The notes beneath the pieces are model-generated. The model made no database searches and was not told the DNA's origin. It saw nothing but the letters and a program-made list of their open reading frames with translations. From positions 1 to 64,000 of the IMG/VR virus record IMGVR_UViG_3300005613_000044: a DNA stretch of 64,000 nt. The stretch is one strand, 5' to 3'. This document shows positions 1 through 64,000 of the stretch, in pieces (position 1 is the stretch's first letter; every line of letters starts with the position of its first letter). Source of the stretch: a virus. A program made the translations under genes and the position numbers.

Positions 1-1368
1 TGGGCAATTAGACACACTCGTGATTCAAGAACTGAGTTTCTTATTAATAATACTGAGTATGCTGAGATTAATACTGATTATTTAACTCACACATCAGATA
101 TTAGAACACCTATTTTCTATGATTCCAATAATACTGGTTATTATGTTGACCCTGCTTCTACTTCAAAATTAAATTACTTACATGTATCTGGGGGAACAGA
201 AGGCAGAATTGTTATTGGTGATACCAATAGTGCATTGGACACTTTTGATGCAAGTCGTCCAAGTTTATACTTTAATGGTGGGCAATATCCACATCTAACT
301 CTAGATTCAAGAAGTGGGGCAAGCAATGGTACTCACGGAGGCGTTATTAGTATTCTCAGTGCACTTACTTCTGGTTATAGAAGATGGTCAATGGGGACCG
401 CATCATTAAATCCAGGAAATCTTAATTTTGGATATTATGATAATCAAGCAAATCCACATTACGGTAATGGAAATACTGGATATGGTGTAAAAATGTGGAT
501 TGACACTGGAGGGCACTTATATTCCACCGGTTCAATGCGTTCTCCAATCTTCTATGACTCAGACGATACATCAAGATATGTAAATCCCGCAAATGGTGGA
601 TTTGATATGAAAGGAGGGTCTAGTAATCGTGTTCGATACTATACTAGTGATAGTGGTGTATTAGTTAACAATGCTGAGGGAGTTAATAATACTGTTCGTT
701 TAGGTGCTGCTTGGGGTAGATATGGTGTTTACAATGATGGCGTTCTCCAGTTGATGTCAGATAGTACTTCCGGTATATATTTTATTATTGATAACGCCCA
801 ATATGGAACATTAAATACGGATTATTTTACTCACACATCAGATATTAGAACACCTATTTTCTATGATTCTAATAATACTGCATATTACTTAAATCCCGGC
901 GATGCCACTGCTGCAAGAGTGTATGGTGGAATACATTTTGGTACAACATATTCACAATCAAAGAGTGGATTTATTGGTAGACATGGCAGTAATGCTGGAG
1001 GCTTAAATACTGACGCATATCCTGGAACAATATACTCTATCGGATATGATTACATGCCGAGTGGGACAGGACTATCAAATCACTATGGTATTGGATATAC
1101 TCACACCAATGCATCTTTTATTAGTTTTACAGGTGCAAGTGGGTGGGGAATGTATGTTTCTGCTGATGGTGATGCTAGGATTTATCTTTGTGGATCAAAT
1201 GGTGTAATTAGTTCAACTGGTCAACACTATGTGGGTAGTAATGTTGTCTGGAACGCAGGTAATGACGGATCTGGAAGTGGTCTTGATGCTGATACTCTTG
1301 ATGGACAACAAGGTTCTTATTATTCTACTACACCTAAATCAATCATTATGTCAATGATCTTTGGATGA
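1..1368 (+). CDS. Tail fibre / receptor-binding-like protein, 5'-truncated by the window edge
   Basis: Frame is open from base 1 (WAIRHTRDSRTEFL...). G/S/Y/N-rich, three PIFYDS-x-x-T-x-x-Y-x-(D/N)P repeats, C-terminal VWNAGNDGSGSGLDADTLDG motif typical of phage fibres. Confidence 0.75.
   Translation, partial: WAIRHTRDSRTEFLINNTEYAEINTDYLTHTSDIRTPIFYDSNNTGYYVDPASTSKLNYLHVSGGTEGRIVIGDTNSALDTFDASRPSLYFNGGQYPHLTLDSRSGASNGTHGGVISILSALTSGYRRWSMGTASLNPGNLNFGYYDNQANPHYGNGNTGYGVKMWIDTGGHLYSTGSMRSPIFYDSDDTSRYVNPANGGFDMKGGSSNRVRYYTSDSGVLVNNAEGVNNTVRLGAAWGRYGVYNDGVLQLMSDSTSGIYFIIDNAQYGTLNTDYFTHTSDIRTPIFYDSNNTAYYLNPGDATAARVYGGIHFGTTYSQSKSGFIGRHGSNAGGLNTDAYPGTIYSIGYDYMPSGTGLSNHYGIGYTHTNASFISFTGASGWGMYVSADGDARIYLCGSNGVISSTGQHYVGSNVVWNAGNDGSGSGLDADTLDGQQGSYYSTTPKSIIMSMIFG
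85..125 (+). repeat. 41-bp exact direct repeat, copy 1 (copy 2 at 829-869)
   Basis: actcacacatcagatattagaacacctattttctatgattc occurs twice, 744 bp (248 codons) apart, in frame. Confidence 0.9.
829..869 (+). repeat. 41-bp exact direct repeat, copy 2
   Basis: Identical to 85-125. Confidence 0.9.
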
Positions 1369-1400
1369 TCTAAATAAAAAAACAGAAGTAATTACAAATA

Positions 1401-1913
1401 ATGGCAAATCCAAATCTTGCAAATGTGAGTAACATTTATGCAAAAAATTATACAATTGTGAAGGGACTTGCATCAAATGGATCAGTACCATCATCACAGG
1501 TTGGTACATTTAATTTAATTTCCAATCCTTCAAATAGTGGAAAGGTCTTTAAAATAAATCTTATCAATGTTAGTGCTGTCAGTAATACTTTCACTACACC
1601 TAGTGGATCTTCTAGGACTTATCTGACCAGCTCCGAAACGGTGCTGGCCCCTAAATATTCTATTTTGATTAACTCTGGAGGATATGATTATTACGTGATC
1701 AACGATAAACTTATAGAAAATGGTGTCGATAGTGGATTGACCAAAGAGAAATCATTATACTTAACAGAGGGTCAAACTCTTAAATTTTTCTCTTCAACAA
1801 ATAATGCATACTATAATTCTACTCAAACTGCAAGTTTTTATAGTGCTGTATATTACTATGAACATTTAACTTGGGGTTTAGCTTTCATAGTATCCTATGA
1901 GGAGTTATCCTAA
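1401..1913 (+). CDS. Putative virion/fibre-associated protein
   Basis: MANPNLANV start and IVSYEELS end; preceded by late-promoter-like CTAAATA at 1370-1376. Confidence 0.55.
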   Translation: MANPNLANVSNIYAKNYTIVKGLASNGSVPSSQVGTFNLISNPSNSGKVFKINLINVSAVSNTFTTPSGSSRTYLTSSETVLAPKYSILINSGGYDYYVINDKLIENGVDSGLTKEKSLYLTEGQTLKFFSSTNNAYYNSTQTASFYSAVYYYEHLTWGLAFIVSYEELS

Positions 1914-2251
1914 TGAATTACACATATAGTATTCTCGGTCTGAGAAAGAAAACCATTGGTGAACATTCTGATGTAGTCTGTGGTATTACATGGAGAAAAA
2001 TTGGTATTGACGATAATGGATATCAGGGGAAATGTGATACATACGACGATTTAGGAATTGATGAAACTAATGTTGATCAATTTGTAGGTAGTGGTTTTAT
2101 TAATTATTCCAATCTTACTGAATCAAATATAATTAGTTGGATTGAAACTAGTCGTTCTCAAGAAGAAATAAATTTAAAAATTGAAGAGGATATAAATTCA
2201 CAAATGATCAAAGGTATTGAAGTTTCTGATGGTAGTTTACCTTGGCAATAA
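1913..2251 (+). CDS. Hypothetical protein, possible fibre assembly/accessory factor
   Basis: Coupled TAATG start; F(I)xYxxLTExxIIxW and terminal LPW motifs seen in small genes following fibres. Confidence 0.5.
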   Translation: MNYTYSILGLRKKTIGEHSDVVCGITWRKIGIDDNGYQGKCDTYDDLGIDETNVDQFVGSGFINYSNLTESNIISWIETSRSQEEINLKIEEDINSQMIKGIEVSDGSLPWQ

Positions 2252-2301
2252 TGAATTAAAAATTACTCGATCTAAATAGAAAGAGGTCTTTTAATTCCAA
2301 A

Positions 2302-3840
2302 ATGCAAGAAGGTTGGAGTGAAAAATATAAAGATTCTATTGATTGTTCCAACCCAAAAGGTTTCAGTCAAAAGGCTCATTGCCAAGGTAAAAAGAAAGAA
2401 GAAGTAAAAGAAGACCTTCGTAAATGGTTTGGAACTGGAGGAAAAGGTGGAGTTGGTGGAGGTGGTTGGGATCGTTACAACACCAAAGGTGAGAGAATTG
2501 GTAAATGTGCTCGTGAGCCTGGTGAACCAAAACCAAAGTGTCTTTCAAAAGAAAAAGCAGCAAAGATGTCAAAAGATGAAATTGCTGCAGCAGTAAGACG
2601 AAAAAGAAAAAAAGATCCTGTAGCAGATCGTCCAGGTAAAGGAGGAAAACCCAAAATGGTCTCTAATAAAATTAACGAAGCAAAGAAACAACCAGATCAT
2701 GAACATTCCATGATTCGTTCTGAACTTGAAACGATTAGAAAGGCAGTCGATCGTCTCAAGTCAAAAATGAAAGGTGAAGGTAATGTTGAGGCATGGGTTC
2801 AATCTAAAATAACAAAGGCAGCAGATTATATTGACTCTGCTGCAGATTATATTGAAAGTGGTGAACATAATGTTCATGGGTCTATGGATGAATCAAAAAA
2901 AGATCCCTGTTGGGACACTCACAAACAAGTGGGTATAAAGAAAAAAGGTAAGAAAATGGTTCCCAATTGTGTTCCTAAAGAAGAAGTAAGTCCTATCGTT
3001 GCAAGAGTTCTTGATAGACATTTTGCTACTGAAGAACTTGAAAGGATTGAAGAAGAGAACAAACCAACCAATCCAAAACTCTGGTCAAGAGCAAAAGCAC
3101 TTGCAAAGCAGAAGTTTGATGTTTATCCTTCAGCATATGCTAATGGATGGGCATCTAAATGGTATAAGTCAAAAGGTGGTGGTTGGAAATCAACTAAGTC
3201 TGAGGAAGTAGAACAGACTCAAGAGACCATTGAAGAAGCTACGAGAATTCCATCTCAAAGTGGAAACGTTTATCTCACTACCTTTATCTGGAGAGGTAAA
3301 CATATGGCGATGAAACTCTTCTTCCCAGAAGTCAAGAGACCATCAAGAGATGAAGTTCAAGATGCACTCGATAAAGTTTATCCTGGTTGCACACTTCAAA
3401 GATTTTATCCTACAACATTCCAACCTACAGATGCAGTTCTGAATGTTGGTGTAAAGGAGGGAAGTGAGTTAAAGTATTGTCCAAAGTGTAAGAAGATTGA
3501 AACCAGATCTGATTGTGCATATGGCGGTTCTTACTGGGATGATAATGCAAAAGAAGTAAGCACTGATGAAAATGGTTCTATGGAAGTTTCTGAAGGTGCA
3601 GCCTGGACTCGTAAAGAAGGGCAAAATAAAGAAGGTGGTCTCAATGAAAAAGGACGTAAATCTTATGAAAAAGAAAATCCTGGTTCTGACTTAAAGGCAC
3701 CAAGTAAGAAAGTTGGAAATCCTAGAAGAGCATCATTCTGCGCAAGAATGAAAGGCATGAAGAAAAAACTTACTTCAAAGAAAACTGCTAACGATCCCGA
3801 TAGCAGAATCAATAAGTCCCTTAGAGCTTGGAATTGCTGA
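2302..3840 (+). CDS. Lys-rich multi-module protein, putative internal head polyprotein
   Basis: About eight short basic modules separated by x-x-E linkers; late-promoter-like CTAAATA at 2272-2278. Confidence 0.6.
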   Translation: MQEGWSEKYKDSIDCSNPKGFSQKAHCQGKKKEEVKEDLRKWFGTGGKGGVGGGGWDRYNTKGERIGKCAREPGEPKPKCLSKEKAAKMSKDEIAAAVRRKRKKDPVADRPGKGGKPKMVSNKINEAKKQPDHEHSMIRSELETIRKAVDRLKSKMKGEGNVEAWVQSKITKAADYIDSAADYIESGEHNVHGSMDESKKDPCWDTHKQVGIKKKGKKMVPNCVPKEEVSPIVARVLDRHFATEELERIEEENKPTNPKLWSRAKALAKQKFDVYPSAYANGWASKWYKSKGGGWKSTKSEEVEQTQETIEEATRIPSQSGNVYLTTFIWRGKHMAMKLFFPEVKRPSRDEVQDALDKVYPGCTLQRFYPTTFQPTDAVLNVGVKEGSELKYCPKCKKIETRSDCAYGGSYWDDNAKEVSTDENGSMEVSEGAAWTRKEGQNKEGGLNEKGRKSYEKENPGSDLKAPSKKVGNPRRASFCARMKGMKKKLTSKKTANDPDSRINKSLRAWNC

Positions 3841-3841
3841 T

Positions 3842-4162
3842 ATGAAAAATTTCAAACAATTCATTTCAGAGACAGTTAATATCTCTGGTGACTTCAACGG
3901 AAACTTATATGTAAACTCTCAACCCGAAGAACCAAAACAAGTTGGTGAAAATTATGTTGCAGATGTTACTTGGATGGGTAGCATCTATCGTCTTGAAATG
4001 GTGTCCAAGAATGGTATTCCAACCAAACAAGAACTTGGAGAACAACTGCAAAAAGATTATCCTGGAGCAATGGTTCAAAACATTTATCCAGTAGAAGAAA
4101 AGAATTTTAATATTAAAAACGCAAGAAGATATCATCCTTCAAAACTAGAATGGATTGACTAA
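3842..4162 (+). CDS. Putative internal head protein with capsid-targeting-like N-terminus
   Basis: MKNFKQFISE resembles the T4 internal-protein capsid-targeting sequence MKTYQEFIAE. Confidence 0.6.
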   Translation: MKNFKQFISETVNISGDFNGNLYVNSQPEEPKQVGENYVADVTWMGSIYRLEMVSKNGIPTKQELGEQLQKDYPGAMVQNIYPVEEKNFNIKNARRYHPSKLEWID

Positions 4163-4165
4163 ATT

Positions 4166-5530
4166 ATGGCTCAGTGGAATAAGAATACACAAGATTATCT
4201 AAATCAAGAGAGAACACTTCACGAAGTCTTTATGTGTGCCGATAGATATGGCAACATTGGAGATTGTGGAGTATCTACAGGAATAAGTGCTGGTGGTTAT
4301 GATGCTTTTGGTCGTTCTAGAACATCAGAACCCTTCACACTTGCAGACTATTCACATCAATATGGATTAAATGAAGAAATCCTCACTAAAAAAGTTGGAA
4401 CTGCATCTACAGTAGAATATCTCAGAAATAAAGCAGCAGCATCACTTGTAGTTGGAATTGGTTCCACTGATTATGTGATACATCAGTCTAGAATGTATCA
4501 CCACTACATGCCAGGCAAATCCCAGTTTGCTCTTTCTAGTTTTAACTTTAATGATGTCAGAGAGAATACTGTTAAAAGAACTGGATACTTTGATGATAGA
4601 AATGGAGTATTTGTTCAGCAGGAAGGTGATGGAACAGTTTCTTTGGTAAGAAGAGATTATGTCTCTGGTATTGCATCGGATACTGTTGTCAATCAATCCA
4701 GTTGGAGTTTAGATCCAATGAATGGTGTTGGTATTTCCAGCATCAGTCTTGACTTTACAAAGACTCAGTTATTTGCAACTGATTTTCAATGGTTAGGCGT
4801 TGGCAGAATTCGTTGTGGATTTGTCATTGGCGGAAGCCTTGTATATTGTCACGAATTCAATCATTCTAATGTAGAAGAAAATGTCTATTGGAGTCATCCA
4901 TCACTTCCCATTCGATGTGAAGTAAGAAATACGGATACTGCTGTTGGTATCACATCAATGCAACAGATTTGTTCTACTGTATTAAGTGAAGGTGGATATG
5001 AAGAAAGTGGATTTGAATTCTCACATGGAATATCAACTGCAATTTCTCTTCCTGGTTCTAATAGTGCTCCAAATCACATTAAGTGTGTAATGGCAATTCG
5101 TGCCAAAACAACTGTAAATGGATATCCAAATAGAACAACAATTCGTCTTTCAGATTTAGAACTTCTTTCTACTTCTGCACCTTGTAAGTTTGATGTTTAC
5201 AGAATGCCAGATAGTTCAAACATTACTGGGGGAACTTGGGTAGATTTTGATGATGATTACTCTGGTGTTCAGTATAATATCGATGTTGGCACTAACTTCA
5301 ATCTAACAAATGCATATCCAAAATCTACTGGATATGTAACAGGAAATAATCCATCAGGTAAACAAGCATCCGGTAATATCAATTTGAGCCCATCATCCGC
5401 AAAAAAATCATATCTTGCACAAAACATAGATAGTGATGATAGTAACATTTTTGCAGTAGTTGTTCAAAACTTAACTACAAATACTGCAAATGAAATTTAT
5501 GTTGCTATGCAATGGAGAGAAACACGATAG
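4166..5530 (+). CDS. Putative virion structural protein
   Basis: 454 aa, beta-strand-rich composition, DAFGRxRxSxPFTL motif, located in the late region. Confidence 0.55.
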   Translation: MAQWNKNTQDYLNQERTLHEVFMCADRYGNIGDCGVSTGISAGGYDAFGRSRTSEPFTLADYSHQYGLNEEILTKKVGTASTVEYLRNKAAASLVVGIGSTDYVIHQSRMYHHYMPGKSQFALSSFNFNDVRENTVKRTGYFDDRNGVFVQQEGDGTVSLVRRDYVSGIASDTVVNQSSWSLDPMNGVGISSISLDFTKTQLFATDFQWLGVGRIRCGFVIGGSLVYCHEFNHSNVEENVYWSHPSLPIRCEVRNTDTAVGITSMQQICSTVLSEGGYEESGFEFSHGISTAISLPGSNSAPNHIKCVMAIRAKTTVNGYPNRTTIRLSDLELLSTSAPCKFDVYRMPDSSNITGGTWVDFDDDYSGVQYNIDVGTNFNLTNAYPKSTGYVTGNNPSGKQASGNINLSPSSAKKSYLAQNIDSDDSNIFAVVVQNLTTNTANEIYVAMQWRETR

Positions 5531-5539
5531 GTATTTTTT

Positions 5540-6025
5540 ATGAGTTCTGTAATAGTAAAAGTTCCAAAAGAAAAGTTAAATCCTACAGTCGTGCGAAATA
5601 TTGCTCGCAAACACTGGGGATTAACAAAGGAACAAATGGTAGGTATGCATGTCCATCATTTTCCACCAAGAAGTAAAGGTGGAAAAGATATTCCAGAACA
5701 TTTATATGTTTGTAGTGCAGAATTTCATAAAAAGGTGTGGCATGGTGATGAGTATTATATGAAAAATTTAATGAAGGCCGTAGAATATAATACTGGCAGA
5801 AAACAAAGTGAAGAAACGCAGGAAAAGAAGAGAAGAAAGTTAAAAGGTAAAAGATTTGGTAATAATATTCCAGGGGTTAGTAATAGTCATTTTAATAAAA
5901 AAGTTAAAATTAAAGATAGGACTTACGAATCATTGACTGATGCGGCAAAGCATTTAAATATATCTTTGCAGTGTCTACACTATAGAATGAAAAACTGGAA
6001 AAATAGGGGGTATGAATATGTCTGA
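5540..6025 (+). CDS. Free-standing HNH homing endonuclease with NUMOD3/NUMOD1-like DNA-binding modules
   Basis: HVHH..PRSKGG...HL......H...H; GRKQSEET; YESLTDAAKHL; overlaps the gp17 start. Confidence 0.75.
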   Translation: MSSVIVKVPKEKLNPTVVRNIARKHWGLTKEQMVGMHVHHFPPRSKGGKDIPEHLYVCSAEFHKKVWHGDEYYMKNLMKAVEYNTGRKQSEETQEKKRRKLKGKRFGNNIPGVSNSHFNKKVKIKDRTYESLTDAAKHLNISLQCLHYRMKNWKNRGYEYV

Positions 6026-7679
6026 TGTCTATTTGGGAAATCCTCTCCTGAAAAAAGCAAACACTCCTATTGAGTTCACTCAAGATCAGATTGAGGAATA
6101 TATCAAATGTAAAGACAATCCTGTATATTTTGCACAGAATTATGTTCAAATTGTGACTCTTGATCATGGTCTTCAACCATTTAAGACTTATGATTTTCAA
6201 GAAAAGTTAATTAGTCGATTTCATGAAAATCGATTTAATATTTGTAAGATGCCACGACAGACTGGTAAGTCAACTACCGTAGTATCATATCTGTTACATT
6301 ATGCTGTCTTTAATGACAGTGTAAATATTGGCATTCTGGCTAACAAAGCATCAACAGCTAGAGAACTTTTATCTAGACTTGCAACTGCTTATGAAAATCT
6401 TCCTAAGTGGATGCAACAGGGTGTCATTGCATGGAATAAAGGAAACATCGAATTAGAAAATGGAAGTAAAATATTGGCAGCTTCTACGTCTGCAAGTGCT
6501 GTCAGAGGTATGTCGTTTAACATCATCTTTCTCGACGAGTTCGCGTTCGTCCCAAATCACATTGCTGACTCGTTCTTTGCCTCTGTTTATCCTACTATTA
6601 CGTCTGGTAAATCGACGAAGGTAATTATCGTTTCTACTCCACACGGTATGAATCATTTCTACCGAATGTGGAATGATGCAGAAAAGAAAAAGAATGAATA
6701 TGTACCTACTGATGTTCACTGGTCTGAGGTTCCTGGTAGGGATGAAGTTTGGAAAGAACAGACTATTAAGAACACTTCAGAACAGCAGTTTAAAATTGAG
6801 TTTGAGTGCGAGTTTTTAGGTTCTGTTGATACTCTGATTGCTCCGAGTAAACTTAAAAGTCTTGTTTACGAAAATCCAATTCAAAAAAGTGCAAGTCTGG
6901 ATATTTATGAGAGTGTAATCAGTGGTCATGATTATATTATTACTGTTGACGTAGCGAGAGGAGTTGGTAATGACTATTCTGCATTTGTAGTTGTTGATAT
7001 TTCAAAGTTTCCACACAAACTTGTTGCAAAGTATAGAAATAATGAGATTAAACCAATGTTATTTCCAAATATAATTTGGGAAGTAGCAAAAAAATATAAC
7101 GATGCATTTATTTTGTGTGAGGTAAATGATATTGGAGATCAGGTAGCAAGTATTATTCAGTATGATCTTGAGTATCAGAATTTGTTAATGTGTTCTATGA
7201 GGGGTAGAGCAGGGCAGATTGTCGGTCAGGGTTTCTCTGGTAAAAAGACACAGTTAGGTGTCAAGATGTCTAAGACTGTGAAGAAAGTTGGTTCTCTCAA
7301 TCTCAAAACAATGATTGAAGAGGATAAAATTTTGTTATGTGATTATGACATCATATCGGAACTTACGACTTTCATTCAGAAAAAAAATTCTTTTGAAGCT
7401 GAAGAAGGTTGTAATGATGACTTGGCTATGTGTTTAGTCATCTATGCATGGTTAGTTGCTCAGGACTATTTTAAGGAACTCACTGATCAGGATGTCAGAA
7501 AAAGAATTTACGAGGAACAAAAAAATCAAATTGACCAGGATATGGCACCTTTTGGTTTTCTGAATGACGGTTTAGATGATACTACATTTGTTGATGCTGA
7601 TGGTGACAGATGGACGACTTCATCTACAATGGATGAATATGGAAATACCGCAGGTGGTTGGACTCTCTGGAATTATTAA
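6012..7679 (+). CDS. gp17: Terminase large subunit
   Basis: YLGNPLLK start, PRQTGKST Walker A, IFLDEFAF Walker B, nuclease DVARG and NDDLAM motifs; alternative start at 6018. Confidence 0.97.
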   Translation: MNMSDVYLGNPLLKKANTPIEFTQDQIEEYIKCKDNPVYFAQNYVQIVTLDHGLQPFKTYDFQEKLISRFHENRFNICKMPRQTGKSTTVVSYLLHYAVFNDSVNIGILANKASTARELLSRLATAYENLPKWMQQGVIAWNKGNIELENGSKILAASTSASAVRGMSFNIIFLDEFAFVPNHIADSFFASVYPTITSGKSTKVIIVSTPHGMNHFYRMWNDAEKKKNEYVPTDVHWSEVPGRDEVWKEQTIKNTSEQQFKIEFECEFLGSVDTLIAPSKLKSLVYENPIQKSASLDIYESVISGHDYIITVDVARGVGNDYSAFVVVDISKFPHKLVAKYRNNEIKPMLFPNIIWEVAKKYNDAFILCEVNDIGDQVASIIQYDLEYQNLLMCSMRGRAGQIVGQGFSGKKTQLGVKMSKTVKKVGSLNLKTMIEEDKILLCDYDIISELTTFIQKKNSFEAEEGCNDDLAMCLVIYAWLVAQDYFKELTDQDVRKRIYEEQKNQIDQDMAPFGFLNDGLDDTTFVDADGDRWTTSSTMDEYGNTAGGWTLWNY

Positions 7680-7900
7680 TGGATTTAGATAAACAAATAA
7701 AGTTAGGTCACCTTCTACTCAATGATAGGAAATGTAGATCTTGCGGGGAAGAAAAAAATTTAATTGATGGTTTTTATCGAATTCGTAAAGATAGAGGACC
7801 AGTAGCATCTTCTTATTCTTATGAGTGTAAAGAGTGTACAAAGAAAAGGATAATACAGAATAGAAAGTGTAAAAATCATTGGGTTTATCCAGATTGGTAG
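7679..7900 (+). CDS. Small zinc-finger hypothetical protein
   Basis: CRSC...CKEC; ATG overlaps the gp17 stop. Confidence 0.6.
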   Translation: MDLDKQIKLGHLLLNDRKCRSCGEEKNLIDGFYRIRKDRGPVASSYSYECKECTKKRIIQNRKCKNHWVYPDW

Positions 7901-7979
7901 TTCATGTCACATTTCCCCACTGAAAGGTCTATTTTTTCTAAATATTTTTAGATAAACTGAGATCCTAAAGGAGAAAAAC

Positions 7980-10184
7980 ATGGCAACTCCTCAATTATCT
8001 CCAGGCGTACTCGTCAGAGAGGTTGATTTAACAGTTGGTAGAGGCAATAATGTCCTCGATAACATTGGTGCTATTGCTGGTCCCTTCAGAATTGGTCCTG
8101 TCGATGATCCAATTCAAGTTTCCAATCAGCAAGAGTTAATCAATACTTTTGGTACTCCCCTTTCCACTGACAGACAGTATGAGTACTGGATGAGTGCTTC
8201 TTCCTTCCTTTCATATGGAGGGGTTCTTAAGGTTGTAAGAACTAACGACGACAATCTTACAAACGGCAATGCTGGTGTTGGAATTGCTTCAACTTCAACA
8301 CTCAACATTACAAATTATGATGATTACGAGGCTAACCACACTAACGATACTACTTTTTACTGGGCAGCTAGAAATCCTGGTTCTTGGTCAAACTCAATGA
8401 GAGTTTGTATTATTGATGACGCAGCTGACCAAATTATTGGTATTACAACAGATAGTCTTGCTAGTGTAGGTGCTGCTGTTGGTTATGGTGTTACTTCACC
8501 ACTTTCAAGTACTATTCTTCCTGGTGCTGGTACAACATCAACATTTGATGGGTATCTGAAAGGTATTATTACTGGTGTTAGTACTGACTCCACAAATAGT
8601 AATAGTACTATTAATGTTAAAATTCTTTCTAGAGTTTCAACAGCTGGTACAGAATATCCAATTACTTATAGTGAGAATGATACAAATTCCTCTTTTGAAG
8701 TTAGTGACTCACTGACATTCTTGGGGAACGATGGATCAAACGCTGGATCAGCTACTGTAGCTACTGAAAAAGATTGGTATAACGAACAAACTCTTGGTCT
8801 TACCAATTCAACTGTTTATTGGAAGTCAATCGCTCCTAGACCAATCTCCTCAAATTACTCCACTTCTAGAAGTGGTAGAGGTGATTCGATTCACGTTGTA
8901 GTTTATGACGACACTGGATCAATTACAGGTATTCAAGGTAACATCTTAGAGAAGCATTTGTTCCTTTCTAAGGCAGTTGATGCTGGAGCAAACGCAGATT
9001 CTCCAACGAAGATTTACTACAAGGACTTTATTTCAAGAAATTCAACACAAGTCTTCCCTGGATATAATCCATCGAATGCAGCTGATTCATATTGGAATAC
9101 TGAACCTCTTTCTGTTGGTTTCTCCACCAACTATGTTAAGTATACAACTGCTGAAGGTCTTTGGGGTCAAACAGCTCAAGATACTGTATTCAGTGCTATT
9201 GGTAATGTTTCCTATGTCTTTGATGGTGGTAAAGACTATTCTGGAAATGTTCCAGAAATTGGTGGAAATGGTGGAATGGAGGCAACTTTAGGTAATCTGA
9301 ATACTTCATATAGATTGTTCTCGAATAGAGATGAAGAAGCTGTTGATTACCTGATAATGGGTCCTGGACTTTCAAACGAGAGTGAATCACAAGCTAAGGC
9401 AAATCTTTTGATTTCTATAGCTGAAGGTAGAAAGGACTGTGTTGCTACAGTTGGTCCACACAGAGCTAACATCGTTAACGTTACAAATTCAACAACTCAA
9501 ACAACAAATCTTCTGAGATTCTTTAGTCCATTACAATCTTCTTCATACGCTGTATTTGATAGTGGATATAAGTATACTTACGATAGATTCAATAATGAGT
9601 TCCGTTATATTCCAACTAACGGTGACGTTGCTGGTCTGATGGTTAGAACTGGAATTCTGGCTTATCCTTGGTTCTCACCAGCTGGATTACAAAGAGGTGT
9701 TCTGAATAACGCTGTTAAACTGGCATACAATCCAGATAAGTCTCAAAGAGACCTTCTCTATCCAGCAAGAGTTAATTCCATTATTAACAGAAAAGGTTCT
9801 GGAGTAGTTCTCTTCGGAGATAAGACAGCTCTTGGATACTCTTCGGCATTTGACAGAATCAATGTTAGAAGATTGTTCTTGACTGTTGAACAGGCTCTCG
9901 AAGAGGCAGCTCAAACTCAACTCTTCGAACTGAACGATGAGAACACAAGAGCAAACTTTGTTAACATCGTTGAACCTTACCTCCGTGATGTTCAGGCTAA
10001 GAGAGGTCTTTATGACTTCTTAGTTGTTTGTGATACTTCAAACAATACTCCTGAGGTTATTGATAATAATGAATTTAGAGCTGATATTTACTTGAAACCA
10101 ACCAAGTCTATCAACTACATCACACTGACCTTCGTAGCAACCCGTACTGGTGTTGCATTCGAAGAAGTTGTTGGTACTGTTTGA
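7980..10184 (+). CDS. gp18: Tail sheath protein
   Basis: SPGVLVREVDLT, WFSPAG, FDRINVRRLF, FVATRTGVAFEE. Confidence 0.97.
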   Translation: MATPQLSPGVLVREVDLTVGRGNNVLDNIGAIAGPFRIGPVDDPIQVSNQQELINTFGTPLSTDRQYEYWMSASSFLSYGGVLKVVRTNDDNLTNGNAGVGIASTSTLNITNYDDYEANHTNDTTFYWAARNPGSWSNSMRVCIIDDAADQIIGITTDSLASVGAAVGYGVTSPLSSTILPGAGTTSTFDGYLKGIITGVSTDSTNSNSTINVKILSRVSTAGTEYPITYSENDTNSSFEVSDSLTFLGNDGSNAGSATVATEKDWYNEQTLGLTNSTVYWKSIAPRPISSNYSTSRSGRGDSIHVVVYDDTGSITGIQGNILEKHLFLSKAVDAGANADSPTKIYYKDFISRNSTQVFPGYNPSNAADSYWNTEPLSVGFSTNYVKYTTAEGLWGQTAQDTVFSAIGNVSYVFDGGKDYSGNVPEIGGNGGMEATLGNLNTSYRLFSNRDEEAVDYLIMGPGLSNESESQAKANLLISIAEGRKDCVATVGPHRANIVNVTNSTTQTTNLLRFFSPLQSSSYAVFDSGYKYTYDRFNNEFRYIPTNGDVAGLMVRTGILAYPWFSPAGLQRGVLNNAVKLAYNPDKSQRDLLYPARVNSIINRKGSGVVLFGDKTALGYSSAFDRINVRRLFLTVEQALEEAAQTQLFELNDENTRANFVNIVEPYLRDVQAKRGLYDFLVVCDTSNNTPEVIDNNEFRADIYLKPTKSINYITLTFVATRTGVAFEEVVGTV

Positions 10185-10221
10185 TTTTTTAAATTATAAA
10201 AACATTTAGGAGGACCTAACA

Positions 10222-10806
10222 ATGCCAAACGCAAGTCTCGCAGATTTTAAATCAAAACTGGTGGGCGGTGGCGCCCGCCCCAATTTATTTGAGGTTTCAA
10301 TTCCAGCTCTTCCAGAAGCTGCTCAAACATCAATTAATGATGAAACCTTCAAGTTCTTATGTAAATCTTCTAATCTTCCAGCTTCAAATATCGCTGAAGT
10401 CATTGTTCCTTTTAGAGGAAGAAACTTCAAAGTCGCTGGTGACAGAACAGTTGATCCATGGACTGTAACTGTTATCAACGATGAAAACTTTGAGTTTAGA
10501 AGTGTATTTGAACAGTGGGCAAATGGATTGGGTAAACTTGATAATGGTACTGGTGCTACTGAACCAGCTTCATATATGACCAATGCTTATGTTAGACAAC
10601 TTGGTAGAGGTGATAGCCCCTCTGCTAGAACCAATGGTTCAAACATGGTCACTCTTAGAGAGTACAAGTTTGTTGACATCTGGCCAAGTTCAGTTAGTGA
10701 AATTTCTGTAAGTTATGATGAAGGAAACGCCATTGAACAGTTTGATGTAACCTTCCAGGTACAAACTTTTGAAGTTTCTGGTGGTGAAGGACCAACAATC
10801 TCCTGA
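10222..10806 (+). CDS. gp19: Tail tube protein
   Basis: GGGARPNLFEV, VPFRGR..KVAGDRT..PWTVT. Confidence 0.95.
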   Translation: MPNASLADFKSKLVGGGARPNLFEVSIPALPEAAQTSINDETFKFLCKSSNLPASNIAEVIVPFRGRNFKVAGDRTVDPWTVTVINDENFEFRSVFEQWANGLGKLDNGTGATEPASYMTNAYVRQLGRGDSPSARTNGSNMVTLREYKFVDIWPSSVSEISVSYDEGNAIEQFDVTFQVQTFEVSGGEGPTIS

Positions 10807-10851
10807 TATCTAATCTCATAAATAACTAGAAGGATTTCTAGTATATTTGAA

Positions 10852-12513
10852 ATGGCGAGATTATTTGGTTTCTCAATTGAAGATAATGAACAAACGCCAC
10901 CTAGTGTAATTTCTCCGGTCCCTCCTAACAATCAGGATGGATCGGAGAATTATGTTAGTAGTGGTTTTTTTGGTAGCTATGTAGATATTGAAGGTGTCTA
11001 TAGAAATGAATCCGATTTAATTAGAAGATATAGAACTATGGCACTCTATCCAGAGTGTGATAGTGCTATTGAAGATATTGTTAATGAAGCTATCGTATCT
11101 GATACGAATGATTCCCCAGTTCAAATTGAACTTTCCAATTTAAACGCAAGTGATAATATCAAAAAGAAAGTAAGAGAAGAATTTAGATATATTCTTGAAC
11201 TTCTTGATTTTGATAAGAAGTCTCATGAAATTTTTAGAAATTGGTATATTGACGGAAGACTTTATTATAATAAAGTCATTGATCAAAAAAATCCTCAGGC
11301 TGGTATTCAAGAACTGAGATATATTGACGCGTCAAAGATACGTTATGTTCGTCAAATTAAAAAATCTGGAAAAGATAGTATTCAGTCAGCACAAAGTCAA
11401 TATCAGAATAGTGATCAATTAGGTTATAACTTTCCAGAAATAGAAGAATATTTCGTCTATACTCCTAATACTGGTGGGGGTGTATCTAGTTTTGGTTCTT
11501 CCAAAAAAGGAGTCAAGATGACTCGTGATTCTATCACTTATTGCACTTCTGGTCTAGTAGACAGAAATAAGGGTTTGACTCTTTCTTGGTTACATAAAGC
11601 AATTAAACCAATCAATCAACTAATGATGATTGAGGATTCTCTTGTCATCTACAGATTATCAAGAGCACCAGAAAGAAGAATTTTCTATATTGATGTCGGC
11701 AATCTTCCTAAGATCAAAGCGGAACAATATCTTCGTGATGTGATGACACGTTATAGAAATAAACTTGTCTATGATGCAAACACTGGAGAAGTTCGTGATG
11801 ATAAGAAGTTTATGTCCATGATGGAAGACTTCTGGCTTCCTAGAAGAGAAGGTGGTAGAGGAACAGAAATTACTACACTTCCTGGTGGACAAAATCTCGG
11901 AGAAATTACTGATATTAATTACTTCCAGAGAAAGTTGTACAGAGCTTTAAATGTTCCTGAAACTAGAATTCAAGGAGAGGGTGGATTTTCACTTGGTCGT
12001 TCTTCGGAAATTTTGAGAGATGAAATTAAATTCTCCAAGTTTGTTGGAAGAATGAGAAAGAGATTTTCTTCAATGTTCAATGATATGTTGAAGACTCAAC
12101 TTCTACTGAAAAATATTGTGACTCCTGAAGACTGGGAGTATATGGCAGATCACATTCAATATGATTTTGTTTATGATAATCACTTTGCAGAACTTAAGAA
12201 CGCAGAATTGACAACTGAAAGGCTCAATCTCGCTCAACTTGCAGAACCTTATGTAGGTAAATATTATTCACAAGATTATGTGAGAAGAAATATTCTCAGA
12301 CAAACTGATGAGGAAATTATTGAACAGGATATGAAGATTGAAAAGGAAATTGAGAATGGAGTAATTCCCGATCCAAATGCATTGGTCGATTCGGAAGGTG
12401 AAATACCTTCTGAAACATCTGTTCCCACTTCATCTACATCAGATGCAATTCAATCACCCACTTCACCTAAAGATCCCGAACCCCCAGAAACTCCAGCTGG
12501 TGGTGAAATCTAA
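10852..12513 (+). CDS. gp20: Portal protein
   Basis: YRLSRAPERRIFYIDVGNLPK, EDFWLPRREGGRGTEITTLPGG. Confidence 0.97.
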   Translation: MARLFGFSIEDNEQTPPSVISPVPPNNQDGSENYVSSGFFGSYVDIEGVYRNESDLIRRYRTMALYPECDSAIEDIVNEAIVSDTNDSPVQIELSNLNASDNIKKKVREEFRYILELLDFDKKSHEIFRNWYIDGRLYYNKVIDQKNPQAGIQELRYIDASKIRYVRQIKKSGKDSIQSAQSQYQNSDQLGYNFPEIEEYFVYTPNTGGGVSSFGSSKKGVKMTRDSITYCTSGLVDRNKGLTLSWLHKAIKPINQLMMIEDSLVIYRLSRAPERRIFYIDVGNLPKIKAEQYLRDVMTRYRNKLVYDANTGEVRDDKKFMSMMEDFWLPRREGGRGTEITTLPGGQNLGEITDINYFQRKLYRALNVPETRIQGEGGFSLGRSSEILRDEIKFSKFVGRMRKRFSSMFNDMLKTQLLLKNIVTPEDWEYMADHIQYDFVYDNHFAELKNAELTTERLNLAQLAEPYVGKYYSQDYVRRNILRQTDEEIIEQDMKIEKEIENGVIPDPNALVDSEGEIPSETSVPTSSTSDAIQSPTSPKDPEPPETPAGGEI

Positions 12514-12541
12514 ATAGATTAGAGTTATTTTTTTAATATCA

Positions 12542-12736
12542 ATGGAAGAATTAATGGACTTACTTGTGAAAGATGAATCTCCTTCACAAATCAGTGATAA
12601 AATTAAAGATATTCTTTTCTCAAAATCAGCTGAAAAAATTGAAGCAATTAGACCTCAAGTTGCAAATTCAATTTTTGATAGTGATGTAGAATCTGATCAA
12701 GAAACAGATTTCGAACAGGGAACTGAAGAAGAATAA
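12542..12736 (+). CDS. Small acidic prohead core protein (gp67-like by position)
   Basis: Acidic 64-aa ORF between portal and protease genes; late-promoter-like motif at 12510-12516. Confidence 0.55.
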   Translation: MEELMDLLVKDESPSQISDKIKDILFSKSAEKIEAIRPQVANSIFDSDVESDQETDFEQGTEEE

Positions 12737-12774
12737 TAAATAGATACTATAAGACTATTGTATAATTTAGAATA

Positions 12775-13323
12775 ATGGCCGCACTCAAACCAGTTGGTGA
12801 CAACCAAGTTATAGCTACAAGTGGTGTTTCAACACAGTCTTCTGCAATATCCCAACAATCTGACGCAATCAGAGTTGTAGCAGAGGGAGCTGGAGTTCAT
12901 GTTGCTATTGGAACAAATCCAACAGCAACTGCTACTGATTATTATGTTTCATCAAATGAGAATGATGTAATTACCGTAGGACCTATCACTTCACAAAGAG
13001 TTGTTGGTGTTACTACTGGTTCTACCACAACTATTCATTTTCCAGAAGGAACTGGTTGTCCATTTGATATTGGTGATGCGGTTACTTTGACGGTGAATGG
13101 CCAATCTTACTATGATTTTACTCACCAAATTCTTTCGGATATCAATACCACTTCGAATGTTGGTGGATATTTCAATACTAGAGTGACAATTAATTATAAT
13201 TCTACTGGAGTTGCAACCGCATTTAATGCACCTTATGCGGAATTGAGAAAGTCTATTAAAGTGGCAGTTAAAACAAATTCTGGAACTGGCACAGCATTCA
13301 TTCAACAAGTCCAAGATTCCTGA
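12775..13323 (+). CDS. Putative virion structural protein
   Basis: T/S/V-rich; lies in the head cluster after ATAAATA at 12736-12742. Confidence 0.55.
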   Translation: MAALKPVGDNQVIATSGVSTQSSAISQQSDAIRVVAEGAGVHVAIGTNPTATATDYYVSSNENDVITVGPITSQRVVGVTTGSTTTIHFPEGTGCPFDIGDAVTLTVNGQSYYDFTHQILSDINTTSNVGGYFNTRVTINYNSTGVATAFNAPYAELRKSIKVAVKTNSGTGTAFIQQVQDS

Positions 13324-13331
13324 GAAAACCA

Positions 13332-13982
13332 ATGAAACTCATCAGAGAAGAAATCGAAACCGTTGACTTCATTATAGAAGAAAACAACGGTAAAAAGTCC
13401 ATGTTTATTGAGGGTATCTTTCTTCAAGGAGACCTTCAAAATAGAAATGGTCGTATGTATCCAATGAGTACTCTCCGTAAGGAAGTTCAAAGATACAACG
13501 AAAATCATATTCAGTCGGGAAGAGCTTTAGGAGAACTTGGTCATCCTGATGGACCTACTGTTAATCTCGACAGAGTTTCTCATAAAATTGTTTCACTGAA
13601 AGAAAGTGGAAACAATTTTATCGGAAAGGCAAAGATTCTCAATACACCTATGGGTAAGATTGCAGAATCACTTATTTCAGAGGGTGTAAAACTTGGTGTT
13701 TCATCAAGAGGCATTGGGTCATTGAGAGCCACAAGAGAGGGTGTCAATATTGTTGGTGATGATTTTATGTTGTCAACAGCAGCTGATATCGTAGCTGATC
13801 CTTCTGCCCCTGATGCATTTGTTGAAGGAATTATGGAAGGTAAAGAGTGGATATGGGAAGGAGGAATTCTGAGAGAACAACTGGCTAAGAAGACCTACAA
13901 ACATATTAACACTCTTGTCACTCAAAAACAACTTGATGAGCAGAAACTTGATTTATTTAATGACTTTTTAAATAATCTTTAA
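13332..13982 (+). CDS. gp21: Prohead protease
   Basis: NRNGRMYP, ALGELGHP, GVSSRGIGS, DIVADPSAPDA. Confidence 0.96.
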   Translation: MKLIREEIETVDFIIEENNGKKSMFIEGIFLQGDLQNRNGRMYPMSTLRKEVQRYNENHIQSGRALGELGHPDGPTVNLDRVSHKIVSLKESGNNFIGKAKILNTPMGKIAESLISEGVKLGVSSRGIGSLRATREGVNIVGDDFMLSTAADIVADPSAPDAFVEGIMEGKEWIWEGGILREQLAKKTYKHINTLVTQKQLDEQKLDLFNDFLNNL

Positions 13983-14002
13983 TTATAGTAAAATACACAA
14001 TT

Positions 14003-14010
14003 TATAAATA
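14003..14010 (+). promoter_or_regulatory. T4-type late promoter
   Basis: Perfect TATAAATA upstream of gp22. Related (A/C)TAAATA sites precede other late genes at 1370, 2272, 7938, 10818, 12510, 12736, 16632, 17665, 43414 and 56457. Confidence 0.8.
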
Positions 14011-14047
14011 AATATAGATTAAAATAGGTTAATCGGAGCAACTTCAA

Positions 14048-15100
14048 ATGTCTCGTGGAGATTTACAAGAAATGGAGCAATCTAAAACTGCTGTGAACGC
14101 GAACGCAAAACCAGCTGAGCCAATGCAGCATGTCAATAACGTAACACCTGGTCAATCAGGTTCTTATGAAGATTTGGGTGGACCAACACCTGAAAATTAT
14201 AGACCTGATGATGATTCAGCAAAACTTAATGAGCCTAAGATTAAGACCGTTAAGGACGTTGTTAATCGTGGGGCTAAACCAGCTGAACCAATGAAGACTA
14301 CAAAAGAAGAAACTGAAACTGAAGAAGAAGTTATCGAAGAGGAAACTCTCGAAACTGAATCTGAAGTTGAAGAGTCTATCGATATTGAAGAAGATGTTAA
14401 CGCACTTCTTGGTGGTGAAGAACTCTCCGAGGAGTTCAGAGAAAAAGCTAAGATTATTTTTGAAGCGGCTCTGAATTCTAAAATTAAAGAAATCCAAGAA
14501 ACTCTTGAAGTTCAGTACGAAGAAAAACTGGACGAAGCAAAAGAGGGACTTAAAGAGTCTTTGACCGAAAGAGTTGACGCATATCTCGAATACGTCTGTG
14601 AAGAATGGATGACCGAGAATGAGTTAGCTGTAGAACATGGTCTTAAGACTGAAATGACCGAATCATTCCTTTCAGGAATGAAGGGTCTTTTTGAAGAACA
14701 TTATGTAACAATCCCTGAAGAGAAATATGATGTAGTTGAGAGCATGGTAGAAAAACTTGATGATATGGAGACAAAACTCAACGAGCAGATTGAGAAGAAT
14801 ATTGGACTGAACAAGAGACTCGCTGAGTCTGTTGCAGACAATATCTTGGATCAGATTTCTGAAGGTCTCGCAGAGACACAGAAAGAGAAGCTCGCTTCAC
14901 TTGCCGAAAGTGTTGAGTTTGAAAGTGAAGAAGAATATCGTGAAAAGCTGGAAACTCTGAAGGAGTCATACTTCTCCAGAACTCCCGCAAATAAGTCTGA
15001 AGCACCACAAACACTCTCAGAAGGAGTAGATTCTACTCCAGCTCCTGTTTCTACCGGCATGGATGCATATCTGAGAACCTTAGGTGCATTCAAGAAGTGA
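14048..15100 (+). CDS. gp22: Prohead core scaffold
   Basis: Acidic coiled coil, ELSEEFREKAKIIFEAA, located before gp23. Confidence 0.93.
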   Translation: MSRGDLQEMEQSKTAVNANAKPAEPMQHVNNVTPGQSGSYEDLGGPTPENYRPDDDSAKLNEPKIKTVKDVVNRGAKPAEPMKTTKEETETEEEVIEEETLETESEVEESIDIEEDVNALLGGEELSEEFREKAKIIFEAALNSKIKEIQETLEVQYEEKLDEAKEGLKESLTERVDAYLEYVCEEWMTENELAVEHGLKTEMTESFLSGMKGLFEEHYVTIPEEKYDVVESMVEKLDDMETKLNEQIEKNIGLNKRLAESVADNILDQISEGLAETQKEKLASLAESVEFESEEEYREKLETLKESYFSRTPANKSEAPQTLSEGVDSTPAPVSTGMDAYLRTLGAFKK

Positions 15101-15149
15101 ATTTAATATTAATTCAAACAAACCACTAAACTTTTAAGAGGTAAAGCAA

Positions 15150-16580
15150 ATGTTCCAATCCGAACATCTGCAGGAAAAGTGGAGTCCTCTCCTCGACTAT
15201 GAGGGTCTTGATCCAATCAAAGATTCTCATCGTAGATCTGTCACCGCTGTCCTGCTCGAAAACCAAGAAAAATTCCTCCGTGAGGAGCAAGCATTCCAGT
15301 CAGGTATCAACCTGATGGAAACCCCAACCAATTCCGCTAACGCCGCTGGTGCAGATGGTGGTTTTGGTGCTGGTTCAGCTGCTGCTGGTCCTACCGCAGG
15401 TTTCGATCCCGTACTGATCTCCTTGATCAGACGTGCGATGCCTAACCTGGTTGCATATGACCTGGCAGGTGTCCAACCAATGAACGGTCCTACTGGACTG
15501 ATCTTCGCAATGAGATCCAGATATGAAAATCAGTCTGGAGACGAAGCATTCTATAACGAAGCTGATTCCGCGTTCTCTGGTCAGGACGATTCATTCAACC
15601 TTACCGCAGGTTTCTCTGATGTTACCGCTGGTCTGGGTACAACCGCTCAGTCTGGTACTAATCCTTCAGTTCTTAATCCTGTTGGTACTGCTACCTCAAC
15701 CGCCTATGACGTTGGTCAGGGTATGGTTACTGGTGACGCTGAAAATCTGGGTGTAGGTACTAACGACCACTTCAACCAGATGGCTTTCTCGATTGAGAAA
15801 GTTACCGTCACCGCTAAGTCAAGAGCACTCAAGGCTGAGTACTCCTTGGAACTGGCACAAGACCTTAAGGCAATCCACGGTCTGAACGCTGAAGCTGAGT
15901 TGGCAAACATCCTGTCAACTGAGATTCTGGCTGAAATCAACCGTGAGGTTATCAGAACCATCTATAAGGTTGCTGAACAGGGTGCTGTTTCTAACACCGC
16001 TACTGCTGGTGTATTTGACCTTGACGTTGACTCCAACGGTCGTTGGTCTGTTGAGAAGTTCAAAGGACTTCTTTTCCAAATCGAGAGAGACGCTAACGCG
16101 ATCGCACAAAGAACTCGTCGTGGAAAGGGCAACATGGTTCTGTGTTCCGCAGATGTTGCTTCCGCTCTGACCATGGCTGGTATCCTCGATTACACCCCAG
16201 CACTGAACGCTAACCTGAACGTTGACGACGCAGGTAACACCTTCGCCGGTACAATCAACGGTAAGTTCCGTGTTTACATTGACCCATACGCAGCTAACCT
16301 GAGTGCAGCCAATGCGGCTTCCAACTCTGGTAATCAGTACTACGTTGTTGGTTATAAGGGTTCTTCACCTTATGACGCAGGTCTGTTCTATTGTCCTTAT
16401 GTTCCTCTCCAGATGGTTCGTGCCGTCGGTGAGAACACCTTCCAGCCTAAGATCGGCTTCAAGACCAGATATGGTCTGGTCGCTAACCCATTCGCTGAAG
16501 GAACCGATCAGGGACTCGGTAGACTCCGTGTTAACTCCAACCGTTACTACAGAAGAGTTGCTGTTAAGAACCTCATGTGA
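15150..16580 (+). CDS. gp23: Major capsid protein
   Basis: GVQPMNGPTGLIFAMR, SRALKAEYSLELAQDLKAIHGL, FQPKIGFKTRYG. Confidence 0.98.
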   Translation: MFQSEHLQEKWSPLLDYEGLDPIKDSHRRSVTAVLLENQEKFLREEQAFQSGINLMETPTNSANAAGADGGFGAGSAAAGPTAGFDPVLISLIRRAMPNLVAYDLAGVQPMNGPTGLIFAMRSRYENQSGDEAFYNEADSAFSGQDDSFNLTAGFSDVTAGLGTTAQSGTNPSVLNPVGTATSTAYDVGQGMVTGDAENLGVGTNDHFNQMAFSIEKVTVTAKSRALKAEYSLELAQDLKAIHGLNAEAELANILSTEILAEINREVIRTIYKVAEQGAVSNTATAGVFDLDVDSNGRWSVEKFKGLLFQIERDANAIAQRTRRGKGNMVLCSADVASALTMAGILDYTPALNANLNVDDAGNTFAGTINGKFRVYIDPYAANLSAANAASNSGNQYYVVGYKGSSPYDAGLFYCPYVPLQMVRAVGENTFQPKIGFKTRYGLVANPFAEGTDQGLGRLRVNSNRYYRRVAVKNLM

Positions 16581-16596
16581 TTCATCACATTGTCCC

Positions 16597-16621
16597 AAGA
16601 CCCCTTCGGGGGTCTTTTTTT
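16597..16621 (+). terminator. Intrinsic terminator after gp23
   Basis: aagacccc-ttcg-ggggtctt followed by a T run; cUUCGg tetraloop. Confidence 0.9.
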
Positions 16622-16657
16622 ATGCCTATTCATAAATAACTAAAAATAATTGATTCA

Positions 16658-17224
16658 ATGGCATTACAAAAGCCTATAGCCACACAGATTGAAAATAGAA
16701 ACTTTTTACAACCAACAGGTTTTAGGTTTCAAGTCAATAGAGCACCAAAGATATCTTTTTTCGGTAAGTCTGTAAATATTCCTTCATTAGATTTAGGTGT
16801 TGCTGTTCAACCAAATTATCTGACACCAATACCTTTGCCAGGTGAAATTATTGAATTTGAAGATTTGACCTTTAGTTTCTTAGTTGATGAAGGTCTTGAA
16901 AACTATATGGAGATTCAAAACTGGATTCGTGGAATTGGATTTCCAGAAAGTCTTCAACAAATTTATGAATATCAAAGAGAAAATACACCAATTAAATCCA
17001 GAAGTGAAAATACAGAACAATTAAATTTATATTCTGATGGTACTTTAACTGTTCTCGATTCATCGAATCAACCTAAATTTAAGGTTAAGTTTCAGAATCT
17101 TTTCCCATATCGTCTTTCTACTCTTGAGTTTGACGCAACACAAACTAATGTAGAATACTTTACAGCTGTGGTATCTTTCAAGTATACTATCTACAATATA
17201 GATGAAATTACTTCTTGTTGCTAA
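16658..17224 (+). CDS. gp3: Tail completion / tube terminator protein
   Basis: NRNFLQPTGFRF, FLVDEGLENY, YSDGTL; position after gp23. Confidence 0.85.
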   Translation: MALQKPIATQIENRNFLQPTGFRFQVNRAPKISFFGKSVNIPSLDLGVAVQPNYLTPIPLPGEIIEFEDLTFSFLVDEGLENYMEIQNWIRGIGFPESLQQIYEYQRENTPIKSRSENTEQLNLYSDGTLTVLDSSNQPKFKVKFQNLFPYRLSTLEFDATQTNVEYFTAVVSFKYTIYNIDEITSCC

Positions 17225-17658
17225 TGATTGATCTTGATACGATTCAAAAGATGTGGGAAAAGGATTCGAATATTGATCCTGATAATTTACATACAGAATC
17301 TTTGAATATTCCAGTTCTACATTCCAAGTATTTTGATCTTTATAATAACATAAATCTTTTAAGAAAAAAGGCAGAACAACAAAAAAAGAATATAAGACAT
17401 GAAAGATATGAATACTACTCAGGAAAAGCAGACCCAGAAGTCTATGTCAAAGACCCCTTTCCAAAGAAGGTTAGGGATAAGTCAGCTATGGAAAAGTATC
17501 TGGATGCAGATACTAAACTCTCAGGAATTTCGTTGAAGATTGATTATTATATCACGATGCAAAACTATCTGGAAGAAATTCTAAAGATGATATCTCAAAG
17601 AACTTATCATATTAAGAATGCAATTGAGTTTATGAGATTCTCTTCGGGACTAGGATAA
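17224..17658 (+). CDS. uvsY: Recombination mediator
   Basis: IPVLHSKY, YYSGKA, RTYHIKNAIEFMRF; precedes uvsW. Confidence 0.88.
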   Translation: MIDLDTIQKMWEKDSNIDPDNLHTESLNIPVLHSKYFDLYNNINLLRKKAEQQKKNIRHERYEYYSGKADPEVYVKDPFPKKVRDKSAMEKYLDADTKLSGISLKIDYYITMQNYLEEILKMISQRTYHIKNAIEFMRFSSGLG

Positions 17659-17694
17659 TTAGGAATAAATACGTGTAGGTGAGAACCTATATGT

Positions 17695-19158
17695 ATGGCT
17701 GATTTGACGATTCAAAAGGTAAATGAGATTTACCTGAAGATTACAACGGAACCTCATATTGAATATGAGTTAAGAGACCGATTTACTTTTGAGGTTCCTA
17801 ATAAAAAATTCATGCCCCAGTATCGGAGTAAGTATTGGGATGGATTTGTTCATCTTTTTAACATGAAGACTAAAAGAATCTATGTTGGTCTTCTTGATAA
17901 AATTGTAGCTTTTTGTGAGAGTTCGGGATATTCCTATTCTTTTCAAGATAATAAGTTTTATGGTCCTCCATTTGAAGTCAATGAAATGATTTCAATGGAA
18001 GGTGTAAAGGATTATATGCATTCAATTACAGATCTCAAACCAAGAGATTATCAGATTGAAGCTGTTTATGATGCTTTAAGATATAATCGAAAACTTCTTA
18101 TTTCACCAACAGCTTCTGGTAAGTCGTTGATGATTTATTCGATCACAAGATATTTTGTATCCAAAGGTAAAAAGATACTTCTTGTCGTTCCAACAACATC
18201 ACTTGTAGAACAGATGTTTAAGGATTTCCAAGATTATGGATGGGATGCGGAAAATTATTGTCACAGAATTTATGCGGGTAGAGAAAGAATTAATACGAAT
18301 GAAGTGACAATCACAACTTGGCAGTCTGTTTATAAGTTAGATAGAAATTTCTTTGAAGAGTATGATGTAGTCATTGGTGATGAAGCACACTTGTTCAAAA
18401 GTAAGTCTCTTATCGGTATTATGGACAAGTTAGATCATGCAAAGTATAGATATGGGTTCACAGGAACTTTAGACGGCACACAGACCCATAAATGGGTCTT
18501 AGAGGGATTGTTTGGGCCATCATACAAAGTTACTCAAACTAAGAAGTTAATTGATGAGGGTCACTTAGCTACTTTAGATATTCAATGTTTAATTCTCAAA
18601 CACAAACCACAGAAGTTTGAAACTTATGAGGATGAGATTAAATATCTTATCAGTCATGAAAATAGAAACAAATTCATTTCAAATTTATCTGTTGATTTGA
18701 AGGGAAATACTCTTGTTCTTTATACGAGAGTAGAAACTCATGGAGCTATTCTTTATGAGATGATAAATAAAAAAGTATCTGATAAAAGAAAAGTCTTCTT
18801 CATCCATGGCGGTGTAGATGCAGAAGACAGGGAATTGGTTAGAAAAATTACTGAAAATGAAAAAGATGCTATCATTGTTGCATCTTTTGGGACATTTAGT
18901 ACTGGTATTAATATTAAAAACTTACATAATGTAATATTTGCCTCTCCATCAAAATCTAGAGTAAGAAATTTACAAAGTATTGGTAGAGTCCTAAGAAAAG
19001 GCAAAGATAAAGTGAAAGCAAAACTTTATGATATTGCTGATGATATTACTATTGGATCAAGAAAGAATTATACATTAAATCATTTTATTGAAAGAATTAA
19101 AATTTATGTTTCAGAACAATTTAACTATGACATTGTATCAATCAATTTAAAAGAATAG
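17695..19158 (+). CDS. uvsW: SF2 DNA helicase
   Basis: SPTASGKS, DEAH, LQSIGRVLR. Confidence 0.95.
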   Translation: MADLTIQKVNEIYLKITTEPHIEYELRDRFTFEVPNKKFMPQYRSKYWDGFVHLFNMKTKRIYVGLLDKIVAFCESSGYSYSFQDNKFYGPPFEVNEMISMEGVKDYMHSITDLKPRDYQIEAVYDALRYNRKLLISPTASGKSLMIYSITRYFVSKGKKILLVVPTTSLVEQMFKDFQDYGWDAENYCHRIYAGRERINTNEVTITTWQSVYKLDRNFFEEYDVVIGDEAHLFKSKSLIGIMDKLDHAKYRYGFTGTLDGTQTHKWVLEGLFGPSYKVTQTKKLIDEGHLATLDIQCLILKHKPQKFETYEDEIKYLISHENRNKFISNLSVDLKGNTLVLYTRVETHGAILYEMINKKVSDKRKVFFIHGGVDAEDRELVRKITENEKDAIIVASFGTFSTGINIKNLHNVIFASPSKSRVRNLQSIGRVLRKGKDKVKAKLYDIADDITIGSRKNYTLNHFIERIKIYVSEQFNYDIVSINLKE

Positions 19159-19169
19159 GAGGAGTTTGT

Positions 19170-19556
19170 ATGATTGAAGATGACTTTTATGCAACAATTA
19201 AACTAAAATGTGGTGATGAAATATTCTGTAAAGTAGCTGCTTCTGAAGAAGATAATAGAACAATGTTGATTATTTCAAATCCTATTATGATGGAAGAAAT
19301 TTCAATCAGAGGTCAAGTAACAGGATATAAATTTGAACCATGGTTAAAAACTTCTAAAGAAGACATGTTTATCATTAATATGGATGATGTCTTAACATTA
19401 TCTGAATCTAACGATATTGATATGATTCTCTATTACCAGGATTATATTCGCAAAGTAAATAAAAATAATTGTTCTAAACCAAGTAGAAAGATGGGGTATC
19501 TTGGTAGTGTCAATGAAACTAAAGAAGTCTTAGAGAAACTCTTTAATAAAAGCTAA
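19170..19556 (+). CDS. Sm-like fold hypothetical protein
   Basis: IKLKCGDEIFC...NP...FEPWL pattern shared with three other ORFs in the window. Confidence 0.55.
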   Translation: MIEDDFYATIKLKCGDEIFCKVAASEEDNRTMLIISNPIMMEEISIRGQVTGYKFEPWLKTSKEDMFIINMDDVLTLSESNDIDMILYYQDYIRKVNKNNCSKPSRKMGYLGSVNETKEVLEKLFNKS

Positions 19557-19583
19557 AGCCATCCCTTCAAACCAGACAAAGGT

Positions 19584-19612
19584 ATTCTACTCATATTTTA
19601 AGTATCTGTCAA
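19584..19612 (-). promoter_or_regulatory. Leftward (antisense) sigma70-type promoter
   Basis: Minus strand TTGACA-N17-TAGAAT. Confidence 0.6.
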
Positions 19613-19616
19613 ATAC

Positions 19617-19645
19617 TTGATAAGTATCAATATATCTGTTATACT
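19617..19645 (+). promoter_or_regulatory. Sigma70-type promoter for gp55
   Basis: TTGATA-N17-TATACT with an extended TG. Confidence 0.7.
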
Positions 19646-19669
19646 GATGTCAAGATATAAAACTATATT

Positions 19670-20176
19670 ATGGTAACCAATACAACTTCATATTCAAAAA
19701 TGGCTCGACCAAAGAAATCCGAACACTACGTTAATAATAAAGATTTTTTAAATGCACTTGAGAATTATTTTGCAGAGATTGAAAGAGCTAAATTAAATGA
19801 TAAACCGAAACCTCCAATTCCAAGATACATTGGTGAGTGTTTTCTAAAGATTGCAAATCATCTTTCATATAAACCAAATTTTGTGAACTATATGTTTAAA
19901 GATGATATGATTTGTGATGGTATTGAAAATTGTGTGAGATATATTCATAATTTTAATCCAGAGAAATCTAAAAATCCTTTTGCATATTTTACTCAAATTA
20001 TCTACTATGCATTTCTGAGAAGAATCTCTCAGGAGAAAAAACAACTTGAGATTAAGAATAAAATCCTTGAGAAGACTGGATTTGATGAAGTCTTCGATTC
20101 TAATGATCTTGACAGTGATAACTACTCCGATTATAATTCAATCAAAGATGCAGTACACACTAAGCTTAGATACTAA
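19670..20176 (+). CDS. gp55: Late transcription sigma factor
   Basis: HYVNNKDF, YIGECFLKIA, NPFAYFTQIIYYAFLRRI. Confidence 0.95.
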   Translation: MVTNTTSYSKMARPKKSEHYVNNKDFLNALENYFAEIERAKLNDKPKPPIPRYIGECFLKIANHLSYKPNFVNYMFKDDMICDGIENCVRYIHNFNPEKSKNPFAYFTQIIYYAFLRRISQEKKQLEIKNKILEKTGFDEVFDSNDLDSDNYSDYNSIKDAVHTKLRY

Positions 20177-20532
20177 TGATTGGAAATCTTGATCCTGAAG
20201 AACGTGTTATGAATGATATTCCTAAACATGATTGGACAAAAAACGAAGATGAGTTTTTTGCTTGGGAAGACAATGGAATTATGGATCGCATTCAAGATTA
20301 CCTTGAAGATCTTGGTTGGGAAGCATCTGATAAGATTGATGTAGAGATTGGTGGAACTCAAGTTTCGGGTATTGATGTTGGTGAAGAATATAATAAAAAG
20401 TGGCAATCACCAATTGGAACTCGTAAGTATAATAAAGACTCCTTTATTGTCATTAAAAATCAATCCCGTAGAGATTTGACTAAATCTCAACCAATGAAAG
20501 AATTCAAACCAAAGCATACAGATGCTCCATAA
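20176..20532 (+). CDS. Hypothetical protein
   Basis: Translationally coupled 118-aa ORF. Confidence 0.6.
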   Translation: MIGNLDPEERVMNDIPKHDWTKNEDEFFAWEDNGIMDRIQDYLEDLGWEASDKIDVEIGGTQVSGIDVGEEYNKKWQSPIGTRKYNKDSFIVIKNQSRRDLTKSQPMKEFKPKHTDAP

Positions 20533-20572
20533 TGTGCTATAATTATATATAATATAGACACTATGGTGCTGT

Positions 20573-21100
20573 ATGGCTAATCAATATCCTGCTGAAAGTA
20601 AAAAGAACAGAGACCAAGCAATATCAGGGGGGAAGAAGAGATACCTCTCTGCCACTCCATGTAAGAAATGTGGAACATATGAGAGGTATGTTTCAACTTA
20701 TGGTTGCTGTAAGTGTGTGGTGGAAGCAGGATTAAAGAAACTTGCTGATAAGGAGTTGATGGCACCTTATAGAACAAAGGAGAATCAAGCAAAGAAACAA
20801 AAAGCCTGGAGGGAAAAGAACTACGAAAAGTTTCAGCAACAGTGGTTGAGATATCCAGAAAAGAGTAATGCCAGAGCCGCCAAGAGAAGGGCCGCAGTAA
20901 GAAATCAAACACCAGATTTGACTGAAGAACAAGTCAAACAAATATTGACAATATATGAAGAGTGTAGTAGAATTTCTGTTGAAACTGATATCCCTCACGA
21001 AGTGGACCACATTATTCCTATTTGTAAAGGTGGATTACACCATCCAGACAACCTACAAATTTTGACTATGAAAGAAAACCGTGAGAAGGGTGGAAAGTGA
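20573..21100 (+). CDS. HNH endonuclease (likely homing)
   Basis: N-terminal CKKC/CCKC; HEVDHIIP..KGGLHHPDNLQIL....N..K; extended -10 TGCTATAAT upstream. Confidence 0.85.
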   Translation: MANQYPAESKKNRDQAISGGKKRYLSATPCKKCGTYERYVSTYGCCKCVVEAGLKKLADKELMAPYRTKENQAKKQKAWREKNYEKFQQQWLRYPEKSNARAAKRRAAVRNQTPDLTEEQVKQILTIYEECSRISVETDIPHEVDHIIPICKGGLHHPDNLQILTMKENREKGGK

Positions 21101-22143
21101 AGATAGGAATTATCAGCGACACACATTTCGGGGCTAGAAAGGGTTCTAAACTCTTTCATGATTATTTTGAGGAGTTTTATAAAAATATTTTCTTCCCAAC
21201 TCTAGATGAACAAGGTATTGATACTGTAGTTCATATGGGTGATGCTTTTGATAGTAGGAAAGGTATTGAATTTAAATCTCTTGACTGGTCAAAAAGAGTT
21301 GTTTTTAATCCTCTCAAACAAAGAGGAATTCAAGTTCACTTGATGGTTGGTAATCACGATGCCTACTATAAGAACACAAATGAAATTAATGCAATAAACC
21401 TTCTACTTAAAGAGTATGATAATGTTAAAGTCTACTCTTCTGCAACGGAAGTTGAACTTGGAAATCTGAAAACACTTTTTATTCCTTGGATTAATGAACA
21501 AAATCAAAATCAAACTGAAAAACTTATTCAAAAGACATCTTGCAAGTGTGCGATGGGGCACCTTGAGCTCCAGGGATTTAGAATTAATAAACAAATCACC
21601 ATGGATCATGGTATGGAGAGCAAACTATTTGACAAGTTCACCAAAGTCTTCAGCGGTCACTATCACACTAGATCGGACAACGGAAAAATATTCTACTTAG
21701 GAAATCCTTATGAGATTTATTGGACTGATGTGAATGATCTAAGAGGATTTACTATTTTTGATACAGAAACTCTAGAACATTATCCGGTAAATAATCCTTA
21801 TCGTATCTTTTACAATATCTATTACGAAGATCAAGATTATCAAATATTCGATACTTCAGAATATAAGAATAAAATTGTCAAACTTATTGTTCGTAAGAAG
21901 AGTGATATTAAAAAGTTTGAAAAGTTTATTGATAAACTTTATTCTTCCGGAATTGCTGATTTAAAGGTTGTAGAAAATTTTGACTTTTCTTCTCTTACTG
22001 AAGAACAAAGTGAAGTTTTTGAATCCGAAGATACACTTTCTATTCTTGATAGATATATACAAGAGGCTGATACTGAACTCGATAAATCCAACATCCAGTC
22101 AATTATCAGAGAAATTTATCAAGAAGCATGTGAATTAGGGTAA
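21097..22143 (+). CDS. gp47: Recombination endonuclease, Mre11/SbcD-like
   Basis: SDTHFG, GDAFD, GNHD, SGHYH. Confidence 0.95.
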   Translation: MKIGIISDTHFGARKGSKLFHDYFEEFYKNIFFPTLDEQGIDTVVHMGDAFDSRKGIEFKSLDWSKRVVFNPLKQRGIQVHLMVGNHDAYYKNTNEINAINLLLKEYDNVKVYSSATEVELGNLKTLFIPWINEQNQNQTEKLIQKTSCKCAMGHLELQGFRINKQITMDHGMESKLFDKFTKVFSGHYHTRSDNGKIFYLGNPYEIYWTDVNDLRGFTIFDTETLEHYPVNNPYRIFYNIYYEDQDYQIFDTSEYKNKIVKLIVRKKSDIKKFEKFIDKLYSSGIADLKVVENFDFSSLTEEQSEVFESEDTLSILDRYIQEADTELDKSNIQSIIREIYQEACELG

Positions 22144-22421
22144 TGTATATTATTACAGTTGCTGGTAAAGAAAAGAAGGGGGCTTATTCTCTTATCGATG
22201 AGGATAACGAAGAAGTTCTTTTTATTTTTGAAGAAGAAGATGATGCTACCAGATATGTAATGCAACTGGAAGATATGGGTTATCCTAAAATGAAAGTTCT
22301 TGAAATTGAAGATGAAGTAATGATAAAAACTTGTGAAATACATGGGCACAGATATACTGTTATAACTTCTAATGACATTGTAATTCCTCCTGATACTGAC
22401 ACCTCTCATGATTACATTTAA
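22143..22421 (+). CDS. Hypothetical protein
   Basis: Coupled ORF between gp47 and gp46. Confidence 0.65.
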   Translation: MYIITVAGKEKKGAYSLIDEDNEEVLFIFEEEDDATRYVMQLEDMGYPKMKVLEIEDEVMIKTCEIHGHRYTVITSNDIVIPPDTDTSHDYI

Positions 22422-24144
22422 AAATATTCGTTGGCGTAATTTTCTTTCTACCGGAAATCAATTTACTAAAGTATCTCTGGATAAAACTTCTACAACTCTT
22501 ATTATCGGAACAAATGGAGCTGGCAAGTCAACTATTCTTGATGCATTGACCTTTTCTTTGTATGGAAAGTCATTTCGTAAGATTAATAAAAATCAACTTA
22601 TCAATACTACCAATGAGAAGAATTGTTTGGTAGAAATTGAATTTGATTTGAATGGAACTGAGTGGAAAATTGAGAGAGGAATTAAGCCTAATATTTTTAA
22701 AATTCATAGAGATGGTGAAGAGTTAGATCAATCACACTCTGCCATTGATCAACAAAAGTGGTTGGAACAGAATGTCTTAAAGATGAACTATAAAAGTTTT
22801 ACTCAAATTGTAATTCTTGGTTCTTCCACTTTTGTTCCTTTTATGCAACTTCCTGTTTCGAGTAGAAGAGAAGTTGTGGAAGATCTTTTGGATATTAAGA
22901 TTTTTTCATCGATGAATACTCTCATCAAGGAAAAGATTCGAACAATTCGAGATGAAATTAAAACCTTTGAATTAAAAAAAGAATCACTTAAAGATAAAGT
23001 TGAAATGCAAAAAAACTTTATTGATGAGATTCTGAGTGAAGGTAAGAAGAATATTGAGGAAAAGTGTCAAGTTATTAGTGATCTCAATGTAGAAATTGAA
23101 AAGTATACACAAGATAATGATCATCTTCGTGAAGAGGTAGATACTCAATCATCAATTGTCAGTGAGTTTGAAAATGCTTCTTCTAAATTAAAGGAGTATG
23201 GGAATTGTAAAGGTAAAATCACCCAAAAAATCAGTAATATTGTAAAAGAACACAAATTTTTTACTGAAAACACTGTCTGCCCTACCTGTGATCAAGATAT
23301 CGAAGAATCATTCCGTGTAAATAGAATTAAGGACTCTCAAGATAAAGCACAAGAATTGCAGAAGGGATTTCAAGAACTTCAAGAAGCAATTAAAAAGGAA
23401 GAGTTGAGAGAGTCAAAATTTAATACTATTTCGGGAGTTATTCGAAATTTACTTAATGACGTTAATCAAAACAATACTAACATCTCTGGATGTCAGAAAC
23501 AAATCAAGAGACTGGAATCGGAAATTCAAACTACTGCCAGCAGACTTGAAAATAGAAATTCTGAACATGAGAAGCTAGAGTCTTTCAGAGAAAAGTTGGA
23601 AGATACTTATCAACAACTTGCTGATTTAAAGGAAAAAATTTCATATTATGATTTTTCTTACAATCTTCTGAAAGATGGCGGAGTAAAATCTTTAATCGTC
23701 AAAAAGTATCTTCCACTGATTAATCAATCGGTGAACAAGTATCTCCAGTTAATGGATTTTTATATTAATTTTAAACTCGATGATGAGTTTAATGAAACAA
23801 TTGAATCTCCAATTCATGAAGACTTTTCATATTCTTCTTTTTCTGAAGGAGAGAAAATGAGAATTGATTTAGCTCTTCTTTTTACTTGGAGAGAGATTGC
23901 AAGATTTAAAAATTCTGTCAATACAAATCTTTTGATTATGGATGAAGTTTTTGATTCTTCCCTTGATGGATTTGGAACTGAAGAATTCTTAAAAATCATT
24001 AGATATGTGATTAAAGATGCTAACATCTTTGTCATTTCTCATAAAAATGGTCTTGAAGATAAGTTTGATGATGTAATAAAATTTGAAAAAGTCAAAGGAT
24101 TCTCAAGGATGGTGACAGAAGATGGTTCTCAAGTGGACACATGA
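22408..24144 (+). CDS. gp46: Recombination ATPase, Rad50/SbcC-like
   Basis: GTNGAGKST, CPTC zinc hook, FSEGEK, MDEVFD. Confidence 0.95.
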   Translation: MITFKNIRWRNFLSTGNQFTKVSLDKTSTTLIIGTNGAGKSTILDALTFSLYGKSFRKINKNQLINTTNEKNCLVEIEFDLNGTEWKIERGIKPNIFKIHRDGEELDQSHSAIDQQKWLEQNVLKMNYKSFTQIVILGSSTFVPFMQLPVSSRREVVEDLLDIKIFSSMNTLIKEKIRTIRDEIKTFELKKESLKDKVEMQKNFIDEILSEGKKNIEEKCQVISDLNVEIEKYTQDNDHLREEVDTQSSIVSEFENASSKLKEYGNCKGKITQKISNIVKEHKFFTENTVCPTCDQDIEESFRVNRIKDSQDKAQELQKGFQELQEAIKKEELRESKFNTISGVIRNLLNDVNQNNTNISGCQKQIKRLESEIQTTASRLENRNSEHEKLESFREKLEDTYQQLADLKEKISYYDFSYNLLKDGGVKSLIVKKYLPLINQSVNKYLQLMDFYINFKLDDEFNETIESPIHEDFSYSSFSEGEKMRIDLALLFTWREIARFKNSVNTNLLIMDEVFDSSLDGFGTEEFLKIIRYVIKDANIFVISHKNGLEDKFDDVIKFEKVKGFSRMVTEDGSQVDT

Positions 24145-24191
24145 AAAACTGTCACTGGTAACTCCCAGCAGGATCTGAAGTTTGGTATTAT
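24135..24191 (+). promoter_or_regulatory. Putative early promoter with upstream palindromic motif
   Basis: GGACA-N10-TGTCA-N31-TATTAT; same geometry as 26349-26405. Confidence 0.6.
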
Positions 24192-24214
24192 ATGGGTAAC
24201 GGAGAAAACTACCC

Positions 24215-26350
24215 ATGCCGATCAATTACGAAATCAAGTCCCAGCTGGCTAAACTTCTTGCAACTGAAGATCTAATTGTAGAAAATCGTAATGTTGAAAC
24301 GGCACAGTTTGATGTTGAACGTCGTATTTTGACTCTTCCTATGTGGAAACGAGCCAGTAATGATGTTTATGATATGCTTGTAGGTCATGAAGTTGGTCAT
24401 GCACTTTACACCCCCAATGACTGGTCTTTTGAGGGTAAGATTCCTAAACAGTTTGTCAATGTGACCGAAGATGCTCGTATTGAGAAACTGATGAAACGTC
24501 GGTATTCTGGTATCTCAAAAACCTTTTATAGGGGTTATGAAGAACTTTCTGAAAAAGATTTCTTTGGTATTGAAGGAGAAGATCTGTCTAAAAAGAATCT
24601 TGCAGATCGTGTAAATCTTTGGTTCAAGATTGGTAACTTTATTGACATTCCTATCCAAAGTGGTGAGGAGATGGAAATTGTCAATATGATTTCTGAATGT
24701 GAAACTTTTTCAGATGCGGTTCTTGCAGCTGAGGTTCTATACAAGTATTGTAAATCGGAACAACAGAAAGTTTCAGATATTGAAACTCCTGACCAAAAAT
24801 CTGGTGAAGGTAAAAGTGGGGATGATATGACCCATGAAGAAATGATTGAGGAAGCGAAAAGGAGAGAGGAAGAGAATTTAGAATCAAGTAGTGGTGGTGA
24901 TAATAATTCAAATGTAGACAGTTCCAATGACATTGATAGTGAACCAGAGGTTGAAACTGATAGCACTTTTAGTGATGGTGTTCAGGAACTGAACGGAAAT
25001 GAAAGTTCTAATGAGTCGGTTTATTTTGAAGTTCCTAAAGTGAATCTTGGAGAAATTGTAATTTCTAACAATAAAGTTTATTCTGAATTACATGATTTCT
25101 TTATCGACCAGACAACTTCTAAAGAATATTGGGATTCATATTTTGAAGAATATCGTTGGTCTAAACCTGTAGATTATAGTCTTTCTGATAATGACTATAA
25201 AAAATTCAAATCTTCTGCTCAAAAAGAAGTGAATTACTTGGTGAAAGAATTTGAATCCAAAAAATCTGCAGATTCTTATTCACGAGCTACGACTTCAAGA
25301 ACTGGTGTTTTGGATTGTTCTAAACTTCATACTTATAAGTATAATGAAGATTTATTCAAGAAAGTTACTACTCTTGCTGATGGTAAAAATCATGGATTGA
25401 TTTTTATTCTTGATTGGTCTGGTTCAATGTCAAATACTCTTCTTGATACTGTTAAACAACTCTACAATCTGATTATTTTTTGTAATAAAGTAAAAATTCC
25501 CTTTGATGTTTATGCTTTTACTAATAATTACATCGACAAAAATTGCTCAAGGTATAATAAAAAATGGAAAGACATCACCTATCAGGAGTTTGGTGAATAT
25601 AAGTTGAATATTGGTAGAGATGTAAATCTTATTCATTTTTTCACTAGTGATGTGAGAAAGAGTGAACTTGAAAAACAGATGATTTATTTTTGGAGATTGG
25701 CTTACTCTAATTCTGGTATGGGTTACTATGACGTTCCTTCAAATTATTCTCTAAGTGGAACTCCTTTGAACGAATCTATTATTTGTCTTCATGAGATTAT
25801 TCCTCAATTTCAAAAGAAGAATAAAGTTCAAAAAGTTCAATGTATTATTTTGACAGATGGGGAAGCTAATTCTGTTCCGATTTTTAGTCCCTATACTTAT
25901 AATGGTGTTACGGAAATTGGAAATCATTATCCCAGAACAGGAAGTTATCTTCGAAATCGAAAGACTGGACATACTTATCGGATTGAATATGAATTCTATA
26001 AGTTTACTGAAGTTTTATTGAAAGATTTGAAACAGAAATTTCCACAGGTAAATTTTATTGGAATTCGTATTCTTACAAATAGTGAATTTAGTAAATTTGT
26101 TCATAGGTATGAATCTTGTATTGGTGAAGATAAATATAAAAAAATGAAAAAAGAAAAATTCTGTAACATTAAAAATTCTGGATATACTTCTTACTTTGGT
26201 ATGTTAAATTCTTCTTTGAATGTTGATACGAATTTTGATGTTGAAGATGGAGCTTCTAAATCAAAAATCAAGTCAGCTTTTATCAAGAATTTGAAGTCTA
26301 AATCAATGAACAAAAAGGTTCTAAATCAGTTCGTCGATCTGATCTGTTGA
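24215..26350 (+). CDS. Metallopeptidase-like (HExxH) plus VWA domain protein (CobT-like partner)
   Basis: HEVGHAL, NVTEDARIE, LDWSGSM MIDAS motif, LTDGE. Confidence 0.8.
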   Translation: MPINYEIKSQLAKLLATEDLIVENRNVETAQFDVERRILTLPMWKRASNDVYDMLVGHEVGHALYTPNDWSFEGKIPKQFVNVTEDARIEKLMKRRYSGISKTFYRGYEELSEKDFFGIEGEDLSKKNLADRVNLWFKIGNFIDIPIQSGEEMEIVNMISECETFSDAVLAAEVLYKYCKSEQQKVSDIETPDQKSGEGKSGDDMTHEEMIEEAKRREEENLESSSGGDNNSNVDSSNDIDSEPEVETDSTFSDGVQELNGNESSNESVYFEVPKVNLGEIVISNNKVYSELHDFFIDQTTSKEYWDSYFEEYRWSKPVDYSLSDNDYKKFKSSAQKEVNYLVKEFESKKSADSYSRATTSRTGVLDCSKLHTYKYNEDLFKKVTTLADGKNHGLIFILDWSGSMSNTLLDTVKQLYNLIIFCNKVKIPFDVYAFTNNYIDKNCSRYNKKWKDITYQEFGEYKLNIGRDVNLIHFFTSDVRKSELEKQMIYFWRLAYSNSGMGYYDVPSNYSLSGTPLNESIICLHEIIPQFQKKNKVQKVQCIILTDGEANSVPIFSPYTYNGVTEIGNHYPRTGSYLRNRKTGHTYRIEYEFYKFTEVLLKDLKQKFPQVNFIGIRILTNSEFSKFVHRYESCIGEDKYKKMKKEKFCNIKNSGYTSYFGMLNSSLNVDTNFDVEDGASKSKIKSAFIKNLKSKSMNKKVLNQFVDLIC

Positions 26351-26405
26351 TCACTTTGACAAGTGTCATAGGAGGAAGATCCATCTCCCTCCTCTAGGTT
26401 ATAAT
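26349..26405 (+). promoter_or_regulatory. Putative early promoter with upstream palindromic motif
   Basis: GATCA-N10-TGTCA-N31-TATAAT. Confidence 0.6.
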
Positions 26406-26435
26406 ATACTTGTAGGACAAAACCACTACTTCATC

Positions 26436-27542
26436 ATGTCTATCTCTTCTGAATACATTGTCACCTCACTTCAAAATCTTTATGGAGAAAATGTTACATC
26501 TGGTGATATTCGTGCCTGGTGTGCAATGAATGGATCTAACTATCAAACGGTTACCAATAAACTAACTCAATACAAAGTGGGTCGTGGCAAGTGGAATCTT
26601 GAAGTGACTCAAGAAAAAGTGGAAGAGATCGAACGTACTTATCAAGCACCTGCTTCTCTTCCTTCAATCGAACAAAACCTTATTCCCGAGAAAGATGATA
26701 CCTTCGTCAAGTTTGGTAATTTTGGTGACATTAAAAAGATTATTCAATCCAATCTTTTCTACCCTACATTCATTACGGGCCTTTCTGGAAACGGTAAAAC
26801 CTTTCTGGTTGAGCAATCATGTGCACAACTCAAGAGGGAGTTAATCCGTGTCAACATTACCATCGAAACTGATGAAGATGATCTTATTGGTGGTTTCCGT
26901 CTTGTTAATGGTGAAACTGTGTGGCATAACGGGCCTGTCATTGAAGCACTTGAACGGGGAGCTGTGTTGCTTCTAGATGAGGTTGACTTAGCATCCAATA
27001 AGATTCTGTGTCTTCAGTCTATCCTTGAAGGTAAAGGTGTGTTTCTGAAGAAGATTGGCAAGTTTGTTCAACCAAAAGATGGCTTCAATATTATTGCAAC
27101 TGCAAATACTAAGGGTAAAGGTTCGGATGATGGTCGTTTCATTGGCACCAACGTTCTGAACGAAGCATTCCTTGAACGTTTCTGTGTCACCTTTGAACAA
27201 GAATATCCCACTCCTGCTAATGAGGCAAAGATCTTGATGAAGGTTGCTGAGTCTCTTGGTGTTAATGATGATAATTTCATCACTCGTCTTGTAGATTGGG
27301 GTGACATTATTCGTAAGACCTTCTATGATGGTGGTATTGACGAGATTATCAGTACTCGTCGTTTGGTACATATCATTAAAGCATTTCAAATCTTTGGTGA
27401 TAAGGCAAAGGCAATTCAAGTATGTTTGAATCGTTTTGATGATGAAACTAAACAAGTTTTTATGGAACTTTATGATAAAGTAGATTCTGAGTTCCAAATG
27501 CCTTCTAACAAAGAATCTCTTGACTCTGAAAACTTCTCTTGA
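26436..27542 (+). CDS. cobS: MoxR/CobS-type AAA+ ATPase
   Basis: GLSGNGKT, LLLDEVD, NEAFLERF, ISTRRL. Confidence 0.9.
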   Translation: MSISSEYIVTSLQNLYGENVTSGDIRAWCAMNGSNYQTVTNKLTQYKVGRGKWNLEVTQEKVEEIERTYQAPASLPSIEQNLIPEKDDTFVKFGNFGDIKKIIQSNLFYPTFITGLSGNGKTFLVEQSCAQLKRELIRVNITIETDEDDLIGGFRLVNGETVWHNGPVIEALERGAVLLLDEVDLASNKILCLQSILEGKGVFLKKIGKFVQPKDGFNIIATANTKGKGSDDGRFIGTNVLNEAFLERFCVTFEQEYPTPANEAKILMKVAESLGVNDDNFITRLVDWGDIIRKTFYDGGIDEIISTRRLVHIIKAFQIFGDKAKAIQVCLNRFDDETKQVFMELYDKVDSEFQMPSNKESLDSENFS

Positions 27543-27548
27543 TATAAT
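27520..27548 (+). promoter_or_regulatory. Sigma70-type promoter
   Basis: TTGACT-N17-TATAAT. Confidence 0.7.
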
Positions 27549-27553
27549 CTAAT

Positions 27554-27967
27554 ATGGAAAACTTTGAATCTACTGATCGGGGTGACTTTTGGGACACTTA
27601 CTATGGTGATGATTACTTACAAATTATTGGAAATGCAATGAACGAAAATGATTATGTTAATGGAGAATCAAATCCTCCAAATCAATGGAAGTATAATGAA
27701 GAGGAGATTGTAAAAGAACTCCTTGAATATATTCGAGGAACTTACAGTCAGCATTATTCTGCTGGTGATGATAAAGTCCAAACACTGGATTTGATTGAGG
27801 CATGTGGTGATGGTGAAGCATTTTGCAGATCTAACATTCTGAAGTATGCTTCTAGATATGATAAAAAAGGCACTGCTCGTATGGATATCATGAAGGTTCT
27901 GCATTATGCAGTTCTTCTCATGAATTACAACGATCGTAATGCACAACGTGAAACTTACAACCAATGA
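27554..27967 (+). CDS. DUF3310-like hypothetical protein
   Basis: HY...QTLDLI....GEAFCRSNILKYASRYDKKG...DIMKVLHY. Confidence 0.65.
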   Translation: MENFESTDRGDFWDTYYGDDYLQIIGNAMNENDYVNGESNPPNQWKYNEEEIVKELLEYIRGTYSQHYSAGDDKVQTLDLIEACGDGEAFCRSNILKYASRYDKKGTARMDIMKVLHYAVLLMNYNDRNAQRETYNQ

Positions 27968-28635
27968 ACATGAAACTGTCTGAAACTACTGTCAATTTCC
28001 TCAAAAACTTTTCTTCTATCAATCAATCGATTCTTTTCAAAGAAGGTAACAAACTGAGATCTATTTCTGTTATGAAGAATATTCTTGCAGAAGCAACAAT
28101 CACAGAAGATATTCCTAAAGACTTTGGTATCTATGATCTTAATCAGTTTTTGAATGGTCTGAGTCTCCACTCAAATCCAGATCTTGATTTTACAAATAAT
28201 GAGTACGTTCTCATCAAAGAAGGAAAGATGAGATCCAAGTACTTCTTTGCGGATCCCACAGTAATTGTTTCTCCTCCCGAAAAAGAAATTTCACTTCCTA
28301 CTGAAGATGTAAGTTTCGTAATTACAAGTCAACAGCTTGAGAAACTTAAGAAAGCATCTTCTATTTACCAACTTCCAGATATTTCTGTTATTGGTGAAGA
28401 TGGCATTGTGAAACTGGTTGTTCGTGATAAGAAGAACGATACCTCTCACAAATTTGATATCGAAGTTGGTGAAACTGATTCTGACTTTGTATTTAATTTC
28501 AAAGAGGAGAATTTGAAGATTCTTCCAGGAACCTATGATGTTGTAGTTTCTTCCAAACTTCTTTCTAGGTTTACGAGTCAAAATCACGATCTTTGTTATT
28601 ATATCGCTCTCGAACCAGATTCCACTTTTGGGTGA
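27964..28635 (+). CDS. gp45: Sliding clamp
   Basis: LKNFSSINQSI, FGIYDLNQFL, YYIALE. Confidence 0.95.
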   Translation: MNMKLSETTVNFLKNFSSINQSILFKEGNKLRSISVMKNILAEATITEDIPKDFGIYDLNQFLNGLSLHSNPDLDFTNNEYVLIKEGKMRSKYFFADPTVIVSPPEKEISLPTEDVSFVITSQQLEKLKKASSIYQLPDISVIGEDGIVKLVVRDKKNDTSHKFDIEVGETDSDFVFNFKEENLKILPGTYDVVVSSKLLSRFTSQNHDLCYYIALEPDSTFG

Positions 28636-28970
28636 TGAAACATATACTCTTCACATTAAAAGGTTGTCCTTTTGAGTTATTGGATGATGAGGCACATATT
28701 CGTAATGTCCTTACAAATGCTGCCTTATTATCTGAGAGTACACTTCTAGGTATTCAATCTCATAAATTTCAACCTCAAGGAGTTACTGCTGTTGCTCTTC
28801 TCGCAGAGTCTCACATCTCAATCCACACATGGCCTGAGAACGGTATGGCAGTATGTGATGTGTTCACTTGTGGTGATCATACTAATCCAAGAGCTGGTGC
28901 TACTTATATGTACGAAGCAATGGGTGCAACTGATTTAGTTTCTGAAACTTTTAAGAGACCTTTGGAATGA
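28635..28970 (+). CDS. speD: S-adenosylmethionine decarboxylase proenzyme
   Basis: HKFQPQGVT..LLAESHISIHTWPE...CDVFTCG; start set at the ATG overlapping the gp45 stop. Confidence 0.92.
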   Translation: MKHILFTLKGCPFELLDDEAHIRNVLTNAALLSESTLLGIQSHKFQPQGVTAVALLAESHISIHTWPENGMAVCDVFTCGDHTNPRAGATYMYEAMGATDLVSETFKRPLE

Positions 28971-29494
28971 ATATTTTTGTTACTTCTCCTGACCCTTGGG
29001 AGTCTGCAAGGGTTCTTCCTGACAAACACATTGTTAAGATGCCTTTAGAGACCTGTCAGATGCTCGCCATCGTGTGTTCTGAGAAATGGGGTCACGGGTT
29101 TGGAACCCTCCCTAAGGTCGATGGAACCCCCTACAAGACCGATAAAGGGTCTTTTAGGAACCATCCCTGTACCATATGGGCAAACGATTTTGTGATGAAC
29201 TGGCAGTGGTTACTCTCTCATGGATTTGCTCTTTGTGCTGAGTACGCTGCTCGTTATGGTAAGGTTCATACATGTTTCACAACTCTGAATGCTGCAAAGG
29301 AAATTCTTCCTACTGGAGATCCTACAGGACGTTCTGGGAAGGGTCCTAAATCGTTTGTGTTCGCTGGACCTGATGAATTCAAGTATGATGAGAATCTGGA
29401 TATCTATACAAAATATAAGATGTACATTGCATCTAAACCTTGGGTAAAGGATAATTACCTTCGATTACCTAACCGTAAACCTGAATGGGTATGA
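28967..29494 (+). CDS. Pyrimidine-dimer DNA glycosylase-like protein
   Basis: MNIFVT..DP..SA..LPDKHIVKMPLE..QML, HPCTIW. Confidence 0.7.
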   Translation: MNIFVTSPDPWESARVLPDKHIVKMPLETCQMLAIVCSEKWGHGFGTLPKVDGTPYKTDKGSFRNHPCTIWANDFVMNWQWLLSHGFALCAEYAARYGKVHTCFTTLNAAKEILPTGDPTGRSGKGPKSFVFAGPDEFKYDENLDIYTKYKMYIASKPWVKDNYLRLPNRKPEWV

Positions 29495-29640
29495 AAACAA
29501 CATTGACTATTGGTGATGATGGAGTATTGACATTTTCTGATGAAATCCTCCAAGAAACTGGATGGAAAGAAGGAGATGTGTTAGAATGGATTGACTGTAA
29601 AGACGGTTCTTTTGAATTGAGGAAAACTGATGAGTCGTAA
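29491..29640 (+). CDS. 49-aa AbrB/MazE/SpoVT-like protein (not in the ORF track)
   Basis: MKTTLTIGDDGVLTFSDEILQETGWKEGDVLEW...; overlaps both neighbouring genes. Confidence 0.7.
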   Translation: MKTTLTIGDDGVLTFSDEILQETGWKEGDVLEWIDCKDGSFELRKTDES

Positions 29641-30577
29641 TGAATTCGTTTGGGTCGAAAAATACAGACCACAAACTATTGAAGAATGTATCCTTCCAGA
29701 GGGTATTAAAAAGACATTTCAGGATTTTCTTCAGAGGGGTGAAGTTCCTAATCTTCTTCTTTCTGGGCCTCCTGGATGTGGTAAAACTACCGTAGCTAAA
29801 GCACTTTGTAATGAACTTGGAGTAGATGTTTATGTCATTAATGGATCCGACGAAGGTAGATTCATTGATACTGTCAGAAACAATGCGAAGAATTTCGCTT
29901 CGACCGTATCACTTTCATCAGATGCTAAACACAAAGTCATCATCATTGATGAGGCAGATAACACAACCCCGGATGTACAACTCGCACTTAGGGCGTTTAC
30001 AGAGGAATTTGTTGGTAATTGTAGATTCATCTTTACATGTAACTACAAAAACAAAATCATTGAACCTCTCCACTCCCGTTGTGCCGTCATTGACTTCTCC
30101 CTCAAAGGAAAAGAACGACAAGAACTCGCAGCGAAGTTTTTCAACCGTCTCCGGTCTATACTTGAGACGGAGAGTGTGGAATATGATCCAAAAGTTCTCG
30201 TAGAACTTATCAACAAACACTTCCCAGATTGGAGACGTGTTCTTAACGAGTGTCAAAGATATTCTGTTAGTGGTAAAATTGACACCGGAATTCTAGCAAC
30301 CTTTAGTGATGTAAAAACAGATGATCTCTTTAAAAACCTCAAAGAAAAAAACTTTCCTGAAGTACGGAAGTGGGTTGTTAATAACTTGGATAATGATCCT
30401 TCTTTACTTCTTCGCCGCATTTATGATGGTTGTTATAATGCCTTGGACGGCCCTGGTATTGCTGCTGCTGTTCTTATTATTGCTAAGTACCAGTATCAAA
30501 TTGCGTTCGTCGCAGATCAAGAAATTAATCTTCTGGCGGCGTTGACGGAAATTATGGTTGAATGTAATTTTAAATAA
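29630..30577 (+). CDS. gp44: Clamp loader large subunit
   Basis: WVEKYRP, GPPGCGKTT, IIDEAD, PLHSRC. Confidence 0.96.
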   Translation: MSRNEFVWVEKYRPQTIEECILPEGIKKTFQDFLQRGEVPNLLLSGPPGCGKTTVAKALCNELGVDVYVINGSDEGRFIDTVRNNAKNFASTVSLSSDAKHKVIIIDEADNTTPDVQLALRAFTEEFVGNCRFIFTCNYKNKIIEPLHSRCAVIDFSLKGKERQELAAKFFNRLRSILETESVEYDPKVLVELINKHFPDWRRVLNECQRYSVSGKIDTGILATFSDVKTDDLFKNLKEKNFPEVRKWVVNNLDNDPSLLLRRIYDGCYNALDGPGIAAAVLIIAKYQYQIAFVADQEINLLAALTEIMVECNFK

Positions 30578-30586
30578 TTTATTAAA

Positions 30587-30871
30587 ATGAACGTTAAAGT
30601 ATTTCGTATGAACACGGGTGAAGAAGTTATCTTTACCCTCATCAATGAAGATGAAAACACTATTGAGATTGAGAACCCACTTGTAGCAATTCCTAATGCA
30701 TCTGGACAAGTTGGTTTTGGGCCCTGGTCTATTCTTCAAAAAGATAAGACAACATTGACAATTGACAAACAATTTATTGTTTATCAATGTGATGCCAGAG
30801 ATGATGTAGTGGAGAATTATGAAAAGATTTTTTCTCCAATTGCAACACCTAATAAAAAGTTGATTCTTTGA
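30587..30871 (+). CDS. Sm-like fold hypothetical protein
   Basis: FRMNTGEEVI...ENP...FGPW. Confidence 0.55.
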   Translation: MNVKVFRMNTGEEVIFTLINEDENTIEIENPLVAIPNASGQVGFGPWSILQKDKTTLTIDKQFIVYQCDARDDVVENYEKIFSPIATPNKKLIL

Positions 30872-30872
30872 T

Positions 30873-31253
30873 ATGGAACTTAAGGATTGGTTAAACTCAA
30901 TTAATTTTACAAAGAAAAATCTTTTGGAGGAGGATCCATCTCTCAAGAAGGATTATCCTCCTTTTATTGTAAATAAATGCCTGTCAGGTCATCTTGACTG
31001 TATTCTCTTTGCTAATGAAATGAATAAGTATCATTTCTTAGATAAAGATATACAATATAATTTTTATATAAATATTCTGAGAAAGAAGAAAAGGTTCTCT
31101 CCTTGGATTCGAAAGGATAAGATCACAGATCTTGAATATGTAAAGAGTTACTATGGTTATAGTAATGAAAAAGCATCTCAGGTAATGAAAATTTTATCTC
31201 ATGAACAAATTGAATTTATAAAGAAACGACTTGACACTGGTGGAAAAAAATGA
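30873..31253 (+). CDS. gp62: Clamp loader small subunit
   Basis: YPPFIVNKCLS, ANEMN, YYGYSNEKA. Confidence 0.92.
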   Translation: MELKDWLNSINFTKKNLLEEDPSLKKDYPPFIVNKCLSGHLDCILFANEMNKYHFLDKDIQYNFYINILRKKKRFSPWIRKDKITDLEYVKSYYGYSNEKASQVMKILSHEQIEFIKKRLDTGGKK

Positions 31254-31687
31254 ATCAAACTGTTGAACCTCAGGTTAATTGGTCTCAAGAGAAAATGGTC
31301 GAGGTTAGGTTAAATGAACCTGATGATTTTCTTAAGGTCCGTGAAACACTCACAAGAATTGGTGTAGCTTCTCGTAAGGAAAAGAAACTCTATCAATCTT
31401 GCCATATCCTTCATAAACAAGGTAAGTATTATATTGTTCACTTCAAAGAACTATTTGCACTTGATGGTAAGTATGCAAATCTTACAGTGAATGATGTTCA
31501 GAGAAGAAACCGTATTACCAGACTTCTTGTTGACTGGGGTTTGATTCAAGTTGTTAAAGAAGATTTGATTCTTGATATTGCACCATTAAATCAGATTAAA
31601 GTTCTTCCTTACAGAGATAAGAGTGAGTGGAATCTGCAACAAAAGTACAACATCGGTAAGAAAGGAAAGACTCAGGAAACCGAATAA
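31250..31687 (+). CDS. regA: Translational repressor
   Basis: DDFLKVRETLTRIG, LYQSCHILHKQGKYYIVHFKELF. Confidence 0.96.
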   Translation: MNQTVEPQVNWSQEKMVEVRLNEPDDFLKVRETLTRIGVASRKEKKLYQSCHILHKQGKYYIVHFKELFALDGKYANLTVNDVQRRNRITRLLVDWGLIQVVKEDLILDIAPLNQIKVLPYRDKSEWNLQQKYNIGKKGKTQETE

Positions 31688-31737
31688 ATAATATTGCGAT
31701 CTTTTGTGCGGTCGCTTCAAAAGTCGGAAACCCATAT

Positions 31738-31772
31738 AAGATGGTGTGGTTATTACTACACCATCTTTTTTT
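31738..31772 (+). terminator. Intrinsic terminator after regA
   Basis: aagatggtgtgg...ctacaccatctt followed by a T run. Confidence 0.85.
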
Positions 31773-31793
31773 GTATCGTGTATAATTAGTATT

Positions 31794-31846
31794 GGACGCC
31801 TTCGGGGTCTACACAATCAAATCTCGCTTTAAAAGGGGAAGTAAAG
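31794..31846 (+). promoter_or_regulatory. Structured hsp20 leader, ROSE-like RNA thermometer candidate
   Basis: TGTATAAT -10 box at 31779-31786; UUCG hairpin; UCGCU pairs with the SD-like AAGGGG with a bulged G. Confidence 0.5.
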
Positions 31847-32281
31847 ATGAACAATCTTACAAGGTACAATGCTGCCAACTTGGATCAGCTACTAGACCGT
31901 ATAAATAGAAACAGTATTGGTATGGACGAATACTTTGATCGTCTGTTTAAACTACACGAAACGACATCAAATTATCCACCTTACAATCTAGTTACGGTCA
32001 GCAACTTAGAATCGAGACTAGAACTAGCACTTGCTGGATTTAAAAAAACACAAGTAAATGTCTACACACAAGACGGAAAACTCTTTGTCGAAGGACAACG
32101 AGAAGATGGAGAAACCAACACAGATTACGTCCATAGAGGAGTGGCTCAACGATCTTTCACAAGGTGCTGGACACTCAGTGACGAGACGGAAGTTAGATCA
32201 GTTAGCTTTGAGGATGGGCTTCTGAGTATTACACTCGGTAAGATTGTCCCAGAGCATCATCAAAGGAAAGATTATCTCTAA
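31847..32281 (+). CDS. hsp20: Small heat shock protein (IbpA-like)
   Basis: NYPPYN, LALAGF, HRGVAQRSF, FEDGLL. Confidence 0.95.
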   Translation: MNNLTRYNAANLDQLLDRINRNSIGMDEYFDRLFKLHETTSNYPPYNLVTVSNLESRLELALAGFKKTQVNVYTQDGKLFVEGQREDGETNTDYVHRGVAQRSFTRCWTLSDETEVRSVSFEDGLLSITLGKIVPEHHQRKDYL

Positions 32282-32302
32282 ATAAGATGTATCGTCGCCA
32301 CA

Positions 32303-32343
32303 TGGGAGATCCTGGCAAAATCCAGGAATCTCCCTATTTTTTT
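32303..32343 (+). terminator. Terminator-like hairpin after hsp20
   Basis: gggagat-cctgg-caaaat-ccagg-a-atctccc followed by a T run. Confidence 0.75.
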
Positions 32344-32382
32344 CCCTAAATATCGATGACTGGAGGCAAAGGAACTGAACTC

Positions 32383-32622
32383 ATGAGAGTAGTTTTGTAT
32401 ACGAATGGGAACCAAGAATCGGAAAGAGCTAAAAGTCTTTTTGAATCTTTGAAGTCAGATATTTTAGAATACAAATTAAATAATCATTTCAGTCAAAGGT
32501 CATTTGAATCTGAGTTTGGTGAGAATGCTGAATATCCACAAATATCAATAGGGTATACTCATATTGGCAGTTTGAAAGATACTCTTAAGTTTCTTGAAAA
32601 AAACAGTGTTTTTGTGGTATAA
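32383..32622 (+). CDS. Glutaredoxin-fold protein with no cysteine
   Basis: VVLYT...ERAK.L, YPQI.IG..HIG pattern; NQES in place of CxxC; start may be 32356. Confidence 0.6.
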   Translation: MRVVLYTNGNQESERAKSLFESLKSDILEYKLNNHFSQRSFESEFGENAEYPQISIGYTHIGSLKDTLKFLEKNSVFVV

Positions 32623-32647
32623 TACAATCGAGGAATTTTTATAAAAA

Positions 32648-32788
32648 ATGACCATAAAGAAATTTGAAAAAATTGATAAGAAAGGAAGAACCGAAGAGTG
32701 GTCTTGGGTAGAAACTCCTGAGACTTTGAAAGCTTTGGAAATCTATCATGAAGTTGTAAGACTTAATAAGGAGAAATTGGGAGAATGA
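32648..32788 (+). CDS. 46-aa hypothetical protein (not in the ORF track)
   Basis: MTIKKFEKIDKKGRTEEWSW...; GAGG SD-like site, TGGTATAAT upstream, ATGA overlap with the next gene. Confidence 0.5.
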   Translation: MTIKKFEKIDKKGRTEEWSWVETPETLKALEIYHEVVRLNKEKLGE

Positions 32789-33150
32789 CTATTAAACTTG
32801 TAATGCTTAAGTCTGGTGAAGACGTTATTGCTGATGTTAAAGAAATGACAGTTCCTGGAACTGATGGTGAAGATAAAGTAGTTGGTTATTTCTTTGGATT
32901 CCCGTGTAGAGTAAAACTCTTTGGAGATATCTCATCTGAAAGTGGAAGTCAAAATCCATTTAAGATGCAATTAGTTCCATGGGCTCCTCTCAGTCAAGAT
33001 CACTATATCCCTGTAGTATCTGATTGGATTATTGGTATGGTTGAACCAATTGAAAAACTTAAAGAAACATATGTAAAAGGATTGGAAAAGTATGAAAAAT
33101 CTAAAACTTCTAGTACTGATGAACAATCAGATTCTGATAACACAGATTGA
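32785..33150 (+). CDS. Sm-like fold hypothetical protein
   Basis: IKLVMLKSGEDVIAD...LVPWAPLS. Confidence 0.6.
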   Translation: MTIKLVMLKSGEDVIADVKEMTVPGTDGEDKVVGYFFGFPCRVKLFGDISSESGSQNPFKMQLVPWAPLSQDHYIPVVSDWIIGMVEPIEKLKETYVKGLEKYEKSKTSSTDEQSDSDNTD

Positions 33151-33349
33151 AGAAGTATCAACTGAGCTTGGAGAACCTGATTGTAAATTAGTGGAACCTT
33201 TTATTTTAAATCAATCCAATCTTTCTCTTTCTCCCTGGCTGGTTGATTATTCAACTCAAAACACATTCATGATTCATTCGGATAAGATCTTGACGATTGC
33301 AGATCCAAACAGTAAACTTAAAGACAAGTATGAAAGCCTAGTTGAATAA
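33092..33349 (+). CDS. Sm-like fold hypothetical protein
   Basis: LKLLVL....ILITQIEE...EPF...LSPWL...ILTIADP. Confidence 0.6.
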   Translation: MKNLKLLVLMNNQILITQIEEVSTELGEPDCKLVEPFILNQSNLSLSPWLVDYSTQNTFMIHSDKILTIADPNSKLKDKYESLVE

Positions 33350-34812
33350 TGCGTTATTATACGAATGTCCAGATGGTTGGTAACAACTTTTTGGTCCGTG
33401 GATATGAAAATGGGAAAAGCGTCATCTTCAAAGAGGAATTTCAACCAACTCTTTATGTGAAATCAAATAAAGAAACCGGATGGAAAACTCTTGATGGTGA
33501 GAATGTAGAACCTATTCAACCAGGTACAGTAAAGGATTGTAGAGAATTCTATAGGAAGTATGAAAATGTAGATGGATTCAAAATCTATGGTAATGAAAGG
33601 TACATCTATCAGTATATTTCTGATAAGTATCCTGAAAGTGAGATCAAGTTTGACATTAAGAAAATTAATCTTGTGACCATTGATATTGAGGTCAAATCTG
33701 AACAAGGATTCCCTGATCCGGATTCTTGTTCAGAGGAGATGCTCACTATCTCCATGCAAGATTATGCTACTAAAAAAATTAAGACTTGGGGAAGAAAACC
33801 TTATACTCCTACTCAGGATAATGTAACTTATTATCATTATGATGATGAAGTCGATATGCTTAATTCTTTCATCTATCATTGGAATAAAAATCCCCCTGAG
33901 GTTGTGACTGGTTGGAATTGTCGTCTTTATGATATTCCATATCTTTGTGGCCGTATTGATAGAATTATGGGTCAGAAGAAACTTAAACTTCTTTCACCAT
34001 GGGGGCTGGTAAGTCATGAAGAGATCTATATCTCGGGTAGAAAGTTCAATGTTTATGATATTGCTGGAACAACTACTCTTGATTATTTGGAATTGTATAA
34101 GAAGTTTACTTATACAAATCAAGAGAGTTATCGACTGGACTATATTGCTGATATTGAACTTGGCCAGAAAAAGTTGGATCACTCCGAGTTTGATACTTTC
34201 AAGGACTTCTATAACGGGAACTGGAAAAAGTTTGTAGACTACAACATTATTGACGTGGAACTTGTTGATCGTCTGGAAGACAAGTTGAGATTGATTGAAC
34301 TTGCTATTACAATGGCATATGATGGTAAGGTCAATTACACAGATGTGATGTTTCAAGTGAGATTGTGGGATACTATTATCTACAATTATTTGAAAAAGAA
34401 GAAAATTGTAGTTCCTCAAAAAGATAGAAGTGAGAAAGATTCTAAGTTTGCCGGAGCTTATGTTAAAGAACCTAAACCAGGTCTTTATGATTATGTGGTT
34501 TCTTTTGACCTTAACTCCCTATATCCTCACTTAATCATGCAATACAATATCTCACCAGAAACACTTTTGGATGAGAAACATCCAAATGTGAGTGTGGATA
34601 AACTTCTTAATGAAGAAGTTGCATTTGAGATGTATAAGGACTATGCGGTTTGTGCTAATGGTGCAATGTATAGAAAGGATGAAAGGGGATTTCTACCTGA
34701 ATTGATGGAGAAGATGTATGCTGAACGTAAGGCCTTTAAGAAGGAGATGTTGAAGAGTAAACAGAAACTAGTTGATATTGAATCGGAGATGAAGAGAAGG
34801 GGTCTTAAGTAA
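33349..34812 (+). CDS. gp43A: Family B DNA polymerase, N-terminal subunit (exonuclease plus motif A)
   Basis: TIDIE, GWN...YDIPY, YNIIDV, SFDLNSLYP; stops within the fingers domain. Confidence 0.92.
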   Translation: MRYYTNVQMVGNNFLVRGYENGKSVIFKEEFQPTLYVKSNKETGWKTLDGENVEPIQPGTVKDCREFYRKYENVDGFKIYGNERYIYQYISDKYPESEIKFDIKKINLVTIDIEVKSEQGFPDPDSCSEEMLTISMQDYATKKIKTWGRKPYTPTQDNVTYYHYDDEVDMLNSFIYHWNKNPPEVVTGWNCRLYDIPYLCGRIDRIMGQKKLKLLSPWGLVSHEEIYISGRKFNVYDIAGTTTLDYLELYKKFTYTNQESYRLDYIADIELGQKKLDHSEFDTFKDFYNGNWKKFVDYNIIDVELVDRLEDKLRLIELAITMAYDGKVNYTDVMFQVRLWDTIIYNYLKKKKIVVPQKDRSEKDSKFAGAYVKEPKPGLYDYVVSFDLNSLYPHLIMQYNISPETLLDEKHPNVSVDKLLNEEVAFEMYKDYAVCANGAMYRKDERGFLPELMEKMYAERKAFKKEMLKSKQKLVDIESEMKRRGLK

Positions 34813-35975
34813 TGGGTTATTTGATTGGTGGTGCAGGAGAAGGTGCACAAAAGGAGATAGTGGTATCAGATAAGGACTATTCTAAATTGACTGATACACA
34901 ACTTCTGAAACTTCGTGATCAGACTGTGAAAGATATTGCAAAGTTCAATAACTTTCAAATGGTTAGAAAGATTACACTGAACTCAGCTTATGGTGCGGTT
35001 GGTAATCAGTACTTCAGATATTACAAACTTGCAAATGCAGAAGCTATCACATTGAGTGGTCAGGTATCTATTCGGTGGATTGAAAACCGTATGAATGGTT
35101 ATCTAAATAATCTATTACAAACGGAGGGGATTGATTATGTCATTGCATCTGACACTGATTCAATCTATCTTAATTTTGGACCTCTTGTTAATAAATTTTT
35201 TAGTAATAAGCTTGACGATAAGAATAAGATTGTTACGATCATTGACCAGATCTGTAAGGACAAGTTGGAACCGTTCATCGATTCCTCTTATCAAAATCTT
35301 GCGTCGTATGTAAATGCATATGATCAGAAGATGCAGATGAAACGGGAGAACATTGCAGACCGTGGAATCTGGACAGCAAAGAAACGATACATTCTAAATG
35401 TCTGGGATAGTGAGGGGGTTAGATATGAAGACCCTAAACTCAAGATTATGGGTATAGAAGCCGTAAAGTCTTCTACTCCAGCTCCATGTAGGTCAATGAT
35501 TAAAGACGCTCTCAAACTTATGATGAAAGCGACTGAAGATGAATTAATTGATTTTATTGAAAATTGTAGAACAAAATTCAAAAATCTTTCTCCAGAAGAG
35601 ATTGCATTTCCTCGAATGGTTTCCGATGTAAATAAGTATAAGTCTCACTCTTCAATTTATATAAAAGGAACACCAATTCATGCTAGAGGTGCTCTTCTTT
35701 TCAATTACTATATTAAAGAGAAGAATCTTCAAAACAAATATTCCCTTATCAATAATGGTGAAAAGATTAAGTTTGTTTACCTGAAAAAAGCTAACCCTAT
35801 CAGAGAGAATGTGATTTCTTTCATCTCAGACTTTCCTGTTGAAACTGGTCTTGACAAATACATTGATTACGAACTACAATTTGAAAAGGCATTCTTAGAA
35901 CCAGTCAAGACTATTCTTGATTCTATTGGGTGGAACGTTGAAAAAACTGTAAATCTAGAATTATTTTTTGGATAA
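34812..35975 (+). CDS. gp43B: Family B DNA polymerase, C-terminal subunit (motifs B and C, thumb)
   Basis: KITLNSAYG, ASDTDS, KKRY, terminal LELFFG clamp-binding tail. Confidence 0.92.
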   Translation: MGYLIGGAGEGAQKEIVVSDKDYSKLTDTQLLKLRDQTVKDIAKFNNFQMVRKITLNSAYGAVGNQYFRYYKLANAEAITLSGQVSIRWIENRMNGYLNNLLQTEGIDYVIASDTDSIYLNFGPLVNKFFSNKLDDKNKIVTIIDQICKDKLEPFIDSSYQNLASYVNAYDQKMQMKRENIADRGIWTAKKRYILNVWDSEGVRYEDPKLKIMGIEAVKSSTPAPCRSMIKDALKLMMKATEDELIDFIENCRTKFKNLSPEEIAFPRMVSDVNKYKSHSSIYIKGTPIHARGALLFNYYIKEKNLQNKYSLINNGEKIKFVYLKKANPIRENVISFISDFPVETGLDKYIDYELQFEKAFLEPVKTILDSIGWNVEKTVNLELFFG

Positions 35976-36988
35976 TGGACTTCTTAAAAGATATTGTAAA
36001 AGAGATTGGTGATGACTATACCAAACTTGCCTCCGACATCGATGAAACCGAAACTTACGTGGACACAGGTTCGTACATTTTTAACGGACTTGTTTCAGGT
36101 AGTATATTTGGCGGTGTATCTGGGAATAAGATTACTGCCATTGCTGGTGAGTCTAGTACTGGAAAAACTTTTTTTAGCCTCGCAGTGGTTAAGAATTTTC
36201 TGGACTCTAATCCTGATGGATATTGCTTGTATTTTGATACTGAGGCAGCTGTCAATAAGTCACTCCTAGAAAATCGTGGTGTTGATTTGAATCGACTCGT
36301 TGTTGTCAATGTTGTGACGATTGAAGAGTTTCGTAGTAAAGCACTCAAGGCTGTAGATATATACTTAAAAAAACCTGAAGATGAACGTAAACCTTGTATG
36401 TTTGTGTTAGACTCTTTAGGGATGCTCTCTACAGAGAAAGAAATTACTGACGCACTGAATGACAAACAAGTTCGTGACATGACTAAATCTCAACTAGTCA
36501 AAGGTGCTTTTAGGATGTTAACTCTGAAGTTGGGTCAGGCAAACATTCCAATGATTGTAACCAATCATACCTATGATGTCATCGGTTCTTATGTTCCTAC
36601 GAAAGAAATGGGTGGAGGTAGTGGTCTCAAATATGCTGCGTCTACAATTATCTATTTGTCTAAGAAAAAGGAGAAGGATGGAACGGAAGTTATTGGAAAT
36701 CTTATCAAGGCAAAGACTGCTAAGTCACGTTTAAGTAAGGAGAATAAAGAAGTTACTATTCGTCTTTTCTATGATGAAAGAGGACTTGACAAATATTATG
36801 GTCTCTTGGAACTTGGTGAACTCGGTGGGATGTGGAAAAATGTTGCCGGACGATATGATCTTGGAGACGGAAAGAAAATTTACGCCAAGGCTATTATGAA
36901 AGATCCGGAACAATATTTCACACCAGAAGTGATGGAGAAACTGGATCAAATTGCGAGAGAGGAGTTTAGTTATGGTTCAGGTGTATGA
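35975..36988 (+). CDS. uvsX: RecA-like recombinase
   Basis: AGESSTGKT, YFDTE, VLDSLG, MGGGSGLKY. Confidence 0.95.
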   Translation: MDFLKDIVKEIGDDYTKLASDIDETETYVDTGSYIFNGLVSGSIFGGVSGNKITAIAGESSTGKTFFSLAVVKNFLDSNPDGYCLYFDTEAAVNKSLLENRGVDLNRLVVVNVVTIEEFRSKALKAVDIYLKKPEDERKPCMFVLDSLGMLSTEKEITDALNDKQVRDMTKSQLVKGAFRMLTLKLGQANIPMIVTNHTYDVIGSYVPTKEMGGGSGLKYAASTIIYLSKKKEKDGTEVIGNLIKAKTAKSRLSKENKEVTIRLFYDERGLDKYYGLLELGELGGMWKNVAGRYDLGDGKKIYAKAIMKDPEQYFTPEVMEKLDQIAREEFSYGSGV

Positions 36989-37487
36989 TAGTTTACTTCC
37001 TAAAGAAGTATGTCATTATTTGATTGAATTGATTGATAAGAGTGAGAATCAAGAGTTTGTAAATGAAGATTATAAGCCCTGTTTCACACAACTCAATATC
37101 AATAATCATCACCCAGAGGTAGTTAAATCATTAATACCTTATGTTAGAAATGTATATCAGAAATATATTGATGATACCAAAAGTAAATATCTTCCAAAAT
37201 TAAAGTTTTTGGAAGAATTTCGTATCAAAAGGTATAATGTTGGTGGAGAGGAGAGGTTTGATGAACATGTTGATGTTATAGATCACGCATCAGCTAGAAG
37301 AGTCGTTGCTTTCCTTTTCTATCTCAACGATAATGATGGATTAACAAAGTTTACCGATAGATTTGAGGTGACTCCTAAAGAAGGTAGAGTTGTTGTATTT
37401 CCACCCACTTGGGAATATCCACATTCTGGACTACCACCAAAAAATAAAACCAAGTACATCATGAGCACTTATATTCACTATGGATAA
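36972..37487 (+). CDS. 2OG-Fe(II) oxygenase
   Basis: HVD, FLFYLND, VVFPP.W.YPH, KYIMST. Confidence 0.88.
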   Translation: MVQVYDSLLPKEVCHYLIELIDKSENQEFVNEDYKPCFTQLNINNHHPEVVKSLIPYVRNVYQKYIDDTKSKYLPKLKFLEEFRIKRYNVGGEERFDEHVDVIDHASARRVVAFLFYLNDNDGLTKFTDRFEVTPKEGRVVVFPPTWEYPHSGLPPKNKTKYIMSTYIHYG

Positions 37488-38856
37488 AATCGAGTTTCTT
37501 GTTCTTAAGAATCTTTTACACAATGAGGAATATCTTCGTAAAGTTATTCCCTTTTTGAAGAGTGAATATTTTCAGGATTATAATCAAAAGATTGTCTACG
37601 AAGAAATTTTTGATTTTGTATCTCAATACAATGAAGTTCCCACAAAAGAAATTTTATCTATTGAGATTGAAAAGAGAAAGGATATTAATGAGACTTCATT
37701 CAAAGAACTTTGTCATCTTATTGATAATCTTGATGATCAACCAGTAGAATTTGAATGGTTGGTCGATACAACTGAAAAATGGTGTAGAGATAGAGCAATC
37801 TATATTGCTCTTCTCGAATCAATTTCAATCGCTGATGGTAATGTAAAAGAAAAAACTCCCGATTCTATTCCATCTATTCTTTCAGATGCTCTCGCTGTTG
37901 GTTTTGATAATCATGTTGGTCATGATTATCTTGAAGACTATGAAAATCGATTCCGAGTATATACTACCAAAGAAGAGAGAGTTGAATTTGATCTAGACTA
38001 CTTTAATAAGATCACAAAAGGTGGACTTCCAAAAAAGACATTGAATATTGCACTTGCTGGAACTGGTGTAGGTAAATCTCTTTTCATGTGTCATGTTGCA
38101 TCATCTGTATTGATGCAAGGAAAAAATGTTCTCTACATTACTATGGAAATGGCAGAGGAAAAGATTGCTGAACGTATTGACGCTAATCTCTTGAATGTAA
38201 ATATTCAAGAGATATCAGAACTTCCCAAACAAGTTTTTGAGACTAAGGTTAATAACTTAGCTAAGAAAACTCAAGGAACTCTAATTATCAAAGAATATCC
38301 AACAGCATCTGCACACAGTGGACACTTTAAGTCACTTCTCAATGAACTTGCACTTAAGAAGTCATTTAGACCTGATATTATTTTCATTGATTACCTTAAT
38401 ATTTGTGCTTCCAGCAGGTATAGGGGAAACAGCACTGTCAATTCATATAGCTATATTAAAGCTATTGCTGAAGAACTTAGAGGCCTGGCTGTCGAGTTTC
38501 AAGTTCCTATCGTATCTGCCACCCAGACCACTCGTTCTGGTTTTGGTAACTCTGATGTTGACCTTACTGACACTAGTGAGTCCTTTGGTCTCCCTGCTAC
38601 TGCTGATCTTATGTTTGCCCTTATTTCGACTGATGAGCTCGAGTCCTTGGGACAGATACTTGTAAAACAATTGAAGAATCGTTATAATGACCCCACAACA
38701 TATAAAAGATTTGTAATCGGTATTGATCGAGCAAAGATGAGATTATATGATTGTGAACAGTCTGCTCAAGAAGATCTTCTTGACAATAAGAAGGAAGAGG
38801 AGTATTCTTATGAAGAGCAAAAACCTAAAAAATCATTTGAGGGATTTAAATTCTAA
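37480..38856 (+). CDS. gp41: Replicative helicase
   Basis: AGTGVGKS, IFIDYL, SATQTTR, KQLKNRY. Confidence 0.96.
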   Translation: MDKIEFLVLKNLLHNEEYLRKVIPFLKSEYFQDYNQKIVYEEIFDFVSQYNEVPTKEILSIEIEKRKDINETSFKELCHLIDNLDDQPVEFEWLVDTTEKWCRDRAIYIALLESISIADGNVKEKTPDSIPSILSDALAVGFDNHVGHDYLEDYENRFRVYTTKEERVEFDLDYFNKITKGGLPKKTLNIALAGTGVGKSLFMCHVASSVLMQGKNVLYITMEMAEEKIAERIDANLLNVNIQEISELPKQVFETKVNNLAKKTQGTLIIKEYPTASAHSGHFKSLLNELALKKSFRPDIIFIDYLNICASSRYRGNSTVNSYSYIKAIAEELRGLAVEFQVPIVSATQTTRSGFGNSDVDLTDTSESFGLPATADLMFALISTDELESLGQILVKQLKNRYNDPTTYKRFVIGIDRAKMRLYDCEQSAQEDLLDNKKEEEYSYEEQKPKKSFEGFKF

Positions 38857-39263
38857 TGAGTAATGTTGACACACAAAAATACGTTGAGTTTGTCGATGCG
38901 GTCACGTCTCAACCATCGAAAAATCACGAAGCATTTATCTATCGTCTTCAAGAACTTGAAGGTCAAGGATTTCCTACCGAGCGACTGCTTACTGCTGCTG
39001 TAGGAATGTCCGCGGAAGCAGGTGAGTTTACTGAAATTATCAAAAAGATGATTTTCCAAGGCAAACCTGTAACTGAAGAAAATCTGTTTCATTTGAAGCG
39101 TGAGCTGGGTGACATCATGTGGTATGTTGCTCAGGCATGTATTGGACTGAATATTAGTCTTGATGAAGTACTCGTTATGAATGTAGAGAAACTCTCTGCT
39201 CGTTATCCTGAAGGAACATTTGACGTTTACTTCTCCGAAAATCGTAAGGAGGGAGACCTGTGA
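38856..39263 (+). CDS. mazG: MazG-family pyrophosphatase
   Basis: EAGEFTEIIKK, RELGDIMWY, NVEKLSARYP. Confidence 0.92.
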   Translation: MSNVDTQKYVEFVDAVTSQPSKNHEAFIYRLQELEGQGFPTERLLTAAVGMSAEAGEFTEIIKKMIFQGKPVTEENLFHLKRELGDIMWYVAQACIGLNISLDEVLVMNVEKLSARYPEGTFDVYFSENRKEGDL

Positions 39264-39448
39264 ATAAAGAACAAAAAGTAACACTAGAAATGTCTGTATA
39301 TCAGGCAGCTGCAATTCGTGAATCATTATTTCAAGACACAAAGGGATATACATACGATGTAACTTGTGTTCCGGAAAGAGTTGTTCAAATTCGTGAAGCA
39401 ATTGTTAGTATCGATAATCAACTTGAAGAGATTTTTAAAGAGGACTAA
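39260..39448 (+). CDS. Hypothetical protein
   Basis: ORF coupled to neighbours on both sides. Confidence 0.6.
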   Translation: MNKEQKVTLEMSVYQAAAIRESLFQDTKGYTYDVTCVPERVVQIREAIVSIDNQLEEIFKED

Positions 39449-40152
39449 TGGCAGCACTTGTTTGTAACTTACCTTCTGTTGAGGTCTGGGTAAGAAAAGA
39501 ATATCTAACCGATCATCAAAGTGGCCACGGTGAGTTTGTAAAGGGTGTATGGGTTTCTGCAAAGTCTATTCCCGGAAGAGCATTTTATTTTGAAACATAT
39601 CTTCCTGAGTATGGTGCAATGTATGATAAATTACCTATCAGTGCATTTTTGTCAGACCCAGAAACACCTGATCCTGATATGAGTTTACATAATCTTCAGT
39701 TCTGGAACTGTATGGATTATGGTGTAGTCGCTGTTCAAAAACAGTTTATCGGATCTATGGATTATGTGGTTTATACTAGAGATTATGGAACTGTTCGAGG
39801 AACTTATATCTGTACTCTAGATAATTATCATCAAGATCCTGATGTTATAGATTATGCGACATCAGAGAATCCTGCGGAACACAAGTCTCATAATCTAATT
39901 GAACTTGTGAACGGTCAGTATTGTCTGTATCCTAATAACAGAACTAGGATTTATGATAATAGTTTGACACCATCAGAGCCTAAGACCCCAGACTTCAGAG
40001 TTTCAACCAAATACTATCAGGTTGAGAATGGGTATGATAGAATGGGACTTGGAGATCAGGACTCTTATTTTTGGAAAACTTCTAAAGAAGTTGCTGAAGA
40101 AACAATTAAAGACCTTGAATCAAATGCACCTGATTATGGAGTAGGAAAATGA
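39448..40152 (+). CDS. Hypothetical protein
   Basis: 234-aa coupled ORF (YDKLPISAF, EHKSHN, YPNNR). Confidence 0.7.
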   Translation: MAALVCNLPSVEVWVRKEYLTDHQSGHGEFVKGVWVSAKSIPGRAFYFETYLPEYGAMYDKLPISAFLSDPETPDPDMSLHNLQFWNCMDYGVVAVQKQFIGSMDYVVYTRDYGTVRGTYICTLDNYHQDPDVIDYATSENPAEHKSHNLIELVNGQYCLYPNNRTRIYDNSLTPSEPKTPDFRVSTKYYQVENGYDRMGLGDQDSYFWKTSKEVAEETIKDLESNAPDYGVGK

Positions 40153-40373
40153 AATTTGAGATTACAGTAGAAGATTATCAAAAAGCAGGAGAGGAGTTTT
40201 GGCCTAAGTATTGGTATGTTGCCAAAGAACTAGGTGAAAATGCTAAAGCCGAAGAAATTTTAAAAGTTATGGAATCTCTTGCTGGTGTTGCGATGAAACA
40301 AAAATCTGAAGATAAGATTGGTCCATTCGGATTTAATAAAAAAAATGATACGGTAGATTCTGATGAGTGCTGA
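40149..40373 (+). CDS. Hypothetical protein
   Basis: Coupled ORF with an AGGA SD-like site. Confidence 0.6.
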   Translation: MKFEITVEDYQKAGEEFWPKYWYVAKELGENAKAEEILKVMESLAGVAMKQKSEDKIGPFGFNKKNDTVDSDEC

Positions 40374-40662
40374 GCCTGAAAATAAACGAAAGCCAAAACT
40401 ATCTGATTCTTTTGGTGGTACAGTAGAAAAAAATATTCCTGATGATGTTGAGTGGATTGATGATATTTTCTATATCAAGAAGACAAGATTTGGTCTTTAT
40501 ACATCCATTTTGAAAGAACCTCTTGGTCAACATTTTATTACTGGTCCAACATATGAATCAGTATTAAATGTTTCTCGTTGGCATCTCAAGTGTTTGGAGG
40601 AGGGTACACTTCATCTATACACTAGAGTTGTAAATTCTGGTGTTGTTGGTGGCAAGTTGTAA
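40363..40662 (+). CDS. Hypothetical protein
   Basis: Overlapping ORF in the same operon. Confidence 0.6.
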   Translation: MSAEPENKRKPKLSDSFGGTVEKNIPDDVEWIDDIFYIKKTRFGLYTSILKEPLGQHFITGPTYESVLNVSRWHLKCLEEGTLHLYTRVVNSGVVGGKL

Positions 40663-40696
40663 TATATGATTTGAATGACTGGGAGAGAAGAGATTA

Positions 40697-40704
40697 TATA
40701 AATA
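40697..40704 (+). promoter_or_regulatory. T4-type late promoter
   Basis: TATAAATA. Confidence 0.75.
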
Positions 40705-40730
40705 AGAAAAGGTAATCGTGTAGTAAGAAA

Positions 40731-41999
40731 ATGTCTGCAGATCTTCGTAGTATTCTTGAAGCCTATAGTGCTGTCTATGACAACGATGTAAAAGAAACTC
40801 TGAATTCATTTCATGATGAAATTACAGACATGGATCTCTCACTGATTAGTGAAAGAGAATTATCTGATATTGCAGAGGAAGCACTTCAGGAACTTTTTGA
40901 AGAAGGATATTCATTGTTTGAATCGGAGATCATTCTTGAGGATGTAATTGTTGAAGCTAATTCTTATATGACCGCTATGATGAAAGGTCAGAATAAGTAT
41001 AGAAAACAACAGAAGAGACAAGAAAAGATTGATAGGGTTAAGGGTGCTATCAAGGGTGCCCTTGATATGGCAAAGATGAAAGCATCTACTGGAGCTGTTA
41101 AGACATACGGAGCTTACAGAAAGGCTAAACAAGCAGCTGATGATAAAGCTAGAAGAACATCTCAAACAGCTAAGAATTTTTCAGCACAAACTTCTAAAAA
41201 GGCTTCTGAGGCTAAGGCTCAAGTTAAGTCTGGACTGAAAGGAATGATTCGTAAGGCATCTGAGAGAGTTGCTTCTGGAGCTTCTAAAGTTGCTAAGAGA
41301 ATGACTGAAGGTAAAGATTCTTCATATCTTGAGACTAATATGAAGAAGAGACAGAAGAATAATGAAAAGGCTCGTAAGGATATGGAGAAGATGGGGACTC
41401 CAATGAAGAATCCTCATTTCGAAGAAGTGTCCAAGATTAGAAAGGATTGGGGAGATGCTTACAGATCTATCTACGAAAAGAAACTTGATCCCGTAGGTAA
41501 GGAAGATGGTGATATAGATAATGACGGTGACATCGATAAGACTGATAAGTATCTCCACAAACGTCGTAAGGCCATTGGTAAGGCAATGGGCAAGAAAGAC
41601 GAAGATGATCAAAATGGTGATATTGAAGAAGGTGTAGGTATGCACCGTGACGCTAAGACCGGTGAGGTAGTGAATAAGGCAGAAGTGGGTAAGACCTACT
41701 ATCCAAATATGCCCAGAAAGAAGTCTTCCGTAGCCCTTCGTAAGGAGAAGGAATCATTGAAGAAAGAGGGTTACACACCCATGACTCCTGAGAGAACTGC
41801 TCGTGTAGAGAAGGCAAAGAAAAAGGCATATGATGATGATCAACGAGCTCAATATAAGGGTGATGCCAAAGAGTCAGATAAACAGTTCAAGCGTCGTATG
41901 GCAATGGATTCCAAAACCAAAATGAAGAAGGAAGAGGTTCAGTTCTCTGATGCTGAACTGGAAGCCATTCAGGCAAAGGTTGACTCTTGGGAAGATTGA
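40731..41999 (+). CDS. Charged multi-module protein, putative internal head polyprotein
   Basis: Late promoter; x-x-E linkers; KKLDPVGKEDGDIDNDGDIDKTDKYL module. Confidence 0.55.
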   Translation: MSADLRSILEAYSAVYDNDVKETLNSFHDEITDMDLSLISERELSDIAEEALQELFEEGYSLFESEIILEDVIVEANSYMTAMMKGQNKYRKQQKRQEKIDRVKGAIKGALDMAKMKASTGAVKTYGAYRKAKQAADDKARRTSQTAKNFSAQTSKKASEAKAQVKSGLKGMIRKASERVASGASKVAKRMTEGKDSSYLETNMKKRQKNNEKARKDMEKMGTPMKNPHFEEVSKIRKDWGDAYRSIYEKKLDPVGKEDGDIDNDGDIDKTDKYLHKRRKAIGKAMGKKDEDDQNGDIEEGVGMHRDAKTGEVVNKAEVGKTYYPNMPRKKSSVALRKEKESLKKEGYTPMTPERTARVEKAKKKAYDDDQRAQYKGDAKESDKQFKRRMAMDSKTKMKKEEVQFSDAELEAIQAKVDSWED

Positions 42000-42028
42000 T
42001 AATTGATTTCTTGAATGAAATATAAAAA

Positions 42029-43390
42029 ATGAGTATACTCTCTCCCGAAGCAAAGAACGCCATGACGGCAGTAATTTCTGCCATGGGAGGTGAAGATTAT
42101 AATTACTACTCTGATTTTAGTACCACTGTTGCTAGTTCTGGTAAATCTCGTATCATTGCTACATTTAGAGTAGTAGTTCCTCAAGTTCAGAGACAAAGAG
42201 CTACATCTAATCTCCAGAAAAATATTAGTAACAACTATGTTGTTAATGTTAATAATAATCAAATTGATGTTCTGATTACTGGAACTAATAAGAAAATTAG
42301 AATTAATGTAAAACCACCAGTGGGTGGTACATATTCAGCAGCTAAAAAAACAGCTATTGCTGAATCTGGTCAAGCAGTTTATGCTCAGTATGTTGTTGAT
42401 AATCCAGGAGTTACTGTTGATAGTGTCATAGATTCATCAAAATTGAAAAAGGCATATGACAAGTGTGTTACTACAGGTGCCTCTTTTGAGGAAATTGAGT
42501 CGATGGATCCTGATTGGAAGAAGTCATCAATTATGGGAGCACTTAAACTCAAAACAAAATATGGTCGGGGGTATAAGTATCTTCGAGGTGGAGATATGGT
42601 TGAAAAAGTTAGTAAAGCTTTTTCAAAAGTGAAAAAATCTCAGGGTTGGTATGGTGATCTGAATAAGTGGTCACCAGCTGACATCTACATTGCTAAGAGT
42701 GGATTCACTACTCAACAATTACAAAATGAACTGGATGGTATCACAACATGGGAAACTCTAAATGCTAGAATGTTTGAATTATTGACAGAAAATAAATTTA
42801 TTGGAGTTTCCCTCAAAAAGATGGAGAGGTCAGCAAACCTCACAGATGTGAATTTTCCTACTGATAAATCGACAGTTGATTTCAAATATGAAAAGATGGA
42901 GTCACCCATGAATTCAACTAGTGGTTATCTTATTATGAAGAAAGGTAGTCAATCAATTAAAGTTAACTTCAGAACTTTTACTAGTTCTGGTGGTTTCTCT
43001 GGTGAAGTTCTTGGTGGTTCGGCTAGACATGGAAAGATCGGTCATGGGGCAGTGATTAATATTTTGAAATCTCATGGTCTCCCAGAACTTCCAGATAATC
43101 AAACTTCTAGGAGGATTGCTGTTCAGGGAGATGAAAAGATGGCTGAGTGGGTAGGTAAAACATCTAAGGATCTTGGACTTGTTAATTCAAATCAAGAAAC
43201 AGAAGCTGAGACGAAATGGTTACAAGGAGATACGAATTATAGACAATCGAAGTATCTTACAATAAAATTGTTTGAGATCATCAATGATATCAATGATATG
43301 AAAAAGAAAAATATGTTGATGGAGGACATGTACAGGTACGCTTCTTCCACTACTAAAGGAGTATCGGGGCCATATATCAAACTCTCTTGA
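42029..43390 (+). CDS. Putative PD-(D/E)xK endonuclease
   Basis: TAIAES, NKWSPADIY, IGVSLKK resemble a restriction-like catalytic core. Confidence 0.5.
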   Translation: MSILSPEAKNAMTAVISAMGGEDYNYYSDFSTTVASSGKSRIIATFRVVVPQVQRQRATSNLQKNISNNYVVNVNNNQIDVLITGTNKKIRINVKPPVGGTYSAAKKTAIAESGQAVYAQYVVDNPGVTVDSVIDSSKLKKAYDKCVTTGASFEEIESMDPDWKKSSIMGALKLKTKYGRGYKYLRGGDMVEKVSKAFSKVKKSQGWYGDLNKWSPADIYIAKSGFTTQQLQNELDGITTWETLNARMFELLTENKFIGVSLKKMERSANLTDVNFPTDKSTVDFKYEKMESPMNSTSGYLIMKKGSQSIKVNFRTFTSSGGFSGEVLGGSARHGKIGHGAVINILKSHGLPELPDNQTSRRIAVQGDEKMAEWVGKTSKDLGLVNSNQETEAETKWLQGDTNYRQSKYLTIKLFEIINDINDMKKKNMLMEDMYRYASSTTKGVSGPYIKLS

Positions 43391-43441
43391 TTCTATCTAG
43401 ATACATTTGTCTAATAAATATTATTATAAGATAATAGAGTA

Positions 43442-44731
43442 ATGAAAAATTTCTTCAACTTTTTAAGTGAAGCACGTAAAACCAAAGCGTCTGAAAAAGC
43501 AAGACAACTTGGTTTAACTGGTGATGGAAAAGGCAACTGGGTCAATAAACTCGGAAATGTTGTAGCCAGAACTGAAGGTGGAGAATTAGTATTTACTCAA
43601 AGAAAATCAAAGAAAGCTGAAAGAGAATCCTCAAAGGGAAGTAAGTATAAGACACCAGATCAAGAAACTCGGAAAAAATCATCTGAACCAGAAGATGTAA
43701 GAAGGGGAAGAGAAATTGGTGATGAGGAAGAACAACAACAAGAAAAGACTGGTGATACTTTGACATTGGTATTTGGTAGATTTAATCCACCTACAGTAGG
43801 ACACAAAAAACTTTTAGATAACGCAAGACAAGTTGCATCTGATGGTGATCTGAGAATTTATCCTTCAAGGTCATTCGATCCAAAGAAGAACCCACTGGAT
43901 CCTGATCAGAAGACGAAGTTAATGAGAAAAATGTTCCCCGATCATTCTGATAACATAATTAATGATTCTGGTGTTAGGACTATTTTTGATGCTTTAAAGA
44001 TCGCTAGTAACGATGGATATTCAAATATCAAGATTGTAGTAGGATCTGATCGTGTCTCGGAATTTGATAGTCTGGCACAAAAATATAATGGTGAACTCTA
44101 TAACTTCGATGAGATTGAAACAATTTCTGCAGGTCAGAGAGATGATGAAGCATCTGATGTTACTGGTATGTCCGCATCTAAGTTAAGAAAGGCTGCGGCT
44201 GAGAATGACTTTGAAAGTTTCAGAAAGGGTATTCCTGATAATATTGATGATAAGACTGCTAAAACCATTATGAATACTGTTCGTAAGGGTATGCAGATTG
44301 CAACAGAATCTTGGAGTTTGTGGGAGATTGCTCCTAAATTTGATTGGAAGAACTTAAGAGAAAACTATGTAACTGGTAAAATCTTTAAGATGGATCAGTT
44401 GGTTGAAAATCTGAATACTGGATTAGTTGGTAAAGTTATTCGTAGAGGAACCAATTACTTGATTTGTGTGACCGAAGAGGGTATGATGTTTAAGTCCTGG
44501 ATTCGTGATCTTCGTGAGTACACTGAGGTGAAAATGAGTAAGATCATGAGAACTCCTAATAAACCAAATACTTTGTCTGGAACTAATGGATACTTTAAGT
44601 ATGCATCTAAGATGACACCTGGATTTGAGAAAGGAGATAAGACTAATCTTCAAGATGGTGGAAAACCATATAAAGGGCCTAAGACAAATTTTAGGGAATT
44701 TATAAATAAGTATAAGAATAGAAGTATCTGA
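43442..44731 (+). CDS. Cytidylyltransferase-like (HxGH superfamily) protein
   Basis: FGRFNPPTVGH, VVGSDR, MSASKLR; N-terminus MKNFFNFLSE. Confidence 0.8.
   Translation: MKNFFNFLSEARKTKASEKARQLGLTGDGKGNWVNKLGNVVARTEGGELVFTQRKSKKAERESSKGSKYKTPDQETRKKSSEPEDVRRGREIGDEEEQQQEKTGDTLTLVFGRFNPPTVGHKKLLDNARQVASDGDLRIYPSRSFDPKKNPLDPDQKTKLMRKMFPDHSDNIINDSGVRTIFDALKIASNDGYSNIKIVVGSDRVSEFDSLAQKYNGELYNFDEIETISAGQRDDEASDVTGMSASKLRKAAAENDFESFRKGIPDNIDDKTAKTIMNTVRKGMQIATESWSLWEIAPKFDWKNLRENYVTGKIFKMDQLVENLNTGLVGKVIRRGTNYLICVTEEGMMFKSWIRDLREYTEVKMSKIMRTPNKPNTLSGTNGYFKYASKMTPGFEKGDKTNLQDGGKPYKGPKTNFREFINKYKNRSI
44701..44708 (+). promoter_or_regulatory. T4-type late promoter
   Basis: TATAAATA. Confidence 0.7.
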
Positions 44732-44740
44732 TTTACTGCA

Positions 44741-45625
44741 ATGAAAAGAAATTCATATTCAAACTGGAGAGAAGATCTTCGTGAAGTTATGGATACCATT
44801 AATCCAGATACTAACGATTCTGAAAGAGGTGTTAAGGATAAGAAAGTAAAAAACAAAGTTGTCATCAACCCTGAACTCAAGGAAGCTTTTGAAGAAATTG
44901 GTGCAACTGTCCTTGAGGTTTTTGAACTTGATGAAAAGATTGATCTTAAAAAAGCTGATATGGGTGACGTTGTAAAAGACTTTTATAAGTCAGATGCCCC
45001 TCAGTTCAAAGGTAAGACCAAGAAGGAACGTCAGAAAATGGCTATCGCCGCCAAGTTAACTGCAGAACGTGGTGGTAGAAAACTTGGTGAGGAAGTTGAG
45101 AATGTTGATGAAGCAGTCTATGGTGACACTCCATCAAAGAAAAAAGATACCCGTCTGACTGTCACTGATGCTGATAAGAAAGGAAACACTCTTGCATATC
45201 AGAGATACAAATCGGGTGATAAAAGATACAAAGCTGCTGGTCACATGGATGAAGAGGCATCAATGTCTCAACAAGAACTCATGCTTCAGAAAAAGAAAGC
45301 AAGAATTGATAAAATGATTGCTATGAGAAGGGAACAAGAATTGAAAAAGTCAAAGAGTGGTGGTCAATCTCAACCTGCAAAGGCAATGGGTGAAGAGTTT
45401 TTTGGAGAGGAAGAATCTGATCGTTTGAAAGACCGTCATCTAGAACGTGGTGGTATGGGTGCTCGAACCGATTACACTAAACCACCTAAGGGCATAAAGA
45501 CTGGCCCTATGACTGATGCTGAAAAGGAAAAATCTAGAAAGGCATCTCAGTCTGCAATGGATTTTGTTAAATCACAGTTGAGATCAAAATATGGATCAAA
45601 GTCAATTATCGATACAAAAAAATAA
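44741..45625 (+). CDS. Charged multi-module protein, putative internal head polyprotein
   Basis: Late promoter; DFYKSDAPQFKGK module; LDE/VDE/MDE linkers. Confidence 0.55.
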   Translation: MKRNSYSNWREDLREVMDTINPDTNDSERGVKDKKVKNKVVINPELKEAFEEIGATVLEVFELDEKIDLKKADMGDVVKDFYKSDAPQFKGKTKKERQKMAIAAKLTAERGGRKLGEEVENVDEAVYGDTPSKKKDTRLTVTDADKKGNTLAYQRYKSGDKRYKAAGHMDEEASMSQQELMLQKKKARIDKMIAMRREQELKKSKSGGQSQPAKAMGEEFFGEEESDRLKDRHLERGGMGARTDYTKPPKGIKTGPMTDAEKEKSRKASQSAMDFVKSQLRSKYGSKSIIDTKK

Positions 45626-45765
45626 TAAGGAATTTTACGAAAAATTAGAGGCACCTTTATTTGTTTGTTGTCCTGGTCATTTCACTCAAGGCTATGGTTG
45701 GCTTGGAAGGCATGATTGTAGAAAAAAATGATATATAGATTAGATACCTTTATTGGGAACTAATC

Positions 45766-45969
45766 ATGTTATCATTCTTACTTCCATTTGCTTACAAAAT
45801 TGTAGATTCTACAGTTTCTAAAATTCCTGAAAACGAGGAACTTGGTGAAAAATTGATTGAAATCTGTCTCGTCATTCTTGGTAAAGCTGTTAAATTGACC
45901 AAGACTGATATGGATGATCAGCTACTTGAAGCTGTATCTAAGGCTATTAGAGCTAGAGAAGAGGGTTGA
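45766..45969 (+). CDS. Hypothetical protein
   Basis: 67-aa helical ORF. Confidence 0.65.
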   Translation: MLSFLLPFAYKIVDSTVSKIPENEELGEKLIEICLVILGKAVKLTKTDMDDQLLEAVSKAIRAREEG

Positions 45970-45975
45970 TTTTTC

Positions 45976-46008
45976 AATAGGAGGTCTTTATTAAGTCCTC
46001 CTATTTTT
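45976..46008 (+). terminator. Terminator-like hairpin abutting a late promoter (TATAAATA at 46008-46015)
   Basis: aataggagg...cctcctatt followed by T residues. Confidence 0.7.
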
Positions 46009-46048
46009 ATAAATATTAGTATCATGGAAATTTATCTAAGGCAAAGAC

Positions 46049-46582
46049 ATGGCACTCTGGGGTAATAATGACGCTGTAGGGTCTACAGGAACAGTATCTC
46101 TCAACTATTCTACAGGCGTTGTAACAGGAAGTGGAACAACTTTCGGTCAAGTTGGTGCTGCAGCAACCGGCGACGTAATGAGATTTGGTATTCGTGGTTC
46201 TGGTGGAACTTATTTTGGTGATGCTGTTATTGTTGGTATTGCAAGTACCACCCAGTTAACTATTGGATCTACTGCTGGTCTGAGTGGGGCATCTATTGCA
46301 TCTACCGACTTCACAGTATCTCAACTTCCAAAATCTACTATTCTTGATAGTTCTTTCAGTCAGACAATAACTTCTCATGATAGATATGTTTTTGGTGTAG
46401 CTGAAGGTGGAGCCGATTCGGCATCTGGAACGGCATATGAGACTGGTGTAGGTTGGGTCGGAGTTACTACTTACATTGACAATTCTGGTTCTTTAAGAGT
46501 TAAGAAAGAGATTCTAGTGGCTATGTCTGGTATTACTACTGGTAATACTCCTCTTTATAACGGTGATCCAGATCTTTCCTGA
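46049..46582 (+). CDS. Putative virion structural protein
   Basis: MALWG start, G/S/T-rich, GWVGVTTY..RVKKEILVAMSGI; late promoter. Confidence 0.65.
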   Translation: MALWGNNDAVGSTGTVSLNYSTGVVTGSGTTFGQVGAAATGDVMRFGIRGSGGTYFGDAVIVGIASTTQLTIGSTAGLSGASIASTDFTVSQLPKSTILDSSFSQTITSHDRYVFGVAEGGADSASGTAYETGVGWVGVTTYIDNSGSLRVKKEILVAMSGITTGNTPLYNGDPDLS

Positions 46583-46585
46583 TAA

Positions 46586-46972
46586 ATGATTTTTACTGAG
46601 TTGAACGAGGATAATTTTCTATTATTCGCTATTAAAAACTATGAAAATCCTCAATCGGTAACGAGAGAGGATTTTGAAAAAGATCTAAATCATTTTAGAT
46701 ATATCAAAAGACTTCTTAAGAGATATAAGAGTGGTGGTGAATTAAAAATTCACTTATTGATAAATCATTTTATCATTCTTTATAATATTTTTGATGACGC
46801 TGCCACTCCTATGTTATTTTTTAAGATTGATAGATCTCTTTGGTCTACGGTAAAAACATTCATTGTTTTTCTCAATAGACTACCTGAATATCCAAGATGT
46901 TATATTCACGAAATCGAAGATGATCAATTTTGTTTAAGAGAATTGCAGAGGATTACCGATGGAGAAGACTAA
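46586..46972 (+). CDS. Hypothetical protein of a T4-like conserved type
   Basis: NFLLFAIKNYENP, LLINHFIILYNIF. Confidence 0.7.
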   Translation: MIFTELNEDNFLLFAIKNYENPQSVTREDFEKDLNHFRYIKRLLKRYKSGGELKIHLLINHFIILYNIFDDAATPMLFFKIDRSLWSTVKTFIVFLNRLPEYPRCYIHEIEDDQFCLRELQRITDGED

Positions 46973-47270
46973 GATTGATAGGATTATCGATGCATTTCGT
47001 TCCGCAATGTATAGTGAATTCAGTGTCTCTGAGGAAGGAATGGTAGCAAATCCTCCTGGAGGATCTGGTGGATTTAGTGGTTCCTCTGATTCCGCTGGCC
47101 CTACTGCTGGTTATGATTCGGTTATAAAATTTGATGGTAGAAATAAGTATGTTAAAAAATACATAAATGACCTTTTAAAGAGAAGAGAAAAGAGATCTCA
47201 GAAAAAGGCAATGAAGACGGCATTAAATTTTAATCCTTACTTCAAACCCCACAATGGAAAATCAAGTTAA
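46959..47270 (+). CDS. Hypothetical protein
   Basis: Overlapping ORF in the operon. Confidence 0.55.
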   Translation: MEKTKIDRIIDAFRSAMYSEFSVSEEGMVANPPGGSGGFSGSSDSAGPTAGYDSVIKFDGRNKYVKKYINDLLKRREKRSQKKAMKTALNFNPYFKPHNGKSS

Positions 47271-47652
47271 AATAGCTGTAATAGAGCAAAAACTAGAAGA
47301 TTTAAAACCTATTATTCTTAGAATTGATACTGCCATTGAGAAGATGAGTGAGGTAAATACTAGTGTGAGTAGAATGCTTGCCATTCATGAAGAAAGAATA
47401 TCAAAACAGGAAGAAGTTGACGTTGTATTATTTTCAAAGGTTGACAAACTCCGTGATAAAATGGACATCAATCATAACTGTGTGCTTGCAAGAATACAGA
47501 GATTAGAGAAAAAAGTTTGGATTATGATAGGTTGTGCCACTGCTTTATCATTTTTACTAAACAGTCCATTTTATCAAAATAATAACAATTTTAAAAAAAT
47601 CTTGACATCCTATAAATCAACTCCTATAATAACTGGTAGTCGTCTTAGTTAA
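47254..47652 (+). CDS. Coiled-coil protein with one C-terminal hydrophobic helix
   Basis: MLAIHEERI; VWIMIGCATALSFLL. Confidence 0.6.
   Translation: MENQVKIAVIEQKLEDLKPIILRIDTAIEKMSEVNTSVSRMLAIHEERISKQEEVDVVLFSKVDKLRDKMDINHNCVLARIQRLEKKVWIMIGCATALSFLLNSPFYQNNNNFKKILTSYKSTPIITGSRLS
47602..47630 (+). promoter_or_regulatory. Consensus sigma70 promoter for primase
   Basis: TTGACA-N17-TATAAT. Confidence 0.8.
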
Positions 47653-47653
47653 C

Positions 47654-48646
47654 ATGGATTATATTGATGTAAAATACATCAATTTGATTTCCTCAAGACT
47701 TTCAAAATTCAAAAAGATTAAACCATATCTTTATAATTTTCGATGCCCTATTTGTGGAGATTCTAAAAAGAATAAAACCAAAGCAAGAGGTTTTCTTTAT
47801 AGGGTAAAGAATAATAGTAATTACAAGTGCCATAATTGTGGTATCAGTATTTCTTTCAATTCTTTTCTCAAAGATTTGGATACTGAAATTCATAAACAAT
47901 ATACCTTTGAGAAGTTTAAAGAAGGGCATACCGGAAAAAACTTTGTGGCTAAAACACCAGAAAGTATTTTTGATCAAGTTAAAACTTCAAAACCAACTTT
48001 TATAACAGAAGTGAAAATTGAACTGCCAAAAGCTTTTGACATTGATGTATCTAAAAGTTATTTGGAGTCAAGAGCAATTTTCAGTGGTGAATTTTATTAT
48101 GCAAAAAACTTTAAAGAGTTTGTTAATTTTATTAAACCAGGAACATTCGATTCTACCAAGTATGGTGAAGAAAGAATTGTAATTCCACTTATTAGAAATA
48201 AAAAACTTATTGGGGTTCAGGGGAGAGCACTATCTTCTAACCCTGTTAAATACTTAACCATCATGTTAGATGAAGATGAACCAAAAATCTATGGGATTGA
48301 TCGAGTTAATAAAGAACTTCCCGTCTATATCGTTGAAGGACCCTTTGACAGCACTTTCCTCCCTAATAGTGTGGCTTTGTGTGGTAGTGACGGTCAAGTT
48401 AGTGATCTTGAAGGAAGCGACAAAGTTTTTGTATATGATAATGAACCCCGTAATAAAGAAATTGTTAATCGAATTGAACAGTGTATTGAACGGGGAGAAA
48501 GTGTCGTCATCTGGCCATCAAACATAATTCAAAAAGATATTAATGATATGATTTTGGGTGGACATAATGTTCAAAATTTGGTAAAATTGAATACTTACAA
48601 AGGATTGGAAGCAAAACTAAAATTTACTATTTGGAAAAAGGTATGA
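47654..48646 (+). CDS. gp61: DNA primase
   Basis: CPICGDS..CHNC zinc finger, VEGPFDS, YDNEPRN, KDIND. Confidence 0.95.
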   Translation: MDYIDVKYINLISSRLSKFKKIKPYLYNFRCPICGDSKKNKTKARGFLYRVKNNSNYKCHNCGISISFNSFLKDLDTEIHKQYTFEKFKEGHTGKNFVAKTPESIFDQVKTSKPTFITEVKIELPKAFDIDVSKSYLESRAIFSGEFYYAKNFKEFVNFIKPGTFDSTKYGEERIVIPLIRNKKLIGVQGRALSSNPVKYLTIMLDEDEPKIYGIDRVNKELPVYIVEGPFDSTFLPNSVALCGSDGQVSDLEGSDKVFVYDNEPRNKEIVNRIEQCIERGESVVIWPSNIIQKDINDMILGGHNVQNLVKLNTYKGLEAKLKFTIWKKV

Positions 48647-50940
48647 CTAACGGTACAAAAGTTGTTAAGAGAAATGGTAATATTCAGTCTCTTGACCTGG
48701 ATAAGATGCACTTGATGGTTTCGGAGGCTTGTAGGGGTCTTGCAGGGGTCTCTGCAAGTCAAGTAGAGATGACTTCTGGTATTCAGTTTTATGATGGAAT
48801 TACCACGAGAGAAATTCAGGAGATCTTGATTAAGAGTGCGAGTGATCTGATTGATCTGGAACATCCAAATTATCAATATGTTGCTGCTCGACTTCTCTTG
48901 TTTTCTCTGAGAAAACAACTTTATGGTGTTATGAGAGATCATCCTTCACTTGTTGATCATATTCAAAAACTTTGTTATGATAACATTTATGATAAGGAAA
49001 TATTTTCCAAATATTCTTTGGAAGAAATTGAAAAGGTAGAATCTTTTATTGATCATGATCGTGACTACCTGTTCACATATGCGGGATTACGGCAGGTATC
49101 CGATAAATACTTAGTGCAGGATAGGAGCACTGGAGAGGTTTACGAAACTCCTCAGTTCATGTACATCATGATTGCTCTGACTATTTTTCAAGAGTATCCT
49201 AAGGAGACAAGACTTTTTTACGTTAAGAAGTATTATGACGCAATCTCCAAACATAAACTCAACATCCCGACACCAATCATGGCAGGGGTCAGAACACCCC
49301 TTCGTCAATTTGCATCTTGTGTTCTCGTTGATGTTGATGACACCCTCGATAGTATCTTTAGCAGTGATATGGCTATTGGTAGGTATGTCGCACAGAGGGC
49401 TGGTATCGGCATTAACGCTGGCAGAATCCGTGGTATCAACAGCAAAATACGAGGTGGCGAGGTACAACATACAGGTGTGGTCCCCTTCCTTAAAAAGTTT
49501 GAATCAACTGTCCGATGCTGTACACAAAACGGCATCAGAGGTGGTTCTGCTACAGTTCACTTTCCTATCTGGCACAAAGAGATAGAGGACATTCTTGTTC
49601 TTAAAAACAACAAAGGAACTGAAGATAACCGAGTTCGTAAACTAGATTATAGTATTCAAATCAGTAAACTCTTCTATGAACGTTTCATCCAAAACGGAGA
49701 AGTCTCACTCTTCTCTCCACACGATGTTCCTGGTTTGTATGATGCTTTTGGTACTGATCGATTTGATGAGTTGTATGTGGCTTATGAACGAACTGAGTCT
49801 ATTCCAAGAAAGACTATCGGAGCTCAAGAACTCATTCTGGACCTTCTGAAAGAAAGAGCAGAAACAGGTCGAATTTATATCATGAATATCGATCATTGTA
49901 ACTCTCACTCCTCCTTTAAGGATAAGGTTTATATGAGTAACCTCTGTCAAGAAATTACATTACCGACTCATCCTCTTCAACATATTGATGATGAATATGG
50001 AGAGATTGCACTTTGTATTCTTTCTGCTATTAATGTTGGTAAGGTCAAGTCTGATGAAGAACTGGAAGAACTTTGTGATCTTTCTGTTCGTAGTCTCGAA
50101 GAACTCATCGACTATCAAGAGTATCCTGTAAAGTCTGCAGAACTTGCCACAAAGGCTCGTAGGTCTCTTGGAGTAGGTTTTATTGGTTTAGCTCATTATT
50201 TGGCTAAATTGGGATATAGTTATGAATCTCAAGAGGCATGGGATGCTGTTCATGGACTTTCTGAGTCTTTCCAATATTATCTTTTGAAATCCTCTAACCA
50301 AATTGCTAAGGAAAAAGGTCATTGTGAATACTTTGGTAGAACCAAGTATTCTGATGGTATTCTTCCCATTGATACATATAAAAAAGATGTAGACGAACTT
50401 TGCTCACAGGATTTGAAACATGATTGGGAAGGTCTTAGAGAATCTATCTTGGAACACGGTCTTAGGCACTCAACACTGTCCGCACAGATGCCATCAGAGA
50501 GCAGTTCCGTTGTTTCAAATGCAACCAACGGAATCGAACCACCTAGAGACTACCTGTCCATTAAAAAGTCGAAGAAAGGACCTCTTAAGCAGATTGTTCC
50601 ACAGTATAATACACTGAAGAATAACTACACTTTGTTGTGGGAAATGCAAAGCAATAGAGGTTATATTAATATTGTTGCTGTGATTCAAAAGTTTTTCGAT
50701 CAAGCTATTAGTGGTAACTGGAGTTATAACCCTGAAAATTATCCAGATAATGAGGTTCCAGTCTCACAAATGGCAAATGATTTTCTAACTACATATAAGT
50801 ATGGGTGGAAGACTTCCTACTATCAGAATACTTACGATATTAAAACTGATGAAGTTGTTGAAGAGAAGTCAGATTTACAAAACCTATTAGAGGAATTAGA
50901 AAACACAGAGGAGGAAGCTTGTGACAGCTGTTCAATTTAA
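48643..50940 (+). CDS. nrdA: Ribonucleotide reductase class Ia alpha subunit
   Basis: ATP cone VVKRNG, QFASC, SNLCQEI, C-terminal CDSC. Confidence 0.97.
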   Translation: MTNGTKVVKRNGNIQSLDLDKMHLMVSEACRGLAGVSASQVEMTSGIQFYDGITTREIQEILIKSASDLIDLEHPNYQYVAARLLLFSLRKQLYGVMRDHPSLVDHIQKLCYDNIYDKEIFSKYSLEEIEKVESFIDHDRDYLFTYAGLRQVSDKYLVQDRSTGEVYETPQFMYIMIALTIFQEYPKETRLFYVKKYYDAISKHKLNIPTPIMAGVRTPLRQFASCVLVDVDDTLDSIFSSDMAIGRYVAQRAGIGINAGRIRGINSKIRGGEVQHTGVVPFLKKFESTVRCCTQNGIRGGSATVHFPIWHKEIEDILVLKNNKGTEDNRVRKLDYSIQISKLFYERFIQNGEVSLFSPHDVPGLYDAFGTDRFDELYVAYERTESIPRKTIGAQELILDLLKERAETGRIYIMNIDHCNSHSSFKDKVYMSNLCQEITLPTHPLQHIDDEYGEIALCILSAINVGKVKSDEELEELCDLSVRSLEELIDYQEYPVKSAELATKARRSLGVGFIGLAHYLAKLGYSYESQEAWDAVHGLSESFQYYLLKSSNQIAKEKGHCEYFGRTKYSDGILPIDTYKKDVDELCSQDLKHDWEGLRESILEHGLRHSTLSAQMPSESSSVVSNATNGIEPPRDYLSIKKSKKGPLKQIVPQYNTLKNNYTLLWEMQSNRGYINIVAVIQKFFDQAISGNWSYNPENYPDNEVPVSQMANDFLTTYKYGWKTSYYQNTYDIKTDEVVEEKSDLQNLLEELENTEEEACDSCSI

Positions 50941-52117
50941 GGTTCCATTTTTTGATGATAGTAATAAAAATACTAATGTGAAAGGAATGACAGTATTTAA
51001 CTCCGATTCTTATGATGTTAAAAAACAACCAATGTTTTTTGGTAGACCATTAGGAATTCAAAGATATGATTCTTACAAGTATCCTGTTTTTGATAAACTA
51101 ACTAACCAACAACTTGGGTACTTCTGGAGACCAGAAGAAGTTTCATTACAGAAAGATCGTGGAGATTATCAAACACTTCGTCCTGAACAAAAACATATCT
51201 ATACAAGTAACCTCAAATATCAGATTATGCTTGACTCCATACAAGGGCGTGGTCCTGGGATGGCTTTTATACCTTATTGCAGCCTACCCGAGTTAGAAGC
51301 GTGTATGGAAGTTTGGGGGTTCATGGAAATGATCCATAGTCGTTCTTATACTTATATCATTAAGAACGTCTATGCAGATCCCTCTGAAGTCTTTGATACT
51401 ATTATTACTGATGAGAGAATTCTGGAACGTGCTAGTAGCGTTACAGAATCTTATGACAATTTTATCCAAACAGCTCAAAATTATTCAAGTGGTAATGATT
51501 GGATTCATCGTTTAGAAGATGTTACACACGCACAACAATCATTAAAAGATGTCAAACGAAAATTATACAGGGCAGTCGCCAACGTTAACATTCTTGAAGG
51601 TATTAGGTTCTACGTTAGTTTTGCTTGTAGTTTCGCCTTCGGTGAACTTAAGCTTATGGAAGGATCAGCTAAAATCATCTCTCTCATCGCAAGAGACGAA
51701 AATCAACACTTAGCAATCACTCAGAACATTCTGAACAAGTGGAAGAATGGTGATGATCCTGAAATGAAACAGATCATGAAAGAAGAGGAAGAGTGGACTT
51801 ATAAGATGTTTGATCGTGCTGTAAATGAGGAGAAACGTTGGGCAGATTATCTGTTCAAAGATGGAAGTATGATTGGTCTAAATGACAAACTTCTTCAACA
51901 ATATGTTGAATGGGTAGCTAATCGTAGGTTGAAGGCCATTGGTCTTAAACCAGTATATGATATTTCTGCTAAGAATAATCCACTCCCTTGGACACAACAT
52001 TGGATCTCTTCTAAGGGATTACAGGTTGCACCACAAGAGACTGAGGTTGAAAGTTATGTAGTTGGTGGTATTAAACAAGATGTCAAAAAAGATACCTTTT
52101 CAGGATTTCAGTTATGA
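50921..52117 (+). CDS. nrdB: Ribonucleotide reductase beta subunit
   Basis: FWRPEE, EMIHSRSY, LEGIRFY, RDENQH, QVAPQETE. Confidence 0.97.
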   Translation: MTAVQFKVPFFDDSNKNTNVKGMTVFNSDSYDVKKQPMFFGRPLGIQRYDSYKYPVFDKLTNQQLGYFWRPEEVSLQKDRGDYQTLRPEQKHIYTSNLKYQIMLDSIQGRGPGMAFIPYCSLPELEACMEVWGFMEMIHSRSYTYIIKNVYADPSEVFDTIITDERILERASSVTESYDNFIQTAQNYSSGNDWIHRLEDVTHAQQSLKDVKRKLYRAVANVNILEGIRFYVSFACSFAFGELKLMEGSAKIISLIARDENQHLAITQNILNKWKNGDDPEMKQIMKEEEEWTYKMFDRAVNEEKRWADYLFKDGSMIGLNDKLLQQYVEWVANRRLKAIGLKPVYDISAKNNPLPWTQHWISSKGLQVAPQETEVESYVVGGIKQDVKKDTFSGFQL

Positions 52118-52532
52118 ATTTGAGGTAGTTTTCGACAAAGAGAAGGAAACTACCATACAAAAAATTAAGAGGTGGATATCCAAGAGAAAACCACCTCTTA
52201 ATATTATTTTTATGCACTTATTTTCTTATGTGGAAATGTGGTATTGGGAGGGTAAACTAAAACAAACTATGTCTGATGTTGATAATCAGATAGAAGATTT
52301 ACATGAATTGTGGGACAATGAGCACTCCATCAAAAGAAATACTGCAGTGGAGATTGAACCATCTGAAGTTCCTCACCTTCCAACTCTTAGAATTAAAAAT
52401 GAAGTTGTTGATCGAGGATCTGAAGAACCTATTTCAAGCGTGGAAACTACAATTCCTAAAAATTTGTTTCCTGACCCATGGGATGGAGATTGGAATGATG
52501 GAGCATATATACATCTGGAAAGAAATAAATAA
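52080..52532 (+). CDS. Hypothetical protein
   Basis: ORF overlapping the end of nrdB; start uncertain. Confidence 0.5.
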   Translation: MSKKIPFQDFSYEFEVVFDKEKETTIQKIKRWISKRKPPLNIIFMHLFSYVEMWYWEGKLKQTMSDVDNQIEDLHELWDNEHSIKRNTAVEIEPSEVPHLPTLRIKNEVVDRGSEEPISSVETTIPKNLFPDPWDGDWNDGAYIHLERNK

Positions 52533-52552
52533 GGACATAATGTTATAATTAT

Positions 52553-53020
52553 GTGGAAAAGAGTAAAGATTATTCAAATCCTTGGACTTACATGGAACGA
52601 ACTTTTGATAGTATTGATGTTGGGGATTACTTTGGTTTTGTTTACCTCATTACCAATCTCACAAACCAACGACAGTACATTGGGAGAAAATACTTTTGGT
52701 CGTTTAGGACTCCTAAAGGAAAAAAGAGAAAAGTAAAACAAGAATCGGATTGGAAAAAATATTATGGATCTTGTCCAGAATTAAAGGAGGATGTGAAAAA
52801 ATTTGGAGAAGAGAACTTTAAAAGAGAAATTCTTTCTTTGCATGAAACTAAAGGGAGAACAAACTTTGAGGAGACTCGACAATTATTTGTAAATAATGTC
52901 TTGAGTGAATCTCTTGACAATGGGGAACCGAAGTATTATAATAGCAACATCCTCGGTCGTTACTACCGCAAGGATTACTTTGAGTCGTGTGAAGGATTAA
53001 ATCCTTGTGACGAATGTTGA
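52553..53020 (+). CDS. GIY-YIG family endonuclease
   Basis: GFVYLITN.....YIGRK, YYGS, YYN. Confidence 0.8.
   Translation: MEKSKDYSNPWTYMERTFDSIDVGDYFGFVYLITNLTNQRQYIGRKYFWSFRTPKGKKRKVKQESDWKKYYGSCPELKEDVKKFGEENFKREILSLHETKGRTNFEETRQLFVNNVLSESLDNGEPKYYNSNILGRYYRKDYFESCEGLNPCDEC
52914..52942 (+). promoter_or_regulatory. Consensus sigma70 promoter upstream of the lysozyme gene
   Basis: TTGACA-N17-TATAAT. Confidence 0.7.
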
Positions 53021-53649
53021 GTTCTATGAATTACGTGTTTACTAAGTTTCTACCACTTGCTTTGGTATCTATTATTCCTGCTGCTTGTGCTTATCCAAGT
53101 ATCAGTGAGATCAAAAACCCACCTGAAGTTGATGTAACTGTCAACATGGAGAAGACAGTTCCTATTGAGGTGGTAGAATATAAGGAACCAACATGGAAGT
53201 GTCCTGATTGCACACCAAATGAAAAGTATGTCCTTGCACAACTCCAAGAACACACCAAGATCTCCGATCGTAATGCTCTCGCAACGATTATGGGTAACAT
53301 TAAACAAGAGAGCAAATTCATTTCCAACATATGCGAGGGAGGGGCTAGAGTTCCTTACAACTCTTGCCATCGTGGGGGTTATGGTCTTATTCAATGGACC
53401 ACAGTAGGACGTTATAATGGTCTTGGTAAGTTTTGTTCTAAATATGGTTGTGATCCAAGCAGTTTAGAAGGTCAAACTCGCTGGATGATTAACGAACCTA
53501 TCTTCCAGAAGTATCTTCCTATGTTTGAAGGACCTGGACAAACAGTTAGACAATATATGGTCCCAGCATACTACTGGTTGGGGTGGGGTATCAAAGGCAA
53601 CAGAGAAGTCTACGCTTGGGACTACACTAAAAGAATCATCCTAGCTTGA
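53014..53649 (+). CDS. Phage lysozyme-like muralytic enzyme with N-terminal signal
   Basis: IMGNIKQES, GYGLIQWT...R; hydrophobic N-terminus ending in PAAC; start uncertain. Confidence 0.75.
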   Translation: MLSSMNYVFTKFLPLALVSIIPAACAYPSISEIKNPPEVDVTVNMEKTVPIEVVEYKEPTWKCPDCTPNEKYVLAQLQEHTKISDRNALATIMGNIKQESKFISNICEGGARVPYNSCHRGGYGLIQWTTVGRYNGLGKFCSKYGCDPSSLEGQTRWMINEPIFQKYLPMFEGPGQTVRQYMVPAYYWLGWGIKGNREVYAWDYTKRIILA

Positions 53650-53674
53650 CGAAGATGTCCACATATCTTATAAT
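53646..53674 (+). promoter_or_regulatory. Sigma70 promoter of the tRNA cluster
   Basis: TTGACG-N17-TATAAT, 14 nt before tRNA-Arg. Confidence 0.8.
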
Positions 53675-53688
53675 ATGTGGGTATTCAA

Positions 53689-53762
53689 GACTCAGTAGCT
53701 CAGTGGAATAGAGCATCGCTCTTCTAAAGCGTTGGTCGTAGGTTCGAATCCTACCTGAGTCG
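53689..53762 (+). tRNA. tRNA-Arg(UCU)
   Basis: Acceptor gactcag/ctgagtc, anticodon loop CTTCTAA, T loop TTCGAAT. Confidence 0.93.
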
Positions 53763-53764
53763 TT

Positions 53765-53887
53765 ACGGATTGGCGACATCCGTGCTCACATCTCCGAGAG
53801 AAAAAGAATCGGAACACCAACCCATGTGAGAGAGAGGTGGGATCCCTCTTGAGCCCGTCAGTGTTATTCTGCAGGATAATATTGACG
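53765..53887 (+). ncRNA. Multi-stem structured RNA between tRNAs (manA-motif-like)
   Basis: Stems acggat/atccgt, ctcacat/atgtgag enclosing ccga/tcgg, agagg/cctct and a long cgtca...tgacg hairpin; family assignment is from recall only. Confidence 0.6.
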
Positions 53888-53897
53888 TATTCTTATT

Positions 53898-53968
53898 GCC
53901 TCTAAAGCATTGTGGTGATGCAGCTGTTTTGTAAGCAGCAGAGGTTGGTTCAATTCCGACTAGAGGCT
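53898..53968 (+). tRNA. tRNA-Thr(UGU), non-canonical core
   Basis: Acceptor gcctcta/tagaggc, anticodon loop TTTGTAA, T loop TTCAATT; A8 and U14. Confidence 0.85.
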
Positions 53969-53972
53969 CCTT

Positions 53973-54044
53973 GCGAGATTAGTTCAGTGGTAGAACGCCA
54001 TCCTTCCAAGTTGGATGTCACCGGTTCGAATCCGGTATCTCGCT
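53973..54044 (+). tRNA. tRNA-Gly(UCC)
   Basis: Acceptor gcgagat/atctcgc, anticodon loop CTTCCAA. Confidence 0.93.
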
Positions 54045-54077
54045 TTTCCTTTTCTTAAGGAATAAATGGATGATTGT

Positions 54078-54149
54078 GGGTGAATAACTCAGCGGTAGAG
54101 TGTCTCGTTTACACCGAGGTTGTCGGGGGTTCGATCCCCTCTTCACCCA
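54078..54149 (+). tRNA. tRNA-Val(UAC)
   Basis: Acceptor gggtgaa/ttcaccc, anticodon loop TTTACAC. Confidence 0.93.
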
Positions 54150-54167
54150 TTTGCAATAATAATTAAT

Positions 54168-54392
54168 ATGAAAAATAAAAAGTTCCGTAAAATGATTCAA
54201 AAACCTTTAAGGTTTCATCATCAAGACATTCATGAGGAATTGGAAGAAATAAAGGAGATGTTGAAAGATGTTATCTTACAGATGCAAACAATGCAACAAA
54301 GAGTTGACCAGCAACACGAAAATACAATGTTGCGGTTGTCCGAACATGATGACAATCACGGAGAACAAAGTTTCAGCCTTGGATCTAAGTGA
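54168..54392 (+). CDS. Hypothetical protein
   Basis: MKNKKFRKMIQKPLRFHHQDIHEEL; start moved downstream of tRNA-Val. Confidence 0.4.
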   Translation: MKNKKFRKMIQKPLRFHHQDIHEELEEIKEMLKDVILQMQTMQQRVDQQHENTMLRLSEHDDNHGEQSFSLGSK

Positions 54393-54516
54393 AGTAATAT
54401 TACTAAATTCTAAAAAGATTGTAAATAATCATGATGTCCTGACAAAAAATGATTTAGAATATCAGGAGAACAGAAGAAAACGTAAAATTCGTAAATTAGA
54501 CTTCGAGGTACGATAA
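54268..54516 (+). CDS. Small zinc-ribbon hypothetical protein
   Basis: RCKQC...CCGCPN; AAGGAG SD-like site upstream. Confidence 0.6.
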   Translation: MLSYRCKQCNKELTSNTKIQCCGCPNMMTITENKVSALDLSEVILLNSKKIVNNHDVLTKNDLEYQENRRKRKIRKLDFEVR

Positions 54517-54713
54517 TGATTAATCTGGATACTCGATATCATGACTACTTACATACTAATAAATGTTTTAATATTAATGGCAAATGTGAAAAAGTAGTTG
54601 GGTATGGGTGGACAGATGATGGAAAAGACATTACTGGTTACTATGTCTTGACAAAAAACTACAAATTACATTATAATCTTAAAGAAGAGTTCCGACAAAT
54701 GGAAGAACTCTAA
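54516..54713 (+). CDS. Hypothetical protein
   Basis: Coupled ORF; contains TTGACA-N18-TATAAT (54648-54677) upstream of the next tRNAs. Confidence 0.55.
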   Translation: MINLDTRYHDYLHTNKCFNINGKCEKVVGYGWTDDGKDITGYYVLTKNYKLHYNLKEEFRQMEEL

Positions 54714-54716
54714 TAT

Positions 54717-54804
54717 GGAAGAGTGGCCGAGTGGTTTAAGGCGTTTGTCTTGAAAACAAAAGTAGGTAACACTACCGGAGGTTCGAATCCTCTCTCTTCC
54801 GCCA
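54717..54804 (+). tRNA. tRNA-Ser(UGA) with encoded CCA
   Basis: Acceptor ggaagag/ctcttcc, anticodon loop CTTGAAA, long variable arm. Confidence 0.93.
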
Positions 54805-54878
54805 CGGAATGTAGCTCAGTTTGGTAGAGCACTGCTTTTGGGAAGCAGGAGTCGCACGTTCGAATCGTGTCATTCCGA
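54805..54878 (+). tRNA. tRNA-Pro(UGG)
   Basis: Acceptor cggaatg/cattccg, anticodon loop TTTGGGA. Confidence 0.93.
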
Positions 54879-54924
54879 CTAGGATTTAAATCCTTAACAC
54901 TTATACGAATTGGAAATTTGTTCA

Positions 54925-55572
54925 ATGAAAATCTTTTTGGACACCGCTGATTACAACGCCATTGCCGAACGTTATGCTACTGGTTTGGTAGATGGTATTA
55001 CAACTAACCCGACACTAGTTCGTAAGTCTGGTGTGAATTATCTTGATTTTATCAAGACACTAGCGAATGATTTTGCTTTTGAAAGTATCTCTGCTGAAGT
55101 CGATGGTGAGACTTATGATGTGATGCTCGAAAATGCAAATCAGTTCCTTAATATTGATCCTTCTATTACTATTAAACTGCCTCTCACTAAGGAAGGTTTA
55201 ATTGCTTGTCGTGATCTTGCTTTGGGTGGTATCAAGACTAATGTCACCCTCTGTTTCTCTGCTGCTCAGGCAGTGATGGCCGCTAAGGCAGGTGCCACAT
55301 ACATCTCCCCATTTGTGGGTCGTATGAACGATAATAGTTTTAGTGGAGTCGAACTGGTACGTGCTATCTCTGGTTTATACTGTACTCATGGTGTTGAGAC
55401 TAAAGTTCTTGCAGCATCTCTTCGTGATGTCCACCATGTTTCCCGTTGTCTGTTGTATGGTGCTAATGTTGTAACACTTCCTCCAGCAGTCTTTGATAAG
55501 ATGTATAATCATGTGTTGACAGACTCTGGTCTGGCAATTTTTGAAAAAGATTTCAAGGAAATTAATGGTTGA
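54925..55572 (+). CDS. talC: Transaldolase (TalC family), auxiliary metabolic gene
   Basis: MKIFLDTAD, GITTNPTL, IKLP, TNVTLCFS, YISPFVGR. Confidence 0.95.
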   Translation: MKIFLDTADYNAIAERYATGLVDGITTNPTLVRKSGVNYLDFIKTLANDFAFESISAEVDGETYDVMLENANQFLNIDPSITIKLPLTKEGLIACRDLALGGIKTNVTLCFSAAQAVMAAKAGATYISPFVGRMNDNSFSGVELVRAISGLYCTHGVETKVLAASLRDVHHVSRCLLYGANVVTLPPAVFDKMYNHVLTDSGLAIFEKDFKEING

Positions 55573-55628
55573 AAGGGGTTGACACACTTGAAAATTTGAT
55601 ATAGTATTCTCTTATACATACTCTAACT

Positions 55629-55802
55629 ATGGATTTTTACTCGGTGGAATATTGGGAAGAAAACTGGGAAACATTGATCGAAAGAGTTGAAAATGGAGAA
55701 CATATAGGAATTGAAAACAAAGATGGAAATAAAGCAGTTATGATACCTGCAGATGATGAACTGGTTCGAATACACACTGAGTTAAATAACGACGCTCAGT
55801 AG
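55629..55802 (+). CDS. 57-aa Phd/YefM antitoxin-like protein (not in the ORF track)
   Basis: MDFYSVEYWEENWETLIERVENGEHIGIENKDGNKAVMIP; TTGACA-N17-TAGTAT upstream (55579-55607). Confidence 0.6.
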   Translation: MDFYSVEYWEENWETLIERVENGEHIGIENKDGNKAVMIPADDELVRIHTELNNDAQ

Positions 55803-55811
55803 TGTATTCAA

Positions 55812-55883
55812 GGGACTATCGCATATTGGTTAATGCCCATTCCTTATAAGAGTGTGAACCGGGTTCAATTCCCGGTAGTCCCA
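55812..55883 (+). tRNA. tRNA-Ile(UAU)
   Basis: Acceptor gggacta/tagtccc, anticodon loop CTTATAA, discriminator A. Confidence 0.88.
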
Positions 55884-55887
55884 CTTT

Positions 55888-55960
55888 GGAGGATTAGCAA
55901 TCTGGTGAATGCAGCAAACTCATAATTTGCCTAAGGCGAGTTCGATCCTCGCATCCTCTA
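55888..55960 (+). tRNA. tRNA with CAU anticodon (elongator Met or Ile2)
   Basis: Acceptor ggaggat/atcctct, anticodon loop CTCATAA; lacks the initiator GGG/CCC anticodon stem. Confidence 0.85.
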
Positions 55961-55990
55961 TTGACAGAACCCCTGTCAAACCCTTATAAT
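55961..55990 (+). promoter_or_regulatory. Sigma70 promoter with an embedded inverted repeat
   Basis: TTGACA-N18-TATAAT; ttgacag/ctgtcaa. Confidence 0.7.
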
Positions 55991-56012
55991 ACTAAGGTCA
56001 ACATTCAAGACA

Positions 56013-56228
56013 ATGACTATCACTTCTAAATTCAAAAAAGACATTTCTACCCTTCGTTCCGCAGTTGACGGAGACTTCTTTCTTGATGTAAAGAATCCGA
56101 AACTTTACAAAAAAGTTCGTAGGTTTTACGAAAATGGTGGAGTAGCTTTTTCTGGTGATCCTCTTGATGATTATGACATTCTTCTTGACTGTCTTGCTGA
56201 AGATCTGAAATCGTTTGAGGTTGCTTGA
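56013..56228 (+). CDS. Hypothetical protein
   Basis: 71-aa ORF after a promoter. Confidence 0.65.
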   Translation: MTITSKFKKDISTLRSAVDGDFFLDVKNPKLYKKVRRFYENGGVAFSGDPLDDYDILLDCLAEDLKSFEVA

Positions 56229-56230
56229 AC

Positions 56231-56464
56231 ATGAAAGTTCTTCTTGAAAGATTTCCTTATCGTTATGTTGAGAGTGGTGTTCTAGAGAATGGAAACCCAG
56301 ATTATCGTATTCAAAAAGCAAATGAATATACTAATCGTTACTCTGACATGTACCTTCTTGACAATCAGATGCAACTTCTGACTGCTATGGAAGACTTTGA
56401 ATATACGAAATGGCTTGATCCAGATCGTATCCCATGTTATATCAGGGATAAAGTTTCTAAATAA
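56231..56464 (+). CDS. Hypothetical protein
   Basis: MKVLLERFPYRYV; GAGG SD-like site. Confidence 0.65.
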   Translation: MKVLLERFPYRYVESGVLENGNPDYRIQKANEYTNRYSDMYLLDNQMQLLTAMEDFEYTKWLDPDRIPCYIRDKVSK

Positions 56465-56484
56465 ATCTAGAATTGGAAATTTTC

Positions 56485-56769
56485 ATGGCAACAACAAGAA
56501 GAAAATCTTCTACAACTTCTGAAAGTGGGGCATATATGTCTCAGTATGATCAAGAAGTAGAACAGAGACTGAAAGTTATTGAGGCAAAACTTGAAGAACT
56601 TTCAAAACTGAAAGTTATTGAGTCAAAACTTGAAGAACTTTCAAATCAAAAATCAGAATCTTCAACTTCAGATACTTCTGAATTAGAAAAAAAGTTTGAT
56701 GTTTTGATTAAAGCTCTTAAGAAAACCCCTTCCCTAAATATTGGAAAACTTTCAAAAGGTCTTCTTTGA
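56485..56769 (+). CDS. Coiled-coil hypothetical protein with an internal duplication
   Basis: MATTRRK start after CTAAATA at 56457. Confidence 0.6.
   Translation: MATTRRKSSTTSESGAYMSQYDQEVEQRLKVIEAKLEELSKLKVIESKLEELSNQKSESSTSDTSELEKKFDVLIKALKKTPSLNIGKLSKGLL
56568..56645 (+). repeat. 39-bp in-frame tandem duplication
   Basis: actgaaagttattgag(g/t)caaaacttgaagaactttcaaa, two copies with one mismatch. Confidence 0.9.
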
Positions 56770-56870
56770 ATCTCGGAAAGATTTAAAACCTGCCCTGGTC
56801 GGTGAAGGATCCCCTTCAATCCCGAAGTCATGGAGAGACTTTAAAAATCCTGGTGGAGTCATTATGACCC
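56768..56870 (+). ncRNA. Two similar structured RNA units upstream of the wcaG-like RNA
   Basis: Each unit is a hairpin with a GGA loop, then UAAAA, CCUGGU(C)GG and a second hairpin. Confidence 0.55.
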
Positions 56871-56877
56871 TATTAAT

Positions 56878-56970
56878 AGTTTCTTGTTTCAATAAAACAA
56901 GTGGTGCGGATGGAGATAACACTCCCGCTCAGTTTCTTACTTCTGGTCAAAGAGTAAGTGGCGTGCATGA
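56878..56970 (+). ncRNA. wcaG RNA motif-like element
   Basis: Two AGUUUCUU-stem-AAG-UGGYG units upstream of an NAD-dependent epimerase gene. Confidence 0.7.
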
Positions 56971-56987
56971 AAAAACCTAAGTTTATG

Positions 56988-57017
56988 AAGAGGGGTTGTC
57001 ATAACCCCTCTTTTTTT
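56988..57017 (+). terminator. Intrinsic terminator
   Basis: aagaggggtt-gtcat-aacccctctt followed by a T run. Confidence 0.85.
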
Positions 57018-57024
57018 GTATAAT
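56996..57024 (+). promoter_or_regulatory. Sigma70 promoter of the glycan operon, overlapping the terminator
   Basis: TTGTCA-N17-TATAAT. Confidence 0.65.
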
Positions 57025-57050
57025 ACATATTGTGTGAGATTTAAAATTTA

Positions 57051-58109
57051 ATGTCTGATTATAAAAAGACAGCACTTGTACTTGGTGCTGGTGGTTTTAT
57101 TGGAAGTCACATGGTGAAGAGACTTCGATCTGAAGGATATTGGGTGAGGGGTGTTGATCTTAAGCGTCCTGAGTTTTCTGAAACTGAAGCAAACGAATTC
57201 ATTCAGGGTGATCTACGTGACGTAGATTTCGTGTCTCGTTGTCTTGAATATAAAGGTGAAAGAGGAAATTTCTATAATTCAGTTCCTTATCTTTATATTC
57301 AACCATTTAATGAAATTTATCAGTTTGCTGCTGATATGGGTGGTGCTGGATTTGTATTCACTGGTGAAAATGATGCAGATATTATGCACAACTCTGTTTC
57401 TATCAACCTCAATGTTCTTGAACAACAACGTATTTTTAATGATAGATATGGAGTGAATAGAACTAAGATCTTCTATTCTGGTTCTGCGTGTATGTATCCA
57501 GAACATAATCAACTCGATCCTGATAATCCAGACTGTCGTGAAGGATCAGCATACCCTGCAAATCCAGATTCTGAATATGGATGGGAAAAACTCTTCAGTG
57601 AGAGACTCTATCTTGCATACAATCGCAATCATGGTATCCCTGTTCGTATTGCTAGGTATCACAACATTTTTGGGCCTGAGGGAACTTGGGAAGGGGGAAG
57701 AGAGAAAGCACCTGCAGCAATTTGCAGAAAGATAGCTTCTGTTCCTGATGTTGGTGGTGCAATTGAGGTTTGGGGAGATGGTGAACAGACTAGATCGTTC
57801 CTTTATATTGACGAATGTATTGAAGCTACTAGAAGATTGATGGATTCCGACTTCATGGGACCTGTGAATATTGGTTCTGAGGAAATGGTATCTATTAATG
57901 AATTAGTTCGTGTTATCTCTAAGGTTTCTGGTAAAATAATTCAGAGAAGGCATAGACTTGATGCACCTCTTGGTGTTCGTGGACGTAATTCCAATAATGA
58001 CTTAATTCGTGAGAAACTTAACTGGGATTATGAGATGACACTTGAAGAAGGAATTGCTAAAACTTATGAATGGATTAATGAACAGTTAAGAATTAAAATG
58101 AAACTATGA
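57051..58109 (+). CDS. NAD-dependent sugar epimerase, GDP-mannose 3,5-epimerase-like
   Basis: GAGGFIG, AADMGGAGF, SGSACMYP, YGWEK, GGREKAPAAICRK, GVRGRNSNN. Confidence 0.88.
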   Translation: MSDYKKTALVLGAGGFIGSHMVKRLRSEGYWVRGVDLKRPEFSETEANEFIQGDLRDVDFVSRCLEYKGERGNFYNSVPYLYIQPFNEIYQFAADMGGAGFVFTGENDADIMHNSVSINLNVLEQQRIFNDRYGVNRTKIFYSGSACMYPEHNQLDPDNPDCREGSAYPANPDSEYGWEKLFSERLYLAYNRNHGIPVRIARYHNIFGPEGTWEGGREKAPAAICRKIASVPDVGGAIEVWGDGEQTRSFLYIDECIEATRRLMDSDFMGPVNIGSEEMVSINELVRVISKVSGKIIQRRHRLDAPLGVRGRNSNNDLIREKLNWDYEMTLEEGIAKTYEWINEQLRIKMKL

Positions 58110-58903
58110 CTATAGGATTTAATTACTTAGGAAAATTGGGACAACTGGGAAACCAGATGTTCCAATATGCTTCTACAAAAGGTATTGCATCATATCATGG
58201 AGTTCCTTTTATGATTCCTAATCATGATGAAGTTTTGGTTGATGTTTTAGGAAATAAACTTCATATTGAGTTGTTTAATTGTTTTAAAATCGAACTTCTT
58301 AATGAAGGTTTTATAAATGGAGAGGAACTTCGTGAGGAGGGATTTGAAGTAAACCGTAAATTTTTTAGTTTTGATAAAAGATTTGACTATAATCTGGTTG
58401 GATTTTTTCAATCGGAGAAATATTTCAAATATATTAAGGATGAAATTAGAAAAGATTTTACATTTAAGGATGATATTGTTGTAGAGTGTTTGGATATTAT
58501 AGATTCTCATTATGATAATCCTATCGCCTTACATGTTCGAAGAGGAGATTTTTTAAAGAACTCTGGTAATCATCACAATCTTTCAATCGACTATTATAAA
58601 GAGGCTTTAAGTAAGTTTGATTCGAATCGACAAGTCATAGTGTTTACAGATGATCCTCGATGGGCTATGGAAGAACCATTATTTGATGATAGGTTTATTG
58701 TTTCTACTGGAAATAGTTCTTATCATGATCTATATTTGATGTCTCAATGTAATGATTTTATTATTGCAAATTCTACTTTTTCTTGGTGGGGTGCTTGGTT
58801 GGCAAATAAAGGTAAAGTGATTGCACCATCTAAATGGTTTGGTCCTAACAATTCACACCTGAATACTAAAGATTTATATCCCGATGAGTGGGAAGTTATA
58901 TGA
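58106..58903 (+). CDS. GT11 alpha-1,2-fucosyltransferase-like protein
   Basis: GQLGNQMFQYA, FQSEKYF, HVRRGD, ANSTFSWWGAWL. Confidence 0.9.
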   Translation: MTIGFNYLGKLGQLGNQMFQYASTKGIASYHGVPFMIPNHDEVLVDVLGNKLHIELFNCFKIELLNEGFINGEELREEGFEVNRKFFSFDKRFDYNLVGFFQSEKYFKYIKDEIRKDFTFKDDIVVECLDIIDSHYDNPIALHVRRGDFLKNSGNHHNLSIDYYKEALSKFDSNRQVIVFTDDPRWAMEEPLFDDRFIVSTGNSSYHDLYLMSQCNDFIIANSTFSWWGAWLANKGKVIAPSKWFGPNNSHLNTKDLYPDEWEVI

Positions 58904-59601
58904 AAATTTCTATTGCAATTCCAACATGGGAATCTTATGGAAAAGGTTCTGAATTTCTTGATGATCTTTTGAGAACTATTGAAATACAGACATTCAAAGA
59001 TTTTGAAGTTTGTATCTCTGATCACAGTAAAGATAATGAAGTTCTCAATAAGATCAAAGAATTTGAGAATAAATTTGATATTGTCTATTCGAGAAACGAA
59101 GAGAACAGAGGAAATGGACCATCTAATACAAATAAATCAATAGAGATGTGTTCTGGTGATATTATTAAAGTAATGTTCCAAGATGATTTTTTCTATGATG
59201 ATGAGTCACTAGAAAAGATTCATAATGAATTTGAAAATAGTGATAAAATGTGGTTGGTGAATGGATGTAACCATACTCAAGATGATGGCCATTCTTTTTA
59301 CTGGGAAATGTACCCTACTTGGAACAATAAGTTACTTGAGGGTGTAAATACGATCAGCTCTCCATCTGTTCTATCTTTCAGAAAAGAAGTTGAGAATAGA
59401 TTTGATGAAACTCTTGTCTACTTTATGGACTGTGAATTTTATTATGGAATGAATGATAATTATGGTCAACCAATCTTTTTAAATGATATATTGATATCGA
59501 ATAGAGTTGGAGATCATCAGATTTCTTCTCAAGTTAATAAACGTAGAGAAGAATATGTTTCTAGAGAAACTGAATATTGTATAAAAAAATATAAATTATG
59601 A
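58900..59601 (+). CDS. GT2-family glycosyltransferase
   Basis: ISIAIPT, ISDHS, MFQDD. Confidence 0.8.
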   Translation: MKISIAIPTWESYGKGSEFLDDLLRTIEIQTFKDFEVCISDHSKDNEVLNKIKEFENKFDIVYSRNEENRGNGPSNTNKSIEMCSGDIIKVMFQDDFFYDDESLEKIHNEFENSDKMWLVNGCNHTQDDGHSFYWEMYPTWNNKLLEGVNTISSPSVLSFRKEVENRFDETLVYFMDCEFYYGMNDNYGQPIFLNDILISNRVGDHQISSQVNKRREEYVSRETEYCIKKYKL

Positions 59602-60272
59602 GAATCGCTGTAGTAACATCTTCTATTGGATCTAATGAATTAATCACCCCATTTTCTTTTGAGGGAGTTGACTATCATGCATTTGTGGATGATACAAGTA
59701 AACCAAATGGGTGGAATGTACATTCTGTAATTCCATTTTCAAGTGATCTAAGATATAAAAATCGTAGGAACGCTAAGGTTTATAAAATTCTTCCTTTTGC
59801 ATTCCTCCCCGAGTATGATTATTTCTTCTGGGTAGATTCTACTCACCGATTAGAAACTGATCCCTATGAAGTGGTGAATAAATATTTGAAAGAAACTGAT
59901 GTTGCAGTATTCAAACACCCCAGTCAGAACTGTGTATATGATGAAGGGAAAGAAGTCATAAGAATCAATTTCGATCATCAAAACTTGGTAGAAGATCAGC
60001 TTTCATTCTATCAGGATATGAAGTACCCGAGAAAGAATGGTTTATATGAATTACCAGTTAGAATACAGAGAAACACTCCATTGACCCAGAGAATGGGATG
60101 GATGTGGTGGGAACAGATATGTATGTTCTCCTCTAGAGATCAAATTAGTTTTCCTTTTGTTTGCCATCAACTTGGAATTAAACCATCAATTCTTCCAGGA
60201 AGAGCAAACACAATCAGAGGTAATGATATTATGCCTCAAATCGTTTATTCAAATCATAGTCGTACAACATGA
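59598..60272 (+). CDS. DUF616-type GT-A glycosyltransferase-like protein
   Basis: KILP..FLPEYDY..WVD, HP...CVYDE, RDQISF. Confidence 0.75.
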   Translation: MRIAVVTSSIGSNELITPFSFEGVDYHAFVDDTSKPNGWNVHSVIPFSSDLRYKNRRNAKVYKILPFAFLPEYDYFFWVDSTHRLETDPYEVVNKYLKETDVAVFKHPSQNCVYDEGKEVIRINFDHQNLVEDQLSFYQDMKYPRKNGLYELPVRIQRNTPLTQRMGWMWWEQICMFSSRDQISFPFVCHQLGIKPSILPGRANTIRGNDIMPQIVYSNHSRTT

Positions 60273-60847
60273 ACATTTTAGAACAGATTGCAGCAAAAGC
60301 AGAAAGAGGTGACACAGGAATGTCTCTTCACTATGGATTTCTGTATTCATGTGTGAGAGGTTTGGAGTCTAAACAAGTCTTTGAATTTGGATCAGGATTT
60401 TCGACTCATGTAATTCTCCATGCATTAGAAGAGACTGGTGGTGTATTGACAAGTTGTGATATCACTAATTATAGTGACAATCCAAATGTGACTGAGTATA
60501 CAAAATCCAGTAATCGATGGAACTTTTATCATGGAAACAGTACGGAGATCTTTGATGATATTGAGTTTGAACAGTATGATTTAATTCTTCATGACGGTTC
60601 TCATATTGGAGAAGAAGTTTTAGTTGACTTGAATAACATCTATCCTTATCTGAAACATGATGGAATTCTCATCACTCACGATACAAGACATCATTCTCTT
60701 GGAGAAGGTATGTCTAAAGCAGTAGAAGAATTTGCTAAAGATAAGGATATTGAGATGTGTACTCTTCCCTATGGTTATGGTCTTACATTCTTTAGAAATA
60801 AGGGAAACCTTGACAATAAAGTCAACTTGACCTGGAAAAAACGATGA
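60269..60847 (+). CDS. Class I SAM-dependent methyltransferase
   Basis: FEFGSGFST, LHDGSH, L...GILITHD. Confidence 0.85.
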   Translation: MNILEQIAAKAERGDTGMSLHYGFLYSCVRGLESKQVFEFGSGFSTHVILHALEETGGVLTSCDITNYSDNPNVTEYTKSSNRWNFYHGNSTEIFDDIEFEQYDLILHDGSHIGEEVLVDLNNIYPYLKHDGILITHDTRHHSLGEGMSKAVEEFAKDKDIEMCTLPYGYGLTFFRNKGNLDNKVNLTWKKR

Positions 60848-61770
60848 AGGTATTATTTTGTGAACATCCCAATAAACCATTAAGAGGTGGATATTGTTCT
60901 TACTATAGTGAAATCTTTCACGCACTGAAAAGTGAGTTTGATATTGAATTCAAAAACTTTATTCCAAGAAAGACTAGTGAGTTTGATGGATATGATGCCG
61001 TGTTTCTTGGATTTGGACATACTGATTGTGGGGAAGGTAAACCACAAACTCTTATCAGAGATAGTGATATTAAGTTATTTCCAATTCTCAATAAAGAATA
61101 TACAGGATTGAAGAATAAACTTGATTGGATTAAAGAGATGAGAGCAACTGCTACTTTGAGTGTCCATCATGATGTTGATAAATTCATGTCTCAGACTTCT
61201 ATTCCATTTCATAGAATTATGTGGTCTGCTAATGAAAAACAGTTCAGAGACTATGGTGGAGATTACAAACATGATCTATTCTTTTCCGGTGTAACTAGAC
61301 CTGAACAGTCAGAGAATCTTAGAGAAAGAGTTTTATCTGAATTGGATAGACTCAATGGTGAACTTGGAAACTTTATCAATGCAAGGTCACATAAAAACAA
61401 TTATGTTGGCACTATGTTTACTGATGATGAGTATGCTCGTCACCTTTCCAACTCAAAACTATGTCTTGTAACTACTGGACCTGCTGATCTTGTTGGTACA
61501 AGATTTTTTGAGATCTTTGCTGGTAATAGAAGTCTTGTGATCTGCAATAGAATGAATGAAAAAATCTATGGTGATATAATCATTGATGAAGTAAACTGTG
61601 TCATGTTCTCTACTGTAGATGAATTTTATGAGAAGGCACAATACTACCTCGACAATGAAGATGAGAGAATCAAGATCATCAATCGAGCTTATGAATATTT
61701 CAAAGAAAAACAGACCTGGAATGTAAGATCAAAAGAAATCAAAGAAATTATTGAAGGGTATCTAAAATGA
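60844..61770 (+). CDS. GT-B glycosyltransferase (CgeB-like)
   Basis: DLFFSG, YARHL..SKLCL, RFFEI, YYL.NEDER..I. Confidence 0.75.
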   Translation: MKVLFCEHPNKPLRGGYCSYYSEIFHALKSEFDIEFKNFIPRKTSEFDGYDAVFLGFGHTDCGEGKPQTLIRDSDIKLFPILNKEYTGLKNKLDWIKEMRATATLSVHHDVDKFMSQTSIPFHRIMWSANEKQFRDYGGDYKHDLFFSGVTRPEQSENLRERVLSELDRLNGELGNFINARSHKNNYVGTMFTDDEYARHLSNSKLCLVTTGPADLVGTRFFEIFAGNRSLVICNRMNEKIYGDIIIDEVNCVMFSTVDEFYEKAQYYLDNEDERIKIINRAYEYFKEKQTWNVRSKEIKEIIEGYLK

Positions 61771-62621
61771 AAAGGGGATGTATATTTTTAATTTCTGCTC
61801 GTAAAAACTTACTGAAAGAATGTCTTGAATCTCTTGATAAAAATTATAACTCAAGATATAATTACCCAATTCTTATCTTCTATCATGGTGATAGATATGA
61901 TGATGAACAATACCGAAACACTATAAGGGAAATTAATCCTGATACGGAGTATCGGTTCCATAGTATAGAAGGGAAGATTCCTGAACACCTTGAAGACAAG
62001 GATTTGTTCTGGAACTATCCAAATAACTATGCAAGATCATTTAGTAGACAGAGAGTTGGTTATCTTCATGCCAATTACTTCTGGAATAACTTCATGAATT
62101 ACAAAGAGTTGGATGAATTTGACTATCTTCACAGAATTGATGATGACTCTTGGTTTAAGGAAGAAATACCTTTTAACTTCTTTGATGAGTTAGATAAGAA
62201 TGATTGTTATTTTGGTACAGGTCTAACCTGGAATCACTTCCATCCCAATCATCTTGACACAAGATCCAACCTATTTGACTGGATTAAATATTATGTCAAC
62301 AAATACAATGTCGATGTTAAAAATGAACAACTTCGACAAAGTTTAGATGGAAAAGTAGATAATGAAATGTTCCATACACTGAGATGGAACTGTGGAAACT
62401 GTAACATCTATAATAGAAAGATGTTTGAAACTCAGGAGTGGAGACAATATCTTCAAGAGTTTAATGATTTGGCAGGTGGATATAGATATCGATGGGGTGA
62501 CATTGAAGTCATCGGATTGTTTGCTTATATTCATCTCGATAATCCAATCTTAGATTTCAAACTAAAAGAAAAAGGAATTTATCAAGGTAAAATTCCTCAC
62601 GCACAAATGGTATTTTCGTAA
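61767..62621 (+). CDS. GT15 (Kre2/Mnt1-like) glycosyltransferase
   Basis: YPILIF, GYLHANYFW, DYLHRIDDDS, YRYRWGD resemble GT15 motifs. Confidence 0.65.
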   Translation: MKRGCIFLISARKNLLKECLESLDKNYNSRYNYPILIFYHGDRYDDEQYRNTIREINPDTEYRFHSIEGKIPEHLEDKDLFWNYPNNYARSFSRQRVGYLHANYFWNNFMNYKELDEFDYLHRIDDDSWFKEEIPFNFFDELDKNDCYFGTGLTWNHFHPNHLDTRSNLFDWIKYYVNKYNVDVKNEQLRQSLDGKVDNEMFHTLRWNCGNCNIYNRKMFETQEWRQYLQEFNDLAGGYRYRWGDIEVIGLFAYIHLDNPILDFKLKEKGIYQGKIPHAQMVFS

Positions 62622-62622
62622 A

Positions 62623-63282
62623 ATGAATGATTTAAAGAAAATCTTTGACAAGTATGGTACAGATAAATCAACCTTTCATGAGTATTATGGACCATATGAT
62701 GAAAACTTCTCATATAGAAGGGAACACAAAATCAATCTTTTAGAAATTGGAGTAAGAGATTGTAAAAGTTTACGATCTTGGAAAGAATATTTTTCAAAGG
62801 GTAAGATTTATGGAATGGACATCGATCCATCATGTAAAAGTTATGAATCTGAAGGATTTAAGATAGTCATCGGTGATCAAGGAAATGAAAATGACTTGAA
62901 AAAATTTGGTGATACGAAATTTGATATCATCATCGATGATGGAAGTCACTTTACCGAACACATGGTAAGTACTTTTAGATATATGTTCGAACACCATCTC
63001 AAATCTGGTGGTGTTTATGTGATTGAAGATCTTGGATGTTCTTACATTAGAGATTTTCATTCTACAACAAAGACTATGAGTAATTCAAAAGGTCAAAGTC
63101 TAAACAAGGATGGCATGATTAATGAACGTCATCATATTACAGATCTTTTTGAAAGTATTCATCAAAATATGGACATCCATGATTGGAACAGTCGTTATGG
63201 ATATAACAAAGATGGTCCAAAAAAACTTCTTTATGATAGGATGGTCAGCTACAGAAGAATGGTTTTTATTTACAAGTCATGA
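62623..63282 (+). CDS. SAM-dependent sugar O-methyltransferase-like protein
   Basis: TDKS..H.Y, LLEIGV, GDQ, IIIDDGSH, GGVYVIEDL. Confidence 0.85.
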   Translation: MNDLKKIFDKYGTDKSTFHEYYGPYDENFSYRREHKINLLEIGVRDCKSLRSWKEYFSKGKIYGMDIDPSCKSYESEGFKIVIGDQGNENDLKKFGDTKFDIIIDDGSHFTEHMVSTFRYMFEHHLKSGGVYVIEDLGCSYIRDFHSTTKTMSNSKGQSLNKDGMINERHHITDLFESIHQNMDIHDWNSRYGYNKDGPKKLLYDRMVSYRRMVFIYKS

Positions 63283-63977
63283 ACGCATACATTACTTACA
63301 GTTGTAGTGATTCTTACATTCCTGGAATCGTTGCACTTTATAAATCTCTAAGACATTCTGGTAATACAAAAGATCTTATTGTTATGGTGACAGATGATGT
63401 CACTGATAAAGGAAAAGAACTTTTAAAAGACTTTGATATTAAGTTCTTTGATGTAGATAAGATTCACTACAAGGGCGGTGGTAAAGTATTAAGTCGATAT
63501 AAAGACAATGCTTGGAAGATGTTTACTAAGTTAAACATCTGGAAACAAACTGATTATGAAAAACTTGTCTATCTTGATGCAGATACACTGATTCTCAAAA
63601 ATATCGATGATTTATTTGAGTATGATGAGTTATCTGCAGTGCATGGTGGATCACAAATGTTAGGATACAGTGGTATCGAAGGTGGAATCTTAGTTATTAA
63701 ACCCAGTGAAGAAACATTTGATAAGCTTATCGAATCACTAGATAGTGATGAGTATGACATTAGAATGTCTGATCAATCATTCCTAAATGATTACTTCACA
63801 AGACACGGAAAGATAACTCATCTTCCAGAAACTTATAATAGAAGGTGGAAAAAGAGAAAGGACTTTGACACCTGTCACATTTATCATTTCAATGCAGATA
63901 AACCTTGGATATGTCCCGAACGTATTGATCAGAATTCTCTTTCACTTTGGAATTATTACTTTAATTTAGAATTATGA
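63279..63977 (+). CDS. GT8 glycosyltransferase (glycogenin/galactinol-synthase-like)
   Basis: FTKLNIW, VYLDAD, DQSFLN, HF..DKPW. Confidence 0.88.
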   Translation: MNAYITYSCSDSYIPGIVALYKSLRHSGNTKDLIVMVTDDVTDKGKELLKDFDIKFFDVDKIHYKGGGKVLSRYKDNAWKMFTKLNIWKQTDYEKLVYLDADTLILKNIDDLFEYDELSAVHGGSQMLGYSGIEGGILVIKPSEETFDKLIESLDSDEYDIRMSDQSFLNDYFTRHGKITHLPETYNRRWKKRKDFDTCHIYHFNADKPWICPERIDQNSLSLWNYYFNLEL

Positions 63978-64000
63978 AAACTTCTCTTGTAACTGGTGGT
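63974..64000 (+). CDS. Start of another NAD-dependent epimerase/dehydratase (truncated by the window edge)
   Basis: MKTSLVTGG Rossmann-fold start, ATGA overlap with the previous gene. Confidence 0.6.

Follow-up and report, generated by a model that had tools for sequence, protein, structure and literature searches.

Genomic context of the RNA array

The DNA analysed here, hereafter the window, is the whole stretch of 64,000 nucleotides at positions 1 to 64,000 of IMG/VR record IMGVR_UViG_3300005613_000044, an ocean cyanobacterial virus and T4-like cyanophage. It carries a four-part folded RNA, encoded downstream of a tRNA cluster and upstream of a glycan island. The following features were identified at the locus.

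53689-55883: tRNA cluster, tRNA genes upstream of the array
55961-55990, + strand: sigma-70-type promoter-like TTGACA-N18-TATAAT, a consensus match only (12/12)
56457-56463, + strand: CTAAATA box, late-promoter-like, just 5' of the small ORF
56473-56769, + strand: small ORF, phrog_35121, 98 aa from TTG (ATG at 56485)
56734-56740, + strand: second CTAAATA box, inside the small ORF and 29 nt 5' of unit A
56769-56824, + strand: unit A, an uncatalogued pseudoknot module (match to covariance model R1 at 56767-56802, 44.1 bits)
56825-56870, + strand: unit B, second copy of the module (R1 match at 56824-56857, 41.6 bits)
56875-56972, + strand: wcaG RNA, formed by units C and D (RF01761, 88.4 bits, model positions 1-98 of 98)
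56987-57019, + strand: intrinsic-terminator-like hairpin (56987-57013) of 12 pairs with a T run, found by consensus scan, closing the array
56996-57024, + strand: sigma-70-type promoter-like TTGTCA-N17-TATAAT, found by consensus scan (11/12 matches)
57051-58109, + strand: NAD-dependent nucleotide-sugar epimerase/dehydratase, first gene of the glycan island
after 58109, to 60847: rest of the glycan island, encoding GT11, GT2, a TOD1/MUCI70-like glycosyltransferase and a methyltransferase

The four-unit array described at this locus by the initial annotation is real, and every part of that description was recovered in its place. The stop codon TGA of the small ORF (56767-56769) touches stem P1 of unit A. 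No start codon follows the units in this window.

Two kinds of promoter-like sequence lie upstream. The site at 55961-55990, whose -35 element is overlapped by a 7-bp inverted repeat, could, judging from its consensus match, start an upstream transcript containing three small ORFs and the array. The CTAAATA box, a putative late promoter, occurs 11 times in the window, always on the + strand, and is also found before the homologous small ORF in other phages. The copy at 56734 could by its position give a stand-alone array transcript. As a dedicated late promoter of the array it was rejected, being unconserved: only 1/157 distinct arrays, the present one, carries a box of this kind ≤90 nt upstream. 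The stop codon of the upstream ORF falls inside P1 or the linker in 96/142 first units, and for this reason the array is considered to be co-transcribed with the upstream ORF. The phrog_481 (gp206-like) ORF precedes the first unit in at least 55/142 contexts and was considered as a dedicated partner of the array; this was rejected, as many other ORFs occupy the same position.

The CUGGUSG module

Units A and B belong to a module of approximately 45-58 nt, which was defined as a P1 stem of 4-6 bp capped by a YGG loop, an A-rich linker, an invariant CUGGUSG core and a variable P2 hairpin. Membership was scored with the covariance model R1, which spans P1 to the core only, the variable P2 hairpin not being aligned by MAFFT. 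The parts of the two units in this window are as follows.

56769-56773 (aatct) and 56779-56783 (agatt), + strand: P1 of unit A, loop CGGAA
UAAAACCUGCC, + strand: linker of unit A, with core CUGGUCG at 56795-56801 and P2 at 56800-56824
C56774-G56792, + strand: predicted tertiary pair of unit A
56825-56829 (aagtc) and 56837-56841 (gactt), + strand: P1 of unit B, loop AUGGAGA
UAAAAAUC, + strand: linker of unit B, with core CUGGUGG at 56850-56856 and P2 at 56855-56870
U56831-A56847, + strand: predicted tertiary pair of unit B

The R1 scores of A and B, both of which were in the training set of the model, compare with 24.6-50.6 bits for units elsewhere and with 21.7 bits for the sole other match in the window, indicating that A and B are more than chance matches. 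That other match, a candidate third unit at 10232-10265, was rejected as a chance match because it lies inside an ORF and has no GG loop.

Covariation was counted on 98 distinct units drawn from a set that had been sampled independently. The four P1 pairs are paired in 93-100% of these units, with changes on both sides, and the covariation score was reached by 0/500 shuffles. The pair that joins the loop to the linker is CG in 70 units, UA in 26 and another combination in 2. Since this pair covaries, the module is a small pseudoknot, which supports, for A and B, what had been suspected from loop-to-flank pairings. One loop-tail pair is thus supported, and a second is partly supported. The P2 hairpin is present in 103/128 units, compared with 48% of shuffles. 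Each unit also contains about 10 invariant unpaired bases (GG, AA, CUGGU and G), and loop position 11 is A in 110/138 units.

The module is covered by no family in Rfam 15, and a search of 14 related loci at gathering level returned no match over the units. At E≤10, positions 56600-57100 gave, beyond wcaG, weak terminator-driven matches only (L20 leader, sRNAs), with no match to abiF, ToxI, glutamine, preQ1 or manA models. R1 does not match either half of wcaG at E≤1, and Tandem Repeats Finder reported zero repeats in 56768-57024. That the four units form one repeat family is thus not confirmed. Because R1 models the part from P1 to the core only, the 3' parts of the units may still be kin to the wcaG halves. 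The UGGY box noted in all four units does occupy conserved positions in each of them: CUGGU is invariant in the A/B type, and the wcaG consensus contains UGGUGCGGA and GUGGCG.

Comparison with antitoxin and CsrA-binding RNAs

Type III antitoxin RNAs are near-identical direct repeats of about 34-36 nt, and phage-borne pseudo-ToxI is known. The array had been proposed as a possible mimic of such an antitoxin, in which case its units would be processed to monomers that neutralise a host ToxN-like endoribonuclease. What it has in common with ToxI-type antitoxins is the general look of short, pseudoknot-forming tandem units on one transcript with a terminator at the end. The features that define the class were not found. 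The units are diverged rather than near-identical direct repeats, A and B being identical at 21/34 positions (62%) over their 5' parts, with no repeat found by Tandem Repeats Finder and a copy number of 1-2. The abiF and type III antitoxin models gave no match at E≤10 (56600-57100), and no toxin gene is adjacent. The ToxN_toxin domain (PF13958), the mark of a cognate ToxN/AbiQ-family toxin, was over cut-off in 0/301 host-family genomes and 0/5 phage records, in a search that covered this toxin family and in which the controls were nearly silent. We regard the antitoxin mimic as scarcely credible.

The array also resembles CsrB/RsmZ, in which GGA-containing hairpin loops are repeated on one small terminator-ended RNA. 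Unlike in those RNAs, the units have an invariant CUGGUSG box, which has no counterpart in Csr RNAs. A CsrA-type sponge was excluded, with CsrA (PF02599) found in 0/301 host-family genomes (3/14 controls gave a signal) and 0/5 phage records.

The wcaG RNA

Units C and D had been recognised as a fit to the wcaG motif, and the Rfam search confirmed this with a full-length match to RF01761 that clearly exceeds the gathering score of 42 (E 2.8e-15). The RNA is laid out as hairpin, UGGUGCGGA, hairpin, GUUUC, hairpin, GUGGCG and a conserved tail. The three hairpins are present in the centroid fold, and the UGGUGCGGA, GUUUC and GUGGCG boxes are conserved in the consensus alignment.

In the available part of the original description, wcaG is rated a probable riboswitch candidate that seemingly regulates exopolysaccharide genes (Weinberg et al., 2010; PMC2864571). 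The claim that it regulates these genes in cis is repeated, in the portions available, by genome papers on cyanophages as late as 2025. The present RNA agrees with the description insofar as it is a full-length member in a T4-like cyanophage and lies upstream of sugar-nucleotide genes. It differs in that the motif, as catalogued, has no A/B modules, terminator or promoter, and in that the published wcaG, as far as the available parts of these papers go, is a 5'-UTR cis-regulator, whereas this one is closed by a terminator and lies upstream of the operon promoter. As defined, the motif lies in the 5' UTR of exopolysaccharide or high-light genes and regulates them; here glycan genes do follow, but with the terminator and the promoter-like site in between. 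A literature search covering main texts turned up neither an experimental study of wcaG nor an account of the A/B module.

RF01761 was absent from all 151 sampled host-family genomes, the family being that of Synechococcus WH7803. R1 gave weak matches of 21-25 bits in 5/151 genomes of the same family, all of them without the loop GG or P2. The best score in a sample of five named marine Synechococcus genomes was 17.8 bits.

Distribution of the module and of wcaG among phages

Units were found near wcaG in 91/100 wcaG-centred viral contigs, and 82/157 distinct arrays abut wcaG directly. The culturable phages that have the array include S-SM2, S-SKS1 (host Synechococcus WH7803), Bellamy (host WH8109) and SynMITS9220M01. 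In two rare chimeras, L025 and S-SCSM1, a unit stands in place of the 5' half of wcaG. The order in S-SCSM1 is unit, D half and terminator, then CTAAATA and a small ORF, with no glycan gene after them. Whole phage records contain 1-2 units each, all at the wcaG locus. As a consequence there is no operator set elsewhere with which a decoy could compete, and a regulon of operators plus decoy was rejected. In 23/70 contexts from other contigs a single unit adjoins a start codon, with GGAG inside P2, and units are seen at several kinds of gene junction.

The gene downstream of wcaG is more constant than the gene upstream. In most contexts wcaG heads sugar-nucleotide or glycan genes: a strict Rossmann test is passed by 67/124, and the majority of the others look like sugar-nucleotide enzymes by eye. 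The upstream gene varies between contexts. Because the placement is constant and the upstream neighbour variable, some functional tie between the array and the glycan genes is likely. Swapped gene neighbourhoods around the cassette were also seen, which is only suggestive of recombination.

The placement of the units bears on another explanation, namely that the array is a passive 3'-end element, whose stacked hairpins and pseudoknots keep 3'-to-5' exonucleases off the upstream mRNA or flag a point of processing between cistrons, without any specific partner. The units do lie exactly at ORF ends, as the stop codons within P1 or the linker show, a transcription unit ends with the array, and the junctions concerned are of several kinds. 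A nuclease block, however, would not need about 10 invariant unpaired bases, a tertiary pair and the single-stranded boxes of wcaG, nor would it be expected as 1-2 units per phage genome, all at the wcaG locus, rather than at transcript ends generally. We consider a purely passive role improbable.

A terminator with an embedded promoter

The terminator that follows wcaG is present in both the MFE and the centroid folds. The promoter-like site is built into it, with the -35 element in the terminator loop and the -10 element right after the T run. The arrangement, which the initial annotation had reported from the sequence, was found by consensus scan and is conserved across cyanophages. A hairpin with a T run follows wcaG in 118/131 distinct contexts, its centre lying 26-32 nt past AGUGGCG in 104/118, and an overlapping TTGNNN-N16-18-TANNNT promoter occurs in about 96/126 distinct contexts. 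A G+C hairpin without a T run was found in 7/131 contexts. About 7/126 have a tRNA within 90 nt after the array, so that the hairpin is followed by a tRNA and not by an mRNA. Given these hairpins without a T run and these tRNA contexts, what is conserved appears to be a hairpin and a defined 3' end, rather than termination control as such. In some contigs RNase P would set the 3' end of the array, because a tRNA follows directly.

The composite has the layout of the PeSL cassettes (promoter-early stem-loops) of T4-like coliphages, for which promoter and terminator activity were tested, according to the available part of Arbiol et al. (2010; PMC2839356). By the definition given there, a PeSL has a sigma-70-like -35/-10 promoter and, overlapping or adjoining it, a stable stem-loop that is G-then-C-rich and lies over the -35 element and spacer (see also the available part of Comeau et al., 2014; PMC4122927). 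It is intergenic, lies in a variable region near tRNAs, and serves as terminator for the upstream gene and promoter for the next. The cassette described here is likewise intergenic and in a variable region, with an 11/12 sigma-70-like promoter and a 12-bp stem over the -35 element. In the parts of these sources that were available, PeSLs are known from coliphages and vibriophages; only a few have been noted in the cyanophage S-PM2 (PMC4503421). The present cassette, whose activity is predicted from sequence, differs in lying at a fixed distance from a large conserved RNA; no such partner is known for PeSLs in the available portions of that literature.

The position of the promoter determines what the operon transcripts contain. 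As the promoter overlaps the terminator that closes the array, transcripts from the operon's own promoter cannot contain the array, which is therefore outside the leader of promoter-proximal operon transcripts. The claim that the array is uncoupled from the operon holds to this extent; it does not hold in full, since wcaG is consistently at the head of glycan genes. The initial interpretation was thus right about the identity of wcaG and about the terminator with its separate promoter, and was not sustained as to the antitoxin mimic and full uncoupling.

A contig of RNA library X1 (depth 7) spans the terminator (56835-57068), reflecting either read-through or DNA carry-over. A 196-nt contig of X4 with a word depth of 655, which has a loose end, spans 56791-56974, and X4 has no sequence on 56978-57285. 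The metatranscriptome consists of assembled contigs, which are blind to starts, ends and levels, and neither termination nor abundance was judged from it.

Because wcaG nearly always heads glycan genes, a serious rival explanation is that wcaG and the A/B units are sensor domains that bind a metabolite or protein and set the passage of polymerase from the upstream early or late promoters through the terminator into the glycan operon. This would adapt the riboswitch reading of Weinberg et al. (2010) to the terminator, giving the operon a second input, gated read-through, besides its own early promoter. Besides the rating of wcaG as a probable riboswitch candidate in the available part of PMC2864571, such gating would account for the nearly fixed distance between wcaG and the terminator, the conserved spacer being part of the Rfam model, and for the aptamer-like character of the A/B units, with invariant unpaired bases, covarying stems and a pseudoknot. 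The strong link to downstream sugar-nucleotide genes with varying upstream ORFs is a pattern of cis-regulators, the units abutting a start codon, with GGAG within P2, look cis-regulatory as well, and the X1 contig crosses the terminator; all three observations favour gating and speak against an RNA that acts in its own right. Other results are difficult to reconcile with a gate. No exclusive pairing between sensor and terminator, as in an attenuator, was found. Native and swapped terminator arms pair with wcaG at equal duplex energies (-9.09 vs -9.15 and -8.03 vs -8.05 kcal/mol), and 106/122 MFE folds include the terminator. With a promoter conserved past the motif, expression can do without a gate. 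In about 7/126 contexts a hairpin without a T run is followed by a tRNA, and in S-SCSM1 the RNA and terminator precede a late-type box and a small ORF, not glycan genes. We hold gated read-through to be possible but doubtful.

RNA elements that modify the polymerase transcribing them include the put RNAs of phage HK022 and the EAR element of Bacillus eps operons. By analogy, the folded array might act as a processive antitermination RNA, modifying its own polymerase to read through the next and later terminators in the glycan operon. The array does lead into a long polysaccharide-type operon and is immediately followed by a terminator, and a mechanism of this kind would need no base-pairing competition with the terminator, which fits the equal native and swapped energies. 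It is nevertheless very improbable: no Rfam family of this kind matched at E≤10, the consensus scan found no further strong + strand terminator in the operon (57100-64000), and the conserved downstream promoter and the tRNA contexts would be left unexplained.

Proposed model of the array RNA

The anatomy of the array, its conservation and covariation, and the terminator/promoter composite are established by the analysis. Our preferred reading, to which we give somewhat less than an even chance, is that the array is a modular, terminator-closed RNA of T4-like cyanophages composed of two uncatalogued pseudoknotted CUGGUSG modules (A and B) and wcaG (C and D). The conserved terminator with its embedded promoter argues that the array is the untranslated tail of an upstream transcript and not an operon leader. 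We infer that the RNA would form the untranslated 3' tail of the small-ORF transcript. This transcript would start from the sigma-70-like promoter (55961), from the late-type CTAAATA box (56457) or from both, and the RNA would end with the hairpin and T run (56987-57019). The terminator DNA would double as a PeSL-type early promoter, allowing an independent start of the glycan operon. The array itself would most likely work as an RNA in its own right, presumably as a stable, multivalent platform of which the 3' hairpin would be a folded part. Its repeated invariant unpaired boxes (the loop GG, and CUGGUSG or GUGGYG beside a hairpin) would bind a putative partner connected with the glycan island. 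Against this stand the negative searches for CsrA and ToxN in phage records and host-family genomes, the lack of look-alikes of either RNA in 151 host-family genomes, and the restriction of units to this one locus in whole phage records.

A more far-reaching version extends this to the wcaG family as a whole. The family would be a stand-alone phage RNA and not a riboswitch leader, delimited by a terminator or RNase P and assembled from interchangeable pseudoknot/hairpin modules. Displaying repeated UGGN boxes, these modules would work in trans as a multivalent decoy, and the factor they capture, from host or phage, would be one linked to the glycan island. We consider this version unlikely. 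In its boldest form, with perhaps one fifth of that small probability, the UGGN boxes might pair with the NCCA 3' ends of free tRNAs, by analogy with the T-box bulge and the L15 loop of RNase P. If so, the neighbouring phage tRNA cluster would be linked to the array RNA.

Other small RNAs offer partial parallels. The preQ1-I and cyanophage glutamine riboswitches likewise have a short hairpin, an A-rich 3' tail, a Watson-Crick contact from loop to tail and invariant unpaired bases, occur in tandem copies and, as in some contigs here, have the ribosome-binding site in the last helix. The A/B units differ from them in giving no Rfam match at E≤10 and in having a single supported loop-tail pair, with a second supported in part. 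Species 1 and 2, the stable small RNAs from the tRNA gene cluster of T4, and the spacer-derived RNAs of tRNA operons are, like the array, structured non-coding RNAs beside a phage tRNA cluster. Here, in contrast, a terminator and not a tRNA comes after the RNA.

Implications

The wcaG motif has been an orphan "riboswitch candidate" since 2010. Three findings redirect the experiments that should be made on it: a terminator and a promoter intervene in most instances, one or two copies of an uncatalogued pseudoknot module usually accompany it, and this module is able to replace its 5' half. A discrete RNA and its partner, or gated read-through, would be more sensible targets of a search than a leader riboswitch. 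The CUGGUSG module is a well-supported new motif among the few structured RNAs conserved in the ocean's most abundant phages, and PeSL-type terminator/promoter cassettes are extended to cyanophages.

Genomic setting and anatomy of the array

The window is contained in a 73-kb viral contig, and its closest named relatives are T4-like Synechococcus phages (Kyanoviridae). The array and its surroundings comprise the following features.

53689–55883: seven tRNA genes; a transaldolase gene also lies near the array
55961–55990: perfect TTGACA-N18-TATAAT site from a consensus scan
5' of the array: three small ORFs of unknown function, phrog_552, phrog_481 ('gp206-like') and phrog_35121
56769–56824: unit A; predicted tertiary pair C56774–G56792
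56825–56870: unit B; predicted tertiary pair U56831–A56847
56875–56972: units C and D, wcaG RNA (Rfam RF01761)
56987–57013: terminator-like hairpin, followed by a T run
56996–57024: promoter-like site TTGTCA-N17-TATAAT
3' of the array: nucleotide-sugar epimerase, then three glycosyltransferase-type genes and a methyltransferase

Every array element listed in the initial annotation was located in the window, and its assignment of C and D to wcaG was borne out by a full-length Rfam match of 88.4 bits against a gathering score of 42. The terminator hairpin with its T run is the best terminator-like site of the region, and the separate promoter is among the best promoter-like sites. No family in Rfam 15 covers units A and B, even at E ≤ 10. 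Tandem Repeats Finder reports no repeat in the array, and A and B are identical at only 21/34 positions. The anatomy is solid: the array is a modular wcaG-family RNA consisting of two new pseudoknot modules and wcaG.

The small ORF next to the array contains a 39-nt tandem duplication (56568–56645; 2.0 copies, 97% matches) encoding a repeated LKVIE(A/S)KLEELS stretch. Contigs assembled from two RNA-library runs (X1 and X4) skip exactly 39 nt, from 56584 to 56624, so the copy number differs among relatives.

Units A and B as a module family

The 15-base core of unit B was found again in many viral contigs, mostly in the same context. An alignment of 53 distinct units revealed a common plan of a first hairpin (P1), a linker, CUGGU-S-G, a second hairpin (P2) and a run of C. 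Across these units, P1 is a 4–6-bp hairpin always carrying GG in its loop, the linker is A-rich with an invariant AA, CUGGU-S-G is invariant, and P2 is very variable in length, with G-C closing pairs and the C run after it. In the 5' part of 50 units, double-sided changes occur in 5/5 P1 pairs, and the observed covariation score was reached by 0/500 shuffles. A search of the window and 99 loci with a covariance model (R1) built on the 5' part of the units gave 86 matches at ≥24.6 bits, all of them units; A and B of the window score 44.1 and 41.6 bits. The next-best match in the window (10232–10265, 21.7 bits) was dismissed as chance: it has no GG loop and sits at the 5' end of a 194-aa ORF (10222–10806).

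A second contig sample was drawn by a wcaG pattern, independently of the unit core. R1 identified units in 91/100 of these loci (two units in 47, one in 44). This set contains 98 distinct units. Pairing at the four core P1 positions is 93–100% intact, and between 3 and 29 double changes were counted per pair, in an alignment that was fitted to R1 and therefore favours P1; the tertiary pair lies outside the model. In the same 98 units, a pair joins the base just 5' of the loop GG to a purine in the linker, three positions ahead of CUGGU (C-G 70, U-A 26, other 2). The 'small pseudoknots' suggested earlier are thus real in A and B. Loop and linker make another contact, which is A/A in some units and Watson-Crick in 36/37 of the others, and P2 was found in 103/128 units versus 48% of shuffled tails. 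Units A and B form a separate family.

Homology between A/B and wcaG is undetectable, and R1 matches neither wcaG half. Despite this, A/B and wcaG belong together. The unit array directly adjoins wcaG in 82/157 distinct arrays, including that of the window, and a CTAAATA box with a small-ORF homologue lies between units and wcaG in 31/157. In contig L025 and phage S-SCSM1, a unit replaces the 5' half of wcaG directly ahead of the D hairpin, and this chimera is still labelled 'wcaG' by Rfam and by the S-SCSM1 annotators. The plan 'hairpin, UGGYG, hairpin' is common to all four units, with the terminator serving as the last hairpin of D. Whole phage records contain one or two units only, always at the wcaG locus.

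Units in other contexts

Single units adjoin a start codon in 23/70 non-wcaG contexts in other contigs, for example GGGAGCAAAACCCC-UU-AUG ahead of a ~77-aa membrane protein; this looks like translational control. In other cyanophage contigs (L126, L151, L152, L154, L157, L161, L164–L166, L183, L194, L205, L217 and L221), the 3' end of a single A-type unit is 2–3 nt from the start codon of a gene for a conserved ~75–79-aa protein (M..LRYIGN.LL..GY..LWG), apparently membrane-spanning. GGAG lies inside P2 of this unit, which is a possible translational control site. Two units stand directly ahead of a 202-aa ORF, with no wcaG nearby, at L041:1610–1705 and L058 (reverse strand, ~5031–5115); on visual inspection the ORF looks similar to cyanophage 2OG-Fe(II) oxygenases, and in L058 the start region takes the place of the second unit's P2. 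At L102:5460–5520, a single unit is followed by another hairpin region that looks conserved, made up of an inverted repeat of GCCGAC and then GGCGCGUCGUGGC; beyond this region are an ORF and a wcaG lacking its first hairpin.

Terminator and promoter 3' of wcaG

A hairpin with T run follows wcaG in 118/131 distinct contexts, its centre being 26–32 nt past AGUGGCG in 104 of the 118. Among 126 wcaG contexts with longer flanks, about 96 have a terminator plus TTGNNN-N16-18-TANNNT, 20 have a terminator without promoter, and 3 have neither; in about 7, a G+C hairpin lacking a T run is followed by a tRNA within 90 nt. The composite has a conserved geometry: the hairpin loop contains the -35, and the T run is immediately followed by the -10. 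In the tRNA-linked contexts, the 3' end of the array RNA would be generated by RNase P. A tRNA only a few bases beyond the G+C hairpin was observed at L010:10566–10755, L025:2884–3083, L135, L171 and L180.

The composite matches the promoter-early stem-loop (PeSL) cassettes of T4-like coliphages and vibriophages. As described in two reports, PeSLs are sigma-70-like promoters with stem-loops overlapping the -35 or spacer, and reporter assays there showed both promoter and terminator activities (PMC2839356, PMC4122927). The array cannot be part of transcripts from the overlapping predicted promoter. At the 55961–55990 site, the -35 is overlapped by an inverted repeat of 7 bp (TTGACAG...CTGTCAA); the site is a putative second PeSL-type stem-loop/promoter composite in the window, without T run.

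Transcription and possible role of the array

No conserved promoter of the array's own was found; a late-type box lies ≤90 nt upstream in 1/157 arrays, that of the window (at 56734). The upstream ORF stops inside P1 or the linker in 96/142 first units, the window's TGA (56767–56769) touching P1 of unit A, and its identity varies (phrog_481-like in at least 55/142, otherwise many others). For these three reasons, we read the array as the untranslated tail of the upstream transcript. It is predicted to share a transcript with the upstream ORF and to end at the PeSL-type terminator/promoter.

CTAAATA occurs 11 times in the window (14.2 expected, hence not above chance), with 11/11 on the + strand and 0 on the - strand. 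Several copies lie shortly 5' of ORF starts, such as 7938–7944 ahead of a 734-aa ORF at 7980. Strand bias and placement are consistent with a putative late-promoter box.

The initial annotation considered the array uncoupled from the downstream operon. The terminator and promoter do separate the two, but the sugar-nucleotide-type genes downstream favour a tie: an N-terminal Rossmann motif was identified in the first ORF 3' of wcaG in 67/124 contexts (strict test), and most remaining first ORFs look like other sugar-nucleotide enzymes by eye. The single units next to start codons in other contigs point the same way. Such a tie, together with one RNA-library contig that spans the terminator (though contigs cannot show transcript ends), would fit a role of the array in gated read-through, the main rival reading, which we consider rather unlikely. 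Against it, no sign of an expression platform was detected in 122 contexts, where wcaG pairs with its own terminator arms no better than with those of other phages (-9.09 vs -9.15 and -8.03 vs -8.05 kcal/mol). The minimum-energy fold includes the terminator in 106/122.

CsrA was found in 0/301 host-family genomes and 0/5 phage records, which excludes a Csr-type sponge. Nothing favours the proposed antitoxin mimic, since ToxN over the cut-off was likewise found in 0/301 and 0/5, with weak controls. No credible copy of wcaG or of an A/B unit was found in 151 host-family genomes.

Our leading interpretation, held tentatively and at somewhat under an even chance, is that the array functions as a discrete RNA, ending at a defined 3' terminus, and would bind a putative partner. 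The present analysis contributes the covariation of the module and the pair that makes it a pseudoknot, along with where the module occurs and the connection to PeSL cassettes.
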